This document shows, piece after piece, positions 1 through 64,000 of a stretch of 64,000 nucleotides of DNA. How positions within the stretch are numbered: position 1 is the first letter of the stretch; every line of letters starts with the position of its first letter. The stretch comes from Candidatus Omnitrophota bacterium (GTDB lineage Bacteria; Omnitrophota; Gorgyraeia; Gygaellales; Profunditerraquicolaceae), in the NCBI GenBank assembly GCA_041651035.1, contig JBAZKC010000001.1, positions 131,244-195,243 on the forward strand, written 5' to 3'. The position numbers and the translations under genes are program-made. The notes below the pieces were generated by a model, which ran no database searches, was not told the origin of the DNA, and was given only the letters and a program-made list of their open reading frames with translations.

Positions 1-641
1 CGCGCAGAGTCTCTTCAGCCGCCTTAAGGCCGAGCCTTGCCTGTTTTAAATTAGCGATATTAAAACCGCCGTCATAGATCACCTGGCTTAAGGCTGCGCC
101 CAGCGTATTATCGTTCTTATATCCGGTAAATACACCCGGGTCCTTTTTGCCGGTAGACAGCGCGGGGGCAACCGCTCCGTTACGGGTATAGCCGGAGCTT
201 ACATCAAGCTGCGGCAGGAATTCGCTTTTTGCTCCCAGGATATCCGCCCGGGCAACCATAAGTTCCTGCTCCTGTATCTGAATATCTTTATTATTCTTAA
301 AAGCGACAAGTATGGTATCCTCAAGCGTAAGCGGCTTATCCTGCGCCTGCAGGATCCCGGCGCATAAAAAAACCAGCGCCGCGCAAATAGCCGACGACTT
401 AGATACTATGCTTTTCAATTCATTATATATGGGACTGCTCTTATTGATACTAAAGAACCTGGCGTTGGCCTTGTATTCGCTTAAAAGCAAACCATCCTTA
501 TAAAGATTATTCAAAGCCCTCTGGAATACTCCTGGCTTTTTCCCCAGCTTGCGGCCTATCTCCTGGATATAAAATTGATTAGAGGGGTGTTCGTAAAAGA
601 ATTTGAGCAGTTTGAGCTTATTCTTGCTTAATAGCTTCATC
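1..641 (-). CDS. Partial CDS whose 3' end runs off the window. The N-terminal roughly 80 aa look like a winged-helix DNA-binding segment, followed by a hydrophobic segment and a TolC/OprM-like outer-membrane efflux domain.
   Basis: Hand translation of the minus strand from the ATG at 639-641 gives MKLLSKNKLKLLKFFYEHPSNQFYIQEIGRKLGKKPGVFQRALNNLYKDGLLL...SSAICAALVFLCAGILQAQDKPLTLEDTILVAFKNNKDIQIQEQELMVARADILGAKSEFLPQLDVSSGYTRNG..., which is TolC-like. It is absent from the ORF track because there is no in-window stop. Confidence 0.45.
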
Positions 642-662
642 TTTAATTACTGTATGCAGTAT

Positions 663-709
663 GCATATTAATATATGCTTTTGCATATGATTATATGCTC
701 TTTGCATAT
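663..709. promoter_or_regulatory. Cluster of three palindromic sites with ATATGC/GCATAT half-sites (GCATAT-taat-ATATGC, ATATGC-tttt-GCATAT, ATATGC-tcttt-GCATAT). Putative operator upstream of the gene starting at 641.
   Basis: Perfect inverted repeats can be read directly at 663-678, 673-688 and 693-709, immediately 5' of the minus-strand start codon at 641. Confidence 0.4.
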
Positions 710-719
710 ATTGTCAAGA

Positions 720-746
720 AAAAAATCAGCCCTTGCGGGCTGATCC
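720..746 (-). terminator. Intrinsic terminator downstream of gpmA
   Basis: The minus strand reads atcagccc-gcaa-gggctgat followed by a T7 run, directly after the gpmA stop at 757. Confidence 0.55.
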
Positions 747-756
747 TGCTATAAAT

Positions 757-1503
757 CTATTTTGCTTTCCCCTGGTTGGCGACCTTTTCCATTGCTTTCT
801 TAATATCTTCAGGATCTCCCAGATAATAGTTCCTGACCGGCTTTAATTCATCGCTAAGTTCATAAACAAGAGGGATGCCGGTAGGAATATTCAGTTTTAC
901 GATTTCCTCGTCAGAGACATTATCAAGATATTTAACCAGCGCCCTTAAACTATTGCCATGGGCTGCGATAATAACTCTCTTACCTGCTTTGACCGCAGGA
1001 GCAATCGTCCCATGCCAAACAGGGAGAAACCTGGCTACGGTATCTTTTAAACATTCGGTGTGGGGAATATCTTTTTTATCCAGATCTTTATAACGGGGGT
1101 CCTGTCCGGGATACCTGGGGTCAGCCTCTTCTAAAGCCGGGGGACGGATATCATAACTCCTTCTCCAGATCAAAACCTGATCCTCTCCGTATTTGGCGGC
1201 CGTTTCAGATTTATTAAGCCCCTGCAAGGAACCATAATGCCTTTCGTTCAACCTCCAGGAATTTTCTACCGGTATCCACATCAAATCCATTTCTTCCAGC
1301 GCCAGCCATAAAGTCCTGATCGCCCTCTTTAATACCGAAGTATAGGCTATATCAAAAATAAAACCTTCCTTCTTCAATACCTGCCCCGCCCTTTTTGCTT
1401 CCTCCCTCCCCTTGTCAGACAGATCAACATCCGTCCAACCCGTAAATCTATTCTCCTTATTCCAGGTACTTTCACCGTGCCTTAAAAGAACTATCTTCTT
1501 CAT
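757..1503 (-). CDS. gpmA: 2,3-bisphosphoglycerate-dependent phosphoglycerate mutase
   Basis: 248 aa. Has the [10 protein letters not shown] histidine-phosphatase motif, RTLWLALEE and the [12 protein letters not shown]-terminal motif. Typical dPGM length. Confidence 0.93.
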
Positions 1504-1616
1504 TTTTACTGCTCCCTTTTCCTATTTTTACTCTATTCTTTAAAATACATCTAAACTTAAACTCGCCGTTTACCAGTATGTATTATAAAGATGAATGCGG
1601 GGATTATCAAGAAATT

Positions 1617-2363
1617 TCAATAAGTACTTTTTCTTTTTAACACTTCTTCCTTTAATGGATATTTTTTGCAAGTAAATTTTACGCCTTCCGGGCAATACCC
1701 CAAGGTAACGCATTTTGCCCCGGAATTATTAAAAACAGCAGGCAGCTTCTGTTTGCATATCTTCAATATCTCTTCGGCAAGCCGCCTGATCTCCCATTGC
1801 GCCCGGCTGCAGCAACGCTCTTTAAAAAAATGCATCAATTCCCGGCAGTTCATGGTAACTACTATCTTGGTTTCCGCCGCCTGCGGCAGGACAAAACGCG
1901 CGTCCTGATTAGCGCTTTCGCCTTTTTTGCCTTTTTTCTCAAAATATTCCAAAAGGCTGTTATAACTTTCCTGTATCTTCCGCATGGTATTAATATATTC
2001 TTTTTTCATCTCTTCATTTGATTCTATTGACGGCGGGATAACATAATCGAAGTCCGATTCTTTAACGTAGCGCTGGCTCTGCTGTGAATACGAAGCGATC
2101 CTGTGCCTGACTAATTGATGCGTCAGCGCCCTGGACACCCCCTCTATGGCAAAAGTAAATTTTACATGTTCAAGAGGGCTTTCGTGGCCTGAAGAAACAA
2201 CCTGCTTTACAAAATCTTCCTGCTTCTTCGGATCTTTCCCTTCTTCCGTAAATACCTGCCCGGCAAAATCCGCCGAATAACACTGCCGGCACGCCGCGTA
2301 TATTATAGACAAGGCATTTTCTGAAAGATCCAGAAGCTCTACGCGTAATTTAGCCTGCGCCAT
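1617..2363 (-). CDS. thyX: FAD-dependent thymidylate synthase ThyX
   Basis: 248 aa. Has the ThyX signature RHRIASYSQQSQRY (the RHR..S motif) and the EHVKFTF/VSR motifs. Confidence 0.92.
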   Translation of the reverse strand: MAQAKLRVELLDLSENALSIIYAACRQCYSADFAGQVFTEEGKDPKKQEDFVKQVVSSGHESPLEHVKFTFAIEGVSRALTHQLVRHRIASYSQQSQRYVKESDFDYVIPPSIESNEEMKKEYINTMRKIQESYNSLLEYFEKKGKKGESANQDARFVLPQAAETKIVVTMNCRELMHFFKERCCSRAQWEIRRLAEEILKICKQKLPAVFNNSGAKCVTLGYCPEGVKFTCKKYPLKEEVLKRKSTY

Positions 2364-2978
2364 TTACCTGACCTCCTTTTTATTTAAGGAAAACACGATC
2401 GCTACTTCCATACCCACAGATGAACTGCCTATATTTCCCGGGACAGAAGGAAAAGGGCTGGCTCTTTTTACGGTAGCAACCGCTTCTTCATCAAGAATAC
2501 CTGAACCTGACGAACGGATTATAGTTATATCCCTGCTTAGGCCGTTGGATAAAACGGTAAAATAAAGACGCGTTATTCCCTCTATCCCCTGTTTCTTCGC
2601 CCAGGCAGGATATCTTCTGGCTTCTTCTATTCTCTGCTTTACCACATCCTGGTAACGAAGCATTGCCGCGTCAAAAGGTTTAGTTACCTTGACCTTTTCC
2701 TCCGAGGTAACCTGTTCTAAGGCATCTCTAACCCGGGATTGCTGTTTAAATTCCCGTTGCTCTAATTCTTCTTTTACCTCTTTAAGTTTTTTCTCCGGGC
2801 CCAGCGTATCAATTTTCGGCAAAAGCGCCGGCTTCTCTGTCTCAAATATAACCGTGATCTCTTTCGGCTTTTTCTCCTGAACAGGCAGGCGCCAAGCAAA
2901 CCCTGTAGCTCCTAGGAAGAGACAGTGGCCGGAAAAAGAAATTAAGAAAGCTGCCCTTAATACACTATCACCTAACAT
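2364..2978 (-). CDS. tonB: TonB-family energy transducer
   Basis: 204 aa. N-terminal membrane anchor, a charged Glu/Lys-rich linker, and a C-terminal TonB domain (YPAWAKKQGIEGITRLYFTVLSNG...SSGSGILDEEAVATVKRASPFPSVP). Confidence 0.8.
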   Translation of the reverse strand: MLGDSVLRAAFLISFSGHCLFLGATGFAWRLPVQEKKPKEITVIFETEKPALLPKIDTLGPEKKLKEVKEELEQREFKQQSRVRDALEQVTSEEKVKVTKPFDAAMLRYQDVVKQRIEEARRYPAWAKKQGIEGITRLYFTVLSNGLSRDITIIRSSGSGILDEEAVATVKRASPFPSVPGNIGSSSVGMEVAIVFSLNKKEVR

Positions 2979-3387
2979 TTTCTTTTGTCTGGGTAGAAAT
3001 AACTACTCCCTCTGCCTGCGCCTGTTTGGCGATATCCATGACTTTTACCGCTAAGCCGAGGCTAACTTTCTCATCGGATCTTAAGATAACATTTTTCTTC
3101 CGGCTGGCAGCCAATCTTTCCTTTAATGCGCCCCTTAACTCATCAATACCCATTTTTCTGTTATCCAGAAAAATTTCATTCTCCGGGCTTATAGAAACAA
3201 TAATATTATCTTCCTGGGAGGCGGTTATTTTTGCCGCGGGCAAAGTTACTTTTATCCCCGTATGCCTGGCAAAGGTATAAAGCAGGCTAAAGGAAATAAA
3301 AAAGAAAATGAACATATTTAATACTATATCGGTCATCACCACGGATTCCAGGCTCAGCATATATCCTCTTCGGGGGGTTATCTTCAT
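2968..3387 (-). CDS. exbD: Biopolymer transport protein ExbD/TolR
   Basis: 139 aa. Single N-terminal TM helix and an ExbD-like periplasmic domain (ITPLVDVxLVLL-type region, here LNMFIFFFIS...IIVSISPENEIFL). Overlaps exbB and tonB. Confidence 0.88.
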   Translation of the reverse strand: MKITPRRGYMLSLESVVMTDIVLNMFIFFFISFSLLYTFARHTGIKVTLPAAKITASQEDNIIVSISPENEIFLDNRKMGIDELRGALKERLAASRKKNVILRSDEKVSLGLAVKVMDIAKQAQAEGVVISTQTKENVR

Positions 3388-4010
3388 TTAGAAGGCTCTT
3401 CCTTTGTCTCGGCAATTACTTCCAGCAGCTGAATACAGTGATTAGTAAAGTCGTTTGCGGTAATTTTTATACGGCTGATAAAATAGTTATAACAAAGATA
3501 GAGCGGAATGGCAACTATTAATCCGGCAGCAGTGGTGATCATGGCTTCGTAGATCCCGCCTGCCAAGGCATTTACTGTAATATCAGCACCCGCTTTTTCC
3601 CAGGACATAAAAGCGCGGATCAGGCCGGTAATGGTGCCTAAGAACCCCAATAACGGCTCAATGCCGATTATGGAAACCAGGACTCCCAAATACTTTTCCA
3701 TTTTTTGGACCTGATTATTTCCTGCCTGTTCCAGGATCTTCTCTAATCTGCCTAGGGGAAGATTACGTCTTTCTATGCCTATCTTAAATACCGCTGCCAA
3801 AGGATTATGGTTATATTTATTGCATAATTCCAGCGCGTTATTTACCTTACCTGCCTTTAAATCCCTAAGAATATCCTGGACAAACTCAAAAGCATTTAAC
3901 TTCAACTGACGGAAACCCCAGAATTTAAATATGACTATTGTAAAGCCTATGACTGAGCCTGCCGCGATCGGCCACATCAACGGGCCGCCCTTTAGAAATA
4001 AATTAAACAT
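3384..4010 (-). CDS. exbB: MotA/TolQ/ExbB proton-channel protein
   Basis: 208 aa. Three TM helices and the conserved GLLGTVxGM-like motif (GFLGTITGLIRAF). Confidence 0.9.
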   Translation of the reverse strand: MFNLFLKGGPLMWPIAAGSVIGFTIVIFKFWGFRQLKLNAFEFVQDILRDLKAGKVNNALELCNKYNHNPLAAVFKIGIERRNLPLGRLEKILEQAGNNQVQKMEKYLGVLVSIIGIEPLLGFLGTITGLIRAFMSWEKAGADITVNALAGGIYEAMITTAAGLIVAIPLYLCYNYFISRIKITANDFTNHCIQLLEVIAETKEEPSK

Positions 4011-4024
4011 TTTTCCTCCTGCTT

Positions 4025-5926
4025 TTAGAAGCTACCCTTTATGCCAGCATAAACTGAACGTCCCAATGTCTCATAACCAGAGACTTCCTGATATTGTTTA
4101 TCGAATAAATTCTCGATTCTGCCAAAAACCTGGAAATTCTTGGTTATATCGTAAGAGGCGGCCAGACGGACAACGGTATAAGCTTTATCAGTTACGCTAT
4201 TGTAATCTGAATCCCTACGTTTGCCTACATAATTAAGGCCTAAATTTAGATTAGCGTTAGGCAGAAAACCCCAATCGGCAGAGAAACTAGCCTGTCTTTT
4301 TGGACGCCTTGCTAAGGTAAGGCCGGTTTCTTTATCTTCCGTATCGGTATAAGTAAAATTGGCCCCGAGGGTAAGGTTTCCCAGTGGTCTGAACTTTGCT
4401 CCGATTTCAAAACCCTTGGCCGTAGCTTTATCTACGTTCATATATTTATAAATATATGAACCCATATCGGTCCAGGTAATCATATTCTTGAAATCATTAT
4501 GGAAATACGTCAGGTCAAAAGATAACTTGTCCTTAAAGAAATCCTGCTCAAAACCAAAATCATAACTATTGCTTTCCTCCGGCTTAAGATCAAGATTTCC
4601 ATAACCTGAATAAAGCTGATAGAGAGTAGGAGCTTTAAAGCCAGTGCCCCAGTTCGCTTTTAACCGCGTAGCTGTTTGCGAAATAATATAGGCTGTAGAT
4701 ATCTTATACGTAGTCTCGCTTCCGAATATATCATGGTCGTCAATCCTTATTCCAGGGGTAATAAAGAGCTTATCCCATGCTTTTAATTGATCCTGTAAAT
4801 AATACCCCCAGTTATCCACGCTTTTTCTGTCTTGTTTAACTGAAGAACCCCAAGGATCAGGATTGACATAGTAATAAGATGAACCTGCTTCGTTTTCGTA
4901 CTCAAGGCCTGCAGTCAGCATATTCCATTTTACGGGAGAAAAATTATGCTGCCACTCAATTTTTTTATTACTGCCCTTATACCAGTCATTAATACTATCC
5001 TCATAAACCGGATCCCATTCTTTTTTATCTTTTCTGCGTATATCATGGTAAGAAAAAGACAGGGCATGCGTCCACCAGGAATTTATGGATTGGTCAAATG
5101 TAAACTTAGTAGCAAGGTCTTTTGACCAGCTAGTATGATTGGAAACATCCTTATTGGCGGCATAATCAATGGAAGCTACGGAATCTGTATAATTGGCAGT
5201 TAAACTTAACTCGGCGCTATCCAAAACCTTATATCCTACCCTGGAAGAAATAGAGGTATTATGATACGGGTCTTTTTCTGAACCTCCTGTTGCCGCCGAG
5301 ATTCCGCCGGAATCAAGACGTGAAGCGGATAAGGAATAATTAAATTTATCGGTTTTTCCGCTGGAGGACAGACTTTCCCTGAAAGTATTATGCGCGCCAC
5401 CTTCAAAATAACCTTCAACCTTGGGCTTACCCTTGCCCTTCTTGGTAATAATATTGATTACGCCAGCCATAGCATCGGAACCGTAAAGAGTTGACTGCGG
5501 CCCCCGTACCACTTCAATGCGTTCAATATTATCAGTAGTCAAATCCGCAAAATTAAATGACCTGCCGGCTTCAATCGGATCGTTCATCTCAACTCCATCG
5601 ATCATTACCAGGGTCTGCCCTGACCCTGCGCCTCGCAAATAAACAGACGTCTGGCCTCCCTGCGCGCCGCTTTGCATAACGGTAAGCCCGGGAACATCAC
5701 GCAAAACTTCTTGAACGCTGCGTTTGCCGGTTTTTGCGATATCCTCAGCCGTAATAACGGTAGTTGAGCTCCCTATTTCAGCCTGATAAATCTCTGTTTT
5801 TGTAGCGGAGACAATTACATTACCCAGATCGTATTTAACCACACTATCTTCCTGTTCCTGGGCCCAAACCTGGCTAGATACCAACAGAATCGCCAAAACA
5901 ATAAGACTTCTCATCTTCTTTTTCAT
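4025..5926 (-). CDS. TonB-dependent outer-membrane receptor, BtuB-like. Likely a corrinoid transporter given the upstream cobalamin riboswitch. The start codon I chose lies inside the longer ORF on the supplied track.
   Basis: Signal peptide MKKKMRSLIVLAILLVSSQVWAQ preceded by GGAGG. TonB box/plug region DSVVKYDLGNVIVSATK...NIERIEVVRGPQSTLYG. A long beta-barrel with the C-terminal aromatic residue (...GIKGSF). The ORF-track start at 6010 adds 28 non-signal residues. Confidence 0.85.
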   Translation of the reverse strand: MKKKMRSLIVLAILLVSSQVWAQEQEDSVVKYDLGNVIVSATKTEIYQAEIGSSTTVITAEDIAKTGKRSVQEVLRDVPGLTVMQSGAQGGQTSVYLRGAGSGQTLVMIDGVEMNDPIEAGRSFNFADLTTDNIERIEVVRGPQSTLYGSDAMAGVINIITKKGKGKPKVEGYFEGGAHNTFRESLSSSGKTDKFNYSLSASRLDSGGISAATGGSEKDPYHNTSISSRVGYKVLDSAELSLTANYTDSVASIDYAANKDVSNHTSWSKDLATKFTFDQSINSWWTHALSFSYHDIRRKDKKEWDPVYEDSINDWYKGSNKKIEWQHNFSPVKWNMLTAGLEYENEAGSSYYYVNPDPWGSSVKQDRKSVDNWGYYLQDQLKAWDKLFITPGIRIDDHDIFGSETTYKISTAYIISQTATRLKANWGTGFKAPTLYQLYSGYGNLDLKPEESNSYDFGFEQDFFKDKLSFDLTYFHNDFKNMITWTDMGSYIYKYMNVDKATAKGFEIGAKFRPLGNLTLGANFTYTDTEDKETGLTLARRPKRQASFSADWGFLPNANLNLGLNYVGKRRDSDYNSVTDKAYTVVRLAASYDITKNFQVFGRIENLFDKQYQEVSGYETLGRSVYAGIKGSF

Positions 5927-6070
5927 CTCTTCTCCTCCCGCGAGAATATTTACCTGCCGAAGCTTTAGCGAAGGCAGGCTTCCCCGTAATAGGCAATCGT
6001 CCGGGCTCATAAAAGCAGTAATTAGGGATTAGTAGATAGGAATCAGGGTCTAAATTTAAAAGTTTCAACC

Positions 6071-6098
6071 CTACATACTATCTACTACATACTATCTA
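6071..6098. repeat. Perfect 14-nt tandem direct repeat (ctacatactatcta, two copies) inside the long 5' leader between the riboswitch and the receptor gene
   Basis: Read directly from the sequence. Confidence 0.6.
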
Positions 6099-6339
6099 CT
6101 GTAATTATATTACCGTTGCGGGGCAGCGGAAGGGATCATACACCTTCACTTCCTTTGCCTATACGGAAAATAAATTATCAACTAATCATAACAATAAACC
6201 ATTTCCGGTTTATCAGGTAACTCTAAAATATCCCTTTGGCACCTCCTTTCTTCCTAACATAACAAACCATACAAAACAAAAAATCCCTAAGCCCTCTTTT
6301 TCAAGAACCTAAGGATTGCGCCCTGTTTAACTTAATCCT

Positions 6340-6500
6340 TCTTTCGAGGGGACGAATACACAGGCAGGTCTTCTGGCTTCCGGATCGGCCTACTCACCAA
6401 GCCTTCCCATCTAAAGAACTCACGATAGTGGCTAGTTACGGCTTTCGTCCCCGGTTACAGCGGCGGGACCGCGCTTGCTTTTACAAGCTTCCCTTTTATC
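6340..6500 (-). promoter_or_regulatory. Cobalamin (adenosylcobalamin) riboswitch, copy 1. It is 5' of the TonB-dependent receptor, exbB, exbD, tonB, thyX operon.
   Basis: The minus strand contains the CGCCGCUGUAACCGGGGACGAAAGCC core, GCCACU...GGGAAGGC and a B12 box AAGCCAGAAGACCUGCC. A near-identical paralogous copy lies at 58835-58980 upstream of the cob operon. Confidence 0.85.
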
Positions 6501-6733
6501 CTGCGAACAGGACCTGTATATATACAAAAACCCAACCTCCTTAATAGAGACTGGGTCAAATAATCTTTCTTGCTAAGACTATTTTCAGCACCTCTATTCC
6601 CGGAGGCCTTCGTGTTCTGACTTGCCGGCCGTCTTTAAACGCCGGCACACAGTTGCGGGTACAGTTACGGATTCTCACCGAATTCCCTGCAAAATCTGAC
6701 TTAATTAAAACACGCGCCTTCCTATTTGTCAAG

Positions 6734-8551
6734 TTAATTATAAGAAGGCCTTTTCTTAAACAGGATCTTTTTGAGCCCGGGGTTTTCCACTAAACTTCCG
6801 TAATGAAAAATAACACACGACCCTCCGGACTCTTCTACATCCTGGAATTCACGGTTAAATATTTCAGGCGCCTTGACGAGTTTGTAAGCCCCGATACCGA
6901 TCTTAAGCTTGGATAGATCCGGGGTCTTTTCCTTAGCTAAAGCGATCCAACGCTTAAATTCATCGGGTTCGGGAGAATAATTCATGACCGTCACAAAATC
7001 AACCAGCCCGCGGGAAATCCATGACGGCCAATCCTGATAAGCCTCATAGTAAGCGCGCGAATACGGCATACATCCGGTTGCCGAAACCTGGATGCCCGGC
7101 CGGATAGACCGCGCCGTTTTAACCAGAGCAGCCAATAATTCCGTTACCTGTCCGCGTTTCCAATCTTTCCAGTCCTGCCCATCTTCATTAATAACTTTAA
7201 ATCCGGTTGTTTTCTTAAACCGTTTAATATTATTTTCCGTATATCCATAATGAGGCTCCATATCGGGATAACGGATATAATCAAATTGGATGCCGTCTAA
7301 ATCAGGATACGCGCGCAGTATCTCGCCGACTATTTTCAACAAATCCTCTCTCACCCGCGGATCTCCCGGCTCAAGAAAATACTGTTCGTCAATTAAATAA
7401 TCCGTAAGCTTTTCTTTGCTTTTTAAGTTTCTGGTTAATATATCGGGCCCGTATTTCTTAAGGAACGCCGCATCCTGGTTCTCTGCCAGGCTTAAAAGGT
7501 TAACCCAGGCGTGGACCTGTATTCCCTGCCGGTGCGCCTTTCTGATAAGCAGAGCGAAAGGGTCTTCGGACATACTCTTAAGGCATTCTTTATACGAGGA
7601 AGAGTCTGCTATTTCCGACGGAAACCATGCCTTATTCTGGCGATAGACCTGCACAAAGAGCGTATTGACGCCGGCCTGCCTGGCAAAATGGATCAACTTG
7701 TTAATTTCTTTCCTGCTGGAAAGCACCGGAGGGTCTTGCAGGAGGGAAACAAAAAGGTTTGCAGGTGCAGGCTTACTGCTGCCGCAGGCTCTGGCGATAT
7801 TCTTAAGTTTATCATCACCTTCAACGGCATAACGGGGTAACGTATAGGATTCATCATTGCGAAAAATATACCCGCCATTTAAACCGTTTACAGTTACCGC
7901 TCCTTCGAATCCCGCGGCCTTAGCCATAGAGATCACTTCACGGCTATAAGTGCCAAAAGGATAAGCAAAGACCAACGCTGGTTTATTCAAGTGGCTCTCC
8001 AGGGCTTTTTTTGAATCAATAATCTCCTTTAAAGCAAGTTCCCGCGGTAGAAGTGGAAGCTTCTGATGAGAACTTGAATGCGGCTGGATATCCATACCGG
8101 AGGCGGACATTTCCCGTAACTGCTGCCAATTCATATAAGCAGAATGCCCTACGGAATCGGTAATAATAAAGAAGGTGGCGGAAAAATTGTATCTTTTTAG
8201 TATCGGAAGGGCCGCGTAATATTGATCCTTCCATCCATCATCGAACGAAAGGACTATTGGCTTAGCAGGCAACGGCAGGCCGTGCTTAAGATGCGCTATT
8301 AATTGCTCCATGGTGACCGGATGGAACCCCTGGGAGGCAAGCCATTGCATTTGTTTGTCAAATTTCTCCGGCGAAAGCGTCCAGCGTTGCTGTGAACGGC
8401 TGGCGCCATCCGGAAGCCGGGCGATATGATGATACAAGAGTATCGGCACACTAACCGGCTTCCCCGTAACCGAAGCAGCCCGATGACAAGGAGCATGCGC
8501 GCATCCCATAAAAACAACACTTATCGCCAAAACACTAAACAGCCGGATCAC
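6734..8551 (-). CDS. Lipoprotein with an N-terminal NodB/CE4 polysaccharide deacetylase domain and a C-terminal glycoside-hydrolase-like TIM-barrel domain (PgaB-like architecture)
   Basis: 605 aa. Lipobox signal MIRLFSVLAISVVFMGC. CE4 motifs (ILLYHHI, LSFDDGWKDQY, FSATFFI). The C-terminal half resembles GHL10/DUF4015-type hydrolase-like barrels. Confidence 0.7.
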   Translation of the reverse strand: MIRLFSVLAISVVFMGCAHAPCHRAASVTGKPVSVPILLYHHIARLPDGASRSQQRWTLSPEKFDKQMQWLASQGFHPVTMEQLIAHLKHGLPLPAKPIVLSFDDGWKDQYYAALPILKRYNFSATFFIITDSVGHSAYMNWQQLREMSASGMDIQPHSSSHQKLPLLPRELALKEIIDSKKALESHLNKPALVFAYPFGTYSREVISMAKAAGFEGAVTVNGLNGGYIFRNDESYTLPRYAVEGDDKLKNIARACGSSKPAPANLFVSLLQDPPVLSSRKEINKLIHFARQAGVNTLFVQVYRQNKAWFPSEIADSSSYKECLKSMSEDPFALLIRKAHRQGIQVHAWVNLLSLAENQDAAFLKKYGPDILTRNLKSKEKLTDYLIDEQYFLEPGDPRVREDLLKIVGEILRAYPDLDGIQFDYIRYPDMEPHYGYTENNIKRFKKTTGFKVINEDGQDWKDWKRGQVTELLAALVKTARSIRPGIQVSATGCMPYSRAYYEAYQDWPSWISRGLVDFVTVMNYSPEPDEFKRWIALAKEKTPDLSKLKIGIGAYKLVKAPEIFNREFQDVEESGGSCVIFHYGSLVENPGLKKILFKKRPSYN

Positions 8552-8582
8552 TGACTTGCCTTATTATCATATAAAAACTTAT

Positions 8583-9716
8583 TCATTTCTTCCCGCCTAT
8601 ATCCTTAAAAAGGGTTCTTATTATACCGAATTTATTCTTCATCCCGTAAGAACGATAAATACACATTATAAAATGTAACGCCGTAGGCAGCGCTCCTTTT
8701 AAGTTTACCCCCAGTACCATGCCGCAAGACCGGTTATTAGCCATAGGTATGATGTAGCCTAAATCTCGAGGCATGAATCTCTTCAGGCTTCTGCCTTTTA
8801 TGCTTTTTATTATATTAAGAGCGGCGCATTCGCCTTGCGTAATGGCAAATTGCACTGCCATTCTTAAAGAGCTTTCTTTATGGGTAAAGAATGCCGCGTC
8901 TCCTGCCGCGAAACAATTATCATTTATCCGCAAGTATTCGTCAACCTTGATCCTGCCCTGCGGATTTTTCCCTGATCTTAAATCCTGGATAAAACCCGCT
9001 GTTTTTACACCCGCGGCCCAGATCACCAAGGCATTATTAAAAGTCCTGCCTCCCAAAAGATAGACGCTGCGGCCATCAATCCTGTCAATCGCGCTGTTTG
9101 GGCAGATTTCCACGTTTAAGCATCTTAAATTAGCCGATACGTAATTTCTCATCCATTCCGGCAAAGAACCTAAAATCGCGCCCGCCCGCTCCACAATAAT
9201 TATCCCGCTGGCCCTTTTAATCTTGCCTAAATAAACTCTTAGGCTCGCGGCTATTTCAATACCGGTATAACCGCCGCCGCCGATGATAAAATTATCAAAT
9301 TCATGATACCTTAAGGTATCAACTATCCTCTTAGCGTCATAGGCGCTATCTAAAGTTAAGGAATTCTGCCTGATGCTCTCATTACCGTAAAAATTAGTCT
9401 CACAACCGCTGGCAATAACCAGATAATCGTAAGTTAAGGCCTGTTCTTTAGTCAAAACCTGCCGCCTGTCTAGATCAATTGAGGCCACCTCACCGCGGAT
9501 AAATTTGAACCCCAGCTTTTTGGCTATATTTTCTATCTTAAAAGATAAAAATTCCGGATCAATCTCCCTGCCTATACAATCAGGCAGCATCGGCAGGAAA
9601 TCAACGGCCTCTTTTTTATCTATGAGGACAATATCCAAATCCAGGTCTGATCTAGAAAGCCTGCTTGCGGCACTTATCCCCGCAAACCCTCCTCCTATAA
9701 TTAAGATATTAGTCAC
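8583..9716 (-). CDS. FAD-dependent pyridine-nucleotide disulfide oxidoreductase, type II NADH dehydrogenase (NDH-2) family
   Basis: 377 aa. N-terminal ILIIGGGFAGISAA Rossmann fold, a second GGGYTGIEIA dinucleotide-binding motif, and the AAGDAA motif. Confidence 0.75.
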   Translation of the reverse strand: MTNILIIGGGFAGISAASRLSRSDLDLDIVLIDKKEAVDFLPMLPDCIGREIDPEFLSFKIENIAKKLGFKFIRGEVASIDLDRRQVLTKEQALTYDYLVIASGCETNFYGNESIRQNSLTLDSAYDAKRIVDTLRYHEFDNFIIGGGGYTGIEIAASLRVYLGKIKRASGIIIVERAGAILGSLPEWMRNYVSANLRCLNVEICPNSAIDRIDGRSVYLLGGRTFNNALVIWAAGVKTAGFIQDLRSGKNPQGRIKVDEYLRINDNCFAAGDAAFFTHKESSLRMAVQFAITQGECAALNIIKSIKGRSLKRFMPRDLGYIIPMANNRSCGMVLGVNLKGALPTALHFIMCIYRSYGMKNKFGIIRTLFKDIGGKK

Positions 9717-10603
9717 AGTATCACCCCGGCAATTAAAATCAAGCTGGCAAAAGACTGCGCCGCTATGGCTAACTTAGATGACTCAATTAAACGCGCCTTA
9801 TCAAACGGATATTCCTTTAAGATAACCGCTGCTTTATGCGCGGGAATAATACACACAAAAGAAAACAGCGCCCATACGCCCAGGAACCCTAAAATGACAT
9901 TTAATAAGATAGACAAAAATGCCAGGCCTATCAATAAATAATAAAATAAGAACGCGCGAGACGGCCCGGAAATACTTACCCAGGTAAATTTACCCGCCTT
10001 CTGATCATCTAAGAAATCAGGGACCTCGTTAGCAAAAAGAACGGCGGTAGTCAAGAACCCGAAAGGCAAAGCGAGCATAAAACTTTTAAGGTCGGGAAAG
10101 ATCCCGGTTTGAATAAAATACCCTCCCATTACCAGCGCCGGGCCAAAAAGTATAAAGATAAATAACTCACCCCATCCATGATAAGAAAACTGCAGCGGTT
10201 TTTCCGAATACGACCAGCTTAAAGTAATTATCGCCGCGTAAACCCAGACGGCTAAAAAGTTACGCAAGGCCAAAGAAAGCAAAATAACGCAAATACCGGC
10301 GATAAGCGCCAAGGCTAATGCGGCTAAAAGATAGAATTTATCCGTCAGGATGTTTTCCTGGATCAGTTTTGAGCCGCCGAAGAATTTATAAAAATTCCTA
10401 TCCTGCCAATCCGCGCCGCTCTTTGAATCCGCGTAATCATTGATCAGGTTAGCGCTTAGATGCGTAGCTAGCACCGCTAAAAAGCCGTAAATAAAAGCGA
10501 AAACATTAAAACTGCTTCTTACAATTAAAGACCCGAATACAAAGGGAATAATACTGGCGGAAAGAAAAGGCAGCCTTAGCGCACGGATAATATTCCTGAC
10601 CAT
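9713..10603 (-). CDS. UbiA-family polyprenyltransferase (MenA/UbiA-like)
   Basis: 296 aa polytopic membrane protein with the NDYADSKSGAD (NxxxDxxxD) motif. Overlaps the upstream oxidoreductase by 4 nt. Confidence 0.75.
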   Translation of the reverse strand: MVRNIIRALRLPFLSASIIPFVFGSLIVRSSFNVFAFIYGFLAVLATHLSANLINDYADSKSGADWQDRNFYKFFGGSKLIQENILTDKFYLLAALALALIAGICVILLSLALRNFLAVWVYAAIITLSWSYSEKPLQFSYHGWGELFIFILFGPALVMGGYFIQTGIFPDLKSFMLALPFGFLTTAVLFANEVPDFLDDQKAGKFTWVSISGPSRAFLFYYLLIGLAFLSILLNVILGFLGVWALFSFVCIIPAHKAAVILKEYPFDKARLIESSKLAIAAQSFASLILIAGVIL

Positions 10604-10646
10604 ATTTGTATTTGCGTTAAGAATAGGTATATGTTACGATTATATC

Positions 10647-11690
10647 ATGATTTCAAGAATAAAGAACAGAATTGAGCGGGAGCTTGCCTGTTATATCCGC
10701 GACGTAGACAAAACATATTCTTTAAGCAATATCTCGCCTGTCTTATACGATAGTATCAAGAATTTCCTCTCCCGCAAAGGCAAAAGAGTCAGGCCCACCT
10801 TATTTGTCGCAGGCTACCTTGGTTTTACCAGGAAACCGGCTAGAGGATTATACAGGAGCGCGATATCCCTAGAACTCCTGCATGACTTCTTGCTTGTCCA
10901 TGATGACATAATAGATAGATCCGCCACCAGAAGAGGCCAGCCTTCCATGCATGAAATGCTGAATAAATACCTGGTAAAATATAAGAATATAAAATTTACG
11001 GGCGAGGACCTGACTATCGTTATCGGAGATGTAATGTATGCCCTGGCCCTGGAAGCATTTTTGTCGATAAAAGAACCCTGGCTGCGAAAAGAAGCATCCT
11101 TAAGAAAACTTATTCAGGCGGCCCTTTATACCGGCAGCGGGGAATTCGTCGAACTTTTATACGGGGCGAGAAATATAGATACGGTCACCAAGGCTGATAT
11201 CTATAAAATATACGACTTGAAAACCGCCAATTATACCTTTGCCTCTCCTTTATCCATGGGCGCGCTGCTGGCAGGAGCAGAAAAGAAACAAATAGATATA
11301 CTTTTTAATTTAGGGATATATTTGGGCCGGGCCTTTCAGATAAAAGATGATTGTTTAGGCCTGTTCGGCAAAGAGCGCAATACCGGAAAATCCGGCCTCA
11401 CAGACCTTAAGGAAGCCAAAAAAACAATTCTTATCTGGTATGCTTATAATAAATCATCGGAAAAAGACAAGCTGACTATTAAGAGGATATTCGCCAAAAA
11501 TAAAATTGATAAAAACGATTTATTAATTACGCAAAGGATCGTTTCTGCCTCAGGGGCGCTGGAATATGCCGAAAGGGAAATTAACGCTTTGACAAAGAAA
11601 GCAGATTATCTGGCTGCCCGCTCTAAAATGCGCCTGCCTTATAAATCCGCTATTATTGATTATTCCAAAGAGATGCTTGAACTAAGATAA
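10647..11690 (+). CDS. trans-Polyprenyl diphosphate synthase (IspB/GGPPS family)
   Basis: 347 aa. First DDxxD motif LVHDDIIDRS and second FQIKDDCLGLFG. Confidence 0.8.
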   Translation: MISRIKNRIERELACYIRDVDKTYSLSNISPVLYDSIKNFLSRKGKRVRPTLFVAGYLGFTRKPARGLYRSAISLELLHDFLLVHDDIIDRSATRRGQPSMHEMLNKYLVKYKNIKFTGEDLTIVIGDVMYALALEAFLSIKEPWLRKEASLRKLIQAALYTGSGEFVELLYGARNIDTVTKADIYKIYDLKTANYTFASPLSMGALLAGAEKKQIDILFNLGIYLGRAFQIKDDCLGLFGKERNTGKSGLTDLKEAKKTILIWYAYNKSSEKDKLTIKRIFAKNKIDKNDLLITQRIVSASGALEYAEREINALTKKADYLAARSKMRLPYKSAIIDYSKEMLELR

Positions 11691-11696
11691 ATACCG

Positions 11697-12536
11697 ATGA
11701 AAACAAACCTGGCTAAATCCGCGGGCTTCTGTTTTGGCGTAAAAAGGGCCATTGACATTGCCTATAAAACACTTGCCAAAAATAAAAACGTGTATATGCT
11801 TGGCAACATTGTCCATAATGAGGATGTGGCCGGGAAGCTAAAAAATGCGGGGATAAAGAAGTGTGAGAAACTCAGCTATGGTAAAAATAAGATATTTTTG
11901 ATCCGCGCCCATGGCGCCGGCCTTAATATCGTCGGCAAGGCAGGCAAACTCGGTTACAAGATCGTCGATGCCACCTGTCCCATGGTTAAAGAAATCCACA
12001 AAATAGTTCATAACGCCGAAAACAAAGGCTACGCGATCATAGTGATCGGCGATAAGAAACATGCCGAGGTGCTGGGTATTATCGGCCAGCTGAAAAGCCG
12101 CGCGATAGTCATTGAAGACGCAAACAATATCCCCTGGGATAAGCTTAAGAAGATCAAAAAAGCTTGTATCGTAGTGCAGTCAACTCAAAACCTGGAAAAA
12201 GTTGTTAAAATCACCGCGGCCTTAACGCCGCGTATCAAAGAATTAAGATTCTTTAATACCATCTGCCAGCCCACCCGGATAAAACAACAAGAGGCAAAAC
12301 GCATGCCTTTAGAGAATGACGTAATGATCATTGTCGGATCAAAAACCAGCGCTAATACTAAAAGGCTCTGGGAGATTTCAAAATCGCTGAATAACAGAAG
12401 CTATTGGGTTCAGTCAAAAAGAAATATAAAGCCTGCGTGGTTTAAAGGAGCAAAAACAACAGGAATTACCGCGGGTGCATCGACTCCGGATGATACCACA
12501 AAAGAAGTCATCGCCTACATAAAAAAGATAGCTTGA
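11697..12536 (+). CDS. ispH: 4-hydroxy-3-methylbut-2-enyl diphosphate reductase
   Basis: 279 aa. Three conserved Cys contexts (GFCFGVKRA, ATCPMV, NTICQPT). Confidence 0.9.
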   Translation: MKTNLAKSAGFCFGVKRAIDIAYKTLAKNKNVYMLGNIVHNEDVAGKLKNAGIKKCEKLSYGKNKIFLIRAHGAGLNIVGKAGKLGYKIVDATCPMVKEIHKIVHNAENKGYAIIVIGDKKHAEVLGIIGQLKSRAIVIEDANNIPWDKLKKIKKACIVVQSTQNLEKVVKITAALTPRIKELRFFNTICQPTRIKQQEAKRMPLENDVMIIVGSKTSANTKRLWEISKSLNNRSYWVQSKRNIKPAWFKGAKTTGITAGASTPDDTTKEVIAYIKKIA

Positions 12537-12559
12537 GCAACGCCCCTATCCAGTCCTGC

Positions 12560-13003
12560 CTATTTTTTACATATTCTCTTGTCTATTGAAAACGACCCGG
12601 CGCCTTTGATCATTAATACTACAGCTATAGCAATGGCTAAAAGGTGATATTCAAATCCCTCCCCCTTCTGCGCCCCGGACCAATTCATAAAGAATCCGTT
12701 CTGCCAGTGGATCATGTATATGGATACCAGCATAACAACCGCTATTCCAAAGGCGGCTAAACGGGTAAGAAAACCTACGATCAAGGCTATAGAGCCGAGA
12801 AATTCCGCGGCAATCGCAAGCAGCGCGAATATAAAAGGGATATGCATTTGCTCCGTAAAAGCAGCTAACGTAGGTTTAAATCCATATCCGCCAAACCAAC
12901 CCAATACTTTCTGCGCTCCATGCGGAAAGAAGACAATACCCAGCGCCAACCTCAATACTAAAGCAAGAGTGTCATCCTTTGTCTGGACAAGTTGTTTAAA
13001 CAT
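12560..13003 (-). CDS. DoxX-family membrane protein
   Basis: 147 aa with four TM helices. Typical DoxX length and hydrophobicity pattern. Confidence 0.7.
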   Translation of the reverse strand: MFKQLVQTKDDTLALVLRLALGIVFFPHGAQKVLGWFGGYGFKPTLAAFTEQMHIPFIFALLAIAAEFLGSIALIVGFLTRLAAFGIAVVMLVSIYMIHWQNGFFMNWSGAQKGEGFEYHLLAIAIAVVLMIKGAGSFSIDKRICKK

Positions 13004-13034
13004 ATCCTGCCTCCTTTCAATTGTATTCTTATTC

Positions 13035-13988
13035 CTAAAGTTTTATTGTATTTATAATATCTTTTAATGTGGCTGCTGAACTCTTAAATGCGTTTTGCTC
13101 TTCGGAAGAAAGCGTAAGCTTGAGATAGCTTTTCACACCGTAACCGTTTACAATAGACGGGACACTTAAACATATCCCCCTGACCCCGTAATAGTCGTTA
13201 ATCAGAGTAGATACAGGCAGGACCGAGTTTTCATCTCTTAATATAGCCTCGGTAATTTTCACCAAAGACAAGGCAATGGCATAATAAGTAGCGCCTTTTG
13301 CCTCTATGATCTTGTAAGCGGCATTCTTTACCTCGTCAAATATCCTGCCCAATTCATTTCCTGAATCACATCCTTTTCTGCCGCAGATAGAACAATATTG
13401 CGCCAGAGGCATCCCGCCTATATCGGCAAGGCTCCAGACCGGAAGTTCGCTGTCCCCGTGCTCTCCTATGATGTAGGCATGGACATTTCTTGGGTCTATA
13501 CTGCAATGCTCGCTTATCAAATACCTGAATCTGGAAGTATCCAGGACCGTTCCTGACCCGATGACCCTATTTGCCGGAAGGCCGGAGATCTTAAAAGTTA
13601 CATACGTTAATATGTCCACCGGATTTGTCACTACTAAAAGGATGGGGTCTAAAACATGTTTTAATATATCCGGTATGATCTCTTTGAATATCCTCACGTT
13701 ATCCTGGATCAAGGCAAGCCTTGTCTCTCCCGGCTTCTGCGCGGCTCCCGCGGTTATTACGACGATATCCGCGTCTTTACATCCTTCATACCCTGAAGAG
13801 TATATCTTGGCCGGCTTCGTAAAAGAGAGGCCGTGGTTTAAATCCATGCACTCTCCGAAGGATTTCTTTTCGTTGTTGTCTATCAACGCTATCTCGCGCG
13901 CCAACCCGCTTAGCATTAAGGCGAAAGCAAATGTGCTTCCTACGTTGCCCGCCCCTATTATCGCTACTTTGGGTTTCAGTGGTTTCAT
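13035..13988 (-). CDS. ldh: L-lactate dehydrogenase (LDH/MDH superfamily)
   Basis: 317 aa. Has KVAIIGAGNVG, the active-site IGEHGDS...PVWS, and VVTNPVD. Confidence 0.85.
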   Translation of the reverse strand: MKPLKPKVAIIGAGNVGSTFAFALMLSGLAREIALIDNNEKKSFGECMDLNHGLSFTKPAKIYSSGYEGCKDADIVVITAGAAQKPGETRLALIQDNVRIFKEIIPDILKHVLDPILLVVTNPVDILTYVTFKISGLPANRVIGSGTVLDTSRFRYLISEHCSIDPRNVHAYIIGEHGDSELPVWSLADIGGMPLAQYCSICGRKGCDSGNELGRIFDEVKNAAYKIIEAKGATYYAIALSLVKITEAILRDENSVLPVSTLINDYYGVRGICLSVPSIVNGYGVKSYLKLTLSSEEQNAFKSSAATLKDIINTIKL

Positions 13989-14012
13989 GATACGGCCTGC
14001 CTTTCTATATTT

Positions 14013-14924
14013 TCACGCGCTGGTGATCGCTGCCGGGTAAAAATACACAATAATATCATACTTGGGGAATTGCGACGCGATGTCTTTTTCAAAACCTTCC
14101 ACGAAGGCCTGCGCCTGCGCCAGCGTTGTGTGACCGTGTATCTCAAAGCAGACATCAAGGAATACCCTATCTCCCGCCTTCCTCATCCGGATACTATGGA
14201 TCCCAAAAGCCCTGGCCTTATGCTTTTCTACTATTTTTTCTATTTCACTGCGGATCTCATTTACCGGCACAGCATCAAGTAACTCTCTAAAATTATGCTT
14301 TATCAACTTTAGCGGGGTCCATATAAAGACTGTTGCCAAAACAAGCGCCATTCCCGGGTCAACATAAGGAGTAATACGGACGTACCCCAGCTTGTGCATA
14401 TAAAAACCAAAGAGGAATCCTAAACACATGGCAAAAGAAAACAGACTATCCATAAACCAATGGAAGCTGGAAACCTTTAACATATTTGAACTTGTCTTCA
14501 GCGAAACTCTCCTTAAATATAACGCGGTAAACATCGCGATTGATCCGGAAAGAAAAGATACATACATGGGTATATCGTATCGCGTGATGTTTTCCGCGTG
14601 AATGATATCTTGAATGGCAAAATAGGAAGCGATAATACAGGAAAATATTATCCCTGTACCCTGAATTACAGCGGTAAAAGGCTCAAATTTTTCATAACCA
14701 AAATTAAAAAACCGGTCAGGAGGCATTTCTATCTTTTTAATGCTCAAACGGAGTATAAAACCCATAAATACCATGATAAACCCCGTGGAGGCATCCAGCA
14801 GAAGGGCTATAGAATCAGAAATAATCCCGGCGCCTAACACAAGGAAGAAAATTACAACAGAAAAAACAAGCGAGACAAAAACGGCTGTTGACCGTAGCTT
14901 ATTCTTTTGCTTATGGATATTCAT
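14013..14924 (-). CDS. Cation diffusion facilitator (CDF) family metal efflux transporter
   Basis: 303 aa. Six TM helices plus the C-terminal cytoplasmic CDF domain (HSIRMRKAGDRVFLDVCFEIHGH). Confidence 0.8.
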   Translation of the reverse strand: MNIHKQKNKLRSTAVFVSLVFSVVIFFLVLGAGIISDSIALLLDASTGFIMVFMGFILRLSIKKIEMPPDRFFNFGYEKFEPFTAVIQGTGIIFSCIIASYFAIQDIIHAENITRYDIPMYVSFLSGSIAMFTALYLRRVSLKTSSNMLKVSSFHWFMDSLFSFAMCLGFLFGFYMHKLGYVRITPYVDPGMALVLATVFIWTPLKLIKHNFRELLDAVPVNEIRSEIEKIVEKHKARAFGIHSIRMRKAGDRVFLDVCFEIHGHTTLAQAQAFVEGFEKDIASQFPKYDIIVYFYPAAITSA

Positions 14925-14925
14925 A

Positions 14926-15051
14926 TTACCCCTCGATCTTCTCCATGGGTTTCTTGCAGCAAACCAGTTCTCCCCCGCCTACTTTTGTTACCACTACCTC
15001 ATTTCCGCATACGCTGCAACGGTATTTTTCACCTATCTTTTTAACCGCCAT
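14926..15051 (-). CDS. Desulforedoxin-like small Fe(Cys)4 protein (41 aa). Not present in the ORF track.
   Basis: MAVKKIGEKYRCSVCGNEVVVTKVGGGELVCCKKPMEKIEG matches the desulforedoxin pattern YxCxxCG...GGG.LVCC..M. A GGAGG sits 6 nt upstream. The gene fills the gap between the CDF transporter and msrBA. Confidence 0.7.
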   Translation of the reverse strand: MAVKKIGEKYRCSVCGNEVVVTKVGGGELVCCKKPMEKIEG

Positions 15052-15066
15052 TTTTACCTCCTCTTA

Positions 15067-16131
15067 TTAAAGCTTAATATGACAGGTTGGCCTTATGCCT
15101 TTTTTCTCAAAATAACCCTGGTGGTAATCCTCTGCCGGATAAAACTCCCCTGCCGCAGTAATTTCAGTTACAATTTTACCGCTGAACTTGCCTGTTTTTG
15201 TAATTTTATCTTTAGATTCTTTTGCTGACTTTCCCTGCTCGGGAGTACGGTAAAAAATAGCCGAGCGGTATTGCGAGCCAACATCAGGGCCCTGGCGGCC
15301 CGGGGTCGTGGGGTCATGGATGCTCCAGAAAACATCAAGCAATTGCGTATATGAGATTCTTTGCGGATCGTATTCTACTTCTACTGCCTCGGCGTGGCCT
15401 GTTTTATGCGAAGAGACATCTTCATAGGTAGGATTCCTTAAACTGCCTCCGGTATAGCCTGCGCGCGTTGAGATAACTCCTTTACCGATCAACTGCCGGA
15501 ACGCCGCCTCTACTCCCCAGAAGCATCCCGCGGCAAAAATTGCTTTTTCGGTTCTTACCTGCGGATTATCTGTAGCTAATTTCAGCGCTATGGTATTAAT
15601 ACAATAACGTTTTCCGGTAGGCGGGGGCCCGTCTTCAAAGACATGGCCTAAGTGCGCGTCACAACGGGCGCAAAGCACCTCTGTCCTTATTATACCTGAA
15701 CTATTATCCTCTAGAAGGCGTATGTTTAACTCTGAAACCGGCTCCCAGAAACTCGGCCATCCCGTGCCCGATTCAAATTTAGCCTCATATCTAAAAAGAT
15801 CTGTACCGCAGCCTACACACTGATAAATTCCGCTCTCCCCCTTTTTGGGAATAGGGCACTGCCGGCTAAAAGGCCTCTCCGTGTCTTTTAATCTTGTTAC
15901 TTTGAATTGCTCTGGAGTTAATATCTTCTTCCACTCCTCTCCGCTACGGTATATTCTCTCCATTTGCTCGACTTTTCCGGAGCGGGCATTAAAAATCGGT
16001 ATTATTTCTGGTTTCTTAACCGGCTCTTTCATACACCCTTCTGCCCATAGAAAAAACAACATTAATACTAAAAATGCTATCCTGCGATTACGCATAAATT
16101 TGAGTATATCTCTACATATTATATAATACAA
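15067..16131 (-). CDS. msrBA: Fused peptide-methionine sulfoxide reductase MsrB-MsrA, secreted or lipoprotein
   Basis: MsrB motifs (CVGCGTDLF...CARCDAHLGHVFEDGP) followed by the MsrA motif (GCFWGVEAAF). N-terminal signal; probable start at MRNRR. Confidence 0.88.
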   Translation of the reverse strand: MYYIICRDILKFMRNRRIAFLVLMLFFLWAEGCMKEPVKKPEIIPIFNARSGKVEQMERIYRSGEEWKKILTPEQFKVTRLKDTERPFSRQCPIPKKGESGIYQCVGCGTDLFRYEAKFESGTGWPSFWEPVSELNIRLLEDNSSGIIRTEVLCARCDAHLGHVFEDGPPPTGKRYCINTIALKLATDNPQVRTEKAIFAAGCFWGVEAAFRQLIGKGVISTRAGYTGGSLRNPTYEDVSSHKTGHAEAVEVEYDPQRISYTQLLDVFWSIHDPTTPGRQGPDVGSQYRSAIFYRTPEQGKSAKESKDKITKTGKFSGKIVTEITAAGEFYPAEDYHQGYFEKKGIRPTCHIKL

Positions 16132-16154
16132 AAACTAAAAACAGTTTTATTTAT

Positions 16155-16571
16155 TTACTCGCCTATAATTTTTATTAAAACCCGTTTCTTACGCCTGCCG
16201 TCAAATTCCCCATAAAATATCTGCTCCCAGGGCCCAAAATCGAGCTTACCGCCTGTAATTGCCGCTATAACTTCCCTGCCCATTATTGTCCTTTTTAAAT
16301 GCGCGTCCCCATTATCCTCGCCGCCAAGGTTATGTTGATATTTGTCTTTGCCGTAAGGAGCAAGTTTTTCCAGCCAACTGCTAAAATCACTATGCAATCC
16401 AGATTCATCATCGTTAATAAATACCGAACTGGTTATGTGCATCGTATTAACCAGGCAAAGGCCTTCTTTGATACCGCTTTTCTTAAGCGCCTCTTCAACC
16501 TGCGGAGTTATATTTATAAACTCCTGCCTGTTCTTCGTATTAAACCATAAATACTCTGTATGCGATCTCAT
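16155..16571 (-). CDS. YjbQ/UPF0047 family protein (secondary thiamin-phosphate synthase-like)
   Basis: 138 aa, typical YjbQ fold-family sequence ([24 protein letters not shown]...). Confidence 0.8.
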
Positions 16572-16601
16572 TATAGAATTTCTCCCTTTCTTGCTAAATT
16601 A

Positions 16602-17672
16602 CTATAAAGTTACCAACTCGTAATCAAGCTTACCCAAACCAAGCTCATGGGCATAACTAAGCTGCCTGCTGCCATCGCGGTGAGGATGTAATTCTTTAAA
16701 TATATCCCTGCCGCAGGCCTTAACAACCAGATCTAAACTTGCTTTATCAATGCTTACAGGATCAGAAGAAGCCAATATTCCTATATCAGGAGAAACTCGC
16801 GGGTCATCCTTTGCCAGGCAGTCGCATTCCTTGGTGATCTTAATAGCAAAATTTAAAAAAGCTGACTTATCTTTTTTGCCTTTCATAACCGCAAATGTAT
16901 ACTCAATCATTTTTTCAGGCATCGCGCTCCCCCCTGCCTCCCAATTTACATCTATCGCCACGGATGGACAGACAGCAATACAGGTCGCGCAGCCGATGCA
17001 TTTTAAACTGTCAATAAAGGCTTTATTATTCTTAAGGCTTATTGCTTTTACAGGGCATGCCTTTTCGCACTCTCCGCAACCGATACATTTTTGTTCGTAG
17101 ACAACAGGCGAAATATCTGAATGCTGCATAAGCTTGCCTTCCCTGCTGGCGCAACCCATCCCCAGATTTTTCAAGGCGCCTCCGAAGCCGGTCATAAGAT
17201 GCCCTTTAAAATGGCTTATAGCTACAATCGCGGCCGCCTCTACAAAGAAACGCGCTAATTTGGCAGTTTTGATAAATTTTTGGTTGATCGAAACATCTGC
17301 GATATTCTCTTTTTTAGAATCATCGGGAATAACAACATCTACCCCTATTATTTTTTTGGTGAAACCATGCTCAGCCGCGATTGCCAGATGATCCCTGGAG
17401 TTTGTACGCCTGCCCCTATAAAGAGTATTGGTTTCTGCGAGGGATACCTTAGCACCTTTGTCTAATATGGCATCACAGGCCACCTTAACATATTCCGGTT
17501 TTACAAAACCTGTATTTCCCTCTTCCCCAAAATGCATCTTTACCGCTACTGAATCATCCTTAGAGACAAAAGCCAAAACCTTGCTTTCTTCGCATAAGAT
17601 CTTAACTTTTTTAGCGATAGTTGGTATATTGTCTGTGTCCTTTACCGGGATGAGATATACTTTGCTTTTCAT
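16602..17672 (-). CDS. DUF362 domain protein with two 4Fe-4S ferredoxin motifs
   Basis: 356 aa with CIGCGECEKACP and CIGCATCIAVCP. Confidence 0.7.
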   Translation of the reverse strand: MKSKVYLIPVKDTDNIPTIAKKVKILCEESKVLAFVSKDDSVAVKMHFGEEGNTGFVKPEYVKVACDAILDKGAKVSLAETNTLYRGRRTNSRDHLAIAAEHGFTKKIIGVDVVIPDDSKKENIADVSINQKFIKTAKLARFFVEAAAIVAISHFKGHLMTGFGGALKNLGMGCASREGKLMQHSDISPVVYEQKCIGCGECEKACPVKAISLKNNKAFIDSLKCIGCATCIAVCPSVAIDVNWEAGGSAMPEKMIEYTFAVMKGKKDKSAFLNFAIKITKECDCLAKDDPRVSPDIGILASSDPVSIDKASLDLVVKACGRDIFKELHPHRDGSRQLSYAHELGLGKLDYELVTL

Positions 17673-17689
17673 AAGCTAAACTTTTTATA

Positions 17690-19081
17690 TCACCACTTCC
17701 CTGTTTTCTTATGAGAAGGCTTAGGCTTATCTTTAATGACCTCTAAAGATCTTTGCAGGTCATCATCAGGTAAAGAATAATCGGTGAGCTCGCCTTTAAG
17801 AAATTTCTCATAACCTGCCAGGTCCATCAGTCCATGGCCGCTGTAGCTAAAAAGAATTACCTTTTCCTTTCCTTCTTCTCTGGCTTTTTTGGCTTCTTCA
17901 ATTACGCAGGCAATGGCATGGTTTGTTTCCGGAGCTGGTATTGCCCCTTCTGTCTTAGTCCAGATGATCCCGGATTCATAACACTGTATCTGATTGTATG
18001 CCCGGGGCGTAAACAGGCCTTCAACTGTAGCCTGGCTTACTAAAGGCGCCATTCCGTGGTAACGCAAACCCCCCGCGTGAATAGGCGGAGGAACAAATCT
18101 ATGGCCTAAGGTATGCATTGCCAATAGCGGAGTAAGCCCTGCCACGTCTCCGAAATCATAGGAAAACGGGCCGCGGGTCAAGGTTGGGCAGGCAGTAGGT
18201 TCAGTAGGTATGATCTGGATTTTAGCGCCGTTGATCTTATCACAAGCAAAAGGAAATGCTATACCCGCGAAGTTACTTCCTCCGCCTACGCAGCCGATAA
18301 CAACATCAGGGGCTTTCTCGCCGGCGATCTTTAACTGCTTCTTTGCCTCCAGGCCGATTATCGTCTGATGCAAAAGAACATGATTTAATACGCTTCCCAG
18401 CGAATAACGGGTCTTGCCGCTTTTATCTCCAACCGCTTCTTCCACTGCCTCGCTGATAGCTATCCCCAGGCTGCCCGGAGTACCGGGCATCTCTTTAAGG
18501 ATCCTCCGACCGGATTCTGTTTCATTACTGGGGCTGGCTATACATTTAGCGCCCCAGATCTGCATCATAAGTTTGCGTAACGGCTTCTGGTCAAAACTGA
18601 TCCTGACCATATAGACCTTACATTCAATACCCAGTAAATTACAGGCAAATGCCAAAGCGCTCCCCCATTGGCCGGCGCCTGTTTCTGTGGTTAATTTCTT
18701 GATACCGAATTGTTTATTATACCAAGCCTGGACAACCGCGGTATTGGGCTTGTGGCTTCCGGCGGGGCTGACGCTTTCATCCTTATAATAAATACGCGCG
18801 GGAGTATCAAGGTATCTTTCTAAATATACGGCCCTGCGTAAAGGAGTCGGCCTCCAGCGGTAAAGGATCTCTAAGATCTCTTCGGGTATATCAATCCAAC
18901 GCTGGCGTGAGACTTCCTGTTCAATCAGATTCATAGGAAATACCGCGGCCAGCATTTCCGGTTTAATGGGTTGGCCGTCCGGGCCAAGAGGCGGCTGAAG
19001 CGGGTTCGGTAAATCCGCTGCCAGGTTATACCATTGCCGGGGCATATCTTCTTCGCTTAATAATATTTTTTTGAGGCTCAT
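17690..19081 (-). CDS. TrpB-like PLP-dependent enzyme (TrpB2 family tryptophan synthase beta paralog). The start codon I chose lies inside the longer ORF on the supplied track.
   Basis: Has PLP-lysine context SHKPNTA and [13 protein letters not shown]. Start at MSLKK with AAGGAG 9 nt upstream. Confidence 0.8.
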
Positions 19082-19139
19082 TGCCTTAGCTCCTTTGCAA
19101 GAATTTACTGGTTTATCCAGTATCAATTAAGAAAGAACT

Positions 19140-19532
19140 CTACTTCTTCTTTAATTTTTTCTCCGAAAGTTTGATCTTATTCCAATTCATAATAATCTGG
19201 CGCTGTGAATTTACTTTTACATTGCCGAATACATGCGGATGCCGCCTCTTAAGCTTTTTTATCAATCCGTCAATAACATCTTCTATATCAAACTTACCTG
19301 CCTCCCCGGCGATCTGCGCCTGAAACATCACATGCAGTAATATATCACCTAATTCCTCCCGCATATGGGAAAAATCCCCTTTTTCTACCTCGGCGACAAA
19401 TTCCCTTACTTCCTCGCGCAGGCCGGGGATAATGCTCTTATGCGTCTGCTGCTTATCCCACATACAGCCGCGCGGGCCATGTAGAGCAGTAAAAATTTCT
19501 TTAAGCTCAATAAATTTTGTATTTTTACGCAT
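19140..19532 (-). CDS. MazG-family nucleoside triphosphate pyrophosphohydrolase
   Basis: 130 aa with EEVREFVAEV...EELGDILLHVMF motifs. Confidence 0.85.
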   Translation of the reverse strand: MRKNTKFIELKEIFTALHGPRGCMWDKQQTHKSIIPGLREEVREFVAEVEKGDFSHMREELGDILLHVMFQAQIAGEAGKFDIEDVIDGLIKKLKRRHPHVFGNVKVNSQRQIIMNWNKIKLSEKKLKKK

Positions 19533-19677
19533 TTGCCTATATTATACCCGTTACAGTAAAAATCCCAAGCCTTTTTAGAACCTGGGATATAAGACTATTA
19601 TACCGTTGTTGGAAGTATTGGGATTTTTAGAAGCCCCCTGTATAGCGAGAAAACCTCACTGGTAAAAAGCAAATACG

Positions 19678-21465
19678 CTAATTAGCTCCGGTCGTACGAT
19701 ATGGCCTGGTTGCATCGCGCAAGCCGACAGGGCTGGCCCCAAAGTTATACGTAATGCTTAAGTAAGCGCTTCTTTTCTGGTACGAACGCTGCCCATGATC
19801 CGGCCAGGTAGTAAAGAAATCTCCGGAGGCCGAAATAAGCCAACTATCCGTGAGGCGGTAGTTAAGGCTTGCCGCGGTATAACATGTAGGATGGTCTGAT
19901 TTTTTATGCAGGTTATCGGGTTTACGTTGAAATTCATAGCCACCGGAAGCCTTGGCTTCAATGAATAATTTCTTGGTAAGGTCTAAACCGGTGTACACCC
20001 CCAACGAATGAGAACGAAGCGAACGGGGGTTAAAATAGCCGTGGCTTAACTCCGGTTCAGCCCAACTTGAATAATAGTAATTGTAATAAAGCTTGATATA
20101 GGGCTTCTGCGAAAGGCGATACTCGGTTGTGCCAAAAATCTGATTCTGCCGGTTATCATCACTAAAATAGCTCCGTTTATATTTTACATTGAAAAACCAG
20201 AAACGATCGGGCCTGAAATCTATAGAAATTGACGGGCTATTGGTAATAACTTTGTAGAAAAGCGCATCATTGTCCTCAAAGGTTTCCCGGTCATAACCAA
20301 GGTCAAAACGCCAATAGTCATCCGGCTTAAACGTAAACCAGGTATTGGTGGTAAATGGATTAAAATCAACCTTAGTAAAATGTGTCCCGTACAAAAATGA
20401 GTGGAATTCATAGGTATCCCCGAAACTTTTTCCTAAACCCACTCCCCCGCGCTCCGCGGTTATAGTAGGCACGGCAGAGCCTTTCTTACGCAAAACCTGA
20501 TGCTCGTATATTCCGTCAATGGAAGTGGAATAATTTAAACGTAATCCCGAACGCAGCCCTTCGGTAAGGACTGTTTGAGGCGTGCTGTCATTCGTAAAGC
20601 GGCCGTGCGTCCTGGCAAAGGGATATTGAGCATTCTTAATCTGATAATATAAATCCTGCGCCTCTTTCCGGTTAGGCTCAAGTTTAAGAAGCTCTTTAAT
20701 TCTCTCAACCGCCCCTACGTCATCGCCAAGCCAATGCAAGGCAAAAGCCATACCCTCAATCGCATCCGGATTATTTGGGTAATATTTCAATATCTCCTCA
20801 TACCGGCTAATGCCCTTACGATGATACCCCTGCCATACTAAAACCCTGGCCTGATTATTAAGCGCGGTAAGATTATGAGGATCCTTACCAAGGACTTTTT
20901 GATACAAGGCATTCGATTCCTCAAGTTTATCCTGGAAACTCAAAACATTAGCCTTGCCGAGAAGCGCATCCGTATTATCCGGCCAGCGCTTAAGAATCTC
21001 ATCATATATTTCTAGTGATTCGCTTCTTTGTCCATTCCAGAAAAACGCTTCGGCCAACCCCAGATACGCTTCTAAATCCTCGGCTTTCAACGTAATGGCC
21101 TCTTTGTATACTTTCATTGCCTGAGAAACCCTACCACTCCACTTATACTGATCAGCCAGCTCTCTTAGTATACCAGCAGAACGTTCCGGATGGGCCGAAC
21201 GCACCTCCTCAAAAAGCCTTATTGCCTCTTCATGGTTATCGGCGTAAGTATATACACGCGCCCACTCTATCATCAATCCCGGATCTTTACGTAATTCTCC
21301 GCTAATGTTCGCGTATATCTTAAGCGCCTCATTATATGACTTTTGTTCCACGAGGCGGCGCGCCTTACTCAATTCATCGTTAAAAGAATACTCTCCGAAA
21401 GCGCTGGTAACAAAACAAGCGCTGATAAATAACGCGAATAAGACGTGTATATTCCTACTTTTCAT
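19678..21465 (-). CDS. Secreted TPR-repeat protein with an aromatic-rich C-terminal putative beta-barrel (PgaA/BcsC-like exopolysaccharide export architecture)
   Basis: 595 aa. Signal peptide, multiple TPR repeats, then Y/F/W-rich amphipathic strands. Overlaps the GT2 gene by 11 nt. Confidence 0.6.
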   Translation of the reverse strand: MKSRNIHVLFALFISACFVTSAFGEYSFNDELSKARRLVEQKSYNEALKIYANISGELRKDPGLMIEWARVYTYADNHEEAIRLFEEVRSAHPERSAGILRELADQYKWSGRVSQAMKVYKEAITLKAEDLEAYLGLAEAFFWNGQRSESLEIYDEILKRWPDNTDALLGKANVLSFQDKLEESNALYQKVLGKDPHNLTALNNQARVLVWQGYHRKGISRYEEILKYYPNNPDAIEGMAFALHWLGDDVGAVERIKELLKLEPNRKEAQDLYYQIKNAQYPFARTHGRFTNDSTPQTVLTEGLRSGLRLNYSTSIDGIYEHQVLRKKGSAVPTITAERGGVGLGKSFGDTYEFHSFLYGTHFTKVDFNPFTTNTWFTFKPDDYWRFDLGYDRETFEDNDALFYKVITNSPSISIDFRPDRFWFFNVKYKRSYFSDDNRQNQIFGTTEYRLSQKPYIKLYYNYYYSSWAEPELSHGYFNPRSLRSHSLGVYTGLDLTKKLFIEAKASGGYEFQRKPDNLHKKSDHPTCYTAASLNYRLTDSWLISASGDFFTTWPDHGQRSYQKRSAYLSITYNFGASPVGLRDATRPYRTTGAN

Positions 21466-22801
21466 TTTTCCTCTGCGAAACTACCCACTCCCTCTTGCCT
21501 AAAAGCTCATCCCTGATAGCAACCACCTGTATCATATTTTTGAATAATGTATACCCGAAAGCGAAAAATGCGTAGTAAAGGTACTGCCAGACGCGGGCTC
21601 TGGGGAGAGATGCATTTTTGTAGGCAACCAGGGCTTCAAATGGCCCGCTGAGCATCACAAAAAATAAGGCAAACCAGATAAAGCTGTTCATCGGCAGCTC
21701 TATCCTGCCCTTTATAAGCCAGAACGCAAACACTATGGGAAAAAGTAAATGGCTTAAGATGTCGTAAATCACGCGCCACATCAAGAGTGTCGTCCACATG
21801 AACTTCTGGAAGATATTAAGGAATTTACTCTCTAAGATGGCCATCTGATATTTCAGCGAACACTGGAACCAGCCCTGCGCCCAACGCTTCCTCTGGAACC
21901 AGAGCCCTGTCAGCGTCTCAGGGGCCAGCTCTGTAGAGATTATGCTGCGGTCATGGACAATATGATTTCCCTGCAGTATGGCGCGCAGGGTCGTGTCAAT
22001 ATCTTCGGTAAGCCTCTCGGGATTAAACTTTAATTTCTTGATAAGGGCACTACGCCAGTAGCCGTTTGTGCCTCCGAATAGAGTAGAATCAAAAAGTTTG
22101 GACTTAGCGTAATGGCTGATGCCGTAAATAACCTCAAACTCCACCTCAACCAATGCGGACACCGGGCTTCTCCTGCCGTTACGGATCTTGCACCTGCCTT
22201 GCACTACATTATAACCTTCATCCAGCCAACGCCAGGCACGCTTCAGGCAATCCGGGGCCACCAGATGATCGGCGTCCAGCAATACGATCATCTCGCCGGA
22301 GGCGATCTCAAGGGCGTAGTTTAGATTCTCGCTCTTACTCCTTGAATCATAAGCATTTGCCAGTATGAGCTCCGGCCATTTATACGCAAGTTCTCTTAAA
22401 CGCGGCTCTATCCCCTCCATACGCGGAGTATTGTAAACCAAGATCAGCTCTATCCCGTCCTGCGGACGCTGGATATGCTCTAAAATATTTAAAAGTGTAT
22501 CCTCAATTACCTCTAATTCATTGGGGAGGTACGCGGTGACGATAAATGTGGTTTTAGGTATAATGGCATGCTTTGCGGTAGGTAATTCTCTGAATATTTT
22601 GCGCCTGAAAGCACTAAGTGAATACGTATATGACAATCCGGACTGAAACACAAACAGCCATACAATAAAATAGTAAGCGTAATTTAAGAAATCCGGCCAG
22701 CGCAGGCTTATCAGATAAAAAATAAGAGTCGGTATTACCAGGAAAACAAGCAAGATTTCAAAAATTTTGTTCCATTCTATCGTCCGCTTCTTCTTATCCA
22801 A
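21455..22801 (-). CDS. Processive family-2 glycosyltransferase (PgaC/IcaA/cellulose-synthase-like)
   Basis: 448 aa with N- and C-terminal TM helices, DAD, TED and QRKRW (QxxRW) motifs. Confidence 0.8.
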   Translation of the reverse strand: MDKKKRTIEWNKIFEILLVFLVIPTLIFYLISLRWPDFLNYAYYFIVWLFVFQSGLSYTYSLSAFRRKIFRELPTAKHAIIPKTTFIVTAYLPNELEVIEDTLLNILEHIQRPQDGIELILVYNTPRMEGIEPRLRELAYKWPELILANAYDSRSKSENLNYALEIASGEMIVLLDADHLVAPDCLKRAWRWLDEGYNVVQGRCKIRNGRRSPVSALVEVEFEVIYGISHYAKSKLFDSTLFGGTNGYWRSALIKKLKFNPERLTEDIDTTLRAILQGNHIVHDRSIISTELAPETLTGLWFQRKRWAQGWFQCSLKYQMAILESKFLNIFQKFMWTTLLMWRVIYDILSHLLFPIVFAFWLIKGRIELPMNSFIWFALFFVMLSGPFEALVAYKNASLPRARVWQYLYYAFFAFGYTLFKNMIQVVAIRDELLGKREWVVSQRKNEK

Positions 22802-22803
22802 CC

Positions 22804-22995
22804 TTATTTCTCCAATAATGATAACATTTCCTTACCCAAAGCGACGTGACGTCTCTCGTCATCAGCTATACCCGAAAACACCTTACGCTGGCTATCATCT
22901 TTGACTGATTCCGCTAATTCCGAATATATCGCCAGGGCGTTTATATCTGAGGCCTGAAGCTGCCGTAATCTTGCTATTAATATCTTCTTATCCAT
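22804..22995 (-). CDS. Small protein, C-terminal-type half of a ferritin-like diiron four-helix bundle (E...ExxH)
   Basis: 63 aa: ...SELAESVKD...DDERRHVALGKE. Confidence 0.45.
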   Translation of the reverse strand: MDKKILIARLRQLQASDINALAIYSELAESVKDDSQRKVFSGIADDERRHVALGKEMLSLLEK

Positions 22996-23221
22996 GATTT
23001 CCTAAATTCTCTTTTATTTCTGACACTATTTTTTTATGCCGAAGAGTATCTTCCTTGATGCCGAGGAGAATACCTTTTATGCGCTTTCGCGCCTCTTCAG
23101 GAAGTCCGTCAGGTAAAGACTCGAGGTTGCAAAGGTCGATGAGTACGCCAGCCATTTCCTCTTCCATCACATATGCCCGATTCAACTTGTCTTGAAGTTC
23201 TTTATTATTCACGAATGACAA
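22988..23221 (-). CDS. Small protein, N-terminal-type half of a ferritin-like diiron four-helix bundle (E...ExxH)
   Basis: 77 aa: ...AYVMEEEMAG...KEDTLRHKKI. Its stop overlaps the next ORF's start by 8 nt. Confidence 0.45.
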   Translation of the reverse strand: MSFVNNKELQDKLNRAYVMEEEMAGVLIDLCNLESLPDGLPEEARKRIKGILLGIKEDTLRHKKIVSEIKENLGNHG

Positions 23222-23391
23222 CTCCTTTAATAAAAAGATAGTGTTTCTTAAAAAAGCGGGTAGCGCAAGAAGTTAATATTATCAACTATTATAAATAAAA
23301 ATTCCGAAAGTGGCAAGAATTATCCTACTATCATACCGTTGCTGGTGATCTTAGGATTTTATGGAAGGATTCAGAACCAGGCTGTGATAGC

Positions 23392-26300
23392 TTAGACTTT
23401 TGCTTTTTGCGCCTCAGCCGCCTTTAACATCTTGTGGTATTCCTGAAGCGACTTTGGCTCACTCTGCCTTTTCTTCATGGCTTCAATCCCGTCTACGGTT
23501 GCCCGGGCAGCAGACATTGTTGTTACATAGGGGATTTTATACTGGATAGCGAGCATACGGATGTAACTATCGTCATAAACACTCATCCTACCGATAGGGG
23601 TATTCATGATCAAGTTTATCTCTTTATTCTTAATTGCATCGCAAATATTGGGCCTGCCTTCATGCACCTTCTTTACTAAAACGGAAATTATCCCTTTTTC
23701 TTTCAGGAACAGGTGCGTATTCTCCGTGGCCAGGATTTTAAACCCCATCTGCGATAATTTAGCCGCGATAGGAAATAGTTCCGGCTTGTCCCTGTCTGTT
23801 ACCGTCACTAACACACTGCCTTCTAACGGCAGCCTTCCCCCTGCTGATTCTTCGGCCTTGAAAAAAGCCAATCCGAAATCCTGGTCGATCCCCATTACCT
23901 CTCCTGTGGCGCGCATCTCCGGCCCCAGCACAGGGTCAACTTCGGGAAACATATTAAAAGGAAATACCGCTTCTTTTACTGAAACATAAGGAAGCCTGCG
24001 GTGGATAAGTTCCGGGAAGTCGCTTAATTTCTTGCCAAGCATAAGCAACGTGGCAATACGCGCCAGCGGTATGCCGATGGTTTTAGAAACCAGCGGCACA
24101 GTACGCGAAGCGCGCGGATTTGCTTCCAGTATATAAACTTGCTCCTCGCAAATAGCAAACTGGATATTAATCAGGCCTGCGACCTTTAATTCCCTGGCAA
24201 TTTTCTTCGTCCATTCGTCAATAGTTTTTAAATGCTCTGGCTTTAAGGTGCGTGGGGGGATAGTGCAGGCAGAATCTCCGGAGTGGATGCCGGCATGCTC
24301 AATATGCTCCATTACCGCCGCTACAAAGGTTTCATTCCCGTCGGAAAGCGCGTCCACTTCGCATTCAACGGCATTATCCAGGAACCGGTCTATCAACATG
24401 GGGTATTCCGGGCTTACCTGTATAGCTTCTTTTGCATACTTAACCAGCATTTCTTCATCATAAATTACTTCCATGCCGCGTCCGCCTAAAACAAACGATG
24501 GCCTGACCATGACCGGATAGCCGATACGTTTTGCGATCGCAACCGCCTCCTCCAGGGAAAACGCCGTAGCACCCTCTGTCTGGCGTATTCCCAGCTCGAT
24601 CATCTTCTGCCTGAAGAGCTCCCGGTCTTCGGCAAAGGCAATGCTTTTTGTACTTGTACCCAGTATTTTTATTCCGTTTTGCTCAAGCTCTGCTGCGATA
24701 TTAAGCGGGGTCTGCCCGCCAAATTGCACGATCGCTCCTTGCGGCTTTTCTTTTTCCCAGATCGTCAGCACATCTTCAACTGTTAAAGGCTCAAAATAAA
24801 GTTTATCCGAGGTATCATAATCGGTAGATACCGTTTCGGGGTTACAGTTGATCATGATTGATTCATAACCCTCATCGCGCAAGGCGAATGCCGCGTGCAC
24901 GCAGGTATAATCAAACTCGATACCCTGCCCGATACGGTTAGGCCCGCCTCCTAATATAAGGACTTTCTTTTTATGGGAATCCGGCACGAGGTCTTTGCCG
25001 GGAGCATATGTGGAATAATAATAAGCGGCATTCTTTACACCGCTTACCGGTACAGGCTCAAAGCGGGCATTACCCACTGCTTTTTTCCTGCGGACGCGCA
25101 CATCAGGTTCTTTTACTTTAAATATTTTTGCCAGATATTTATCGCTGAAGCCCCATTCTTTGGCTTTTCTTAAATTATCATCAGAGAGCTTCTGCCAACC
25201 GCACTTAAGCATCTCCTCTTCAAACTCTACCATCTCTTTCATTTCTTTGATAAACCATCTGCCTATATAAGTAAGGTTATAGAGCTCTTCTGTGCTCATG
25301 CCTTTACGCAGCGCCTCATACATAAGAAAGACGCGTTCGCTGGATGGAAAAGCCAGCCGCAATTTTAACTCCTCAAGCGGCAAATCGTGAAAATCTTTAG
25401 CGAAACCTAAACCATATCTGCCGGTCTCCAGGGAACGGATAGACTTCTGGAATGCCTCTTTAAAGGTCTTGGCTATGCTCATCACCTCACCGACCGCCTT
25501 CATCTGGGTACCCAGGATATCTTTTGCCTGCCGGAATTTCTCAAATGTCCAACGGGCAAATTTGATAACTATGTATTCTCCCTGCGGCTCGTATTTTTCC
25601 AGTGTCCCTTTCCTCCAGTAAGGTATCTCATCAAGCGTAAGCCCCGCGGCTAATTTAGTAGAGATCCTGGCAATGGGAAAACCGGTGGCCTTGGAAGCAA
25701 GCGCTGAGGAACGGGAGGTGCGCGGATTAATTTCTATGGCAACAAGGCGGTCATCTTTAAGGTTATGCGCAAACTGGATATTAGTGCCTCCCACCACTCC
25801 GATCGCCTCTACTATCTTATAAGAAAGTTCCTGCATCCTTTTCTGCAGCGGCAGAGGAACGGTAAGCATGGGCGCAACGCAGAAACTATCTCCTGTATGC
25901 ACGCCCATGGCATCAATATTTTCTATAAAACAAACCGTGATCTTCTGATTTTTTTCATCGCGTACTACCTCAAGCTCCAGTTCTTCCCAGCCGATAACCG
26001 CCTCTTCGATCAACACTTGGTGTATGAGGCTGGCGTTTAAGCCGCGCCGGGTCAAGGTGCGCAGGTCCTCGTTATTATAAGCAATGCCTCCTCCGGTTCC
26101 GCCCAGCGTATATGCCGGCCGTATTACTACCGGATAACCCAATCCTTGAGCTACTTTTAACGCCTCATCTTCAGAAAGGCAGACCTTTGAACGCGGCACG
26201 GGTATACCGAGCTTTTTCATGGTATCCTTGAATGCTTCGCGGTCCTCTCCGCGCTCGATCGCGTCTGCTTTGACCCCGATGATCTTTACTTTGTATTTAT

Positions 26301-26625
26301 CCAACACTCCCGCCTTATGTAAAGCGGAAGATAAATTCAAGCCCGTCTGGCCGCCTAAATTAGGCAGAAGCGCGTCCGGTTTTTCTCTGGCAATAATTTT
26401 AGTCAGGCTTTCTACTGTCAACGGCTCGATATAGGTACGGTCTGCCATTCCGGGATCAGTCATAATAGTCGCGGGGTTTGAGTTAACCAACACAACCTGA
26501 TAACCTTCTTCACGCAGGGCTTTGCAGGCCTGCGTACCGGAATAATCAAATTCGCAGGCTTGGCCGATAATGATAGGGCCGGAACCTATGATTAAAATTT
26601 TTTTAATATCTTTTCTCCTGGGCAT
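23392..26625 (-). CDS. carB: Carbamoyl-phosphate synthase large subunit
   Basis: 1077 aa with duplicated ATP-grasp halves and a MGS-like C-terminal domain. Confidence 0.95.
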   Translation of the reverse strand: MPRRKDIKKILIIGSGPIIIGQACEFDYSGTQACKALREEGYQVVLVNSNPATIMTDPGMADRTYIEPLTVESLTKIIAREKPDALLPNLGGQTGLNLSSALHKAGVLDKYKVKIIGVKADAIERGEDREAFKDTMKKLGIPVPRSKVCLSEDEALKVAQGLGYPVVIRPAYTLGGTGGGIAYNNEDLRTLTRRGLNASLIHQVLIEEAVIGWEELELEVVRDEKNQKITVCFIENIDAMGVHTGDSFCVAPMLTVPLPLQKRMQELSYKIVEAIGVVGGTNIQFAHNLKDDRLVAIEINPRTSRSSALASKATGFPIARISTKLAAGLTLDEIPYWRKGTLEKYEPQGEYIVIKFARWTFEKFRQAKDILGTQMKAVGEVMSIAKTFKEAFQKSIRSLETGRYGLGFAKDFHDLPLEELKLRLAFPSSERVFLMYEALRKGMSTEELYNLTYIGRWFIKEMKEMVEFEEEMLKCGWQKLSDDNLRKAKEWGFSDKYLAKIFKVKEPDVRVRRKKAVGNARFEPVPVSGVKNAAYYYSTYAPGKDLVPDSHKKKVLILGGGPNRIGQGIEFDYTCVHAAFALRDEGYESIMINCNPETVSTDYDTSDKLYFEPLTVEDVLTIWEKEKPQGAIVQFGGQTPLNIAAELEQNGIKILGTSTKSIAFAEDRELFRQKMIELGIRQTEGATAFSLEEAVAIAKRIGYPVMVRPSFVLGGRGMEVIYDEEMLVKYAKEAIQVSPEYPMLIDRFLDNAVECEVDALSDGNETFVAAVMEHIEHAGIHSGDSACTIPPRTLKPEHLKTIDEWTKKIARELKVAGLINIQFAICEEQVYILEANPRASRTVPLVSKTIGIPLARIATLLMLGKKLSDFPELIHRRLPYVSVKEAVFPFNMFPEVDPVLGPEMRATGEVMGIDQDFGLAFFKAEESAGGRLPLEGSVLVTVTDRDKPELFPIAAKLSQMGFKILATENTHLFLKEKGIISVLVKKVHEGRPNICDAIKNKEINLIMNTPIGRMSVYDDSYIRMLAIQYKIPYVTTMSAARATVDGIEAMKKRQSEPKSLQEYHKMLKAAEAQKAKV

Positions 26626-26646
26626 AGCGAAATTCTCCTCTAGCAG

Positions 26647-28104
26647 CTAAATCCCTGTTTTTAAAACCTTCTTCTCCTGCAAAGCCTTTTTTTCCGGGCA
26701 ACCCGGCTGTGGGCATTTACCTGTCCAGCAATACAGGCAAAGCTTCTCTTTCGGCAAACCGATCGCCTCTACCATATCATCTATGGTCTGGTATCTTAAA
26801 GTAGTCAGGCTCAGGTCCCTGGCGATCCAGTCTACCATCTTTTTATATTTATCGGTAGTGTGGTCAATGTATTCCGACATGTCTTCAATGTCTGAACCCT
26901 CTAAAGCCCTTATCGCGCGGCGGGCCGCAAGCTCATTGGTACTTCGCGTGGAAAGACAAAACTTGCAGGGATACATAAGCGGAGGGCAGGCAGGCCGCAC
27001 GTGCACCTCTTTTGCCCCGCAGTCCCATAATTTCTTCACCGTAAAATTCTTCAGTTGGGTGCCTCTGACTATGGAATCTTCACAGATAACGATCCTGTTG
27101 CCTTCAATTATTTCTCTGATCGGTATTAATTTCATGGTAGCGATTAAATCGCGCATCTCCTGCGAAGGCGGAGTGTAGCTTCTGCCGTAACCGGGAGTGT
27201 ATTTGACCAAAGGGCGTTTATACGGCTTCTTAGATTCTATGGCGTATCCTATAGCATGGGCGATCCCTGAATCAGGCACGCCCGAAACTAAGTCTACCGC
27301 AATATCTTTATCATGTTTAGCCAGGAACCTGCCGCATCTTTCTCTTACTACCTCCACATTTATCCCTTCGTAACTTGAGGCAGGAAAACCGGTATAGATC
27401 CACAAGAATGTGCAGATCTGGCTCTTTGAACCGCCGGGCTTACGCTGCGCTAAACCATCCTCATTAAGCAATATTATTTCGCCAGGCAAAAGATACTTTT
27501 CTATCGCGAACCCAAGGTTCAAGAACGCGTTTGTCTCTGATGTTACCGCCCAAGAATCATCTTTTTTACCTAAGACCAGCGGAGTATATCCCCATCTGTC
27601 CCGCGCCGCGTAAAGCCCGTCCTTATTAAGCAGCAGAAGCGAGCAGGACCCTTCTATTGCCTCAAACATCTTTTCAATCCCGTCTATAATATTCTGCCCC
27701 TGGTTTATCAATTTCGCGATTAACTCGGTGGAATTAACCGCCCCCCTGGTCATTTCGGTGAAAGACACCCCTTGATCTAATAAATCCCGCACTAATTCTT
27801 CTTTGTTCTCGATTAAGCCCATGGTGACGATACAAAACGGCCCGAATTTAGAATTCAGGTATATAGGCTGCTCGTCTGAGTCACTTATGGCTCCTATACC
27901 TTTATTGCCCCGCATATGTTTATAATCTTCATAGAACTTTGCCTTAAACTGGCTCTGTGAAATATTATGTATATGGCGGCTAAAATCATTCCCCAGTATT
28001 GCCAGGCCGCCGTACTCTGTTCCCAGGTGCGTATGATAATCCGTACCGTAAAATAATGTTTGCGCGCAATCGCTTCTGGAGCTAACCCCGAATATCCCGC
28101 TCAT
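26647..28104 (-). CDS. Amidophosphoribosyltransferase (PurF) family protein with an Fe-S Cys cluster. The N-terminal nucleophile position is Ser instead of Cys.
   Basis: Has PRTase motif IVICEDSIVRGTQ, Cys ligands near the C-terminus, and GGAGG upstream of MSGIFGV. This aligns to PurF CG(V/I)(F/V)GI with Cys replaced by Ser. Confidence 0.7.
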   Translation of the reverse strand: MSGIFGVSSRSDCAQTLFYGTDYHTHLGTEYGGLAILGNDFSRHIHNISQSQFKAKFYEDYKHMRGNKGIGAISDSDEQPIYLNSKFGPFCIVTMGLIENKEELVRDLLDQGVSFTEMTRGAVNSTELIAKLINQGQNIIDGIEKMFEAIEGSCSLLLLNKDGLYAARDRWGYTPLVLGKKDDSWAVTSETNAFLNLGFAIEKYLLPGEIILLNEDGLAQRKPGGSKSQICTFLWIYTGFPASSYEGINVEVVRERCGRFLAKHDKDIAVDLVSGVPDSGIAHAIGYAIESKKPYKRPLVKYTPGYGRSYTPPSQEMRDLIATMKLIPIREIIEGNRIVICEDSIVRGTQLKNFTVKKLWDCGAKEVHVRPACPPLMYPCKFCLSTRSTNELAARRAIRALEGSDIEDMSEYIDHTTDKYKKMVDWIARDLSLTTLRYQTIDDMVEAIGLPKEKLCLYCWTGKCPQPGCPEKKALQEKKVLKTGI

Positions 28105-28125
28105 AATAGAACCTCCACATATTTA

Positions 28126-29649
28126 CTATAACCCCTCAAGAAAACTCTTTGTTGAAAGATTCGGTTCACTGGTTAAATTCACGCCTAACCGGCGCAACCC
28201 CGCGGCATCTCCGGGGGTAGGAATATGCGTAATATGGACATCGCAGCCCGCAAGCTCTTTTAATTTCTCCATGGCTGATTGGGCCGATGGGTTATGAGCC
28301 GCGCTGATGCTAAGGCTGATCAGCGTCTCTTCCAAATCCAAGCTGAGAGTCTTTTCGTTTAAAATATTTTTCTTAAAATTTGAGATGGACTCAATGACGT
28401 TAGGAGAAAGTATATGTATCCGGTCGGGGATCTCAGCTAAGTCCTTGGCGGCATTAAGGACCAGGCTTGATGCCGCGTGCATCAGGGGAGAATTCTTCCC
28501 CACAATGATTCTACCGCTCTTAAGCTCAATGGCCGCGCCGCAAAAAATACCTTCGTTGCCTTTGCCTTTTTCCTCCTGAGCTTTCTTAGCAGCCTGCCGG
28601 GCCGGCTCAACTACTTTCCGGTCTTCAGGTTTTACGCCTACCTCTTCCATCAAAAGCGCGGTCCTTTCCACCGTATCCTTATCCACCAGCCCCATGATAT
28701 ATTCGCAGGCGTAACGAAAATATCGAGAGATAATTTCCTGCCGGGCAGCCTCCTGCACAACCTCATCATCAATAATACCGAATCCTGCGCGGTTTACGCC
28801 CATGTCCGTAGGCGACTTGTACATCGCCTCTGACCCCGTGATACGCTCCAGGATCCTGCGCAATACCGGAAAAACCTCCACGTCGCGGTTATAATTTATC
28901 GCGGTCTGGCCATAGGCTTCAAGATGAAAAGGGTCAACCATATTAAAATCCTTGATATCTGCCGTGGCTGCCTCATAGGCAATATTCACGGGATGTTTAA
29001 GCGGGATATTCCAAATCGGGAACGTTTCGAACTTCGCATATCCGGATTCAATCCCTTTATGGTAATCATGATAAAGCTGTGAAAGACAGGTTGCCAGTTT
29101 CCCGCTTCCCGGCCCGGGGCCGGTGACAATTACCAGTTTATTATGGGTCTCTATGTAGGAATTCGCGCCATAACCCTCTTTACTTACGATCATATCCACG
29201 TCATTCGGGTATCCGTTGGTAAAAGCGTGGGTATAAACCTTTATACCCTGGCGTTCAAGTTTATTCTTAAAGATCCTTGCTGCCGGCTGATTGGCAAAAC
29301 GGGTTATCACTACCGCCGTCACCCTGATGCCCCGATCCTTAAGGTCATCGATCAATTTAAGCACATCGGCATCATAGGTAATACCAAAATCCGCCCGGAC
29401 CTTGCGGCGTTCAATGTCTCCGGCAAAAATACAGAGGATGATATCGGCTTTACTGCTTAACTCTGACAGGAGCCGTATCTTGATATTGGGATCAAACCCG
29501 GGCAGGACCCGCGCGGCATGATAATCGTAAATCAATTTCCCGCCGAATTCCAGGTATAATTTATTGCGGAACTTACTAACCCTTTCAAGAATGGCGGATT
29601 TCTGCTGGCTTAAATATTTTTCGCTGTCAAAACCTGTTTCTTTAGGCAT
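28126..29649 (-). CDS. DUF1846 (UPF0371) family protein of unknown function
   Basis: 507 aa with MPKETGFDSEKYL start. Characteristic length and N-terminus of UPF0371. Confidence 0.6.
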   Translation of the reverse strand: MPKETGFDSEKYLSQQKSAILERVSKFRNKLYLEFGGKLIYDYHAARVLPGFDPNIKIRLLSELSSKADIILCIFAGDIERRKVRADFGITYDADVLKLIDDLKDRGIRVTAVVITRFANQPAARIFKNKLERQGIKVYTHAFTNGYPNDVDMIVSKEGYGANSYIETHNKLVIVTGPGPGSGKLATCLSQLYHDYHKGIESGYAKFETFPIWNIPLKHPVNIAYEAATADIKDFNMVDPFHLEAYGQTAINYNRDVEVFPVLRRILERITGSEAMYKSPTDMGVNRAGFGIIDDEVVQEAARQEIISRYFRYACEYIMGLVDKDTVERTALLMEEVGVKPEDRKVVEPARQAAKKAQEEKGKGNEGIFCGAAIELKSGRIIVGKNSPLMHAASSLVLNAAKDLAEIPDRIHILSPNVIESISNFKKNILNEKTLSLDLEETLISLSISAAHNPSAQSAMEKLKELAGCDVHITHIPTPGDAAGLRRLGVNLTSEPNLSTKSFLEGL

Positions 29650-29870
29650 GCTGGCCCCTTATCGGTGATTAAAATATAGGCAGGGTTTGTCAAAAAAATA
29701 AGCAACCCCTAAAATTTATAAGAGCTGCTTAAGAAAGTTTAAAAGTAGTTTTAGGAACAAATTCATTAAGCTACGCCTTTACAGCCGTTGTAATTATTGC
29801 CACTATTGTCTTGGATTTAAACACGGTATTGAAATTTAGTTTAACATAGACTTTTTAAAATAACAAGATT

Positions 29871-30818
29871 TTATTGCAGTTTATCGAGCACCTGATACAA
29901 AACCCCTCCAGCGATCTCAGGCTCGGGAAACATATATTTGCGCGCGGAAACAGTGATCTCGGTAGTTGTATCATTGATTTTCTTAAGCTTAAAGGTTACC
30001 TTCGCGCCATTAACTTCAGCGTTTATAGTGCCGCCGGCCTTGTCCTCGTTTCTTACTGTCCCCATCTGCTTAAGCACCTCTAAACCCGCATCATATGCCC
30101 TATCCGGCGTTACCTTAAAAGAAGCTTGAGCGTAATCTTTACCGCCAAAGGTCAATGCGGCAGCTACCGGCAAAGCCGCCACACCGGTAAGCATGGAAAC
30201 TCCATACATTTTAAGCCCCCGGACACCCGCTGCCTTTAACGGCTCTGATATGATCAAGGCGGTAAGCTGATGGGCGCTGGTGATATTCTTATAAGACTTC
30301 TTTAAATTAATGTCATACACCTTAACAACAGGCTGGCCTTCAACGCTGTAATCCTTGCTTACTACCCTACCCATCCCTAAGGTTACAATGTCTATGCGCA
30401 TGGATAACTCTTTGGCGGGCTTTTTCTCTTTCCCGCCGGATTTTTCCGCGGATATTTTCAGGGAATCAACATTCAGTTTACCCTCTTTATTCTTAACCAG
30501 GCCTATCTCTTTGATTTCTAAATTCAGCTGTCTAAGGTGGATCTTGCCGGTTATGAACGCTCCAATATTACAGGTAGCTCCCATCCTGGGAATGTCCACC
30601 AGAACATCCTTAGGGAAACCCTTTGGATTATACATCTTAAGGTTGGATATTTTAACCGATTGCCTTATTATGCTCAACGAAAGTCCGCCTACATTAGTGG
30701 GGGCGCCGGTAACGCTGGTTGCTATGGTACCGACTAACGACTTGATAAGAAAATCTCTGACCAAGCAAAATCCAAAGAGGAGAATAACTGCGAGGACTAT
30801 GATCTTTATCTTCTGCAT
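29871..30818 (-). CDS. Membrane-anchored hypothetical protein (DUF748/AsmA-like N-terminal region)
   Basis: 315 aa with a single N-terminal TM helix. Confidence 0.4.
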   Translation of the reverse strand: MQKIKIIVLAVILLFGFCLVRDFLIKSLVGTIATSVTGAPTNVGGLSLSIIRQSVKISNLKMYNPKGFPKDVLVDIPRMGATCNIGAFITGKIHLRQLNLEIKEIGLVKNKEGKLNVDSLKISAEKSGGKEKKPAKELSMRIDIVTLGMGRVVSKDYSVEGQPVVKVYDINLKKSYKNITSAHQLTALIISEPLKAAGVRGLKMYGVSMLTGVAALPVAAALTFGGKDYAQASFKVTPDRAYDAGLEVLKQMGTVRNEDKAGGTINAEVNGAKVTFKLKKINDTTTEITVSARKYMFPEPEIAGGVLYQVLDKLQ

Positions 30819-30842
30819 TTAATACCTCCTTTCCAGCAAAAA

Positions 30843-32738
30843 CTAATCCTGCTCTCTTGCAACCTGTTGCAAGATCTGATTTGCGGCGCAGACGTCATCA
30901 TCATGGCCGCTTCCCGCGCTAAAATTAGCCGGGTCGCTTTCCAGCTTTGTTATGTCATTTTCCGAATACATCGAGACCTTACCTTTAAATTCATTCTTAT
31001 AGATCTTGCCCTCAAAGACATTCCCCCAGACAGGGATATCCTTTAATTGCTCAGGGTCAACTGCCAAGGGATCCTGTTCAAGAATAGTAAAATCAGCAAG
31101 CTTGCCCACTGCTATGCTACCGATCTCTTTTTCTTTCTGCAAGGCATAAGCAGCATTGATAGTGATGGCTTTAAGCGCATCTTTAGCGCTTATCCTTTCC
31201 TCGGGTCCGGCAACCTTGCCAGACATAGTCAAACGATTTACCGCGCACCAGGCAAGAGTGAGTGGCCTGGCTGGCGCCATTGGCGTATCAGAATGCAAAG
31301 ATAAAGGAATGTTATTTTTCAGCAATGAATTACAGCGGACCATGTATTGCGCCCGCTTTGGGCCCAGGCCGACTTCTGAATATCTATCGGCAAGGACATA
31401 AACAAAATAAGGATTGGCGCTGACAATGCCGCCAAGCTTGCTAAGCCGCGCAGCTTGTTCGGGCTCAGATACACAGTAGTGTTCGATCGAGAAACGATGG
31501 TCTTTGCGCGGATATTCTTTCATCAACTTCTTGAGGATACCGATGGTTACCTCATTACCCAGGTCACCGTTAACATGGATACGGATCTGGTAACCGGCAT
31601 CCCAGTATAATCTGGAGCTATCCTGGAGTTCCTGCGGTGTCTGGATCCATTGGCCTTTATGGCCATCAAGATAACCCTCTTTCAACTGCATATCCTGGGA
31701 AAAAGCAGCTCCGTCACAATAAAATTTAATTTGTTTGGGCAGATAATAAACGCGGTGCCCGCCCTTTTTACAGATCTTTTCCGTCTCCTCAAGCGCTTTT
31801 GCCGGGCCATATTTCTCATACAACACCTGGCCGCTGGGTATCAATAAATTCCTGAAAGGCGTCCAAGCGTTATCAAACACTAACCTCATCAATTCAAAAG
31901 CTGAACCGGGCAGCATTATCCCGGGATCCGCGGTAGTGGTCAATCCGCTGGCGCTGACATATTGCTTACACATTTCCAACCCGCGGAAAAAACGAAGCGG
32001 TGAAGCCATGTGAGGATAAAGCGGTTTTACTATGAGCCCTATCCCGGCTTCCCAAAAATGGCCATTTTTAAGATCCACTTGCTCGCTGGCATGGCCATGC
32101 CCCTTAAGCATCTGGTCTGTAATTTTTAAGGCATTGATCGCGGCGGTATTAAAATAGAATTCATGTACGGAACGGTGCCAAACAACAATTGGCCGGCTCA
32201 AAGAGATGTCATCAAGATCCTTACGCGAGAGCTGGCCGTGGAAGTATTGATGGTAACCCCAGGTAAAAAGCCATTCTTCTTTATTTTTCATCGCCCTCTC
32301 GGTTTCACGCAGCTTTTTTAAGTAGGCATCGCGCCCGGTAACGCCTTTTATCTTTGCCCAAGGCAGATTCCAATCGTCAGGAGTAATAAAGTGCATCGGC
32401 GCAGCCAGGGCAAACAACCAAAGGTGAAGGTGCGGATCGATCAACCCCGGCATAATGATCTTGCCGGAAAAACGGTTATCGATCCTATAATTTTTCCCCT
32501 TAAGAGCTTTTTTGACTTCGTCAAGGCTGCCAACAGCAACAATCTGGTCTCCGTCAACCGCAACCGCTGTAGCTAACGGTTTATTATCTTCCATGGTGAT
32601 TATCTTCCTGGCGACATAGACTATTATCTTATCCTGCGGCGCGAATATCTTTTCCAGAGATTGCAATGGAAACGTTTGAGCGAAAGCCTGCGTTGTCAGA
32701 AAACAGAATAATACCCCGGCCTTAAGAACTCTTGACAT
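30843..32738 (-). CDS. Secreted metal-dependent amidohydrolase (amidohydrolase-3 family)
   Basis: 631 aa with signal peptide and PGLIDPHLHLW metal-binding motif. Confidence 0.75.
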   Translation of the reverse strand: MSRVLKAGVLFCFLTTQAFAQTFPLQSLEKIFAPQDKIIVYVARKIITMEDNKPLATAVAVDGDQIVAVGSLDEVKKALKGKNYRIDNRFSGKIIMPGLIDPHLHLWLFALAAPMHFITPDDWNLPWAKIKGVTGRDAYLKKLRETERAMKNKEEWLFTWGYHQYFHGQLSRKDLDDISLSRPIVVWHRSVHEFYFNTAAINALKITDQMLKGHGHASEQVDLKNGHFWEAGIGLIVKPLYPHMASPLRFFRGLEMCKQYVSASGLTTTADPGIMLPGSAFELMRLVFDNAWTPFRNLLIPSGQVLYEKYGPAKALEETEKICKKGGHRVYYLPKQIKFYCDGAAFSQDMQLKEGYLDGHKGQWIQTPQELQDSSRLYWDAGYQIRIHVNGDLGNEVTIGILKKLMKEYPRKDHRFSIEHYCVSEPEQAARLSKLGGIVSANPYFVYVLADRYSEVGLGPKRAQYMVRCNSLLKNNIPLSLHSDTPMAPARPLTLAWCAVNRLTMSGKVAGPEERISAKDALKAITINAAYALQKEKEIGSIAVGKLADFTILEQDPLAVDPEQLKDIPVWGNVFEGKIYKNEFKGKVSMYSENDITKLESDPANFSAGSGHDDDVCAANQILQQVAREQD

Positions 32739-32761
32739 TTTATTCTCCTTCTGTTATTTCG

Positions 32762-34015
32762 TTATTTCTTTAAATTATTATATCCTACAGGAAGAATACA
32801 GGTTTTGCATACTCGGCCAAATTTGCGCGCGCTCTTTCTGACAGTCCTCTTATACGTCTCATAATCAATACCTATAAGCCCGAACCTGGGGGCAAAACCC
32901 TTGTCCCACTCGAAATTATCCAGAAGCGACCAGTAAAGATACCCCGTTACAGGGACGCCTTTTCTCATGGCATGGTGGATATTTCTTAAATGGTCATATA
33001 TGTATTTCCAGCGTTGATCATCATCAAAAGTGCATATCCCGTTTTCGGTTATCATTACAGGCAGGTGATATTTCTTAAGTTCCATCAGCACCTCATAGAT
33101 CCCGCGGGGGTAAATATCCCAGCCGAGTGAATTCTTCCCGCCGCGGCTGTACTTTTCATCGCGGGTATCCGTTGCCAGGTTAAGGAGCCCGAATTTCTTC
33201 AGGTCTACTACCTGCCGCGAGTAATAATTTATTCCTATGAAATCCATGGCCTTGCTCATTATGTTATGCCGCATTATCCTTTCCAGGAACCCCAGATTAT
33301 ACACCCTGTCTCTCAAATAAGCGGAGAGCCGGTTTTTTAAATCCCTATTGCGGGGGATGAAAGTCATAACATTCTGGGCGATACTTACCGCGGGCTTTGC
33401 CAGGCCCGATTCTTTATAGATCTTATGTATCAGGCGGTAGGCTTTAACGTGGGCTAAAGCCAGGTTTTCTTCCACTGCCGTTGCTTTCAGGTATGACTTT
33501 GCCTGGGGAGGCCAGACGCCTAAAATATAGGCATGGGATATATATACTGTGGGCTCGTTTATCGTGATCCAATAGCGGACATGTTTTGCCAGAGGAGGAA
33601 TTACAAATTCGCAATAACGCAGGAAGCGGGAAGATGAGCGGGGGTTTACCCAGCCCCCTGATCTGGCAAACCAAGCTGGATTGGAAAAATGATGCAGGGT
33701 CACTATCGGCTCAATATTGCGCTTTTTTAACGCGAGAACAACATCAAGGTAATGTTTAAGTTCCTTGCGGGAGAATTTCCCCTCCCGGGGTTCGATGCGG
33801 CTCCATTCGATAGAAAAACGGTGGGCATTATGATGCAGGCCCTTAGCTAAGTCAAAATCCCGCTTATACAATTCATAATGGCAACAGGCTGACCCGGACC
33901 TTTCTTTTCCTTTTTCCTTTTCCCATTGCCACCAATCACTATTGGCATTGCCCCCTTCAACCTGATAGGCGGATGTCGCTGCCCCCCATAGGAAATCAAG
34001 CGGAAATTTCATCAT
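32762..34015 (-). CDS. Glycoside hydrolase family 1 beta-glucosidase
   Basis: 417 aa with FLWGAATSAYQVEGG, the NEP acid/base region and ITENG nucleophile motif. Confidence 0.9.
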   Translation of the reverse strand: MMKFPLDFLWGAATSAYQVEGGNANSDWWQWEKEKGKERSGSACCHYELYKRDFDLAKGLHHNAHRFSIEWSRIEPREGKFSRKELKHYLDVVLALKKRNIEPIVTLHHFSNPAWFARSGGWVNPRSSSRFLRYCEFVIPPLAKHVRYWITINEPTVYISHAYILGVWPPQAKSYLKATAVEENLALAHVKAYRLIHKIYKESGLAKPAVSIAQNVMTFIPRNRDLKNRLSAYLRDRVYNLGFLERIMRHNIMSKAMDFIGINYYSRQVVDLKKFGLLNLATDTRDEKYSRGGKNSLGWDIYPRGIYEVLMELKKYHLPVMITENGICTFDDDQRWKYIYDHLRNIHHAMRKGVPVTGYLYWSLLDNFEWDKGFAPRFGLIGIDYETYKRTVRKSARKFGRVCKTCILPVGYNNLKK

Positions 34016-34121
34016 GATAAAATTATATCATTATAAAACAAAAATTATACTAGAATATTTCCGCGGCTTAGAAAATACCTCATTACTTGACTTCTTAGGA
34101 AAAACAATATAGAGTAAATAC

Positions 34122-35423
34122 ATGCGCTATTTGGTCAAACTGATCCAAAAAACCTACAAGATGGTACAACCTCACGAGCGCAAGGTGGTAATGAAGAATG
34201 TCGCCTTCCTTTCGGCGCTGCAGGCCATAACCTATCTTCTGCCGATCATAATCGTGCCTTATCTCTTCCGCGTGCTCGGGCCGGATAAATTCGGCTTGAT
34301 CGCCTTTGCGCAGGCCTTCGTGCAGTATTTCGTGATCCTTACTGATTATGGATTCAATGTATCCGCGACTAAAGAAATCTCCCTCTGCCGCGGCGAACAC
34401 TCTAAAGTCTGTACGGTATTCTCTTCGGTTATGATGGTAAAGCTTGCCCTGGCAGCCTTAAGTTTGCTGATAATCGGCAGTATTGTTTATTTTATCCCCA
34501 GGTTCAGGAATGACTGGATGGTATATATACTCAGCTTTGGTACGGTTGTAGGAAGCACTATCTTCCCTTTGTGGTTTTTTCAGGGCAAGGAAAAAATGAA
34601 CTATATCAGCAACTTAAATAGTATCGGCGGGGTTCTCATCGCTATTTTTATTTTTTCTTTTGTAAAAGGGCCTCAGGATTACCTTATGGTCCCGCTCATA
34701 AACTCCGGCGTACTCTTAACCACAGGCTTCCTGGGGCAATACCTGGTCTTGAGGAGATTCCGCGTATCGTTTCAGCTACAGAGGTATAAGAATTTCCAAC
34801 AGCAGCTTACGGCGGGCTGGGACATTTTTATTTCTACCGCGGCGATAAACGCCTATACCACTACGCGCGTCTTTATGCTCGGGCTTTTTACCAATAACAG
34901 TACCACCGGATTATATTCTATAGCGGAAAAGATCGCCAACGCCTGCCAGACATTCCCCCTTAATTCATTCTCGCAGGCGATCTTCCCGCGTTTAAGCAAA
35001 ATATTCCAGAGGAATAAGCCTAAGGCGCTTAAGATCATGCAACACCTGCAGCAGATCACCACCATTATTTCTTTAATATGCCTTCCCCTGATCTTTATTT
35101 TCGCGGATGGAATAGTAAAGCTTGCCTGCGGGGCAGCTTACACAGAAACAGTGCTGTCTTTAAGGCTTTTAATCATTTCGGTGTTCTTTATAACTTCCAA
35201 TGCCTTCCGGGTGCAGTTTCTGCTGGTCTGCGGAAAGACGGATATTTTCTCGCGGATCCACGTGAGTATGGCAATGATAGGCATACCTTTAATAGTTATT
35301 TTAATAAATTCGTTTTCTTATGTTGGCGCGGCAGCTGCCACAGTAGTTATTGAGGCGGGAGTATTCACTATTACATACCTTAGCGTAAGGAAGCTTACCT
35401 TTTCCAAGAAAAACAAGGACTGA
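34122..35423 (+). CDS. Polysaccharide biosynthesis/Wzx-like flippase (MOP superfamily)
   Basis: 433 aa with about 12 TM helices. Confidence 0.7.
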   Translation: MRYLVKLIQKTYKMVQPHERKVVMKNVAFLSALQAITYLLPIIIVPYLFRVLGPDKFGLIAFAQAFVQYFVILTDYGFNVSATKEISLCRGEHSKVCTVFSSVMMVKLALAALSLLIIGSIVYFIPRFRNDWMVYILSFGTVVGSTIFPLWFFQGKEKMNYISNLNSIGGVLIAIFIFSFVKGPQDYLMVPLINSGVLLTTGFLGQYLVLRRFRVSFQLQRYKNFQQQLTAGWDIFISTAAINAYTTTRVFMLGLFTNNSTTGLYSIAEKIANACQTFPLNSFSQAIFPRLSKIFQRNKPKALKIMQHLQQITTIISLICLPLIFIFADGIVKLACGAAYTETVLSLRLLIISVFFITSNAFRVQFLLVCGKTDIFSRIHVSMAMIGIPLIVILINSFSYVGAAAATVVIEAGVFTITYLSVRKLTFSKKNKD

Positions 35424-35442
35424 TCTTAAAATATAATTTCCG

Positions 35443-35814
35443 TCAAGCCGGACCGATATATTTTTCCACCAAAACAGGGAATTGCCTGGTATCTATCGGT
35501 TTTGCGACATAATCGTCTACACCCAGGGCAATGATCTTCTCTTTATCGCCTTTCATAGCCAGGCTCGTTACCACGATCACCTTTATATCTTTAGTCAGGG
35601 GGTCGCTTTTAAGCATTTTTACCGCGGCAAATCCATCTGTCCCGGGCATCTGCATATCTAAAAGGATCAGATCCGGTTTAAGCTCGCGCGCCATGCTTAT
35701 ACCCTTTTCTCCATCCTCTGCCTCCAGGATTTCATATCCGCGGTATTGCAGGATATCCGACATCAATAACCGGTTCTGCTCGCTATCATCCATAATGAGT
35801 ATTTTTTTGGCCAT
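35443..35814 (-). CDS. Stand-alone CheY-like response-regulator receiver domain. The start codon I chose lies inside the longer ORF on the supplied track.
   Basis: MAKKILIMDD...LLDMQMP...DDYVAKP. Confidence 0.85.
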   Translation of the reverse strand: MAKKILIMDDSEQNRLLMSDILQYRGYEILEAEDGEKGISMARELKPDLILLDMQMPGTDGFAAVKMLKSDPLTKDIKVIVVTSLAMKGDKEKIIALGVDDYVAKPIDTRQFPVLVEKYIGPA

Positions 35815-35818
35815 GGCG

Positions 35819-37561
35819 TTATGCTTTAACGGGTATTGTAAATATAAACTTAGAACCCTTGCCGAATTCACTCTCTACCCGGATCTTCCCTCCGTGCAGC
35901 TCAACTAGTTTCTTGGTTAAGGCAAGGCCTAAACCTGTGCCTTCAACAGTCTTAGTATAGATGGATTCGATCTGGCTAAAGGTTTGAAAGAGTTTTGAAA
36001 GGTCTTCGGGCTTTATCCCAATACCACTGTCTTTTACGGAGATCTCTACAAAATCCCCTGTTTCCGGCCCGCCTGCTTCCAGCGCAACCAAAGCGACGCC
36101 TTTGGTTAGTTTCGCGTTTACTTTAACTTCGCCTCCGTCCGGAGTAAACTTCACGGCGTTGCTTAAAAGATTAAACATTATCTGCTTAAGCTTCTTTGGA
36201 TCCGCTGCTATGTTAATATCTGCCTGAGGTTCAACATCTAAAGACAAATTTATCCTGTGCTTAAGAGATTTCTCCTGAAGCAGGGTAAGCGACGGCTCAA
36301 GGATATCTTTTTTTAAAGACAGGTTCTCCGGCTCAAGCTCCATTTTCCCGGCTTCTACTTTGGAAAGATCCAATATATCATTGATCAGTCCTAAAAGATG
36401 CCTGCCGCTGCTATGAATGTTATCCGCGTATTTCTTCTGCTTTTCATTTAACTGGCCAAAAAATTGATCCTGCAGGACCTCGGCAAAACCAATTATGGCA
36501 TTAAGCGGCGTCCTTAATTCATGGGACATGTTAGCCAGGAAATCAGATTTCGCGCGATTAGCGGCATCTGCCTGAAGCTTTGCTTTCTCAAGTTCATGCT
36601 TCTGTTCAAAAAACCGGCTGATTACGCGGATGATATCTCCGAATTCGGTTTTATCTTTTTCCAAGGTAGCCGCGCATTCAGTATTCTCGTTTTTTAAAGC
36701 GCCGGATATTAACTGAAGCGGGGTCTTGACCCACCTGGTCAGTAAAATTATGAAAATAATTAGAAATATCCCCATAAACCCTGTCATTATAAAGAAAAAG
36801 GTTTTATAACCGAGGTTAAAATCCTTAATGAGCCGGGACTCCTTCCAGCCGGTTACTTTAAACGCCGGCTTTGCGTCCGGGCCCATAAGAACCTGGCTGA
36901 ATGTGATTGTTCCTTTTTCCGGATTTGAAACAATGGGGGCTTCTCTCTTTTCTGAAAACGCGCTTACGGCTATATTGCATCCGCATAACTTGGCGATTTC
37001 ATCGATATAACTCTTATCCCAGAGGCGTCCGGCCAGAAGATAGCCTCGGCCGGGAGTCTTTCTCTCCATATCGTTGCTGGGGTAAATGCCGGCGCCGCGG
37101 ATCTCAAGAATACCTTTTGGGGTATTGATATAAAAATGACAGAATGGCCCGTTAGCAAAAAGGCTGCTTATTTTAAGCTTAGGTAAAGGCAGCTCTTTAA
37201 AGCCGGGGACTTCAAGATCATTTACGGAGTAGATAAAGGAACTGTCCAGGCCGTATATCCATATCGCATTCGCGTGGTATGCGGGTAAAGCGGTATCGAT
37301 ATTTTCCGCGGCCCATTTTTTATCTCCGCTGGAAGCGAAATTAGCCATCTCATCCCAATGAGTATAATCGTAGGCTAAGGCATCCAGCGTGCTCCCTTTG
37401 AGTTCAATTATTTTTTCAAAAACCAGATGGATCTGCTTTTCTTCATTAGAGAATAATGTGATCAGCCTTTGCTTCTCAAACGCCCTCTGTAAAAGGACGG
37501 AAGAAACAAACACTACAACGATCGAAAAGAGTAAAAATATTATTTTTGTTTGTACTCTCAT
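35819..37561 (-). CDS. Sensor histidine kinase with periplasmic sensor domain, HisKA and HATPase_c
   Basis: 580 aa. Has an N-terminal TM helix, a second TM helix, the H-box [15 protein letters not shown], and N/G1/G2 boxes. Confidence 0.9.
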
Positions 37562-37591
37562 ATTTTCTGCGCTATCTCATCCATTGCCGCG

Positions 37592-37969
37592 CTATTTGGC
37601 GCCGCCATAGAGGACTTCTTTTATTCTTTGCATAAGCTCTGCCCGGCTGGACGATTTGGAGATAATAAGCCTGCCGGAGACTTTTCCGTGCTGCGCCTTA
37701 ACCTCTTCTTCAGTGATTATACTGGTGAGGTATATTACCGGTATATCTTTGGTCTTATTATTTTCTAATAACTCCTCGGACACCCTGCCGCCGTCTTTCT
37801 TTGGCATCATCACATCAAGAAGTATCAAATCAGGGATATTTTCAATGGCAAGTTTTAAACCATCATCACCGTTAGCGGCGGTCAATACCTCAAATCCCTG
37901 GCTCAATAAAATATCCTTATACAGCTCAAGTTCTTTTTCATTATCATCCACGATCAAGATCTTAGACAT
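37592..37969 (-). CDS. Stand-alone CheY-like response-regulator receiver domain. The start codon I chose lies inside the longer ORF on the supplied track.
   Basis: MSKILIVDD... with GGAGG 7 nt upstream. Confidence 0.85.
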   Translation of the reverse strand: MSKILIVDDNEKELELYKDILLSQGFEVLTAANGDDGLKLAIENIPDLILLDVMMPKKDGGRVSEELLENNKTKDIPVIYLTSIITEEEVKAQHGKVSGRLIISKSSSRAELMQRIKEVLYGGAK

Positions 37970-38043
37970 AGCAATCCTCCTTGCCCACAAGGGCACACCC
38001 GGCAATCCGATAAGCCGGGGTGTAACCACAAGGCCACACCGAC

Positions 38044-38104
38044 GCCCCCCGCCCCCTGCTTAGTACTATATTTTCAGAAAAACTGCCGCAATTTTTAGGG
38101 GGCG
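38044..38104. repeat. Structured intergenic repeat, copy A (divergent). A C-rich arm, a 45-nt AT-rich core and a complementary G-rich arm.
   Basis: ccgccccc...tttcagaaaaactgccgcaattttta...gggggcgg. The arms are reverse complements. It is homologous to copies at 39599-39654 and 41390-41454. Confidence 0.6.
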
Positions 38105-38108
38105 GAAA

Positions 38109-38777
38109 TTAATCTAGCAGTTTCTGAGACAAACGATGCAACTCTGGATTGGCTAAAGCCAAAACCTTCTTTTTTACCGCTCTTGAAAAATATTCTTTCT
38201 CGGTTTTGGTCAATTTTTCCCGCTTAAGCTTCTTTAGAAATAGTTCTTTTTGTTTAGGAGAAAAAACCTGCGATAATGAATATTCAAGGCTCAATTCGTC
38301 TTTTACCGAAAGTAATTCATTTAATTTATTCCGGGCCTGGTTAAAGTAATTATTGAATACAGTCTTCAATCTCTGAGCAGACAATTCGCTTCCGGCAACG
38401 TTAAGCTCTCCATTAGATTTAAGCTTCTCGAGGAATACCATCACTTTTCTTCTTCTCGCTACGGAAAGGGAATAATATAATTTATCGGCCCAAGAAAACT
38501 TTAGATTAAAGAATTTATAAAGTGCTAATGATATTTCCATAAGTGAAAATAAATACGGTTTATCGAAGGGCTTTTTTAAGTACCAATTAACTTTGTCATA
38601 GCTAAATAATCCCTTCTCTGCGCTGTTTGCTAATACTACCGGAAACCCTTCCCAAAGGCGAAGATCACGAGATCTCACCATGTCCGCCAAAGTTAAATTA
38701 GCATCCTTATCTTCTTCGACGCCAAAAAGCGGAAAACCTAACGCATTAACTCTTTTGAGAAGATCGTCATTTTTCAT
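38109..38777 (-). CDS. Hypothetical protein, partner of the upstream nucleotidyltransferase (possible toxin-antitoxin or defense pair)
   Basis: 222 aa. Its start overlaps the NTase stop by 11 nt. Confidence 0.4.
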   Translation of the reverse strand: MKNDDLLKRVNALGFPLFGVEEDKDANLTLADMVRSRDLRLWEGFPVVLANSAEKGLFSYDKVNWYLKKPFDKPYLFSLMEISLALYKFFNLKFSWADKLYYSLSVARRRKVMVFLEKLKSNGELNVAGSELSAQRLKTVFNNYFNQARNKLNELLSVKDELSLEYSLSQVFSPKQKELFLKKLKREKLTKTEKEYFSRAVKKKVLALANPELHRLSQKLLD

Positions 38778-39357
38778 TGATCAGGCCTTCTTTCTTTAGA
38801 ATCTTTAAGAAATGCTCAAAATTCTTATTCACTTTGTCTTCTGAAACATCAAAAGATGCTGTTTCTTTAAAACGCTTCTCTAACTGCTTAAAATCTATGT
38901 CTTTATTTTTATCCCTTACTAAAACAAGGCAATCATCTATATCTATCGCTGTAGCTCTGAATAGCTTACTTATAACAATGTCATAATAATTTAAAACTCC
39001 CAAATAAATTCTATCAAACTCTTTTACAAAAATATGATTTCCTTTTCCCAGTGGCGACTCTAACAATTCTGTAGTATGTACTGCTTTACCTCTGAATAAA
39101 TCGAATATGAAGCCATCTCCCCTCTCCCACCCCCAGCCGCTTGCCGATTTATATCCAAGCTGTTTTAAAGTACTTACTAAATATTCATATTCATCTAAAT
39201 TTGGCACTATTAAGTCTATATCCTTAGTAGATGGTTTCACGCCTAAAAGCGTCAAAGCGGTTCCGCCACAGGCAATCAAATGCACCTTCCTCTTGAGAAA
39301 GGTATCCCAAGCCCTGATTCTATCCAATAGGCCTTGTTTATCTATTCTATATTCCAT
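38767..39357 (-). CDS. Pol-beta-superfamily nucleotidyltransferase-like protein
   Basis: 196 aa with ACGGTALTLLGVKPSTKDIDLIV (the hG[GS]x9-13DxD NTase motif). Confidence 0.6.
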   Translation of the reverse strand: MEYRIDKQGLLDRIRAWDTFLKRKVHLIACGGTALTLLGVKPSTKDIDLIVPNLDEYEYLVSTLKQLGYKSASGWGWERGDGFIFDLFRGKAVHTTELLESPLGKGNHIFVKEFDRIYLGVLNYYDIVISKLFRATAIDIDDCLVLVRDKNKDIDFKQLEKRFKETASFDVSEDKVNKNFEHFLKILKKEGLINEK

Positions 39358-39435
39358 ACAATAACTTGTATATATTCATACAACTCTCTGTATTAAAGCA
39401 TACAATATATTTAGTATTTTGTCAAGACAATCTTC

Positions 39436-39465
39436 GACAACCTAAATGACAACCTAAATGACAAC
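39436..39465. repeat. Tandem 12-nt repeat (gacaacctaaat, about 2.5 copies)
   Basis: Read directly from the sequence. Confidence 0.6.
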
Positions 39466-39521
39466 TAATTTTGGCAAGAAACACTTGGTGGAACCGCGTC
39501 TCTAAGGAAACAGCTTAAATG

Positions 39522-39654
39522 CACCGCGCCCTGGGGGGCGCTCCCACATCTCGCGTCCAGCGCTTCAAAAACTGCTTGGGCGGGGCGCGGCCCCCACCCC
39601 GCGCCCCGCCTAGCGCTATCTTTTCAAAAAACTGGCGAAATTTTTAGGGGGAGG
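39522..39654. repeat. Structured intergenic repeat, copies B1 and B2 in tandem. B2 contains a perfect 12-bp inverted repeat GGCGGGGCGCGG/CCGCGCCCCGCC.
   Basis: B1 is ccgcgccc...agcgcttcaaaaactgcttg...gggcgcgg. B2 is ccccgcgccccgcc-tagcgctatcttttcaaaaaactggcgaaattttta-gggggaggg. Confidence 0.65.
39599..39654. repeat. Structured repeat unit B2. This is an explicit coordinate for the unit already contained in the 39522-39654 feature.
   Basis: See the 39522-39654 feature. Confidence 0.6.
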
Positions 39655-39697
39655 GAAAAAAATAGAAACTTCCTTAAATAGTTAAGAATTTTTTAGA

Positions 39698-41191
39698 TTA
39701 ACTTGAATTACTAATGGCTTTATTCAGGTCATCGATGAAAAGCTGGGCTTCTTGGGCATTCCCTCTTTTCCATCTATTAAGTAATTTCGAGCATCCACTT
39801 CCAAAGTTATCTTTTTTATCCTGAAACCATCTTTTGTGCCCACCACTTTCTGTCACATTAACAAAACCGTTAAAACAAGTATCCTTATAGAATGCCATCT
39901 CTCCTCCCCAAAAGGAATCATCTTCAGGCAATGTTGCTAAAAAGGTATAAAAAATGCTTTCAGGACACTTATCCTCTGGCAGAAACACTACATTTTTTAA
40001 CCTTGCAAACCGAGCATTTGTCCTAGAATCTCCATCCAAAACAAATATAAATCTTTTCAGACATGATAATCTTTTTGATGCCAAGTCAGCTAAAGCCCCA
40101 TTAGAAAGAGTAGCTCCATAAACATCAATAATGCTCTTTAACGATGTAGCATTTAGCAAGCTTCTACACCATAATGCTCCAACTGGGTCTTCACATAAAA
40201 GATTGATTTTCTCAACTGAATGTTTTTCCTTAGTTTCAATCATTATTCTACTCTTTATATAATGGAATTCTGGGTTAAGCTTATTGACAACTTTTCTATT
40301 TCTTATTTCAAGGAAATTTACTTTTACTCCTTCATAATTCTTGTTTAATAGGAAATTTATAATTTCCAATGAATGCGTAGTAAAAACTATTTGGAGACTG
40401 TAAGTTCTCGCGTATTTGTATAATCTTTTTATAAGATTTATTTGAGAACCCGCAAACATAGTGGTATCCAACTCATCGATTAACAAAATTCCCCGATTCG
40501 GTTCTAGTTTCTTGAAAGACATAATCGCAGTTAAGATTTGCCCTAAATTATCTTGCCCAGCTGAGTTACCTAGAGTGCCATAGCTATCAGTTTCTGTTGC
40601 AAAGAAATCTTTATTGGGCGTCTTAGCATGCTGTGGAGAAACATTTTTTTCCAAAGAAACAAAAATTTCGCTTGATTCGTTCTTATAAAAATGGATGTCT
40701 TGGGTACCTAATCCAGACTCTTCAATTAAAATATCTCCTTCTTTTTCTTGGGCTAGAGGAAACAATCGTCTTAAGCCAAGATAAATTACGGGATAATCAA
40801 TTTTTCCTTCTCCCTCTTTTGCACGGATACCAACATCAATCCTAAACCTTTTTTCCGATTTTACATACCTTGACTTGGCTTGTTTATTAAGGACCTCTCC
40901 TTCATCATCTAATTCGGCTTCATATTCATAGTTCTTATCAAATTCATGAGTTGGGCAGAATTTAAATATTTCTGAATACTCAGCTTCATATGGTTTATTA
41001 TCCAAAGTTTTGTGTTTATATTTAACTTCTGATCCTTTTTCTCTAAAACTAAACAAGTGGCCAACTAAACCAAGAATGCTTGACTTACCTGTGCCATTTA
41101 AACCAGATATTACTGTTAAATAGTCACCAAATTCTATACTAACATTCTCCATATGTCTAAAATATTTAACATTTAGCTTTACTATTCTCAT
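39698..41191 (-). CDS. OLD-family ATP-dependent endonuclease (ABC-type ATPase plus C-terminal TOPRIM), GajA-like
   Basis: 497 aa. Has Walker A GLNGTGKSS, Walker B ILLIDELD, H-loop FTTHS, and TOPRIM Glu (LLCEDPVG) and DxD (FVLDGDS). Confidence 0.75.
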   Translation of the reverse strand: MRIVKLNVKYFRHMENVSIEFGDYLTVISGLNGTGKSSILGLVGHLFSFREKGSEVKYKHKTLDNKPYEAEYSEIFKFCPTHEFDKNYEYEAELDDEGEVLNKQAKSRYVKSEKRFRIDVGIRAKEGEGKIDYPVIYLGLRRLFPLAQEKEGDILIEESGLGTQDIHFYKNESSEIFVSLEKNVSPQHAKTPNKDFFATETDSYGTLGNSAGQDNLGQILTAIMSFKKLEPNRGILLIDELDTTMFAGSQINLIKRLYKYARTYSLQIVFTTHSLEIINFLLNKNYEGVKVNFLEIRNRKVVNKLNPEFHYIKSRIMIETKEKHSVEKINLLCEDPVGALWCRSLLNATSLKSIIDVYGATLSNGALADLASKRLSCLKRFIFVLDGDSRTNARFARLKNVVFLPEDKCPESIFYTFLATLPEDDSFWGGEMAFYKDTCFNGFVNVTESGGHKRWFQDKKDNFGSGCSKLLNRWKRGNAQEAQLFIDDLNKAISNSS

Positions 41192-41337
41192 TCCCTCGGC
41201 CCCCTATGAGATGTAAGTTGGTTTTCGATAAGCTTGCGATACTTACAAGTTGTATCTTCTAATAATTATTCTTTCATACTTATGCTAATTCTTTTACGTC
41301 ACTGCTTTTATCACAATAAAAACAAGCGTAAATATTG

Positions 41338-41354
41338 GGACGTTTCTATTTTTC
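41338..41354. repeat. 17-bp direct repeat GGGACGTTTCTATTTTT, left copy. The right copy is at 48013-48029.
   Basis: Exact 17-mer present twice, bracketing the four-gene cassette at 41500-47856. Confidence 0.6.
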
Positions 41355-41389
41355 AAGATTAGAAGAAACCTTTACTTATTTATCCGTAG

Positions 41390-41454
41390 CCCCCTCCCCG
41401 CGCCCCGCCTTGCGCTATCTTTTCAAAAAGCTGGCGAAATTTTTAGGGGAGGGG
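41390..41454. repeat. Structured intergenic repeat, copy C, with arms cccctcccc/ggggagggg
   Basis: ccccctccccgcgccccgcc-ttgcgctatcttttcaaaaagctggcgaaattttta-ggggagggg. The arm sequence differs from copy B but stays complementary, which is covariation. Confidence 0.65.
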
Positions 41455-41499
41455 AATAAATCTAACCCTTTACTCAGAATTAATACGGCACGCCCAATT

Positions 41500-44289
41500 T
41501 CAACCTGTGCTATGCTTGCTACCGTAAGAACATAAACGATACTGAAAACAATCCTTACAAACTTCTCTGTTTTTTGTTCTTATAAATGATTGTTTTCTAA
41601 TAGTATCAGCACTTTCTTTTATCTTTTTCTCCATCATTTCAAGATGGCTTTCGCTTAATGGTATTGGGGGTTTCTGAGTATTAGTTTCTAAATCATATAT
41701 CTGGATGTAATCGGCTTCTTGTCCTGTAAGCTCCTTATGACCCATGGCATATAAATTAAGTTGATCGATGGTAATTTGCCTCTTCTGCACATCATCACTT
41801 GACTTAAATTCTATAATAGTAGTTTCATATTTACCTTCGTAATTCTTCTTTTTTATCAAATCGATTCTCCCGCTGACAAAAATACCATCATCAAGATGCA
41901 GTTGAATATCTTGTTCTACAAATTCAACTTCTTTTAACGATTTTTTATTATTATCAAAATATTGAACCACCTTATTCTCAACTAATTCTTTCATTTCAAG
42001 CAATATTGAGGACTTGCCTAAATAAGGAAAATAGGATTGTTGCTTTGCAATATCCCTTACAAGTGGTAAGCTAAGAACCTCGCCTAACATGCTTCTTTTA
42101 TGAATTTCCATTAGACTATTATGTAATGATTTTCCGAATCCCATTCGTTGGTCCAAAGGATAACAAAAACCATACATGGAAACGAGTTTGAAACGGTATG
42201 GACATTCAAAGAAATCTTTCAAAATACTAAAGTTTAGAGATATAGTGACTATGCTCTGTTTGGGTTTTGGTTCAAGTTTAGTTTTTGTTTTAAAATCTGG
42301 GATATTTGTAACAATTACATTTGAAGCTGAAATCTCAGAAACAAATATAGAAGGTTTTCTATATAGCTGATTATTTTGATCAGGCGCTCTTGAAATAAAC
42401 AAATATTTTTGAGCTCTTGTGATTGCTACATAGAATAATCTACGCTCATCTTCAATATTTCCTTCATATCGATCCTGGTTTTTAATTAACGTTCTATCTA
42501 AGAAATGCCATTCACTCAATCCACCATGTTTTTTTGTTGGGAGATAATTTTTATTTAGTCCTGGTATAAATACAACAGGAAATTCAAGCCCCTTTGCTTG
42601 ATGAATAGTCATTATTTGAACTGCTCGTGGAGTCTTATATGGATTATTTAACCATCCTTCTGGGTAATAGTCGTTTGCTGCATATGTTATGAAATCTAAA
42701 AAATATTTTAAGTGGATTTCTGGTAGAGAGCTATTGAAATTTATCGATTCAAAATCATTTATTACTTGGCTAAATTTGCCAAGGTTAAACATTATTATTT
42801 CTCCTCTAAGAGGATCCTCAAATGTTTCTTCATTTATTTTGGCAATTTCAATAAAACTCCAGTAAACATCTTGCAAACTATATGCCCAAATCGGTTTTCT
42901 TTTTTTATCTATGTGATTCTCGGGGAATTTTCTTGTTAAATTTTTTATAGCGATATTAAGATTTTCAAATTTAATTTTATTTTTAGGTATATCTTGCCAA
43001 AGCTTGATTAGTTCTTCTTTTTTTATAGAATGATTTAAATACTGAAAAATGCCCACTGCTGCTTTTGCTTCGTTAACTTCAAATAATTCGTTAACACCTG
43101 CTGTAATATAAGGAATATTATATTTATCAAGAATTTCAACAATCCTATAGGATTTATTCCATGTTCGCAGAAGGATAGCAAAATCGGAGTAATCAAGCCC
43201 ACGCTTCTCTTCTCCTTCTTCTTTAAATGATACTCCGAGCAATTTCTTTATCATATCCGCAATAAAATTATTTTCTTCTTCAATATTTACAAACTCATTG
43301 TATAGTATGTCTTCTTTTTTAATGAAATTTTGCTTTTCGGCCGAGATCATTTTCTTGGGGATTCGATTATTTTTAAAGATAAGAGTTTCTGCAAGACTTG
43401 TAATTCCCTTGGAACTTCTAAAATTTTCATTTAAAATCACTTCTTTGGCAGGTCTATAGTTTTTTAGAAAATCTTTTATATATCGATTATTACTACCTCT
43501 CCACTGATAAATATTTTGATCGTCATCACCTACAACGGTAACGATTGGTTTGCTTGTTAGGTAAAGTTGCTTTATTAATTCTTCTTGGATTGGATTAACA
43601 TCTTGATATTCATCTACGATCAGGTACTTTAAGTCTTGCTTTATCTTGTTATACAACCCCTTTTTCTCATGTAAACTATTTAAGGCTTCTGTCATTATCA
43701 TAGTGAAATCAAAATAGCAGTTATCTCTTAAAACTTTTTCATATTTCTCTTTTGCTTTTGAAATATTTTCAGGTAATTTACGATTACAATCTGACTCTCT
43801 GATAATATTCATTATTTGAATGAATCTTCCTGTATCAACAAACTTTCTCATGCTGAAGTTTCTATCATTTATTTTAGTAATGTCGGTCATACCGATGTGA
43901 TAATAATTTTTATCTACGAATAGACGCAATTTTATCTCATCTAAAACAGAGAAATTTTGGAATTTGTACTCATTGTTTTGCAAGGCGTTAAGACACCAAC
44001 CGTGAATTGTGCCAATATACATGTCTGCAATACCTCTTAACTCATTCAGATCAGGATTTTCTTTAAGAAAATTCAAGATTTTATTTTTTAATTCTGCCGC
44101 TGCTCTATCAGTATATGTAAACGCAATGATGTTTTTCGGTTCTATTTTTAAGCCATTCTTGGGATTTAATAAAAATGTCACCTTTCCAGCAATAGTACTT
44201 GTCTTTCCCGAACCTGCGCAGGCGATTATTCTTAAATTTTGCTCATTGGCTTTTATAGCCGTTTTTTGTTCATCTGTAAAAGGTATCAT
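41500..44289 (-). CDS. UvrD/PcrA-like SF1 helicase fused to a C-terminal Cas4/AddB-type PD-(D/E)xK nuclease domain with a Cys4 cluster
   Basis: 929 aa. Has motif I IIACAGSGKTSTI and motif Ia AFTYTDRAAAEL. The C-terminus carries CPYRFKL...CKDCFQYRLC and IIEFKSSDD (ExK). Its start overlaps the upstream MTase by 4 nt. Confidence 0.75.
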   Translation of the reverse strand: MIPFTDEQKTAIKANEQNLRIIACAGSGKTSTIAGKVTFLLNPKNGLKIEPKNIIAFTYTDRAAAELKNKILNFLKENPDLNELRGIADMYIGTIHGWCLNALQNNEYKFQNFSVLDEIKLRLFVDKNYYHIGMTDITKINDRNFSMRKFVDTGRFIQIMNIIRESDCNRKLPENISKAKEKYEKVLRDNCYFDFTMIMTEALNSLHEKKGLYNKIKQDLKYLIVDEYQDVNPIQEELIKQLYLTSKPIVTVVGDDDQNIYQWRGSNNRYIKDFLKNYRPAKEVILNENFRSSKGITSLAETLIFKNNRIPKKMISAEKQNFIKKEDILYNEFVNIEEENNFIADMIKKLLGVSFKEEGEEKRGLDYSDFAILLRTWNKSYRIVEILDKYNIPYITAGVNELFEVNEAKAAVGIFQYLNHSIKKEELIKLWQDIPKNKIKFENLNIAIKNLTRKFPENHIDKKRKPIWAYSLQDVYWSFIEIAKINEETFEDPLRGEIIMFNLGKFSQVINDFESINFNSSLPEIHLKYFLDFITYAANDYYPEGWLNNPYKTPRAVQIMTIHQAKGLEFPVVFIPGLNKNYLPTKKHGGLSEWHFLDRTLIKNQDRYEGNIEDERRLFYVAITRAQKYLFISRAPDQNNQLYRKPSIFVSEISASNVIVTNIPDFKTKTKLEPKPKQSIVTISLNFSILKDFFECPYRFKLVSMYGFCYPLDQRMGFGKSLHNSLMEIHKRSMLGEVLSLPLVRDIAKQQSYFPYLGKSSILLEMKELVENKVVQYFDNNKKSLKEVEFVEQDIQLHLDDGIFVSGRIDLIKKKNYEGKYETTIIEFKSSDDVQKRQITIDQLNLYAMGHKELTGQEADYIQIYDLETNTQKPPIPLSESHLEMMEKKIKESADTIRKQSFIRTKNREVCKDCFQYRLCSYGSKHSTG

Positions 44290-45542
44290 GGATTAATTTT
44301 TTGCATTACAACTATATATTCGATATTCATCAAATTTCTTTTTTCCCCTGACACCCCTGAAGGGCTATTCTTTCTTGGTAACCTTTTGTTTGATATTTTT
44401 CTCTCAAATGTTTCAATATGTTTAAATCCATTATCTTTAAAGAATTCTCTTGTGATTTGATGTGTTTGTAACGTAACTCCTTTGACGCATCTATTGCTTA
44501 CAACATAGCAAGCATAACCTTTTTTCCTTATAATCTTTGAAACATTCGCAATTGACTTTTCATAATCTTCGTAAAATGCTGACACATCCAAAGCTCTATT
44601 TTTATCTATTTTCCCAATTTTTATTAAATCCTTATTTAAAATTTTGCATTTAAATTCTTTTATCTTTTTAGCTCTTTTGCCTCCCATTAATTCATAATCA
44701 AGCTTATTTGCATCTTGAAATCCTAACCATTGATTAGCTAATCTAGAGAATTGTCCATACGCAACAGTTGTTTGCGAATCTCCATATGGAGGAGATGTAA
44801 TCACAATCCCTACCTTCTGCTTTATGATTTGATTAGGATCTTGTTTTACTGTGTTAAAATCATGTATTTTACTTGTCGCGCCATTCTTTTTTTCATCACA
44901 AAATTTTAAAAGTCCTTCCCTGTTTTTGGCTACTATTTTTTCAAAGGTTGTAAAGACGTCTGGCTTAAAATGTCTAAGTTGCTTTGTATCCATTCTGTAT
45001 AGCTTGAACTCATTTTTCCTTGTACGTGAGCATTCTCTTATTGTTTGACTAAATGCGACTTTAAAAAAATTACTTACCGACGCATACGGAATTTTATCAA
45101 TATATTCTTTCAGAATCGATAGGTCGACAATCACGGACTTTGAAAACCAAAAAGTAATATTAGGGAATTTAGCGGGTACCACAAAATTACGTTTTTTAAA
45201 ACCAAAACGAAATGGGAAAAGATAAGAGTAAAATTCTTTTATATGTGAATTTAAAGTTTTAGTTTTGATCGAGTTAGTTTTTGCCGTTGCAATCAACCTT
45301 GCAAGTGGATTTATATCAGTACCTAATGCGTTAAGACCATTAATATTTGCCTCAACTAGAGATGTTCCCGTACCACAATAAGGGTCGAAAAGAGTAGATT
45401 TATTAATACCGTATTTCTTTATTAGTTGATCTGCAACATGAGGAACCATCATTGCTGGATAAGTATGGAAACAGTGAGTAGAATATTTAGTATCAACTTC
45501 GATAAAATCCCAATCATATTTTTTTACCATGTGCTTATCCAA
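44286..45542 (-). CDS. DNA methyltransferase, N4-cytosine or N6-adenine
   Basis: 418 aa with motif I FDPYCGTGTS and motif IV ITSPPYG. Confidence 0.75.
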   Translation of the reverse strand: MDKHMVKKYDWDFIEVDTKYSTHCFHTYPAMMVPHVADQLIKKYGINKSTLFDPYCGTGTSLVEANINGLNALGTDINPLARLIATAKTNSIKTKTLNSHIKEFYSYLFPFRFGFKKRNFVVPAKFPNITFWFSKSVIVDLSILKEYIDKIPYASVSNFFKVAFSQTIRECSRTRKNEFKLYRMDTKQLRHFKPDVFTTFEKIVAKNREGLLKFCDEKKNGATSKIHDFNTVKQDPNQIIKQKVGIVITSPPYGDSQTTVAYGQFSRLANQWLGFQDANKLDYELMGGKRAKKIKEFKCKILNKDLIKIGKIDKNRALDVSAFYEDYEKSIANVSKIIRKKGYACYVVSNRCVKGVTLQTHQITREFFKDNGFKHIETFERKISNKRLPRKNSPSGVSGEKRNLMNIEYIVVMQKINP

Positions 45543-45719
45543 ACAGCTTAAACATCATTGATTCAATCGGCCTAGAATTAAAATCCTTAAGATTATGAGG
45601 ACATTCCCAAAAGAGACACCCCTTATAAAAAATTGAATCACAATCTATTTATCTGTAACTAATTATAAACGCCTAGCCTGTCACCCCGGGGAACGTCACC
45701 GAAACCATTCTTGATTAGT

Positions 45720-46811
45720 TTATTTTCCAGATTTGGTTCGGTTATCTTGTTTGCACAACATTTGGCAATTCTTTGCAACAGTCTTTCCACCTTCATGCCA
45801 GGGTTTTATATGATCAGCTTCCATTTCTTCTATCTCAAAGTGTTTCTTGCATTTTACGCATTTACCTTTTTGCCTTTCGTATGCTTCTCTTTTTTGTTTA
45901 TCTGTAAATGCTCTAATATTCAAGAATTTCTCATTTCGGGTTAAAACATACGGATAAATTCCGGTTTTGCTTGTTACTTCATCATCCAGCATTAACTCTT
46001 TGATTTCAGTTTCCAATTTATTAGAATTCAGTCTCTTCTCTTTGAACTCGCTATACAGCTCTCCCCATTGCACACTACTCATTTCTCGGCGATAATTTGT
46101 AAAAGTCTTTCGCACCCATTCAATCACATCTTGAAAGTACTGCCACAATTCTTCAGCATTTTTGTTATGCTGATGCTTGGCCATATAATCTTCTATTTTG
46201 CCTTTGTTAATCCACGAAAGCACAGTTTCTAAATACTCCTGTCGAATTGGTGAACCACTAACTAATTGTCCGCCGTCGTTTGCTAACAAATACGCCGCAC
46301 AATTTGATTTACTGAATTTTAATTTCGCGTCGCTCAACCACGGCCCGGTATAAACTGCGTTACGGATTTCCTGGTCGTTAACCTTCTCTCCGTAAGTGTT
46401 AATAATCCTAAACCAGTCTAGCCGTTCCTTATCCGCACCTTCGCAGAAATAAATCATTAGTTCATAATCCAAAATTTTATCTTGTTCCTCTTTGGTTAGA
46501 TTATGAAAAAAGCGGTCGTTCAGCGAAAAATCGCCATAAACATATTGCCCTATACTAATAGTGCGCTGCTGGCCGTCCAGCATTTCGTAGCCACCATCTT
46601 CTCTGATCATCCAATACATCACATTCAGCGGAAAGCTGTTTTTGATAGTTTCGATTACGGCATTACGTTGCTTTTCCTTGTACACAAATTCACGCTGATA
46701 TTTTGGACGAATATCAAGTTTACCATCATAAGCCACCACGCCTTCTTCGGCGCTATCTTTGTAGCCCGCCATCACTCTACGAATTTTAATTTTGTGTAGT
46801 TCAATTTTCAT
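45720..46811 (-). CDS. DUF262 (ParB/GmrS-like NTPase) fused to an HNH endonuclease, a GmrSD-like restriction protein
   Basis: 363 aa with the DGQQRT motif. The C-terminal HNH is EADHIKPWHEGGKTVAKNCQMLCKQDN. Confidence 0.75.
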   Translation of the reverse strand: MKIELHKIKIRRVMAGYKDSAEEGVVAYDGKLDIRPKYQREFVYKEKQRNAVIETIKNSFPLNVMYWMIREDGGYEMLDGQQRTISIGQYVYGDFSLNDRFFHNLTKEEQDKILDYELMIYFCEGADKERLDWFRIINTYGEKVNDQEIRNAVYTGPWLSDAKLKFSKSNCAAYLLANDGGQLVSGSPIRQEYLETVLSWINKGKIEDYMAKHQHNKNAEELWQYFQDVIEWVRKTFTNYRREMSSVQWGELYSEFKEKRLNSNKLETEIKELMLDDEVTSKTGIYPYVLTRNEKFLNIRAFTDKQKREAYERQKGKCVKCKKHFEIEEMEADHIKPWHEGGKTVAKNCQMLCKQDNRTKSGK

Positions 46812-46812
46812 A

Positions 46813-47856
46813 TTATTTTTTCACCTTCTTGTTTTTTATAATAACTCGAGCGTAAGGAACATCGACAATTCCATTTGTAATCATATATAAATCGCCATCA
46901 ACTGCACCTCTTTTTTGAACTTCTTTTCTGTATTTTTTATGTTCCTCCTTATACGGTTTAACTCCAATCTCCATCCCTGAATTAGATATACCTAAACCAA
47001 TAACCTCAAATTGGTTCGGATTATATTTATCAAGGAAAGTAACTGGTACACCAATCGCACCATCATAGTCGCAAGGTATGTCGGTATATTTGTCTACGTT
47101 AATTGCATCATAATTGTAGTACTTTGGATATTCTTTACGTGAATATTTTTTATAAAGAGTGATATCTTGTTTATGCTTCTCAACTACAAGATTTGTAAAC
47201 CAACACGAAGTTGACACACGCACAATTTTCTTGCCATTTTCATCAATATGATGAAAATGCTCCCAATCGTCTGGTACAATAAAAAACATCCCTACATTAA
47301 AATTCGTGTAGCCAGTACGCAGTTTGTTGTCCTTAATTAACTTAAAAATCTCTTTATAGGTTAGTGAATTTGTATTGCCTATAATCAAAAACCCTTTTTT
47401 GTACTTCACGAGCTGTGCAACATATTCACGAAACAGCGAAAATGGTGGATTAGTCACAACAATATCCGCTTCTTTAAGTAGTTCAATACACTCCACACTA
47501 CGAAAATCGCCCGTTCCTATCATCTCAGTTATAAACTCACTTGGATCAGGCGTGCGATTACCATTTTTATCGCCTGTGTATTCTAATTTATAAGGTGGTT
47601 CTTGGGAAAATAAATTTGCTTCTTTATAATGTGTGGCTATCAATTTTTTTAGCCCCAAATGTTCAAAATTCATACTAAAATATTTGACGAAATTACTTTC
47701 TCTGGGATCATCGCAGTTGCAAAAAACTACTTTGCCGCGGAATTGCTCTTTATAATATTTCAGTTCATTTTCAATATCGCCAAGCTGAGTATAAAACTCG
47801 TCTTTCTTTTCTTGGCTTGCTTTGTGTAAGTTTTTATTTAAGAATTTTGTTTCCAT
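46813..47856 (-). CDS. N6-adenine DNA methyltransferase (NPPF class)
   Basis: 347 aa with motif IV VVTNPPF. Ends 2 nt before the DUF262-HNH start. Confidence 0.7.
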   Translation of the reverse strand: METKFLNKNLHKASQEKKDEFYTQLGDIENELKYYKEQFRGKVVFCNCDDPRESNFVKYFSMNFEHLGLKKLIATHYKEANLFSQEPPYKLEYTGDKNGNRTPDPSEFITEMIGTGDFRSVECIELLKEADIVVTNPPFSLFREYVAQLVKYKKGFLIIGNTNSLTYKEIFKLIKDNKLRTGYTNFNVGMFFIVPDDWEHFHHIDENGKKIVRVSTSCWFTNLVVEKHKQDITLYKKYSRKEYPKYYNYDAINVDKYTDIPCDYDGAIGVPVTFLDKYNPNQFEVIGLGISNSGMEIGVKPYKEEHKKYRKEVQKRGAVDGDLYMITNGIVDVPYARVIIKNKKVKK

Positions 47857-48012
47857 ATTTTATTTGGATTCAACAGGCCTATTTTAAAATGCAACTTTTT
47901 AGGATTTATTCCTAATGGCCTAATGTTATATCCTTCCCACTAATTCATCTAAACTAATCCCCAAAACATCTGCCAATTTCTACTGAGACCAACCAGATCT
48001 CAAAATAAATAA

Positions 48013-48057
48013 GGGACGTTTCTATTTTTGGCGGTTAATGAAAAATAGCAACGTCCC
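48013..48057. repeat. 17-bp stem hairpin gggacgtttctattttt-ggcggttaatg-aaaaatagcaacgtccc. The left arm is the right copy of the 17-bp direct repeat.
   Basis: Read directly from the sequence, with one mismatch in the stem. Confidence 0.55.
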
Positions 48058-48081
48058 CTCCTTTTCTGATTGTACTAATTA

Positions 48082-48175
48082 ATTACTCCTTGCGTAAACG
48101 CTTGTAATCTTCTTGCTCCGCGTTCAAAGCGCCAGTTGGATTTCTTTACTATTACTCCTTGCGTAAACGCTTGTA
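48082..48175. repeat. Two perfect 25-nt direct repeats (attactccttgcgtaaacgcttgta) spaced 69 nt apart, next to the tRNA-His 3' end
   Basis: Copies at 48082-48106 and 48151-48175. Confidence 0.6.
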
Positions 48176-48252
48176 GATTTCATCCGCTTCGCTACTGAAA
48201 TCTACTGCGCACGCTTCGGAGTGAAATTTTTTGTAAAGCAAAAAATTTCAAG

Positions 48253-48329
48253 GGTGGCTGACGGGGCTCGAACCCGCGACCTCTAGAGCCACAGTCTAGT
48301 GCTCTAACCAGTTGAGCTACAGCCACCAG
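48253..48329 (-). tRNA. tRNA-His (anticodon GUG)
   Basis: The minus strand reads gGUGGCUGUAGCUCAACUGGUUAGAGCACUAGACUGUGGCUCUAGAGGUCGCGGGUUCGAGCCCCGUCAGCCACC. The extra 5' G pairs with the discriminator C. Has GTG in the anticodon loop and T-loop GGUUCGAGUCC. CCA is not encoded. Confidence 0.9.
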
Positions 48330-48349
48330 ATCCTACTATTTTATTCCAA

Positions 48350-49546
48350 TTACTTCCTAAATGAATCCTCTGCCGCGTCCTTAAGTGCCTTGCCTATAGC
48401 GAATGTCCCGTCAATTACAGCCCTGGAGATATCAGTCGCGCCTTTTACAGTGCTTTCAAGAATCTTAAGAGGCAATACTAAAACATCCTCTGTTTTAAGG
48501 CTGTTGGAGTCCCGTACTTTGGCAATTTTATCCGCAAAAGCCGTTTGTATATTGCTGATGCCGAGTTCAGGCCTGTCCATTCTTGTCTTTATAGCAAAAT
48601 CCAATACTACCTTTCCCTGATCCAAGGCCTTGAAAGTATCCAGGACCACACTGGTAACTTTCTCCTCTTTTCCCTCGGATACTTCTGCCGGACGAGGCTT
48701 GCGGACGATATCGGTCAATTCTAAATGGCATTCAGCAGTTACGCTGTTATTTAAACCCTGGATGTTGCTGGTAAAACTAAGGCTTGCTTTCTCGATGCGG
48801 GCTTTCTCTAGATCCACCCAACTTGAATAATAAGGAGAGAGATAAATCCCGTCTATATCTTCGATCTTGATCGCCGCCTGTATATCTTTCTTGTAGTAAT
48901 TAAGCCATCCCTCCACGCTTATTTTGCCTTCTTCTTCGCCTTCCTGCCAGGGGATCCTGCCTTTCAATTCAAAATTCGTGATCGCCGGAAAAGGGAACGT
49001 GTAGAGTTTGGTCAACTTGAAATTTATGTCTTTGATCGTTATCTTGATGCCATCCGCCTTCACCGTATAGTCAATAAAATCTATGTTGCCGTCTTTGACG
49101 GTAACATGCTTAAGGACCAGGCGTAAAGGGCGCTTCTTTTTAGGCTCAACCTTTGCCTTAATCTCAGGGACAGCGGCTGCCTTAACAGGCGCTTCCGCGG
49201 TGGATGATACTACTGCCTGAGGAGGAGGAACTCTATTATAAGTGATTTTGGGGTTTATAACGCTGATATCGTTAAAAGCGATATTGCCCATCAGAAAATA
49301 AGGTATGCTGGGCGTAATAGATATTTCGTCTACTTTTGCCAGTCCTTCGACGTTTAAATCTTTTATATCCAGAGTAAAAGGCAGCATGAGTTTAAACTGG
49401 CCCGCGCTTACTTTCTTATGGGTTAAACCCTCAAGCTGCTTGATGATAATAGATTTACCCTTAAATGCCACGAATACATAAGCCGAGATAAAAAGGACTA
49501 TATAAGCTATGGTTACTGTCAACAGTATTTTTATCCGTAGTTTCAT
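48350..49546 (-). CDS. Membrane-anchored hypothetical protein (DUF748/AsmA-like)
   Basis: 398 aa with a single N-terminal TM helix. Confidence 0.4.
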   Translation of the reverse strand: MKLRIKILLTVTIAYIVLFISAYVFVAFKGKSIIIKQLEGLTHKKVSAGQFKLMLPFTLDIKDLNVEGLAKVDEISITPSIPYFLMGNIAFNDISVINPKITYNRVPPPQAVVSSTAEAPVKAAAVPEIKAKVEPKKKRPLRLVLKHVTVKDGNIDFIDYTVKADGIKITIKDINFKLTKLYTFPFPAITNFELKGRIPWQEGEEEGKISVEGWLNYYKKDIQAAIKIEDIDGIYLSPYYSSWVDLEKARIEKASLSFTSNIQGLNNSVTAECHLELTDIVRKPRPAEVSEGKEEKVTSVVLDTFKALDQGKVVLDFAIKTRMDRPELGISNIQTAFADKIAKVRDSNSLKTEDVLVLPLKILESTVKGATDISRAVIDGTFAIGKALKDAAEDSFRK

Positions 49547-49598
49547 AGTTTAATTATGGTGCGCCTGGGCCGAATCGAACGGCCAACCGTCTGCTTAG

Positions 49599-50251
49599 CA
49601 TACCGCACCGAATTTCTTCGGCCAAAATGTTGCGGTCTGGACTATGTCTTCACCATTTCAGGTGTGTGGCGTATAGTCTCTGAGGACTCTCGTTATATAT
49701 CGCGATAATCATCTGCCCATTTAACATACTTAGTCTGATTATTGCCTGGCTTATTGAAACGTATAGCCTTAGGACAATCAGTAGAATTCGGGACGTACAA
49801 AACTGTTTCCTTATTCGGACAATAGATTGCATAATAATCAAAGTCTCGTTCTTTATAGGCATGTATATGTGTACCGTGTTTATCTGCCCAACTCGTCCTA
49901 AACTTAACTTCGATTATTCCATTACTAAGTAACGTGGTGTATTTCACTTGTAATTTAACCGCTTTGCCGTCCTTCAAAATAGCTACAATGTCATAAGGCT
50001 GGTGTTCCGACAGCGGGATGCATGGAACATATCCCCTCTGAACTAAGTCAGCGATAACCTTTGCTACCCCGATATCAGCCTTGACTTTCGTATGATGCAA
50101 CATTCACCTCCTTTCCATATTATTTTGGGCGTTAAGACTACCTGCGTTAAAACGGTTGCCTGCAAGTTATCCGTGCTTACGCATGAGGATTTTCTTGCAT
50201 ATAGCCACATCCTCTCTATGCGTTTTAGTTTCCGCATAGAGGCTCCTACTG
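49599..50251 (-). mobile_element. Group I intron inserted after tRNA position 34
   Basis: R-like element CAGAGACUAUA (49672-49682) and S-like element AAGACAUAGUCC (49639-49650) can form P7. Terminal G. Contains an ORF in the same orientation. Confidence 0.75.
49693..50103 (-). CDS. Intron-encoded PD-(D/E)xK-like nuclease (Hjc/I-Ssp6803I-like), putative homing endonuclease
   Basis: 136 aa with ...SEHQPYDIVAILKDGKAVKLQVKY... (E...D...(E/Q)xK pattern). GGAGG lies upstream of the ATG. Confidence 0.55.
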   Translation of the reverse strand: MLHHTKVKADIGVAKVIADLVQRGYVPCIPLSEHQPYDIVAILKDGKAVKLQVKYTTLLSNGIIEVKFRTSWADKHGTHIHAYKERDFDYYAIYCPNKETVLYVPNSTDCPKAIRFNKPGNNQTKYVKWADDYRDI

Positions 50252-50433
50252 AAGGCAGATGCTCTATCCATTTGAGCTACAGGCGCATGTAAATCCTGTA
50301 AAAACTACTTGCGTAAAAAGCCTTCTATCGCCGCAAAACAGATCCCGCAGCGCACTGTAGATTCTACCACAAATTATAAATAAAGAAAACTAGAAAGATT
50401 GGGCTTGCGGACGCGAATTGAAGAATATTTGGC

Positions 50434-50961
50434 TTAATACTCGACCCCTTTTCTTGCCCGTATACCTGAATCGTAAGGGTGCTTTATCTTCTTTATATGG
50501 CTTACCAGGCTTGCTTTCCCGATTATCTTTTTCACCGGTCCTCTTCCTGTTAATACTAATTCCAAATCCTTCGGCTTAGAACTTAAGATACTCAAAACCT
50601 CTTTTTCTACCAGGAATCCCTCGCGCAGCGAAACAAGTATTTCATCCAGTATGAGCAGATCGTATCTGTTTTTTTTATAGGCTTTTTTAATAAACTCCAG
50701 GCCTTTTAGGCATTCCACCCGCACCTGGCTCTTAGTTACATCTTTATAAAAATGCGGATGTTTTTCGGCAAAACCGAATATATCCACCCCCAGCTTCTTT
50801 AAAGACTTATGTTCTCCATATCCCCATTTTTCAGGGTCTTTATGAAAATAGATGTAGCAGACTTTTAAATCATGCGCCCTTGCCCTGCAGGCAAGGCCTA
50901 CTGCGGTGGTAGTTTTGCCTTTGCCGTCTCCGGTATAAATATGGATCAAGCCGTTTTTCAT
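50434..50961 (-). CDS. cobA: Cob(I)alamin/cob(I)yrinic acid a,c-diamide adenosyltransferase (CobA/CobO/BtuR)
   Basis: 175 aa with P-loop YTGDGKGKTTTAVG and LLILDE. Confidence 0.88.
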   Translation of the reverse strand: MKNGLIHIYTGDGKGKTTTAVGLACRARAHDLKVCYIYFHKDPEKWGYGEHKSLKKLGVDIFGFAEKHPHFYKDVTKSQVRVECLKGLEFIKKAYKKNRYDLLILDEILVSLREGFLVEKEVLSILSSKPKDLELVLTGRGPVKKIIGKASLVSHIKKIKHPYDSGIRARKGVEY

Positions 50962-51743
50962 TTTCTTCCCTCCTGCGGGACCAGGAATATATATGGCCTC
51001 CTGGATATCGGATTTTCCTTTACCAGAACAACCGTTTTATAAACATCCTCAATGACCTGATAAGTCAGGACATCTCCGGGAGCCCCGACCTTATGTATCC
51101 TGCCGTTATTAAGCAGGATCAATTTATCGCAATACTCGCCGGCTAAATTCAAATCGTGCAAAACCGTGATCACCGTAAGCCCGAATTCTTTATTTAATTT
51201 TTTTATAAGATCCAGTACCGCCACTTGATGAGTTATGTCCAGATGCGCGGTGGGCTCATCTAAAAGAAGCAGCCGGGGTTCCTGGCAGAGAGCGCGCGCG
51301 ATAAGGACTAATTGTTTTTCCCCGCCGCTTATTTCTTCTACGGGCCGCCCCCTTAACTTCAAGGTACCGGTTAAGGCCATCGCTCTTTCGGCAATCTCTA
51401 AGTCCTGCTTGCTCTCTAAAAATTGTAATCTTTGAAAATGGGGTATTCTTCCCAAAAGGACGAATTCTTCTGTTGTCAGAGAGTTTACAGGGGGATTTTG
51501 AGATACTACAGCCATTTTACGGGCCAGTTCTTTTTGGTTGATCCGCGGTATATCTTTCCCCTCAAAAAGGATTACGCCTTTCTTTAGTTTAAGCACACCG
51601 CTTATCGCCCGAAGCAGGGTTGTCTTACCTGAACCATTGGGACCTACTATTCCTATAAACTCTCCAGCTGCTACTTTGAAATTAATATCCTGAAGAAGGA
51701 ATCTTGAATCATAGCCACAAGTTAGGTCTCTTATCTGTAACAT
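50958..51743 (-). CDS. btuD: ABC transporter ATP-binding protein, FecE/BtuD type. The start codon I chose lies inside the longer ORF on the supplied track.
   Basis: Walker A GPNGSGKTT, signature SGGEKQ, Walker B LLLLDEPT. Start chosen at MLQIRDL. Confidence 0.8.
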   Translation of the reverse strand: MLQIRDLTCGYDSRFLLQDINFKVAAGEFIGIVGPNGSGKTTLLRAISGVLKLKKGVILFEGKDIPRINQKELARKMAVVSQNPPVNSLTTEEFVLLGRIPHFQRLQFLESKQDLEIAERAMALTGTLKLRGRPVEEISGGEKQLVLIARALCQEPRLLLLDEPTAHLDITHQVAVLDLIKKLNKEFGLTVITVLHDLNLAGEYCDKLILLNNGRIHKVGAPGDVLTYQVIEDVYKTVVLVKENPISRRPYIFLVPQEGRK

Positions 51744-51757
51744 TGAATTTTCCACGG

Positions 51758-52762
51758 TTAACTTACTGTTTTCTTGGCGAGGACATAAACAAAAACACTG
51801 CCTCCCAGTATTCCGGTGATCACTCCCACAGGCAATTCTAAAGGCGCGATAATTGTCCTGGCTAAAGTATCGCATAATATCAGGAAACAGGCGCCGGCAA
51901 GAAAAGAACTGCCTAAGAGAATGCGGTTGTCGCTTCCTACAAATGACCTCACGAAATGGGGAACGATCAAACCTACAAAGCCGATGACACCGCAGACAGA
52001 AACACTTAAACCTGTGAGTACCGACGCTAATATAAAAAGCAGCCGCTTGGCCTTTTCTGTGTTTACGCCCAGATGCCGTGCCTCCTCTTCGCCCAGAGAA
52101 AGGGCATTAAGGCTTAAGCTGAAAAAATAGGAAACAATCAGCCCTAGGACAGAAACAATTACGGCTACCTTTATAAGCAGCCAGTTAGGCTCTTCCAGGG
52201 AACCCATGATCCAGAATATAATACCTTGCAGGTCTTCGGTGCGCGAAACAGCCATAAGCAGCATAATTATAGACGAAGAGATAAAACTCAGCATCACGCC
52301 GGTTAAAAGGAGCCCCTGCATTTTTAGTATGCCTTTTCTTATATTCAAGAAATAGATCAACGAGATAACCACTATCGCCCCCAGAAAACCAAAAAGAGGC
52401 AGGGTTAAAACACCCCAGAACCTGTGTAATCTTAAAACAATATTTAAGCACACGCCTAAGGCTGCTCCGCCGGAAATACCCAGCGTGTATGGTTCAACCA
52501 GGGGGTTGCGGAACATCCCCTGAAGAATGACCCCGGCAAGGCTTAACGCCCCACCTATCGCAAATCCTAGAATAATCCGCGGCAGGCGGATATCCAATAG
52601 GATGCTGTATTCAGCAGAACTCTTGCCTTCAAGGATCAAAGAGATTATTTTCTTAATAGGCATGCCTACTGAACCAGCGCATAAAGAGAAAACGCTGATC
52701 ACTAAAAGGGCCGCTCCCAAACCTAACATCCAGACGATCCAGTAAAGTATTTTTTTATTCAT
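51758..52762 (-). CDS. btuC: FecCD-family ABC permease (BtuC-like)
   Basis: 334 aa with about 9 TM helices and FecCD conserved region. Confidence 0.8.
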   Translation of the reverse strand: MNKKILYWIVWMLGLGAALLVISVFSLCAGSVGMPIKKIISLILEGKSSAEYSILLDIRLPRIILGFAIGGALSLAGVILQGMFRNPLVEPYTLGISGGAALGVCLNIVLRLHRFWGVLTLPLFGFLGAIVVISLIYFLNIRKGILKMQGLLLTGVMLSFISSSIIMLLMAVSRTEDLQGIIFWIMGSLEEPNWLLIKVAVIVSVLGLIVSYFFSLSLNALSLGEEEARHLGVNTEKAKRLLFILASVLTGLSVSVCGVIGFVGLIVPHFVRSFVGSDNRILLGSSFLAGACFLILCDTLARTIIAPLELPVGVITGILGGSVFVYVLAKKTVS

Positions 52763-53586
52763 TTTTCAGGGTGTAATATTGTAACTAATTCTTTTAGAGT
52801 CCTCGTAAAGTTTACCGGGGTAGGAATGCAGAGCATATAAGAATCAATAATGTGGATCCGGCCGTTTCTTACCGCGCTTATAGTCTTATATCTCTGCCAG
52901 GCAGCCTTTTCATCCTGGCCGGTTATGCCCATGGTCGCGATAATAATTACGTCCGGATCCTGTCTTACCACTTCCTCGCGGCTATAGAGCTCTATTTTCG
53001 CGTCCTGGGAAATATTTATCCCTCCGGCGAATTGAATAAAATCATTGACGAAAGAACTATTTGTTACGGTGTATAAAGGCTTTGCTCCTATTTGCACGAA
53101 AACCTTGGGCCTCGGCAGGCCCTTAACACTTTTCTTAATAAGCTCCACATCGTCTGCGGCCTGACGGACTATCTCTTCTGCTTGCTTCTCTTTCCCGATG
53201 ATCCTGCCTAATTCCAGAAATTGCCCGCAGATCTGGGAAAAACTGCTGACAGAAGTAAAATCAACTACCCTTATCCCTAAATTCCTTAATTTCTCTTTTG
53301 TCTTCGGGTTCGTTAAAGATGCTGTTAACACCAGATCGGGCTTAAGGCTGACGATTTTTTCTAAATTTGCGTCGGTTACCGTCCCTACTTTTTCCTTATT
53401 CCGCGCTTCCGGAGGCCTCTGGCAGTATACTGTGCAGCCTATTAATCTATCCTGCGCGCCCAGGAGATAAATCTCTTCCGTAAGATAGGGGCTTAAAGAA
53501 ATTATCCTCTGGGGATAGTCTTGTGAATAAAGAGGCCCTTGGCACCAGAATACCAAAACACAGGCAATAAACAACAGTTTCTTCAT
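52759..53586 (-). CDS. btuF: Periplasmic substrate-binding protein, cluster A-2 (BtuF-like corrinoid-binding)
   Basis: 275 aa with signal peptide and RIISLSPYLTE, LKPDLV motifs. Confidence 0.75.
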   Translation of the reverse strand: MKKLLFIACVLVFWCQGPLYSQDYPQRIISLSPYLTEEIYLLGAQDRLIGCTVYCQRPPEARNKEKVGTVTDANLEKIVSLKPDLVLTASLTNPKTKEKLRNLGIRVVDFTSVSSFSQICGQFLELGRIIGKEKQAEEIVRQAADDVELIKKSVKGLPRPKVFVQIGAKPLYTVTNSSFVNDFIQFAGGINISQDAKIELYSREEVVRQDPDVIIIATMGITGQDEKAAWQRYKTISAVRNGRIHIIDSYMLCIPTPVNFTRTLKELVTILHPEK

Positions 53587-54234
53587 TTAATCAGGAATAA
53601 TCTCCAGAAACCAATGGTTATCTTTTAGTATCTTTCCACCGGTCCTAAACTTTACCGGTTCTTTAAAAATAGGGCCGCTATAAACAAAGGTGTGGAATTC
53701 CCCCTTTTCTCCGCAAGGATCGATCTCCGGGCCGATCTCTTCAATAAATCTTTTATCTATTTTACAGCCCAGCCATTCCTCGCCTAAAAACTCGGCCCTG
53801 GTTGAGACCACTATGGTTTTGAAACCTGAATCAATGATCTCCGCGGCCAACTCTCTGGTATCCCTGCCCCATAAAGGCATGATCGCTTCTACGTTTAATT
53901 CCCGGCAAACTCCATCAATCCAGTCTTTATGTTCCTGTAGATATATATCACCGAAGACAATACCCTGGATACCTTTTTTATCCTTCCACTCACTGATCAG
54001 CCTTTTGAATTCATCACGGTAACCTTCTTTGGGCATTGCCTTTTGCACTACGGGAATACCGGTAAGCTTTGCCTGTTTTAGAATAGCATCACTGGAAAGG
54101 CCGTGGGATAATGATTCTCTGCCGTTTGTTTGCGTAAAATTAATCAGCGCTAAAACATCGTGGCCCGAACCAATAGCTTTATAACAGGCAAAACAACTAT
54201 CTTTACCAGCACTCCATAGGCTTATAACTTTCAT
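53587..54234 (-). CDS. MJ0570/Dph6-family PP-loop ATP pyrophosphatase (diphthine-ammonia-ligase-like), embedded in the cob operon
   Basis: 215 aa with PP-loop LWSAGKDS and the family C-terminal motif CGEKGEFHTFV. No intergenic gap to btuF, and a 4-nt overlap with cobQ. Confidence 0.7.
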   Translation of the reverse strand: MKVISLWSAGKDSCFACYKAIGSGHDVLALINFTQTNGRESLSHGLSSDAILKQAKLTGIPVVQKAMPKEGYRDEFKRLISEWKDKKGIQGIVFGDIYLQEHKDWIDGVCRELNVEAIMPLWGRDTRELAAEIIDSGFKTIVVSTRAEFLGEEWLGCKIDKRFIEEIGPEIDPCGEKGEFHTFVYSGPIFKEPVKFRTGGKILKDNHWFLEIIPD

Positions 54235-55781
54235 ACAACGCCTCTTTTAGCTAAAGGTTGGCGGCTTACGATCTTATACAATAAGCCCATATCAATATTA
54301 TCTCTTACCAGCCGGGCGAGCTTATCAAATTCTTTATCTACATCAAATTTAGCCGTCTTGATCCGGCGGGGCCAGCCTTTTTCTAATCTCAACCTGCTTA
54401 AGAAATCGCCTCTAAAACCATCCTCGTCAAACACGCCATGGATATACGTACCCCAGATCCTGCCGCTTTCAACAGACGCCCCGTCAAAATTATTTATTTT
54501 CTTGCCTTGCCGTTTGATAATCTGGAAAACAGGCCGGCATCCTTTTAATATTTGTGTCCTGCCGTGATGGATCTCATAACCACTGACTTCTAATCCGGAA
54601 TTAATATCCCTCGCCCTTACTTGAGACAGTATCTTCTCTTCTTTAAAATTGGTAACTATAGGCAAGAGCCCTAACCCGGCGATCTCTTTTTTTCTGGATT
54701 CTGTTTTATGCTGGTCGCGGATCCTCTGCCCCAAGATCTGATATCCGCCACAGATCCCGATAAGATGGGTTGACGGATGGTTTTTAATAACCGACACTAT
54801 TTTTTCTGCTAAACCGGTTTTCTTTAAGTAATTCAAATCTTCAATGGTATTCTTTGTCCCGGGAATAATTATCAAATCGGGATTGCCCAGTTCGTGTTTG
54901 GCAATACAATAGCGCAGCCGGACATCCGGCTCATTTTCTAACGCGTCAAAGTCGGTAAAATTAGACATGTGCGGCAGGCTGATCACGGCAATATCTATCA
55001 GGCCGGCCACGGGTTTTCTTGCCTCTGGCCTGCGCTCATCAAGAGGTACAGAATCTTCTTCCGGGATCCTTATTCCTTTTGGTCCGGAGGGATGAAAGTA
55101 CGGTATTACGCCTAAAATTCTTATGCCTGTTTTTTTCTCTAAAAAACTCAATGCGCCTTTCAATAATCTCTTATCCCCTCTGAATTTATTAATAATAATA
55201 CCCTTGATCATTTTTCTTTCTTCTTTTGTCAACAACTCAAGTGTGCCCACGATCCAGGCAAGGACCCCGCCTTTATCAATATCTCCGACTAAGATCACCG
55301 GTGCTCCGGCAGCTTTAGCCATGCGCATATTTACTATATCATGCGCTTTAAGGTTTACCTCCGCCGGAGAACCCGCCCCCTCGATAACAACCAGATCATA
55401 TTTATCTGCCAGGCGTTGATAAGACCCCAAGACTATTTTCTTTGCTTTTTTCTTATAACGCACGTATTCAATTGCCGACATATTCTTTAGCGGCCTGCCT
55501 CTTAAAATTATCTGCGCTTTTGTATCATGAGTGGGCTTGATCAATATAGGATTCATATCTACGGTTGGCTCTATGCGGCAGGCCTGGGCCTGGACTGCCT
55601 GCGCCCTACCTATTTCACCGCCGCCTTTGGTGACAAACGAATTCAAGGCCATGTTCTGGGCTTTAAAAGGGCAGACCTTGTAACCATCCTCCAGAAAAAT
55701 CCTGCATAAAGCGCTGACTATTACGCTCTTGCCTACGCCTGAGCCTGTACCGCAGATCTGCAACGCTTTTTTATCTACCAT
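54231..55781 (-). CDS. cobQ: Cobyric acid synthase
   Basis: 516 aa. N-terminal CobQ/CobB ATPase domain (GTGSGVGKS) and C-terminal GATase-1 (GICGGYQILG). Confidence 0.9.
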   Translation of the reverse strand: MVDKKALQICGTGSGVGKSVIVSALCRIFLEDGYKVCPFKAQNMALNSFVTKGGGEIGRAQAVQAQACRIEPTVDMNPILIKPTHDTKAQIILRGRPLKNMSAIEYVRYKKKAKKIVLGSYQRLADKYDLVVIEGAGSPAEVNLKAHDIVNMRMAKAAGAPVILVGDIDKGGVLAWIVGTLELLTKEERKMIKGIIINKFRGDKRLLKGALSFLEKKTGIRILGVIPYFHPSGPKGIRIPEEDSVPLDERRPEARKPVAGLIDIAVISLPHMSNFTDFDALENEPDVRLRYCIAKHELGNPDLIIIPGTKNTIEDLNYLKKTGLAEKIVSVIKNHPSTHLIGICGGYQILGQRIRDQHKTESRKKEIAGLGLLPIVTNFKEEKILSQVRARDINSGLEVSGYEIHHGRTQILKGCRPVFQIIKRQGKKINNFDGASVESGRIWGTYIHGVFDEDGFRGDFLSRLRLEKGWPRRIKTAKFDVDKEFDKLARLVRDNIDMGLLYKIVSRQPLAKRGVV

Positions 55782-56521
55782 ATATTTATTCCCGCGATGA
55801 TCAAACCGAAAAAGAGCACAAATACCTCGGCGAGCTCGCTGACAGCTCCGATCGTATCCCCGGTCATCCCGTCTATCTTTTTATTTATGAAATTTATGGA
55901 TAAATAAACCGGCAGCGCAGCGGCAAGGCATAAAATAAGCCCTTCTACGCGCATGAGTAAGAAAAACGCTGCCAGCGTAAATAGTGTGGCTATAAATATT
56001 TCTCTTTTCCCGGAAAATTCCACAAAATATTTTGCCTTCCCTTCCTGCCTGGCATAGTCAGATGTAAAACAGGCTAAAACTTGAACCCATCTGGAAAATA
56101 TAGGCGCTAAGATCAGGAATTTCCAGAGATCTTCTCTCGGCAGGCTGAATAAAAACGCGAATTTTAATATTAATAGGGTAACGATCCCGATCACACCCAT
56201 GGCGCCGGCGTGGCTATCACGCATAATTTCTAAAGCCCTGTCTTTGGTTTTAGAACCGCATAGGCCGTCGCAGGTGTCGGCAAAACCATCCAGGTGTATC
56301 GCGCCGGTAGAAATAACTGATACTGTTAAAACAATAGCAACAGCTGCCATATGCGGCAGGAAAGAAAAAAGAAACAGGGCCGAGCAGGAAAAAAGTCCCA
56401 GCAACATACCGACAACGGGAAAAAACGCAAGCGATCTCCCAAAATCTTCAGGTTTTATATTCGCTTTTATTTTAACAGGCAGGATAGTTAAGAATTGCAG
56501 GGCAATGAAAAATAATTTCAC
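55775..56521 (-). CDS. cobS: Adenosylcobinamide-GDP ribazoletransferase (cobalamin synthase)
   Basis: 248 aa polytopic membrane protein with FLTILPV N-terminus. Confidence 0.88.
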   Translation of the reverse strand: MKLFFIALQFLTILPVKIKANIKPEDFGRSLAFFPVVGMLLGLFSCSALFLFSFLPHMAAVAIVLTVSVISTGAIHLDGFADTCDGLCGSKTKDRALEIMRDSHAGAMGVIGIVTLLILKFAFLFSLPREDLWKFLILAPIFSRWVQVLACFTSDYARQEGKAKYFVEFSGKREIFIATLFTLAAFFLLMRVEGLILCLAAALPVYLSINFINKKIDGMTGDTIGAVSELAEVFVLFFGLIIAGINIW

Positions 56522-56538
56522 TTTACGGTATTCCTTTC

Positions 56539-57639
56539 TTATTCTTCTTTTGTTGAGACACCCGCGTCTTTAAAAGTAGCCATTTGGGTCAATATTTTTA
56601 CCGCGGCCTCTATTATAGATATCCCCAAGGCAGCGCCGGTGCCCTCTCCTAAACGCATACCTAGATCCAGAAACGGATTAAGGCCGATATGTTCAAAAAT
56701 AACCTTATGGCCTTTTTCTACCGAACAATGCGCCGCTATCATATATTCTTTTACCTTTGGCTCTATTTGATAAGCCAGCAGCGCGGCTGAACCGGAGATA
56801 AATCCGTCAATTACTACCGGGACTCTCCTGGAGGCGGCGGCAATAATTGTACCGGCTAAACCTCCGATCTCAAATCCTCCTACCTTAGAAAGCACATCCA
56901 GCGCGTCTTTAGGGTCAGGCTTATTTATACGAAGCGACTCTTTAATAATTTCTATCTTGTTAAGAAGCGCGCTGTCGTCTAAACCCGTGCCTCTTCCGGT
57001 TACATTTTTAACCGGCATTCCGGTTATAGCCGCGGTAACAGCACTTGCGGCTGTAGTATTACCGATACCCATATCCCCGGTGCCGATAATATCTATGCCG
57101 TTCTTGTATTCAACCTCAAATACTTCTATCCCTGTTTCAATAGACTTGACCGCTTCTTCCCTGCTCATCGCCGGGCCTTTGGACATATTCCTGGTCCCTA
57201 AGGCGATTTTCTTATCTATAAAAACCATAGCCTCTGATTGCTTACTTTTTAATCCGCGGGCAGGCTTTCTTTTAGAGGGAATTTTTGTCGCCACTCCCAT
57301 ATCCACAACCACTACCTTTATACCCGCATGCCTGGCCAGGACATTTATTCCCGCTCCACCCGTCAGAAAGTTATGCACCATTTGAGCGGTGACCTCTTTA
57401 GGAAAAAGGCTAACCTTCTCCGCCGTAACACCGTGATCCGCGGCAAGAGTAAAAATAACCTTATTGTCTAGCCGGGGCATTTCTTTGCCGGTTATACCCG
57501 CGACGATCCTGGCTAATTCCTCTAATCTCCCCAGGCTGCCTTGCGGCTTAGTAAGATTATCCAGCCTGCCTTGAGTTATTTTCATAAGCTCACGGTCAAT
57601 CAATTTTATCCTGGCAGCTGTTTCTTTTATTTTAGTCAT
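56539..57639 (-). CDS. cobT: Nicotinate-nucleotide--dimethylbenzimidazole phosphoribosyltransferase
   Basis: 366 aa with GDMGIGNTTAASAV motif. Confidence 0.9.
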   Translation of the reverse strand: MTKIKETAARIKLIDRELMKITQGRLDNLTKPQGSLGRLEELARIVAGITGKEMPRLDNKVIFTLAADHGVTAEKVSLFPKEVTAQMVHNFLTGGAGINVLARHAGIKVVVVDMGVATKIPSKRKPARGLKSKQSEAMVFIDKKIALGTRNMSKGPAMSREEAVKSIETGIEVFEVEYKNGIDIIGTGDMGIGNTTAASAVTAAITGMPVKNVTGRGTGLDDSALLNKIEIIKESLRINKPDPKDALDVLSKVGGFEIGGLAGTIIAAASRRVPVVIDGFISGSAALLAYQIEPKVKEYMIAAHCSVEKGHKVIFEHIGLNPFLDLGMRLGEGTGAALGISIIEAAVKILTQMATFKDAGVSTKEE

Positions 57640-58154
57640 TTTATCCTCAACGGTATGCCCGATATCATAAGAAAAGCCTTATCAGATATGCCTGCGGCGT
57701 TTTGATTTACCCTGCCTGCTAAATCCCTGAACCTCCTGGCTAAAGGATTCTCCGGGACTATGCCCCAGCCGACTTCATTAGTTACCAATATAGTATCAAA
57801 ATCCCGCTTCTTAAATATCTTTAGCGCGGAATTAACTTCTTTCTCTATATATTTATCACTATGGCCTTTTAATAAAAGATTGGATATGAACAGTGTCAGG
57901 CAATCAATGATCACCAGATCAAAGGCGCCGGATAAATCCTTAGCAAGCAAAGACAGGTTTTCCGGCTCTTCAATTGTTTTCCAACGCGCGGGCCTGCTTT
58001 TCTTATGCAGCTTTATCCGCAGGCGCATTTCTTTGTCTAAAGCGGCAGCAGTAGCTATAAAAAGGACCTTTTTAGTTTTCTCTTTAGCTAATTTTACGGC
58101 GTAGGAACTTTTGCCGCTCCTTGAACCGCCTGAAATAAAAGTAATTTCGCCCAT
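57636..58154 (-). CDS. cobU: Adenosylcobinamide kinase/adenosylcobinamide-phosphate guanylyltransferase. The start codon I chose lies inside the longer ORF on the supplied track.
   Basis: P-loop FISGGSRSGKSS. Start taken at MGEITF. Confidence 0.88.
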   Translation of the reverse strand: MGEITFISGGSRSGKSSYAVKLAKEKTKKVLFIATAAALDKEMRLRIKLHKKSRPARWKTIEEPENLSLLAKDLSGAFDLVIIDCLTLFISNLLLKGHSDKYIEKEVNSALKIFKKRDFDTILVTNEVGWGIVPENPLARRFRDLAGRVNQNAAGISDKAFLMISGIPLRIK

Positions 58155-58155
58155 T

Positions 58156-58740
58156 TTATAATTTATATACTTGTGGTTTTGAGAAGCCGTTATGTTCAAT
58201 TATATATACTGCCTTAGGCTCAATCTTAAATCCCCAGAAATCCTCTTTTTTGGCTCCCAGGCAGTTATTTAAAATAGCCCGCATTACTCCAAGGTGGCTG
58301 ACTATGGCCACGGTCTTATTTTCCTCTTTATTGATGATTGCATTTAATTCTTTCTTTACGCGGCTTATAAAATGGTTCATTTTCTCACCCAGGGGGATAT
58401 CTGCGCTAAAAGGATCTTTGAGCCATTTTTTGTAAAGACGCGGGTATTTTACGGAAACCTGCCGGTAATTAAGCCCTTCCCATTTGCCGAAATGCATTTC
58501 TCTCAAATTAGCGTTTTTAGAAATTCCGCATTTTCTATTACCAAAGATTATTCCGGCGGTTTGGCAGCTTCTTTTAAGGTCTGAACAAAATACCTTATCT
58601 ATTTTAAGCCCTTTCAGCTTTGCTCTTATTTTTTCCGCCTGCGCCAGGCCTGTTTTATTCAACTCGGGGTTCCGAAAACCACAATATATTTTTCTTAGGT
58701 TATCGTCGGTTAATCCATGCCTGATAAGTATGATCTTCAT
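58156..58740 (-). CDS. cobC: Histidine-phosphatase family protein, alpha-ribazole phosphatase (CobC-like)
   Basis: 194 aa with IILIRHGLTDDN and first-in-operon position after the B12 riboswitch. Confidence 0.8.
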   Translation of the reverse strand: MKIILIRHGLTDDNLRKIYCGFRNPELNKTGLAQAEKIRAKLKGLKIDKVFCSDLKRSCQTAGIIFGNRKCGISKNANLREMHFGKWEGLNYRQVSVKYPRLYKKWLKDPFSADIPLGEKMNHFISRVKKELNAIINKEENKTVAIVSHLGVMRAILNNCLGAKKEDFWGFKIEPKAVYIIEHNGFSKPQVYKL

Positions 58741-58756
58741 GATCTTGGCTACAATA

Positions 58757-58799
58757 AAAAACCCCGCAAGTAGCGCTCTTTTTAGAGCTACTTCGGGGC
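58757..58799 (-). terminator. Riboswitch expression-platform terminator (attenuator) between the aptamer and cobC
   Basis: The minus strand reads ccccgaagtagctc-taaaaa-gagcgctacttgcgggg followed by a T6 run. Confidence 0.65.
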
Positions 58800-58834
58800 T
58801 GCACCCTGTTTTAAGCTTTAACCCTTCCGCGAGG

Positions 58835-58980
58835 ACCTGATATAGGCAGGTCTTCTGGCTCCCGGATCACTCTACTCATCAGGCCTTCCCGCCCGAAAAT
58901 TTACGGGCAGTGGCTGATTATGACTTTCGTCCCCGGTTACAGCGGCGGGACCGCATCCGCTTTCACGGATTTCCCTTAAC
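58835..58980 (-). promoter_or_regulatory. Cobalamin riboswitch, copy 2, controlling the cob/btu operon
   Basis: Same conserved cores as copy 1, including CGCCGCUGUAACCGGGGACGAAAG, GCCACUG...GGGAAGGC and B12 box GAGCCAGAAGACCUGCC. Confidence 0.85.
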
Positions 58981-59061
58981 CTATATCCAAATTTGTATTT
59001 ATTCTTACACCCTGCGGACTGTTTGTCAACGTTTTTCTTGCGTAAGAATACCGCTTATATA

Positions 59062-59139
59062 TGGTCGGGGCGACAGGATTTGAACCTGTGACCTCTTGCT
59101 CCCAAAGCAAGCGCTCTAGCCAAACTGAGCCACGCCCCG
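59062..59139 (-). tRNA. tRNA-Pro (anticodon UGG)
   Basis: The minus strand reads CGGGGCGUGGCUCAGUUUGGCUAGAGCGCUUGCUUUGGGAGCAAGAGGUCACAGGUUCAAAUCCUGUCGCCCCGACCA. Anticodon loop UUUGGGA. CCA is encoded. Confidence 0.9.
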
Positions 59140-59150
59140 TTTGATGACTT

Positions 59151-59747
59151 TTAGCGTTTAATATATTTCAGGAGAGTTTTCTTGGCTTTTTCTAAAGCAC
59201 GGTAGCGATGGCTCATTCCGTGCTTTATTTTCTCTCCTAATTGCGCAAATGTTTTTTTATACTTGGGTATGATAAAAAGAGGATCGTACCCGAAGCCCGA
59301 ATTCCCCTTTAATTCAAACCCGATAATACCGGAACACTTTCCTTCTACTACTCCTATCAATCCATCTTTATCGGCCAAAGCCACCGCGCATGAATAATAC
59401 GCGTTTCTTTTACTAAACGGGATATCTTTTAACAGTCTAAGCAGCTTTAGATTATTCTTTATGTCGCTTTTGTCTCTGCCTGAGAAACGCGAAGAATAAA
59501 CACCAGGCTTGCCGCCTAAGGCGCGCACGCAAAGGCCTGAATCCTCTCCCAGCGTTAATTTCTTCGTAACAGCGGCAGTCTTAACCGCTTTCTTTACGGC
59601 ATTATCTTTAAAGGTCTTGCCGTTTTCGATTATACGCGGCTTTCTGGGACAATCCGCCAAAGAAGTTATCTTAAAGTCCAGGCCCTTCAGGATCTCTTTT
59701 ATCTCTTCCAGCTTTTTTCTATTCTTGGTTGCAACTACTAATTCCAT
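59151..59747 (-). CDS. rdgB: Non-canonical purine NTP pyrophosphatase (RdgB/HAM1)
   Basis: 198 aa with LVVATKNRKKLEE...SGFGYDPLF motifs. Confidence 0.9.
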   Translation of the reverse strand: MELVVATKNRKKLEEIKEILKGLDFKITSLADCPRKPRIIENGKTFKDNAVKKAVKTAAVTKKLTLGEDSGLCVRALGGKPGVYSSRFSGRDKSDIKNNLKLLRLLKDIPFSKRNAYYSCAVALADKDGLIGVVEGKCSGIIGFELKGNSGFGYDPLFIIPKYKKTFAQLGEKIKHGMSHRYRALEKAKKTLLKYIKR

Positions 59748-59749
59748 AA

Positions 59750-60463
59750 TTAAAAGATGTCTTTGATGAGGGTCTTTTGGATATCGATCAAATCCTTAAT
59801 GCCTTTCTTACCCAGGTCCATCAACACATCCATCTGTTCCTTGGTGAATGATTTTCTCTCTCCGGTCCCCTGGATCTCAATGAATTCACCGCTTCCGGTC
59901 ATAACCACATTCATATCCACTTCAGCTTTGGAATCTTCTTCATAGCATAAATCAAGTATGGGAGTGCCGCTTAATATGCCTACGCTGGTAGCGGCAACAA
60001 AATCCTTCAGCAGATTCCTGTTGATCAAACCATTTTTCTTTATTTTATTCAAAGCATCTGCCAAAGCGACAAAGCTGCCGGTAATGGACGCTGTGCGGGT
60101 GCCGCCGTCGCCCTGGATCACATCGCAGTCAAGCCAAATAGTGCGCTCACCAAGATTTCTCATATCAACCACCGTGCGCAGCGACCTGCCTACCAGCCGC
60201 TGTATTTCATAGGTCCGGCCGGAATCCTTTCCGCGGGGAATGCGTGAGCCGCAGGAACGGGGAAGCATGCCATATTCAGCAGTAACCCAGCCTGTGCCGG
60301 AGCCTTTTAAAAACGGGGGGACACTCTCCTCTACGGATGCCGTGCATATGACTTTGGTATTCCCTAATTCAATAAGGCAGGAGCCTTCGGGGAATTTTAA
60401 ATAATCGCGGGTTATTTTAACTTTGCGTAATTTATCGGCGCCTCTGCCGTCATTTCTTACCAT
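59750..60463 (-). CDS. rph: Ribonuclease PH. The start codon I chose lies inside the longer ORF on the supplied track.
   Basis: Has [11 protein letters not shown] and CTASVEE...GWVTAEY motifs. Start at MVRNDGR. Confidence 0.88.
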
Positions 60464-60965
60464 AAATACTCCTTCCGTTTTTATCAATGGCAACAATTAG
60501 GGGAAAATCCTTTACTTCCAGTTTCACTATGGCTTCCGGGCCCAGATCTTTATAGGCAACCGGAGTTACGCGTTTAATATATTTCGTAATCAGTGCGCCG
60601 CATCCGGCGTAAGCCAAAAAATATACCGCTTTATATCTTTTAATGGCCGCCGTCACTTCTTTTGAACGCCCGCCCTTGCCGATCATTCCCTTTAGCCCCG
60701 CCTTAAGCAGTTTCGGAGTGAACGCGTCCATACGTGAACTTGTCGTCGGGCCGCAGGAGCCGATAACCATTCCTTTTGGCGTTCCTGCCGGGCCGCAGTA
60801 ATAAATTACCTGCCCTTTTATATCTAACGGCGGCTTTTTAGCCTCAGACATCCGTTTATGGGCCTGATCGCGGCCGGTATAAATTATTCCGCTCAACAAA
60901 ACCTCATCACCCGCTTTCAGGTCTTTAATTTCTTGATAATTTAATGGCGCGGATATTTTTTTCAT
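60450..60965 (-). CDS. Fe-S hydro-lyase beta subunit (class I fumarate hydratase or L(+)-tartrate dehydratase beta)
   Basis: 171 aa with [13 protein letters not shown]. Confidence 0.8.
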
Positions 60966-60967
60966 AT

Positions 60968-61807
60968 TTATAGCGTCGCTTCTGCCAGGCGTAAAGCATG
61001 ACAGCTTATATTTACTGCCACGGGAAGACCGGCAATATGTGTAGGATAAGTTTCTATGTTCAAACTTAAAGCAGTATTCTTACCGCCTAACCCCATCGGC
61101 CCGATATTAAGCTTATTTATTTCACTTAGTAATTCCTGCCCTAATTTAGCAATCTTACCGGCAGGCTTGCCGCGTCCAACAGCTTTCTTAAGCAACGCCT
61201 TCTTAGCTAAAAAACAAGCATACTCCGCTGTCCCGCCGATCCCCACACCTACAACATAAGGCGGACAGGCATCAGGCCCTGCTGATCTTACCGCGTCAAT
61301 AATAAATTTTTTAATATCCACGATGCCGGCAGTCGGATTAAACATTTTAAGTTGAGATTTATTCTCGCAGCCAAAGCCTTTTGGCAGGACTGTTATTTTT
61401 AATTTATCTCCCCGTACTATATCCATGTGTATCACCGCGGGAGAATATCCTGAATTGCCCCTGGATAACGGCTGACGGATTATAGAATTCCTTAAGTACC
61501 CTTTTTTATACCCTGACTCAACGCCCCTATTTACGGCGCTTTTCAAATCGCCCGCGATCCTTACCCCTTGCCCGATTTCTAAAAATACTACGGGCATCCC
61601 GGTATCCTGACAAATAGCTAATTTTTCTTTTTTAGCGATAACGGCATTCTTAAGTATTGCCTCTAATATGCGCCTTGCCCTGGTATTTTTCTCTTTTTTA
61701 TACGCGCCTTTTAACTGGGCCAGGACACCTTTTCCTAATACGCAATTTGCCTTTACGCATAAGCCCGCTACAGTATTCTTGATCTTTCCAGCGACTATGG
61801 TTTTCAT
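60968..61807 (-). CDS. Fe-S hydro-lyase alpha subunit (class I fumarate hydratase or tartrate dehydratase alpha)
   Basis: 279 aa with CQDTGMPV and the Cys ligand set. Confidence 0.8.
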   Translation of the reverse strand: MKTIVAGKIKNTVAGLCVKANCVLGKGVLAQLKGAYKKEKNTRARRILEAILKNAVIAKKEKLAICQDTGMPVVFLEIGQGVRIAGDLKSAVNRGVESGYKKGYLRNSIIRQPLSRGNSGYSPAVIHMDIVRGDKLKITVLPKGFGCENKSQLKMFNPTAGIVDIKKFIIDAVRSAGPDACPPYVVGVGIGGTAEYACFLAKKALLKKAVGRGKPAGKIAKLGQELLSEINKLNIGPMGLGGKNTALSLNIETYPTHIAGLPVAVNISCHALRLAEATL

Positions 61808-62211
61808 TTTTCTTCTCTTCTATGCTCCCTTACAACTGTAGTTTTTATCCCGCCGCGGGGATTAAATTCCCCCGTGACCTTAATCCAGCGAGGATCACAG
61901 GCGCCGATGAAATCTTCCAGCATTTTATTTATTAAGTGTTCATGGAATATCCCGGCATCGCGGTAGAAAATCGTATACATCTTAAAAGACTTCAATTCAA
62001 TACAATATTTATCCGGAGAATACTCAATCTTTATCACGGCAAAATCAGGCAGGCCTGTCTTAGGGCAGATACAGGTAAATTCCGGCACATCCAGACAAAC
62101 GGTATACAATTTGTCTGGATACTGATTCTTCCATACTTCGATCTTAGGGGTTTTTAGGCCCCGGATGTTTTTCTGCAACCCTTCATACGCGCAATGCTTT
62201 TTACTTTTCAT
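61804..62211 (-). CDS. queF: NADPH-dependent 7-cyano-7-deazaguanine reductase
   Basis: 135 aa with CPKTGLPDFA and the ELKSFKMY (QueF motif). Confidence 0.9.
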   Translation of the reverse strand: MKSKKHCAYEGLQKNIRGLKTPKIEVWKNQYPDKLYTVCLDVPEFTCICPKTGLPDFAVIKIEYSPDKYCIELKSFKMYTIFYRDAGIFHEHLINKMLEDFIGACDPRWIKVTGEFNPRGGIKTTVVREHRREEK

Positions 62212-62879
62212 TTTATCCCCGCAATCTTGTGTATCTGCGAAATTACACAGGTAAGCACCTCTTCCTTAACACAGATATCTTTAAAACTTCTTAATTTTTC
62301 CGTCAATGAACCGTTATCTTCATAGCTATTAGGCTGTAAGACTAAAATCGCGGCCTTATTGACCTCTTTTACCAAGGCAAGCGCCTTGCGCAGGTCCTGC
62401 TCTTGCGTAGATCCGCAGATTATGGCTTTTAAGAAAACTTCTTTTCGCGAAGCGGTCTTTAAAAACCTTTGATGCGAACTCCAGAGTTCACCCATGCCCG
62501 TAGAAGTCGGCAGCTTTAAATCCATAGCTACAATGTCTAAATAATCTATCACTTCCGCCAGTTCCTCCGCTAAGGTCCCGTTTGTTTCCAGATAGTTCTT
62601 ATAGCCATGCGCGGAAGTCAATTTTAATACCTCTTTTAAATAATCTTTCTGCATAAGAGGCTCTCCGCCTGTAAATGACACGGAGTGGAAACCGTTCTGA
62701 TACAGCCTTATCTTTTCAAACAATTGTTCCGGAGAGTATTCCGTAAAACAATTTAATTTAGTATCGCAGAATTTGCAGCTAAGGTTACAGCCAAAGAAGC
62801 GCACAAAGATCTGCTTTTCGCCAAGATAAAGGCCTTCCCCCTGGACACTATCAAAAATCTCGGCGATCTTACCTTTCAT
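62208..62879 (-). CDS. queE: 7-carboxy-7-deazaguanine synthase (radical SAM)
   Basis: 223 aa with CNLSCKFCDT. Confidence 0.88.
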   Translation of the reverse strand: MKGKIAEIFDSVQGEGLYLGEKQIFVRFFGCNLSCKFCDTKLNCFTEYSPEQLFEKIRLYQNGFHSVSFTGGEPLMQKDYLKEVLKLTSAHGYKNYLETNGTLAEELAEVIDYLDIVAMDLKLPTSTGMGELWSSHQRFLKTASRKEVFLKAIICGSTQEQDLRKALALVKEVNKAAILVLQPNSYEDNGSLTEKLRSFKDICVKEEVLTCVISQIHKIAGIK

Positions 62880-63552
62880 TTTTATTATTCCTTTTAACCA
62901 ACGGATCCTCTAGCCCGGCTTCTTTAAAACCTTTGGCGCGGAAGTGGCAACTGTCGCATTTTCCGCAAGGACGGCGCCCTCCCCGGTAACAAGACCAGGT
63001 CAACTCAAACGGAACGCCTAAAGCGCTGCCTATCCTGATATTTTGGGCTTTATTATTACGCAACAAAGGGGTTTCAATCTTGATCTTTCTTTTTTCAACC
63101 CCGGCCTTTGTGCCGCAAGAAATTATTTTATTAAACGCCTCAAAGAATGCCGGCCGGCAATCAGGATACCCCGGGTAATCCTGGCTGTGGGCGCCGATAA
63201 AGATAGCGCTCGCGTTTTTTGCCTCAGCGTAAGACAAAGCAAAACTTAAAAAGATTATATTACGTCCGGGGACATAAGTCGCGGGGATCCCGTTTACCCG
63301 TTTACCCGCTTGTTCAGAAATAGTTGTTTTATTTCCTAAAAGGGCCGATCCTTTCCAGGGTAAGCCTATCTTTATGACCTGCCAGGGGCAATTCGCGGCA
63401 GAAGCAATTTTCTTTGCCGATTCTATTTCTCTGCGATGACGCTGGCCGTAATCAAAAATAAGGCAGAAACACTTAAAACCTCTTTTCTTGGCTATATAAA
63501 GGCTGGCAGCGGAATCCAAACCGCCGGATAAAAGAACAATGGCACTTTTCAT
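62869..63552 (-). CDS. queC: 7-cyano-7-deazaguanine synthase
   Basis: 227 aa with PP-loop LLSGGLDSAA and a C-terminal Zn Cys cluster CGKCDSC. Confidence 0.9.
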   Translation of the reverse strand: MKSAIVLLSGGLDSAASLYIAKKRGFKCFCLIFDYGQRHRREIESAKKIASAANCPWQVIKIGLPWKGSALLGNKTTISEQAGKRVNGIPATYVPGRNIIFLSFALSYAEAKNASAIFIGAHSQDYPGYPDCRPAFFEAFNKIISCGTKAGVEKRKIKIETPLLRNNKAQNIRIGSALGVPFELTWSCYRGGRRPCGKCDSCHFRAKGFKEAGLEDPLVKRNNKNER

Positions 63553-63905
63553 TCTTCATAAGTAGCGCAGCTGGCGTTATTTTCCCAAACCGTTACTGAC
63601 TTGAGGCTGGGGACAGGCAGCTTCAGGTTATCATAAATATATTTGGCAATATTTTCTGAAGTGGGATTAACCTTTTTAAAGTAAGCAATGTTATTTAAAT
63701 ACGCGTGATCCAGTTTTTTGAGCAGGCGATTCAATCTAGCTTTTAGATAATGAAAATCTAAGACCATGCCGGCACCGTCTAATTTATCCTTTGAGGCCAC
63801 CACCTCTATCTTCCAGTTATGGCCGTGCAGGCTTTCGCATTTCCCTTTATAGCCTCTTAAGTTATGCGCGGAACTGAAATTACCTTCCACTCTTACAGTA
63901 TACAT
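63549..63905 (-). CDS. queD: 6-carboxy-5,6,7,8-tetrahydropterin synthase
   Basis: 118 aa with CESLHGHNWKIEV. Confidence 0.9.
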   Translation of the reverse strand: MYTVRVEGNFSSAHNLRGYKGKCESLHGHNWKIEVVASKDKLDGAGMVLDFHYLKARLNRLLKKLDHAYLNNIAYFKKVNPTSENIAKYIYDNLKLPVPSLKSVTVWENNASCATYEE

Positions 63906-63908
63906 ATT

Positions 63909-64000
63909 TATTTAACCTTTTTTACCCCTTTTACCGTCCTGCCTAAGAACCTCTGCGCTAAGTCGCTGAACCATTCAGGGTTATCACTGACATAAAATTC
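63909..64000 (-). CDS. 3' end of an upstream CDS of unknown function; only its C-terminus lies in the window
   Basis: The minus-strand frame ...EFYVSDNPEWFSDLAQRFLGRTVKGVKKVK* ends at 63909. Confidence 0.3.

Follow-up and report, generated by a model that had tools for sequence, protein, structure and literature searches.

In a 64,000-nt stretch of DNA from a bacterium that probably belongs to the Omnitrophota, hereafter the window, the gene for tRNA-Arg(UCU) is divided between U34 and C35 by what we consider, with high confidence, to be a mobile group I intron with a homing endonuclease gene of its own. The locus occupies the minus strand from 50286 down to 49557, and its interpretation builds on the tRNA exons, on the covariation of the intervening RNA among homologous introns, on the family and predicted fold of the encoded protein, and on the occurrence of intron-less alleles at the orthologous locus.

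A tRNA-Arg(UCU) gene is split between U34 and C35

The 5' exon (50252..50286, minus strand; 50286 to 50252 reads GCGCCUGUAGCUCAAAUGGAUAGAGCAUCUGCCUU) is 35 nt long and contains the 5' strand of the acceptor stem, the D arm, the 5' strand of the anticodon stem and nucleotides C32-U33-U34, ending in ...CUGCCUU at U34. The 3' exon (49557..49598, minus strand; 49598 to 49557 reads CUAAGCAGACGGUUGGCCGUUCGAUUCGGCCCAGGCGCACCA), which runs from CUAAGCAGA to GCGCACCA, provides C35-U36-A37-A38, the 3' strand of the anticodon stem, the variable loop, the T arm, the 3' strand of the acceptor stem and an encoded CCA end. Direct reading of the sequence and ARAGORN agree on the coordinates, the two exon pieces and their 653-nt spacing as given in the original prediction, and place all of them on the minus strand. 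When spliced in silico, the exons are recognized by ARAGORN as a tRNA-Arg(tct) of 77 nt with a canonical cloverleaf and four perfect stems, which also bears out the predicted join after the wobble base and the CU-UCU-AA loop. The junction U34 (50252)/C35 (49598) is the sole one that yields this 7-nt loop together with a U before the intron and a G preceding the 3' exon.

Application of ARAGORN with default settings to the window produced no call at the position of the split gene. With introns allowed, the program placed a split tRNA precisely at 49557-50286, its intron having 653 nt, but it misplaced the anticodon. Neither of the two settings revealed a further tRNA-Arg in the 64-kb window. 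At the same time, in the 42 longest ORFs of the window, 51% of all Arg codons are AGA or AGG, the frequency of AGA in its long ORFs being 12.0 per 1000 codons. Considering this codon usage and the lack of any other tRNA-Arg in the 64 kb, tRNA-Arg(UCU) is very likely needed and its intron very likely spliced. Since default ARAGORN and the Rfam gathering thresholds both miss the gene, genomes of this kind would be annotated without tRNA-Arg(UCU), although half of the Arg codons are AGA or AGG.

The intervening sequence has the parts of a group I intron

The intron (49599..50251, minus strand) comprises 653 nt, starts with CAGUAGGAGCC and ends with GCGGUAUG; it is preceded by a U at position -1 and its last nucleotide is a G, the omega-G at 49599. 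P1 (50243..50254, minus strand) is formed by the exon nucleotides C32-U33-U34 (50254-50252) and the guide G-A-G (50245-50243), with U34 and G50245 wobble-paired at the 5' splice site. The UAG at 50248-50246 (minus strand) can pair with CUA of the 3' exon to give P10. The strong hairpin noticed earlier near the 5' end corresponds to P2, a helix of 9 bp (CUCUAUGCG / CGCAUAGAG; 50214..50241, minus strand) that is also present in the minimum free energy (MFE) fold. It is followed by the 5' strand of P3 (UGUGGC, 50204..50209, minus strand), whose partner lies at 49670-49665, and by the P4-P5-P5a domain (50161..50199, minus strand), in which P4 (UGCAAG/CUUGCA), J4/5 (AAA) and P5 (AUCC/GGAU) lead to a GUAA-capped tip. 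This domain was placed by a local Rfam match to model positions 60-96 and by the MFE fold. The region of the P6 5' strand (GGCAACC, 50154..50160, minus strand) is followed by the long insertion in which the ORF lies.

Downstream of the ORF, the 3' strand of P6 (UCC, 49686-49684) and J6/7 (UCA) lie within 49673..49686 (minus strand). The R and S elements that had been proposed to form P7 could be located as well: the R element UCAGAGACUAUA (49683..49672, minus strand) contains the P7 5' strand G(A)GACUAU (49680-49673), and the S element AAGACAUAGUCC (49650..49639, minus strand) supplies J8/7 and the P7 3' strand (AAGAC AUAGUCC). Between them are the 3' strand of P3 (GCCACA, 49665..49670, minus strand), which together with P7 forms the group I pseudoknot, and the P8 hairpin (CACC UGAAAU GGUG, 49651..49664, minus strand). 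P9 (ACCGCA/UGCGGU), P9a (CCGAA/UUCGG) and a terminal AUG complete the intron (49599..49636, minus strand).

Some alternative assignments were considered. A guide GAGG at 50214-50211, after P2, was rejected, as relatives have AGUGG or AGUGC at this place; the GAG within AGGAGCC is invariant among the homologous introns. A local P6 formed by GGC...GCC upstream of the ORF was found at many but not at all loci, so that the pairing given here for P6/P6a is tentative. A further S-like motif at 53177 (minus strand) has neither a partner R element nor an Rfam match and was treated as a chance occurrence.

Covariation in homologous introns supports the fold

The helices P1, P2, P3, P4, P5, P6, P7, P8, P9, P9a and P10 were drawn by hand on the window copy and assessed on an alignment (A1) of 32 non-redundant homologous introns from which the ORF had been removed. 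Standard base pairs were found in 94.9% of the cells, as compared to 31-43% when the 3' partners were slid by 1-3 columns, and 35 of the 56 pairs showed double compensatory changes. None of 500 shuffles matched any of the observed pairing measures. The three pairs of P1 (C-G, U-A and U.G) are invariant in all 32 sequences, and so is the omega-G column. P2 is paired in 98.6% of the cells with double compensatory changes in 8/9 pairs, P3 in 99.5% with covariation in 5/6 pairs, and P8 in 100% with covariation in 3/4 pairs; covariation was also seen in 5/6 pairs of P4, 3/6 pairs of P9 and 5/5 pairs of P9a. P7, likewise paired in 100% of the cells, is nearly invariant, the compensatory changes coming from three relatives (L035, L037 and L046), and P10 is paired in 78% of the cells. 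P6 is weak in the clade of the window copy. Its two G-C pairs, which involve 49685-49684, are conserved, but C.U takes the place of the third pair in the window, where other clades have A-U or G-C. The window copy retains all ribozyme helices intact. Folding of the ORF-deleted intron by free energy minimization independently recovered P2, P3, P4, P5, P8, P9 and P9a (z = -3.8).

The Rfam group I models, whose use had been suggested as a check, gave local matches but no hit at the cut-off. Intron_gpI (RF00028) matched the P7-P3'-P8-P7'-P9 half with 22.6 bits (E=0.0026, 1 kb being searched) and the P4/P5 region with 12.2 bits, whereas its gathering score is 50; taken by itself, this outcome would be a misleading near-negative. 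At gathering thresholds, the only Rfam matches in the whole window were cobalamin riboswitches and two tRNAs, with nothing at the split tRNA. An ORF-less relative of 249 nt (L037) likewise reaches just 25.9 bits, and none of the Rfam group I seeds is bacterial, as pointed out in a study that worked with cut-offs of 18-20 bits (Williams 2020, bioRxiv 10.1101/2020.01.27.920355). We therefore attribute the low score to the model rather than to the RNA, and rely on the comparative analysis. Given the P1-P10 structure with its covariation, the invariant P1 and terminal G and the MFE fold, the insert is, on comparative grounds, a group I intron whose core is intact, in agreement with its initial classification and with published precedent.

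The intron encodes a predicted endonuclease of the I-Ssp6803I type

The ORF (49693..50103, minus strand; 136 aa followed by a TAA stop) is placed between the 5' strand of P6 and P6'/J6/7. Directly 5' of its start codon is a Shine-Dalgarno sequence, AAGGAGGUGA (50104..50113, minus strand), which is kept in most of the aligned homologous loci. The protein matches the PD-(D/E)XK family PF11645 (PDDEXK_5) with E=7.8e-29 and 100.9 bits (cut-off 26.1), and the domain is spanned end to end, residues 3-135 aligning with profile positions 1-137 of 138. A scan against NCBIfam matched no family; homologues are named 'group I intron-associated PD-(D/E)XK endonuclease' by NCBI. The exact 136-aa sequence has no database record, the locus being on record as P0001 with a 135-aa call from an internal start. 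The resemblance to I-Ssp6803I that had been noticed at the outset holds at the levels of sequence and predicted structure: 2OST, which is I-Ssp6803I, is the closest solved relative by sequence, and when an AlphaFold model of the 136-aa protein (pLDDT 89.8) was compared to the PDB, the top four matches were the four chains of 2OST (E=2e-9, TM 0.73/0.68).

In an alignment of the ORF product with Omnitrophota, gammaproteobacterial and phage sequences and I-Ssp6803I, residues T5, K6, K8, D10, G24, P30, D38, V40, Q52, V53, K54, G62, D89 and Y94 are invariant and E33 is nearly so. The QxK motif, which had been flagged as a variant of the active site deserving attention, turned out to be nothing unusual: LQVK of the window protein aligns with VQVK of I-Ssp6803I, and as Q52-V53-K54 is invariant, QxK represents a family signature and not a variant. 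Judged from this conservation, D10, D38 and Q52-x-K54 are the predicted active-site signature of the family.

The window ORF is 16 codons shorter than most of its Omnitrophota homologues, which have 151-152 aa. These longer ORFs continue for 16 codons through P6', J6/7, P7, P3' and P8 to a UAG in the S element; ORFs overlapping core sequences are known from some group I introns (PMC3984707). In the window, a TAA nine bases before J6/7 ends the protein at 136 aa. Proteins of 135-137 aa are found repeatedly, in many independent clusters, and are the only ones in the gammaproteobacterial clade and among free-standing copies. A set of 47 homologues has 35 invariant residues, and the window ORF contains every one of them. 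Based on these residues, on the complete Pfam domain and on the fact that 135-137 aa is the usual length in the gammaproteobacterial clade, we judge the ORF to be an intact gene for an I-Ssp6803I-type PD-(D/E)XK homing endonuclease, whose product is presumably active.

Intron-bearing and intron-less alleles occur at the same locus

Scanning of a genome collection with the ORF yielded 49 species-level loci, to which exact look-ups added 3 further ones. Mapping of both exons succeeded at 42 of the 49 loci, all of which have a tRNA-Arg(UCU) that is split at the identical nucleotide. The remaining 7 loci, which have the same intron parts, are affected by contig ends or masked bases or, in one case (L015), have a variant 5' exon. 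All 49 endonuclease loci are thus associated with a tRNA-Arg(UCU) that carries an intron at U34/C35, the endonuclease gene residing inside the intron in 47 and beside an ORF-less intron in 2. A split at the identical nucleotide, accompanied by compensatory changes, in dozens of independent genomes puts the split tRNA-Arg beyond chance. The intron-bearing alleles belong to Omnitrophota-type MAGs and to Gammaproteobacteria, and the closest relatives of the window endonuclease are from Omnitrophota. In one related MAG (L003/L004), the anticodon stem contains a mismatch and stray duplicated tRNA ends are present.

The window shares with many Omnitrophota MAGs a synteny in which tRNA-Arg(UCU) neighbours a DUF748 gene, and both this synteny and the closest endonucleases make an Omnitrophota bacterium the probable host. 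A metagenome scan uncovered 89 contigs with an intron-less junction and the same T arm; 80 of them were examined, and in ~70 contigs the DUF748 gene follows immediately downstream. Its product is up to 62% identical in amino acid sequence to that of the window, compared to a best value of 53% among the intron-bearing genome loci. One of the metagenomic intron-less alleles equals the spliced tRNA of the window except for a single base; an example of an intron-less tRNA-Arg(UCU) allele reads GCGCCTGTAGCTCAATTGGATAGAGCATCTGCCTTCTAAGCAGACGGTTGGCCGTTCGATTCGGCCCAGGCGCA. Because intron-less alleles have the same DUF748 gene downstream, the intron is polymorphic at the orthologous locus. This presence/absence polymorphism, as well as the spread across lineages, is as expected for a homing element and suggests that the intron may still be mobile.

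Other explanations of the locus

It is conceivable that the intron is real and spliced but is no longer mobile, its endonuclease having been disabled by the early TAA (136 rather than 152 aa), so that it is now inherited vertically. We regard this as unlikely. The 16 additional codons of most Omnitrophota homologues speak for it, yet these extra residues are dictated by the sequence of the ribozyme core, the Pfam domain is end to end in the 136-aa form, no invariant residue is missing, and proteins of 135-137 aa occur in many independent clusters and are the sole form in the gammaproteobacterial clade and in free-standing copies. Much less probable still is a decaying pseudogene whose function is covered by an intact tRNA-Arg(UCU) at another genomic site. 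The search for such a second gene covered 64 kb of the genome, and the anticodon-stem mismatch and stray tRNA ends of the related MAG could be cited in favour of this view; however, the four tRNA stems are perfect and every ribozyme helix is intact, AGA is used at the above frequency while the window offers no other tRNA-Arg, and the arrangement is kept with compensatory changes in at least 40 genomes, which implies selection for splicing.

There is a negligible chance that the insert is no ribozyme of this type but another kind of insertion, for instance a nuclease cassette, a group II intron or an intron spliced by proteins, in which motifs resembling R and S occur by accident. Such a reading could appeal to the lack of any Rfam family at gathering score over the insert, but it is at odds with eleven covariation-supported helices whose order is canonical for group I and which include the P3/P7 pseudoknot, with the rule of a U at -1 and an omega-G, and with homology to introns that have been classed as group I IC3. 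The element is well formed and in all likelihood functional, and a mobile, endonuclease-bearing group I intron in a functional tRNA-Arg(UCU) gene remains the interpretation that we prefer.

Relation to known introns and endonucleases

Introns in bacterial tRNAs, of which four settings are classical, have been extended to 21 settings, and the corresponding seed alignment includes Rba190.Arg.3Ug, an intron after U34 of tRNA-Arg (Williams 2020, bioRxiv 10.1101/2020.01.27.920355). Introns designated 'Arg (TCT) 34/35', mostly of class IC3, were described in Bacillota and Bacteroidota, among them a 639-nt intron with a homing endonuclease gene in Bacteroidota GCF_009740285.1 (mSystems 2026, PMC13011429), and some published introns at this site carry PF11645 endonucleases (Williams 2020; mSystems 2026, PMC13011429). 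The notion that group I introns in tRNA-Arg(UCU) are uncommon, put forward in the original prediction, does not stand in view of these catalogued Arg.3Ug and Arg(TCT) 34/35 introns and of the intron association of all 49 endonuclease loci.

The published Arg(TCT) 34/35 introns are identical to that of the window in the tRNA, the insertion point and the CUU/GAG pairing of P1. They also share core sequences with it, namely GGAGCC after the guide, (U/G)(C/U)AGAGACUAUACG..., P8 CCUGAAAUGG and AAGA.AUAGUCCAGACC. The nearest published intron, from Bacteroidota GCF_000246855.1, is 81% identical to the window intron without its ORF (145/178 aligned positions) and is of class IC3, while the set of next-best introns includes Lys(TTT) 34/35, which is of class IB2. 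The ORF of the GCF_009740285.1 intron has the same PF11645 domain and the same position in P6 as the window ORF, the identity of the two proteins amounting to 47% over the 75 residues available. Differences concern P4-P5, which is UGCAAG...CUUGCA in the window and of the UCGGUG...CACCGA type in the published introns, and the hosts, which are Bacillota, Bacteroidota and Campylobacterota in the published cases and probably Omnitrophota here. Unlike most Omnitrophota copies, the window copy has an ORF that does not run into the ribozyme core. By virtue of the published Arg(TCT) 34/35 introns with PF11645 endonucleases, the window element can be considered a further example, in another phylum, of a kind that has already been catalogued; what is probably new is the host phylum, and the finding extends a known class of mobile elements to a poorly studied candidate phylum.

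I-Ssp6803I, which is encoded in the tRNA-fMet intron of Synechocystis PCC 6803 (PDB 2OST), is likewise a PD-(D/E)XK homing endonuclease whose gene lies in a group I intron interrupting a tRNA anticodon loop. It shares the Pfam family, the fold (TM 0.73) and the D...QxK signature with the window protein, although the identity is only 20-27%, depending on the alignment. I-Ssp6803I acts as a tetramer on a pseudo-palindromic target of 23 bp (PMC3384342). Its intron is inserted at fMet 33/34 rather than at Arg(UCU) 34/35, and the target specificities of the two enzymes must differ. The cyanobacterial and plastid tRNA-Leu(UAA) intron ('Leu.3Ug', IC3) also follows U34 and has the same C32-U33-U34 x G-A-G P1 and the same P1-P9 architecture. 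However, it interrupts a different tRNA, the seed examples are ORF-less and have ~210-260 nt, and its core resembles the window intron less than the Arg(TCT) 34/35 cores do.

Proposed mechanism of splicing and homing

According to our model, the tRNA-Arg(UCU) gene would be transcribed as a precursor of ~730 nt, in which the intron would fold into a group I ribozyme with P3-P9 as the catalytic core, a P3/P7 pseudoknot and, in P7, a pocket for guanosine. C32-U33-U34 of the anticodon loop and the guide G-A-G would form P1 and thereby position the U.G wobble at the cleavage site, allowing an external guanosine to attack after U34. Subsequently, the terminal G (49599) would enter the guanosine pocket in P7, and ligation of the exons would restore the CU-UCU-AA loop. 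The endonuclease would be made from the ORF in the P6 region by use of its own strong ribosome-binding site. By analogy with I-Ssp6803I, it may cut intron-less tRNA-Arg(UCU) genes in the DNA of the anticodon stem-loop, which is a natural pseudo-palindrome (TCTGC-CTTCTAA-GCAGA) and likely constitutes the putative target. Repair from the intron-bearing copy would then spread the intron. For the window element itself, self-splicing, the activity and target of the endonuclease, and present mobility are what we infer from the comparisons above.

Free-standing relatives of the endonuclease

In two MAGs, the endonuclease gene is located just outside the tRNA, and the same site of tRNA-Arg(UCU) is occupied by an ORF-less intron of 199 nt (L035) or 249 nt (L037). 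The phages Herod and Sf-FR1 encode homologues (42-43% identity) directly 3' of an intron-less tRNA-Arg(tct). Searching IMG/VR yielded 29 loci, 25 of which (26 with one partial match) are free-standing genes at a distance of ~3-80 nt from an intron-less tRNA-Arg(tct); locus L160 in this collection is of the intron-borne form.

We tentatively propose, at slightly less than even confidence, that one endonuclease lineage is dedicated to tRNA-Arg(UCU) and switches between a free-standing gene next to an intron-less tRNA (in tRNA clusters of phages), a free-standing gene next to an ORF-less intron (L035 and L037) and an intron-borne gene (the window and more than 40 genomes). SegB of phage T4 is likewise a free-standing endonuclease located by its target in a tRNA cluster, but it belongs to the GIY-YIG family (PMC2330249). 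The arrangement in L035 and L037 resembles 'collaborative homing' by a free-standing endonuclease and an ORF-less intron, the described cases of which are in protein-coding genes of phages (PMC3984707). We found no published description of this pattern of free-standing and intron-borne tRNA-Arg(UCU) endonucleases, in a literature survey that was not directed specifically at it. If the proposal is true, these loci would provide a natural series showing how an ORF-less intron and a free-standing endonuclease come together at one site and fuse, or part again, along with a link between phages and bacteria. The pattern could make the assembly of mobile introns accessible to study in a tractable system.

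The distribution of the two forms may document transitions between both states. In a neighbour-joining tree, the free-standing L035 falls within the intron-borne Omnitrophota clade next to L042, the introns of both loci having the same P9 type. L037 is basal to this clade, and Sf-FR1 joins the intron-borne gammaproteobacterial clade.

Intron-less alleles and free-standing endonuclease homologues

To the tRNA-Arg(UCU) of the window, which is split by a group I intron encoding a PD-(D/E)XK homing endonuclease, intron-less counterparts sharing its anticodon and T arms were found in 89 metagenome contigs. Among the 80 JGI/ENA contigs listed of these 89 (L055-L134), approximately 70 carry the same downstream DUF748 gene. 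The encoded proteins share up to 62% amino acid identity with the DUF748 protein of the window, a closer match than the DUF748 protein at any intron-bearing genome locus.

Endonuclease homologues that are free-standing and share 38-52% identity with the intron-encoded enzyme occur in phage tRNA clusters, namely in Synechococcus phage Sf-FR1 (L053; PV340855.1, 163771-164345), in Acinetobacter phage Herod (L054; MW316732.1, 28097-28632) and in the IMG/VR loci L144-L172 (n = 29). In both named phages and in 25 of the 29 IMG/VR loci, an intron-less tRNA-Arg with anticodon TCT is located within ~3-80 nt of the endonuclease homologue, and a single IMG/VR locus, L160, has an intron-borne endonuclease. 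This phage arrangement suggests that the endonuclease lineage is tied to tRNA-Arg(UCU). At the IMG/VR locus L146 (IMGVR_UViG_2778260978_000004), the tRNA adjoining the free-standing endonuclease (1402-1475) has the anticodon CTA rather than TCT and is labelled 'Pyl' by ARAGORN; it may represent a suppressor derivative of the usual tRNA neighbour.

An intact free-standing homologue, 59-61% identical, also lies ~20-45 nt outside the tRNA in two MAG loci whose tRNA-Arg(UCU) intron lacks an ORF. It is positioned downstream of the tRNA in L035 (906-1614, contig CAYNTZ010000002.1) and upstream in L037 (1126-1979, contig CAYYFU010000074.1), and a neighbour-joining tree places the L035 endonuclease within the intron-borne clade. 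In addition, the intron-bearing tRNA of L035 is abutted at its 5' end, with a slight overlap, by a small GIY-YIG-like ORF (L035:561-959, containing YVGMSQDVLKRLKEHNRG); together with the endonuclease homologue, nuclease-like genes therefore flank this tRNA on either side.

Variant intron-bearing loci

At L003 (1255-2150, JAUYEC010000045.1, a contig shared with L004), the anticodon stem of the intron-split tRNA-Arg(UCU) contains a mismatch, and the gene is flanked by additional partial copies of the tRNA ends, GCGCCTGTAGCTCA ~70 nt upstream and CCAGGCGCACCA ~100 nt downstream. Nested insertion, duplication or misassembly could account for this arrangement. In L015 (1045-1100, JACRDL010000108.1), the 5' exon ends in CUGCCAU, that is A33 replaces the universal U33, and the guide region contains an additional AU (GAUGAGCC). 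P1 of this copy could consist of C-G, A-U and U-A pairs without a wobble pair. A33 and the guide change may be genuine or may stem from a sequencing error. Seven further loci (L008, L030, L034, L046, L050, L051 and L052) have additional hairpins of 20-100 nt in the first 30-110 nt of the intron. These hairpins sit in the P1 loop, the segment that separates the 5' splice site from the internal guide; in the window copy this segment is only 6 nt long.

Genomic context of the window locus

The genes for tRNA-Pro(UGG), tRNA-Arg(UCU) and tRNA-His(GUG) are tightly clustered in most related genomes. In the window, where tRNA genes are found on the minus strand at 48252-48326, 49557-50286 (Arg) and 59062-59139 (Pro), this cluster is loosened: tRNA-Pro lies 9 kb upstream, and the DUF748 gene separates tRNA-Arg from tRNA-His. 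The tRNA-Arg locus is adjoined by a CobA/CobO/BtuR-family gene and by ABC-transporter genes. Three matches to cobalamin riboswitches (105.8, 35.3 and 100.9 bits) are present on the minus strand at 6346-6686 and 58828-58999, the latter just downstream of tRNA-Pro.

Follow-up and report, generated by a model that had tools for sequence, protein, structure and literature searches.

A DUF71-B12-type PP-loop ATP pyrophosphatase in a riboswitch-controlled corrinoid salvage operon of an Omnitrophota bacterium

What reaction is catalyzed by a PP-loop protein whose gene is lodged between those for cobyric acid synthase and a corrinoid transporter? The gene was found in a 64-kb stretch of DNA from a Candidatus Omnitrophota MAG (the window), and the original prediction ascribed to its product a possible, undescribed role in the amidation or remodelling of corrinoid side chains. 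The tie to B12 salvage is in fact on record since 2012, when de Crécy-Lagard et al. (Biol Direct; PMC3541065) defined the DUF71-B12 subgroup from gene clustering by comparative genomics. In that study 75 of 102 members adjoined B12 transporter genes such as btuCDF and 18 of 102 adjoined cbiB, the EF-2-contact residues were not conserved, the subgroup was strictly anticorrelated with CbiZ across bacterial genomes, and P. furiosus PF0295 and C. perfringens YP_695745 were among the named examples (PMC3541065). A 2016 review lists the subgroup as "function unknown, B12 salvage", and we found no biochemical or genetic characterization of any member in the literature.

The operon and its regulatory leader

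The operon occupies the minus strand, is tightly packed and has the order cobC-cobU-cobT-cobS-cobQ-PP-loop gene (PF01902)-btuF-btuC-btuD-cobA; Pfam and NCBIfam profile matches for all of its genes (Table 1) bear out the gene list first read from the sequence. The ATG at 58740 is backed as the cobC start by an N-terminal RHG motif, while the true start of btuD is an internal ATG that yields 261 aa rather than the 305-aa ORF, in agreement with an independent gene call. The 215-aa PP-loop gene indeed lies between cobQ and btuF, overlapping the former by 4 nt (ATGA) and meeting the latter with a 0-nt gap, and most of the other junctions are overlaps of 4-7 nt. It is co-transcribed with btuFCD, cobA, the nucleotide-loop genes cobUTSC, and cobQ.

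Table 1. Features of the operon, its leader and the second riboswitch unit in the window
Feature	Position	Strand	Evidence
sigma-70-like promoter (putative)	59001..59029	-	TTGACA, 17 nt, AAGAAT, TG extension; consensus scan 10/12
cobalamin riboswitch aptamer RF00174	58828..58999	-	Rfam 100.9 bits vs gathering score 31.5
intrinsic terminator, riboswitch expression platform	58754..58798	-	12-13 bp GC-rich stem, then TTTTTTATT
cobC, alpha-ribazole phosphatase, 194 aa	58156..58740	-	PF00300 175 bits; TIGR03162 156.9, slightly below cut-off 162.9
cobU, adenosylcobinamide kinase / guanylyltransferase	57636..58199	-	PF02283 195.9 bits; NF004469 188 vs cut-off 161
cobT, lower-ligand phosphoribosyltransferase	56539..57639	-	TIGR03160 444 bits vs cut-off 319
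cobS, cobamide synthase	55775..56521	-	TIGR00317 149.6 bits vs cut-off 110; PF02654
cobQ/cbiP, cobyric acid synthase, 516 aa	54231..55781	-	NF001989 622 bits vs cut-off 273; GATase_3 and CbiA domains
DUF71-B12-type PP-loop ATP pyrophosphatase, 215 aa	53587..54234	-	PF01902 173 bits; SAGKDS, GEKGEFHT
btuF-like corrinoid-binding periplasmic protein	52759..53586	-	PF01497 120 bits; BtuF NF002894 116.9 bits, under cut-off
btuC-like permease	51758..52762	-	PF01032 309 bits; top NCBIfam matches are BtuC models
btuD-like ABC ATPase, 261 aa	50958..51743	-	PF00005; top NCBIfam match is corrinoid ABC transporter ATPase
cobA/btuR, corrinoid adenosyltransferase	50434..50961	-	PF02572 177 bits
second cobalamin riboswitch	6346..6532	-	105.8 bits; own transcription unit, same regulon
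TonB-dependent receptor, downstream of second riboswitch	4025..6010		
ExbB, downstream of second riboswitch	3384..4010		
TonB, downstream of second riboswitch	2364..2978		

The predicted cobalamin riboswitch with a terminator ahead of the operon was likewise recovered, as an Rfam match and a folded hairpin. The match (E = 4.6e-24) covers the entire model (1-189), so that the riboswitch is full-length; the limit of 58980 first given for the locus cuts about 19 nt off its start. By consensus match alone, the putative promoter in Table 1 is the top-scoring site of the region. As read from the sequence, the terminator hairpin (58798-58762) is followed by TTTTTTATT and precedes the first ATG by 14 nt; its RNA fold is valued at -29.1 kcal/mol (z = -2.07), and a simple terminator scanner did not flag it, probably owing to its stem and loop limits. 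Such a leader would turn the operon on when cobalamin is scarce.

Homologues of CbiA/CobB, CbiB, the CobD aminotransferase, CbiJ and AP_endonuc_2 were not found in the 64-kb window by tblastn or by Pfam searches of its large ORFs, which agrees with the predicted absence of CbiA/CobB and CbiB/CobD. The companion claim, that the operon encodes everything needed to finish incomplete corrinoids, holds for the path from cobinamide to cobamide, which is complete, but not for cobyric acid, the CobQ product, which normally requires CbiB and CobD. Genes for CbiB, CobD or CbiZ may sit outside the window, on the rest of its 647-kb contig or in other parts of the genome; the best 120 relatives of a close Omnitrophota CbiB include none on that contig, nor any on the 704-, 492- and 387-kb contigs of close relatives. 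The possession of cobQ and the PP-loop gene without cbiA, cbiB and cobD is common to the window operon and two relatives (L002, L084), and is easier to explain if the corrinoids handled by both enzymes already bear the aminopropanol arm.

Family, fold and signature of the PP-loop protein

Among the PP-loop (N-type) ATP pyrophosphatases, the 215-aa protein belongs, as a bacterial representative, to the DUF71-B12 subgroup. Its AlphaFold2 model (pLDDT 97.1) has as top PDB matches in Foldseek the archaeal Dph6 structures PH1257 and PF0828 (TM 0.86), and the PP-loop S-x-G-K-D-S, H44 and T182 are conserved. Alignment of CGEKGEFHTFV in the window protein with AGEGGEFETFV in PF0828 places a histidine at the catalytic Glu188 of Dph6. 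This His signature matches the published DUF71-B12 motif; 115 of 120 close homologues carry it, as do at least 105 of 150 sequences that represent 50%-identity clusters. The SAGKDS variant of the PP-loop is common to 21 of the 120. On the Dph6 equivalog TIGR03679 the protein scores 136.7 bits, below the cut-off of 197.3. Hence the proposed membership in the MJ0570/Dph6 family stands with respect to PF01902, fold and ATP-binding loop, whereas identity as a diphthine-ammonia ligase is rejected in view of the bacterial host, the E188-to-His change and the sub-cut-off score, and the NCBI name "diphthine--ammonia ligase" is a misnomer.

Genomic associations of the homologues

The original prediction had proposed looking for recurrent co-occurrence of this gene with cob genes. 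We surveyed 80 species-representative loci, with linkage taken to require the same strand and a distance of at most 8 kb, and found cobU, cobT, cobS, cobQ, cobA or cbiB near the PP-loop gene in 35 of them, or 40 if btuF with btuC is counted; by a rough estimate less than one linked locus is expected by chance. In a neighbor-joining tree the window protein clusters among cob-linked relatives, and close relatives carry the same operon. The 4-nt start overlap falls in relatives on cbiB or a radical-SAM gene instead, and is thus not specific to cobQ. When 14 linked loci were scanned, 8 proved to have a same-strand cobalamin riboswitch upstream of the PP-loop gene, with the PP-loop gene as the first gene after it in two (L008, L049). 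Cob/btu genes and riboswitches accompany the PP-loop gene repeatedly, in Omnitrophota, Nitrospirota, Chloroflexota, Bacteroidota, Planctomycetota, Desulfobacterota, Spirochaetota, Bacillota and Actinomycetota. These observations support the PP-loop gene as a conserved, riboswitch-controlled part of corrinoid salvage clusters in many phyla.

Cob genes or riboswitches were found in none of seven loci for some His-signature proteins (e.g. Tenacibaculum, Jeongeupia, Chitinophagaceae); hence, the motif does not prove that the substrate is a corrinoid. Roughly half of the homologues surveyed have no cob linkage, which, with the NCBI name and the Pfam Diphthamide synthase domain, would suit a true diphthine-ammonia ligase, or else a housekeeping enzyme that has nothing to do with B12 and whose place in the operon is incidental. 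The signature, the equivalog score and the recurrence of linkage across the nine phyla all argue against this, as does the fact that we know of no diphthamide in bacteria, and we regard it as extremely improbable.

Within the linked loci the association is mainly with transport and nucleotide-loop genes: btuF, cobU, cobS and cobT are each nearby in 22-26 of 40, cobQ in only 6. This distribution weakens the stand-in for CbiA implied by the original prediction, in which imported cobyrinic acid would be converted to the a,c-diamide that feeds CobA and CobQ. Carboxylate amidation suits the chemistry of the family and the window has cobA and cobQ without cbiA, but the a,c-diamide would be useless in most linked loci, which are pure cobinamide-salvage clusters (btuFCD and cobUTSC), and CbiB and CobD, absent from the window, would still be required. 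Further, L001 and L085, both close relatives, pair the gene with late pathway genes, and a cbiA-less de novo ring pathway was not seen. We therefore consider a strict CbiA/CobB substitute very unlikely.

The prominence of cobT, cobS, cobU and btuF over ring-amidation genes might instead point to a role that is tied to B12 but has a substrate other than a corrin. The enzyme could, for example, modify the lower ligand or nucleotide by adenylating and aminating a purine or benzimidazole precursor in the manner of GMP synthase, or act on a transport-related ligand. Ring carbonyls, too, are activated by PP-loop enzymes such as GuaA, and in one homologue representative the protein is fused with a domain of the nitroreductase family, the fold of BluB. 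However, no specific substrate suggests itself and the other fusion partners (GNAT, VanY, DUF4116) are too heterogeneous to point to lower-ligand chemistry, making this role improbable.

A further alternative is a CbiB-independent amide ligase, which would adenylate the f-propionate of cobyric acid and join it to free (R)-1-amino-2-propanol or another amine, yielding cobinamide for phosphorylation and guanylylation by CobU; the route CobQ-DUF71-CobU-CobS would then dispense with CbiB and CobD. The gene order cobQ-DUF71 is the pathway order, cobQ is kept in the window operon, L002 and L084, which lack cbiB and cobD, and cobU, whose kinase activity is required only for unphosphorylated cobinamide, is among the commonest neighbors (25 of 40). 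Moreover, argininosuccinate synthetase and TilS are PP-loop enzymes that take amines other than ammonia. Against this, cbiB and cobD, which lie within the same cluster in 6 of the 40 linked loci and in L001 and L085, share an operon with the PP-loop gene in L001, L085, L005, L007, L012, L019, L020 and L081, where such a ligase would be redundant; a source of free aminopropanol is not evident, and cobQ is missing from many linked clusters. This ligase thus appears unlikely.

That same clustering with cbiB and cobD favors the proposal of 2012, by which the protein replaces bacterial CbiZ, cleaving the f-side-chain amide of adenosyl-pseudo-B12 or cobinamide to give adenosylcobyric acid, or serves another route of pseudo-B12 salvage, after which the nucleotide loop would be rebuilt with the preferred lower ligand. 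The published CbiZ anticorrelation and cbiB adjacency are in line with it, the former favoring remodelling over side-chain repair, and CbiZ was not among the families seen at least twice in 141 unassigned same-strand neighbors. However, to our knowledge all characterized PP-loop enzymes adenylate and none is a hydrolase; amide hydrolysis requires no ATP, yet the ATP loop is strictly conserved. CbiB and CobD, needed downstream, are absent from the window, and the absence of hits on the four contigs noted above among the best 120 CbiB relatives, a list cut short, weighs weakly in the same direction. In a single case, L001, an apparent AP_endonuc_2 gene heads the same operon; CbiR, a remodelling enzyme, belongs to this Pfam family, and a CbiZ-like activity beside it would be redundant. 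On balance we judge such remodelling fairly unlikely.

Proposed side-chain amidation and its likeness to known systems

We tentatively rank first, as the most likely of the readings though well short of certain, a chemically reasonable scheme in which a carboxylate of a corrinoid is adenylated at the expense of ATP and then converted to an amide. In PP-loop enzymes such as Dph6, NadE, AsnB, QueC, GuaA and ArgG, an oxygen of the substrate is adenylated with ATP before a nucleophile, either nitrogen or sulfur, is added. By analogy, the intact PP-loop would bind ATP, a carboxylate of an imported corrinoid would be adenylated, and ammonia would resolve the acyl-adenylate to an amide. Deamidated corrin side chains could so be re-amidated or finished, rendering salvaged corrinoids usable, and CobQ (b, d, e and g positions) may act alongside the PP-loop enzyme here. 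The histidine in place of Glu188 might mark a substrate switch from EF-2 diphthine to a corrinoid.

Comparison with known systems places this proposal as follows: 1) Dph6 (PF0828 3RJZ/3RK1, PH1257 2D13, MJ0570 and yeast Dph6) shares with the window protein the fold, the PP-loop ATP site and about 30% identity, and ATP-dependent adenylation is the likely common step; it differs in its catalytic glutamate, and as the host lacks diphthamide the substrate must differ too. 2) CbiA/CobB and CobQ/CbiP would, should the amidation reading be right, act on the same class of substrate and likewise turn a carboxylate into an amide, but they are of another, unrelated family (CobQ/CobB/MinD/ParA-type nucleotide-binding domain with GATase_3) and proceed through an ADP-forming phosphoryl intermediate with glutamine as nitrogen donor, whereas the window protein lacks a glutaminase domain and its intermediate would be an acyl-adenylate. 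3) NadE, AsnB and QueC follow the same adenylate-then-amidate logic on a PP-loop, but are distant kin with other C-terminal domains and small-molecule substrates unrelated to corrinoids. 4) CbiZ (adenosylcobinamide/pseudo-B12 amidohydrolase), reported as mutually exclusive with DUF71-B12 in bacteria (PMC3541065), and CbiR are likewise accessory enzymes of corrinoid salvage clusters; they are, however, ATP-independent hydrolases without sequence or fold kinship to this ATP pyrophosphatase. 5) The DUF71-B12 subgroup (PMC3541065) shares the Pfam family, the histidine for Glu188 in E-x-G-E-[F/Y]-H, the btuFCD and cob salvage neighborhood and a bacterial host. Its consensus has N as the second motif residue and SGGKDS as the PP-loop, where the window protein has K and SAGKDS. 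Omnitrophota are not in the phylum table of the 2012 paper, and the window gene is further set apart by its pairing with cobQ in a cluster without cbiB.

Family affinities of the PP-loop protein

The 215-aa protein encoded between cobQ and btuF matches the PF01902 profile (Diphthami_syn_2/DUF71/COG2102) with 173.2 bits against a gathering threshold of 23.2, its residues 1-212 covering profile positions 1-214 of 219. Foldseek searches with its AlphaFold2 model (pLDDT 97.1) returned as best PDB matches 2D13 and 3RK1, the archaeal Dph6 proteins PH1257 (Pyrococcus horikoshii) and PF0828 (P. furiosus), with a TM-score of 0.86, E = 2e-18 and ~30% identity, and neither sequence nor Foldseek searches found a solved structure closer than these two. 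On this model the protein is predicted to adopt the Dph6 fold, namely that of a PP-loop ATP pyrophosphatase with a C-terminal DUF71 domain. The PP-loop SAGKDS and the other ATP-site residues are present, and the ATP loop is strictly conserved. Comparison with related families showed that: 1) CGEKGEFHTFV of the window protein aligns with AGEGGEFETFV of PF0828 (HMMER alignment), placing a histidine, H181, at the position of the Dph6 catalytic glutamate, E188, and GEKGEFH where Dph6 has EGG[E/D]xE188. 2) The score against the TIGR03679 Dph6 equivalog is 136.7 bits, below the cut-off of 197.3 (NCBIfam). 3) The score against NF052346, the PAB0415 family of putative ATP pyrophosphatases, is 107.5 bits against a cut-off of 250. 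4) PF01902 is the sole domain match, in place of the CobQ/CobB/MinD/ParA-type nucleotide-binding domain and GATase_3 of CbiA/CobB, and tblastn recovered no CobQ-like match in the window besides cobQ itself. The replacement of E188 by histidine, together with the score under the Dph6 equivalog cut-off, rules out identity as a diphthine-ammonia ligase (EC 6.3.1.14). Further, bacteria lack diphthamide (PMC3541065), and the host is a Candidatus Omnitrophota bacterium. That the protein is a true Dph6 or else an unrelated passenger in the operon is hardly credible.

The DUF71/COG2102 family was divided by De Crécy-Lagard et al. (Biol Direct 2012, PMC3541065) between Dph6 and a subgroup termed DUF71-B12. 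This subgroup reached bacteria by transfer from archaea, carries ENGE[F/Y]H as its defining motif where Dph6 has its E188 motif, and lies next to B12 transporter genes such as btuCDF in 75 of 102 cases and to cbiB in 18 of 102. The window protein shares with this subgroup: 1) the motif, in the form EKGEFH, with its histidine at the Dph6 E188 position; 2) clustering, its gene being flanked by cobQ and btuF within the riboswitch-controlled operon; and 3) tree position, since in a simple neighbour-joining distance tree without support values it groups with cob-linked homologues from other genomes (L001, L002 and L004), with PF0828 and PH1257 as the outgroup. Membership in DUF71-B12 together with a role in corrinoid salvage is, in our judgement, highly probable. 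NCBI gives the name 'diphthine--ammonia ligase' to an entry of a Candidatus Omnitrophota MAG with 100% identity to the window protein, and likewise to P0001, P0003, P0017 and other bacterial homologues despite scores below the TIGR03679 cut-off and the lack of Glu188. This naming of such bacterial proteins is a systematic misannotation, which the present case is useful for correcting.

The riboswitch-controlled operon and its surroundings

Rfam, Pfam and NCBIfam searches bear out the originally predicted minus-strand corrinoid salvage operon behind a cobalamin riboswitch. The leader has the layout of a transcription-attenuating riboswitch: the expression-platform hairpin folds with -29.1 kcal/mol (z = -2.1, RNA folding), and the hairpin with its TTTTTTATT tract stops 14 nt short of the first start codon. 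This terminator was absent from the output of a simple terminator scanner and was found by direct reading and RNA folding. The ten operon genes are joined by overlaps or by gaps of 0-17 nt, and were reproduced by an independent gene call on the same contig, which starts btuD at an internal ATG at 51743 to give a protein of 261 aa. The cobQ/cbiP product scores 622 bits on the cobyric acid synthase equivalog (NCBIfam); the gene overlaps the PP-loop gene by the predicted 4 nt, ATGA, and the PP-loop gene in turn abuts btuF.

Coordinates of features in the window and in homologue-bearing loci of other genomes
Feature	Sequence	Position	Strand	Basis or remark
Promoter-like site TTGACA-17-AAGAAT	window	59029-59001	-	consensus scan; region's best, upstream of riboswitch
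Cobalamin riboswitch, full-length	window	58828-58999	-	Rfam, 100.9 bits (gathering score 31.5)
GC-rich hairpin, then TTTTTTATT	window	58798-58762	-	direct reading of sequence; riboswitch expression platform
Operon cobC, cobU, cobT, cobS, cobQ/cbiP, PF01902 gene, btuF, btuC, btuD, cobA	window		-	Pfam, NCBIfam
cobQ	window	54231-55781	-	
PP-loop (PF01902) gene	window	53587-54234	-	
Second cobalamin riboswitch	window	6346-6532	-	Rfam, 105.8 bits
Weak partial aptamer-like match	window	6612-6686	-	35.3 bits; just upstream of second riboswitch
TonB-dependent receptor	window	4025-6010	-	behind second riboswitch
ExbB	window	3384-4010	-	behind second riboswitch
TonB	window	2364-2978	-	behind second riboswitch
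queD-queC-queE-queF	window and beyond	62208-63552 (L086 330-2431)	-	preQ1 genes, upstream of operon
Defence or restriction-modification island	window	38100-48330	-	
tRNA gene	window	48253-48326		end of island
DUF1846 and GATase_7 genes	window	26647-29649	-	
AP_endonuc_2-family gene	L001	2579-3394		head of cob operon
Radical-SAM gene	L084	5148-6647		
Radical-SAM gene	L085	8405-10004		
Radical-SAM gene	L004	40-1449		
c-di-GMP-I riboswitch	L004	9507-9594		65.6 bits
DUF71 paralogues, side by side	L024	7702-8352, 10260-10913		
DUF71 paralogues, side by side	L074	10001-10624, 10732-11361		

Searches by tblastn and Pfam, the latter extended to the other large ORFs, found no homologue of CbiA/CobB, CbiB, the CobD aminotransferase, CbiJ or AP_endonuc_2 across the 64 kb, so that the predicted lack of CbiA/CobB and of CbiB/CobD holds for the window; Pfam likewise gave no CbiZ match among the window ORFs scanned. 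The operon is complete for the conversion of cobinamide to a cobamide. The original claim that it encodes everything needed to finish incomplete corrinoids calls for correction, as the CobQ product would normally require CbiB and CobD; cobQ is kept here with no cbiA, cbiB or cobD within 64 kb. The receptor, ExbB and TonB genes behind the second riboswitch probably serve BtuB-type uptake at the outer membrane as part of the same B12 regulon, and with this riboswitch-controlled unit the host is equipped for scavenging corrinoids across both membranes.

Several other features of the window deserve mention. The preQ1 genes upstream of the operon include queC, whose product is another PP-loop enzyme, amidating a carboxylate en route to a nitrile. 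The defence or restriction-modification island encodes a DUF6036 nucleotidyltransferase, an AAA_15 ATPase, a 929-aa UvrD/PDDEXK helicase-nuclease, a DNA methylase, a GmrSD_N+HNH protein and an EcoRI-type adenine methylase, and its end at a tRNA gene suggests that it is integrated. An uncharacterised pair comprises a DUF1846 protein (507 aa) and an adjoining GATase_7 glutamine amidotransferase-like protein (485 aa).

Homologues and their gene neighbourhoods

The family is widespread: an exhaustive HMMER search (E <= 1e-3) recovered 4,248 clusters at 50% identity, and cob linkage holds for about half of the species loci surveyed. Among the best 150 of these clusters, at least 105 have the exact motif E-x-G-E-[F/Y]-H-T and ~25 more an H-S variant, and none of the motifs recovered from their representatives has the Dph6 glutamate. 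The histidine is present in 115 of the 120 closest homologues, and the second residue of ENGE[F/Y]H is variable among members of the subgroup, being N, K, R, A, G or E.

In an independent re-test of the published B12 association, we located homologues of the operon proteins by tblastn at 80 loci from species-representative genomes, using as queries the window operon proteins and the CbiB, CobD and CbiJ of a relative. Co-localisation proved recurrent: at 35 of the 80 loci at least one of the cob-specific genes cobU, cobT, cobS, cobQ, cobA and cbiB lies on the same strand within 8 kb of the PP-loop gene, a number rising to 40 once btuF and btuC are counted, where chance alone would by a rough estimate give far less than one. 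Hosts of the linked loci belong to Omnitrophota, Nitrospirota, Chloroflexota/Dehalococcoidia, Bacteroidota, Planctomycetota, Desulfobacterota, Lentisphaerota, Spirochaetota, Bacillota, Actinomycetota and Bathyarchaeia. Rfam scans detected a same-strand cobalamin riboswitch upstream of the PP-loop gene at 8 of 14 linked loci, most of the remainder being truncated contigs, and at none of 7 unlinked loci; in L008 and L049 no other gene stands between the riboswitch and the PP-loop gene. The commonest neighbours at the 40 linked loci are btuF (26), cobU (25), cobS (23), cobT (22) and btuC (19), with cobQ, cbiB and cobD each present at only six. Thus, the PP-loop gene is associated with the core genes of cobinamide salvage, those for uptake and the nucleotide loop, rather than with ring amidation specifically. 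CbiZ was not among the families seen in two or more of the surveyed neighbours in other genomes.

The close relatives, at 61-69% identity, have the same operon in their gene tables (L001, L002, L084 and L085). Both L002 and L084 include cobS-cobQ-DUF71-btuB and lack cbiB, and L001 (Smithellaceae) and L085 also keep cobD and cbiB; cobQ and the DUF71 gene therefore occur with no nearby cbiA, cbiB or cobD in the window, L002 and L084. With a close Omnitrophota CbiB as query, none of the best 120 matches (down to ~55% identity) fell on the 646,801-bp contig of the window or on the 704-, 492- and 387-kb contigs of the close relatives, and among the CbiB matches listed several shorter contigs carry both genes; these best 120 matches hint that some of these lineages have no nearby cbiB. 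At the start of the DUF71 gene, the partner in the 4-nt overlap is cbiB in L001 and a radical-SAM gene in L085, and given this, as well as the rarity of cobQ as a neighbour, we reject a specific functional couple of CobQ and DUF71.

The cob salvage operons of L084, L085 and the related Omnitrophota contig L004 contain or begin with a radical-SAM gene, which has a SPASM domain in L084 and L004 and is preceded by an ORF of 50-53 aa in L084 and L085; the ORF and the radical-SAM gene resemble a peptide-maturase pair, unexpected at this location. L004 also has a c-di-GMP-I riboswitch downstream of its B12 cluster. The histidine motif also occurs in homologues from Tenacibaculum, Chitinophagaceae, Jeongeupia and Janthinobacterium that have neither nearby cob genes nor a riboswitch, and was hence rejected as a sufficient marker of B12 function. 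Ten long representatives showed fusions to GNAT, VanY, nitroreductase or DUF4116 domains or none, with no pointer to corrinoids. Side-by-side DUF71 paralogues are present in L024 and L074, and P0125 (458 aa) is a tandem fusion of two DUF71 domains with the histidine motif in both.

Candidate reactions of the DUF71-B12 family

The recurrent context (35-40 of 80 loci) sustains the corrinoid-salvage link of the original prediction, whose amidation idea is plausible, but not its novelty: the role described there as undescribed had been predicted in 2012 (PMC3541065), and its proposal amounts to a rediscovery of that prediction. A 2016 review still listed DUF71-B12 as 'function unknown, B12 salvage', our literature search for experiments on the family turned up nothing beyond the 2012 paper and its citations, and we found no assigned reaction 14 years after the family was first flagged.

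Characterised PP-loop enzymes, to our knowledge, all adenylate a substrate oxygen and then add a nitrogen or sulfur nucleophile, none being a hydrolase. We tentatively propose that the window protein would carry out ATP-dependent adenylation and then amidation of a corrinoid side-chain carboxylate, a possibility we place somewhat short of even; that DUF71-B12 as a whole constitutes a new class of ATP-dependent, acyl-adenylate-forming corrinoid amide synthetases has, in our estimate, an even chance. Two versions of such an amide synthetase may be envisaged. In the first it would act in repair, restoring the amides of deamidated side chains on scavenged corrinoids, with CobQ and the PP-loop enzyme both acting on corrinoids already bearing the aminopropanol arm. 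In the second, which we consider unlikely, it would be a CbiB-independent ligase making cobinamide from cobyric acid, which CobU would then phosphorylate. The retention of cobQ and the DUF71 gene with no cbiA, cbiB or cobD nearby is easiest to accommodate under either version. A strict replacement of CbiA acting upstream of CobQ is very improbable, being weakened by the preponderance of uptake and nucleotide-loop neighbours and the scarcity of cobQ among them.

In bacteria DUF71-B12 and CbiZ are strictly anticorrelated, and from this phylogenetic profile, which supports a CbiZ-like remodelling role, the 2012 study cautiously proposed a CbiZ-like activity, a pseudo-B12 amidohydrolase or another route of pseudo-B12 salvage (PMC3541065). 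Such a role would be chemically awkward, and we regard it as rather unlikely. The cob operon of the Smithellaceae locus L001 is headed by an AP_endonuc_2-family gene and includes the DUF71 gene; AP_endonuc_2 is the Pfam family of the cobamide-remodelling enzyme CbiR, and if this gene is a true CbiR it argues against a remodelling hydrolase. Action on some other B12-related substrate, such as the lower ligand, is distinctly unlikely.

If true, the amide-synthetase reading would give B12 salvage an enzymatic step not known before and explain the presence of cobQ without cbiA, cbiB and cobD in reduced salvagers like this Omnitrophota bacterium. Cobamide salvage and remodelling shape cross-feeding in microbial communities. 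The window offers a clean example under riboswitch control, where cobQ and the PP-loop gene are retained with no cbiA, cbiB or cobD across 64 kb, an arrangement that narrows the plausible substrates. With respect to known systems, the window protein is an additional member of DUF71-B12 in a new phylum, rather than the representative of a new kind of system.
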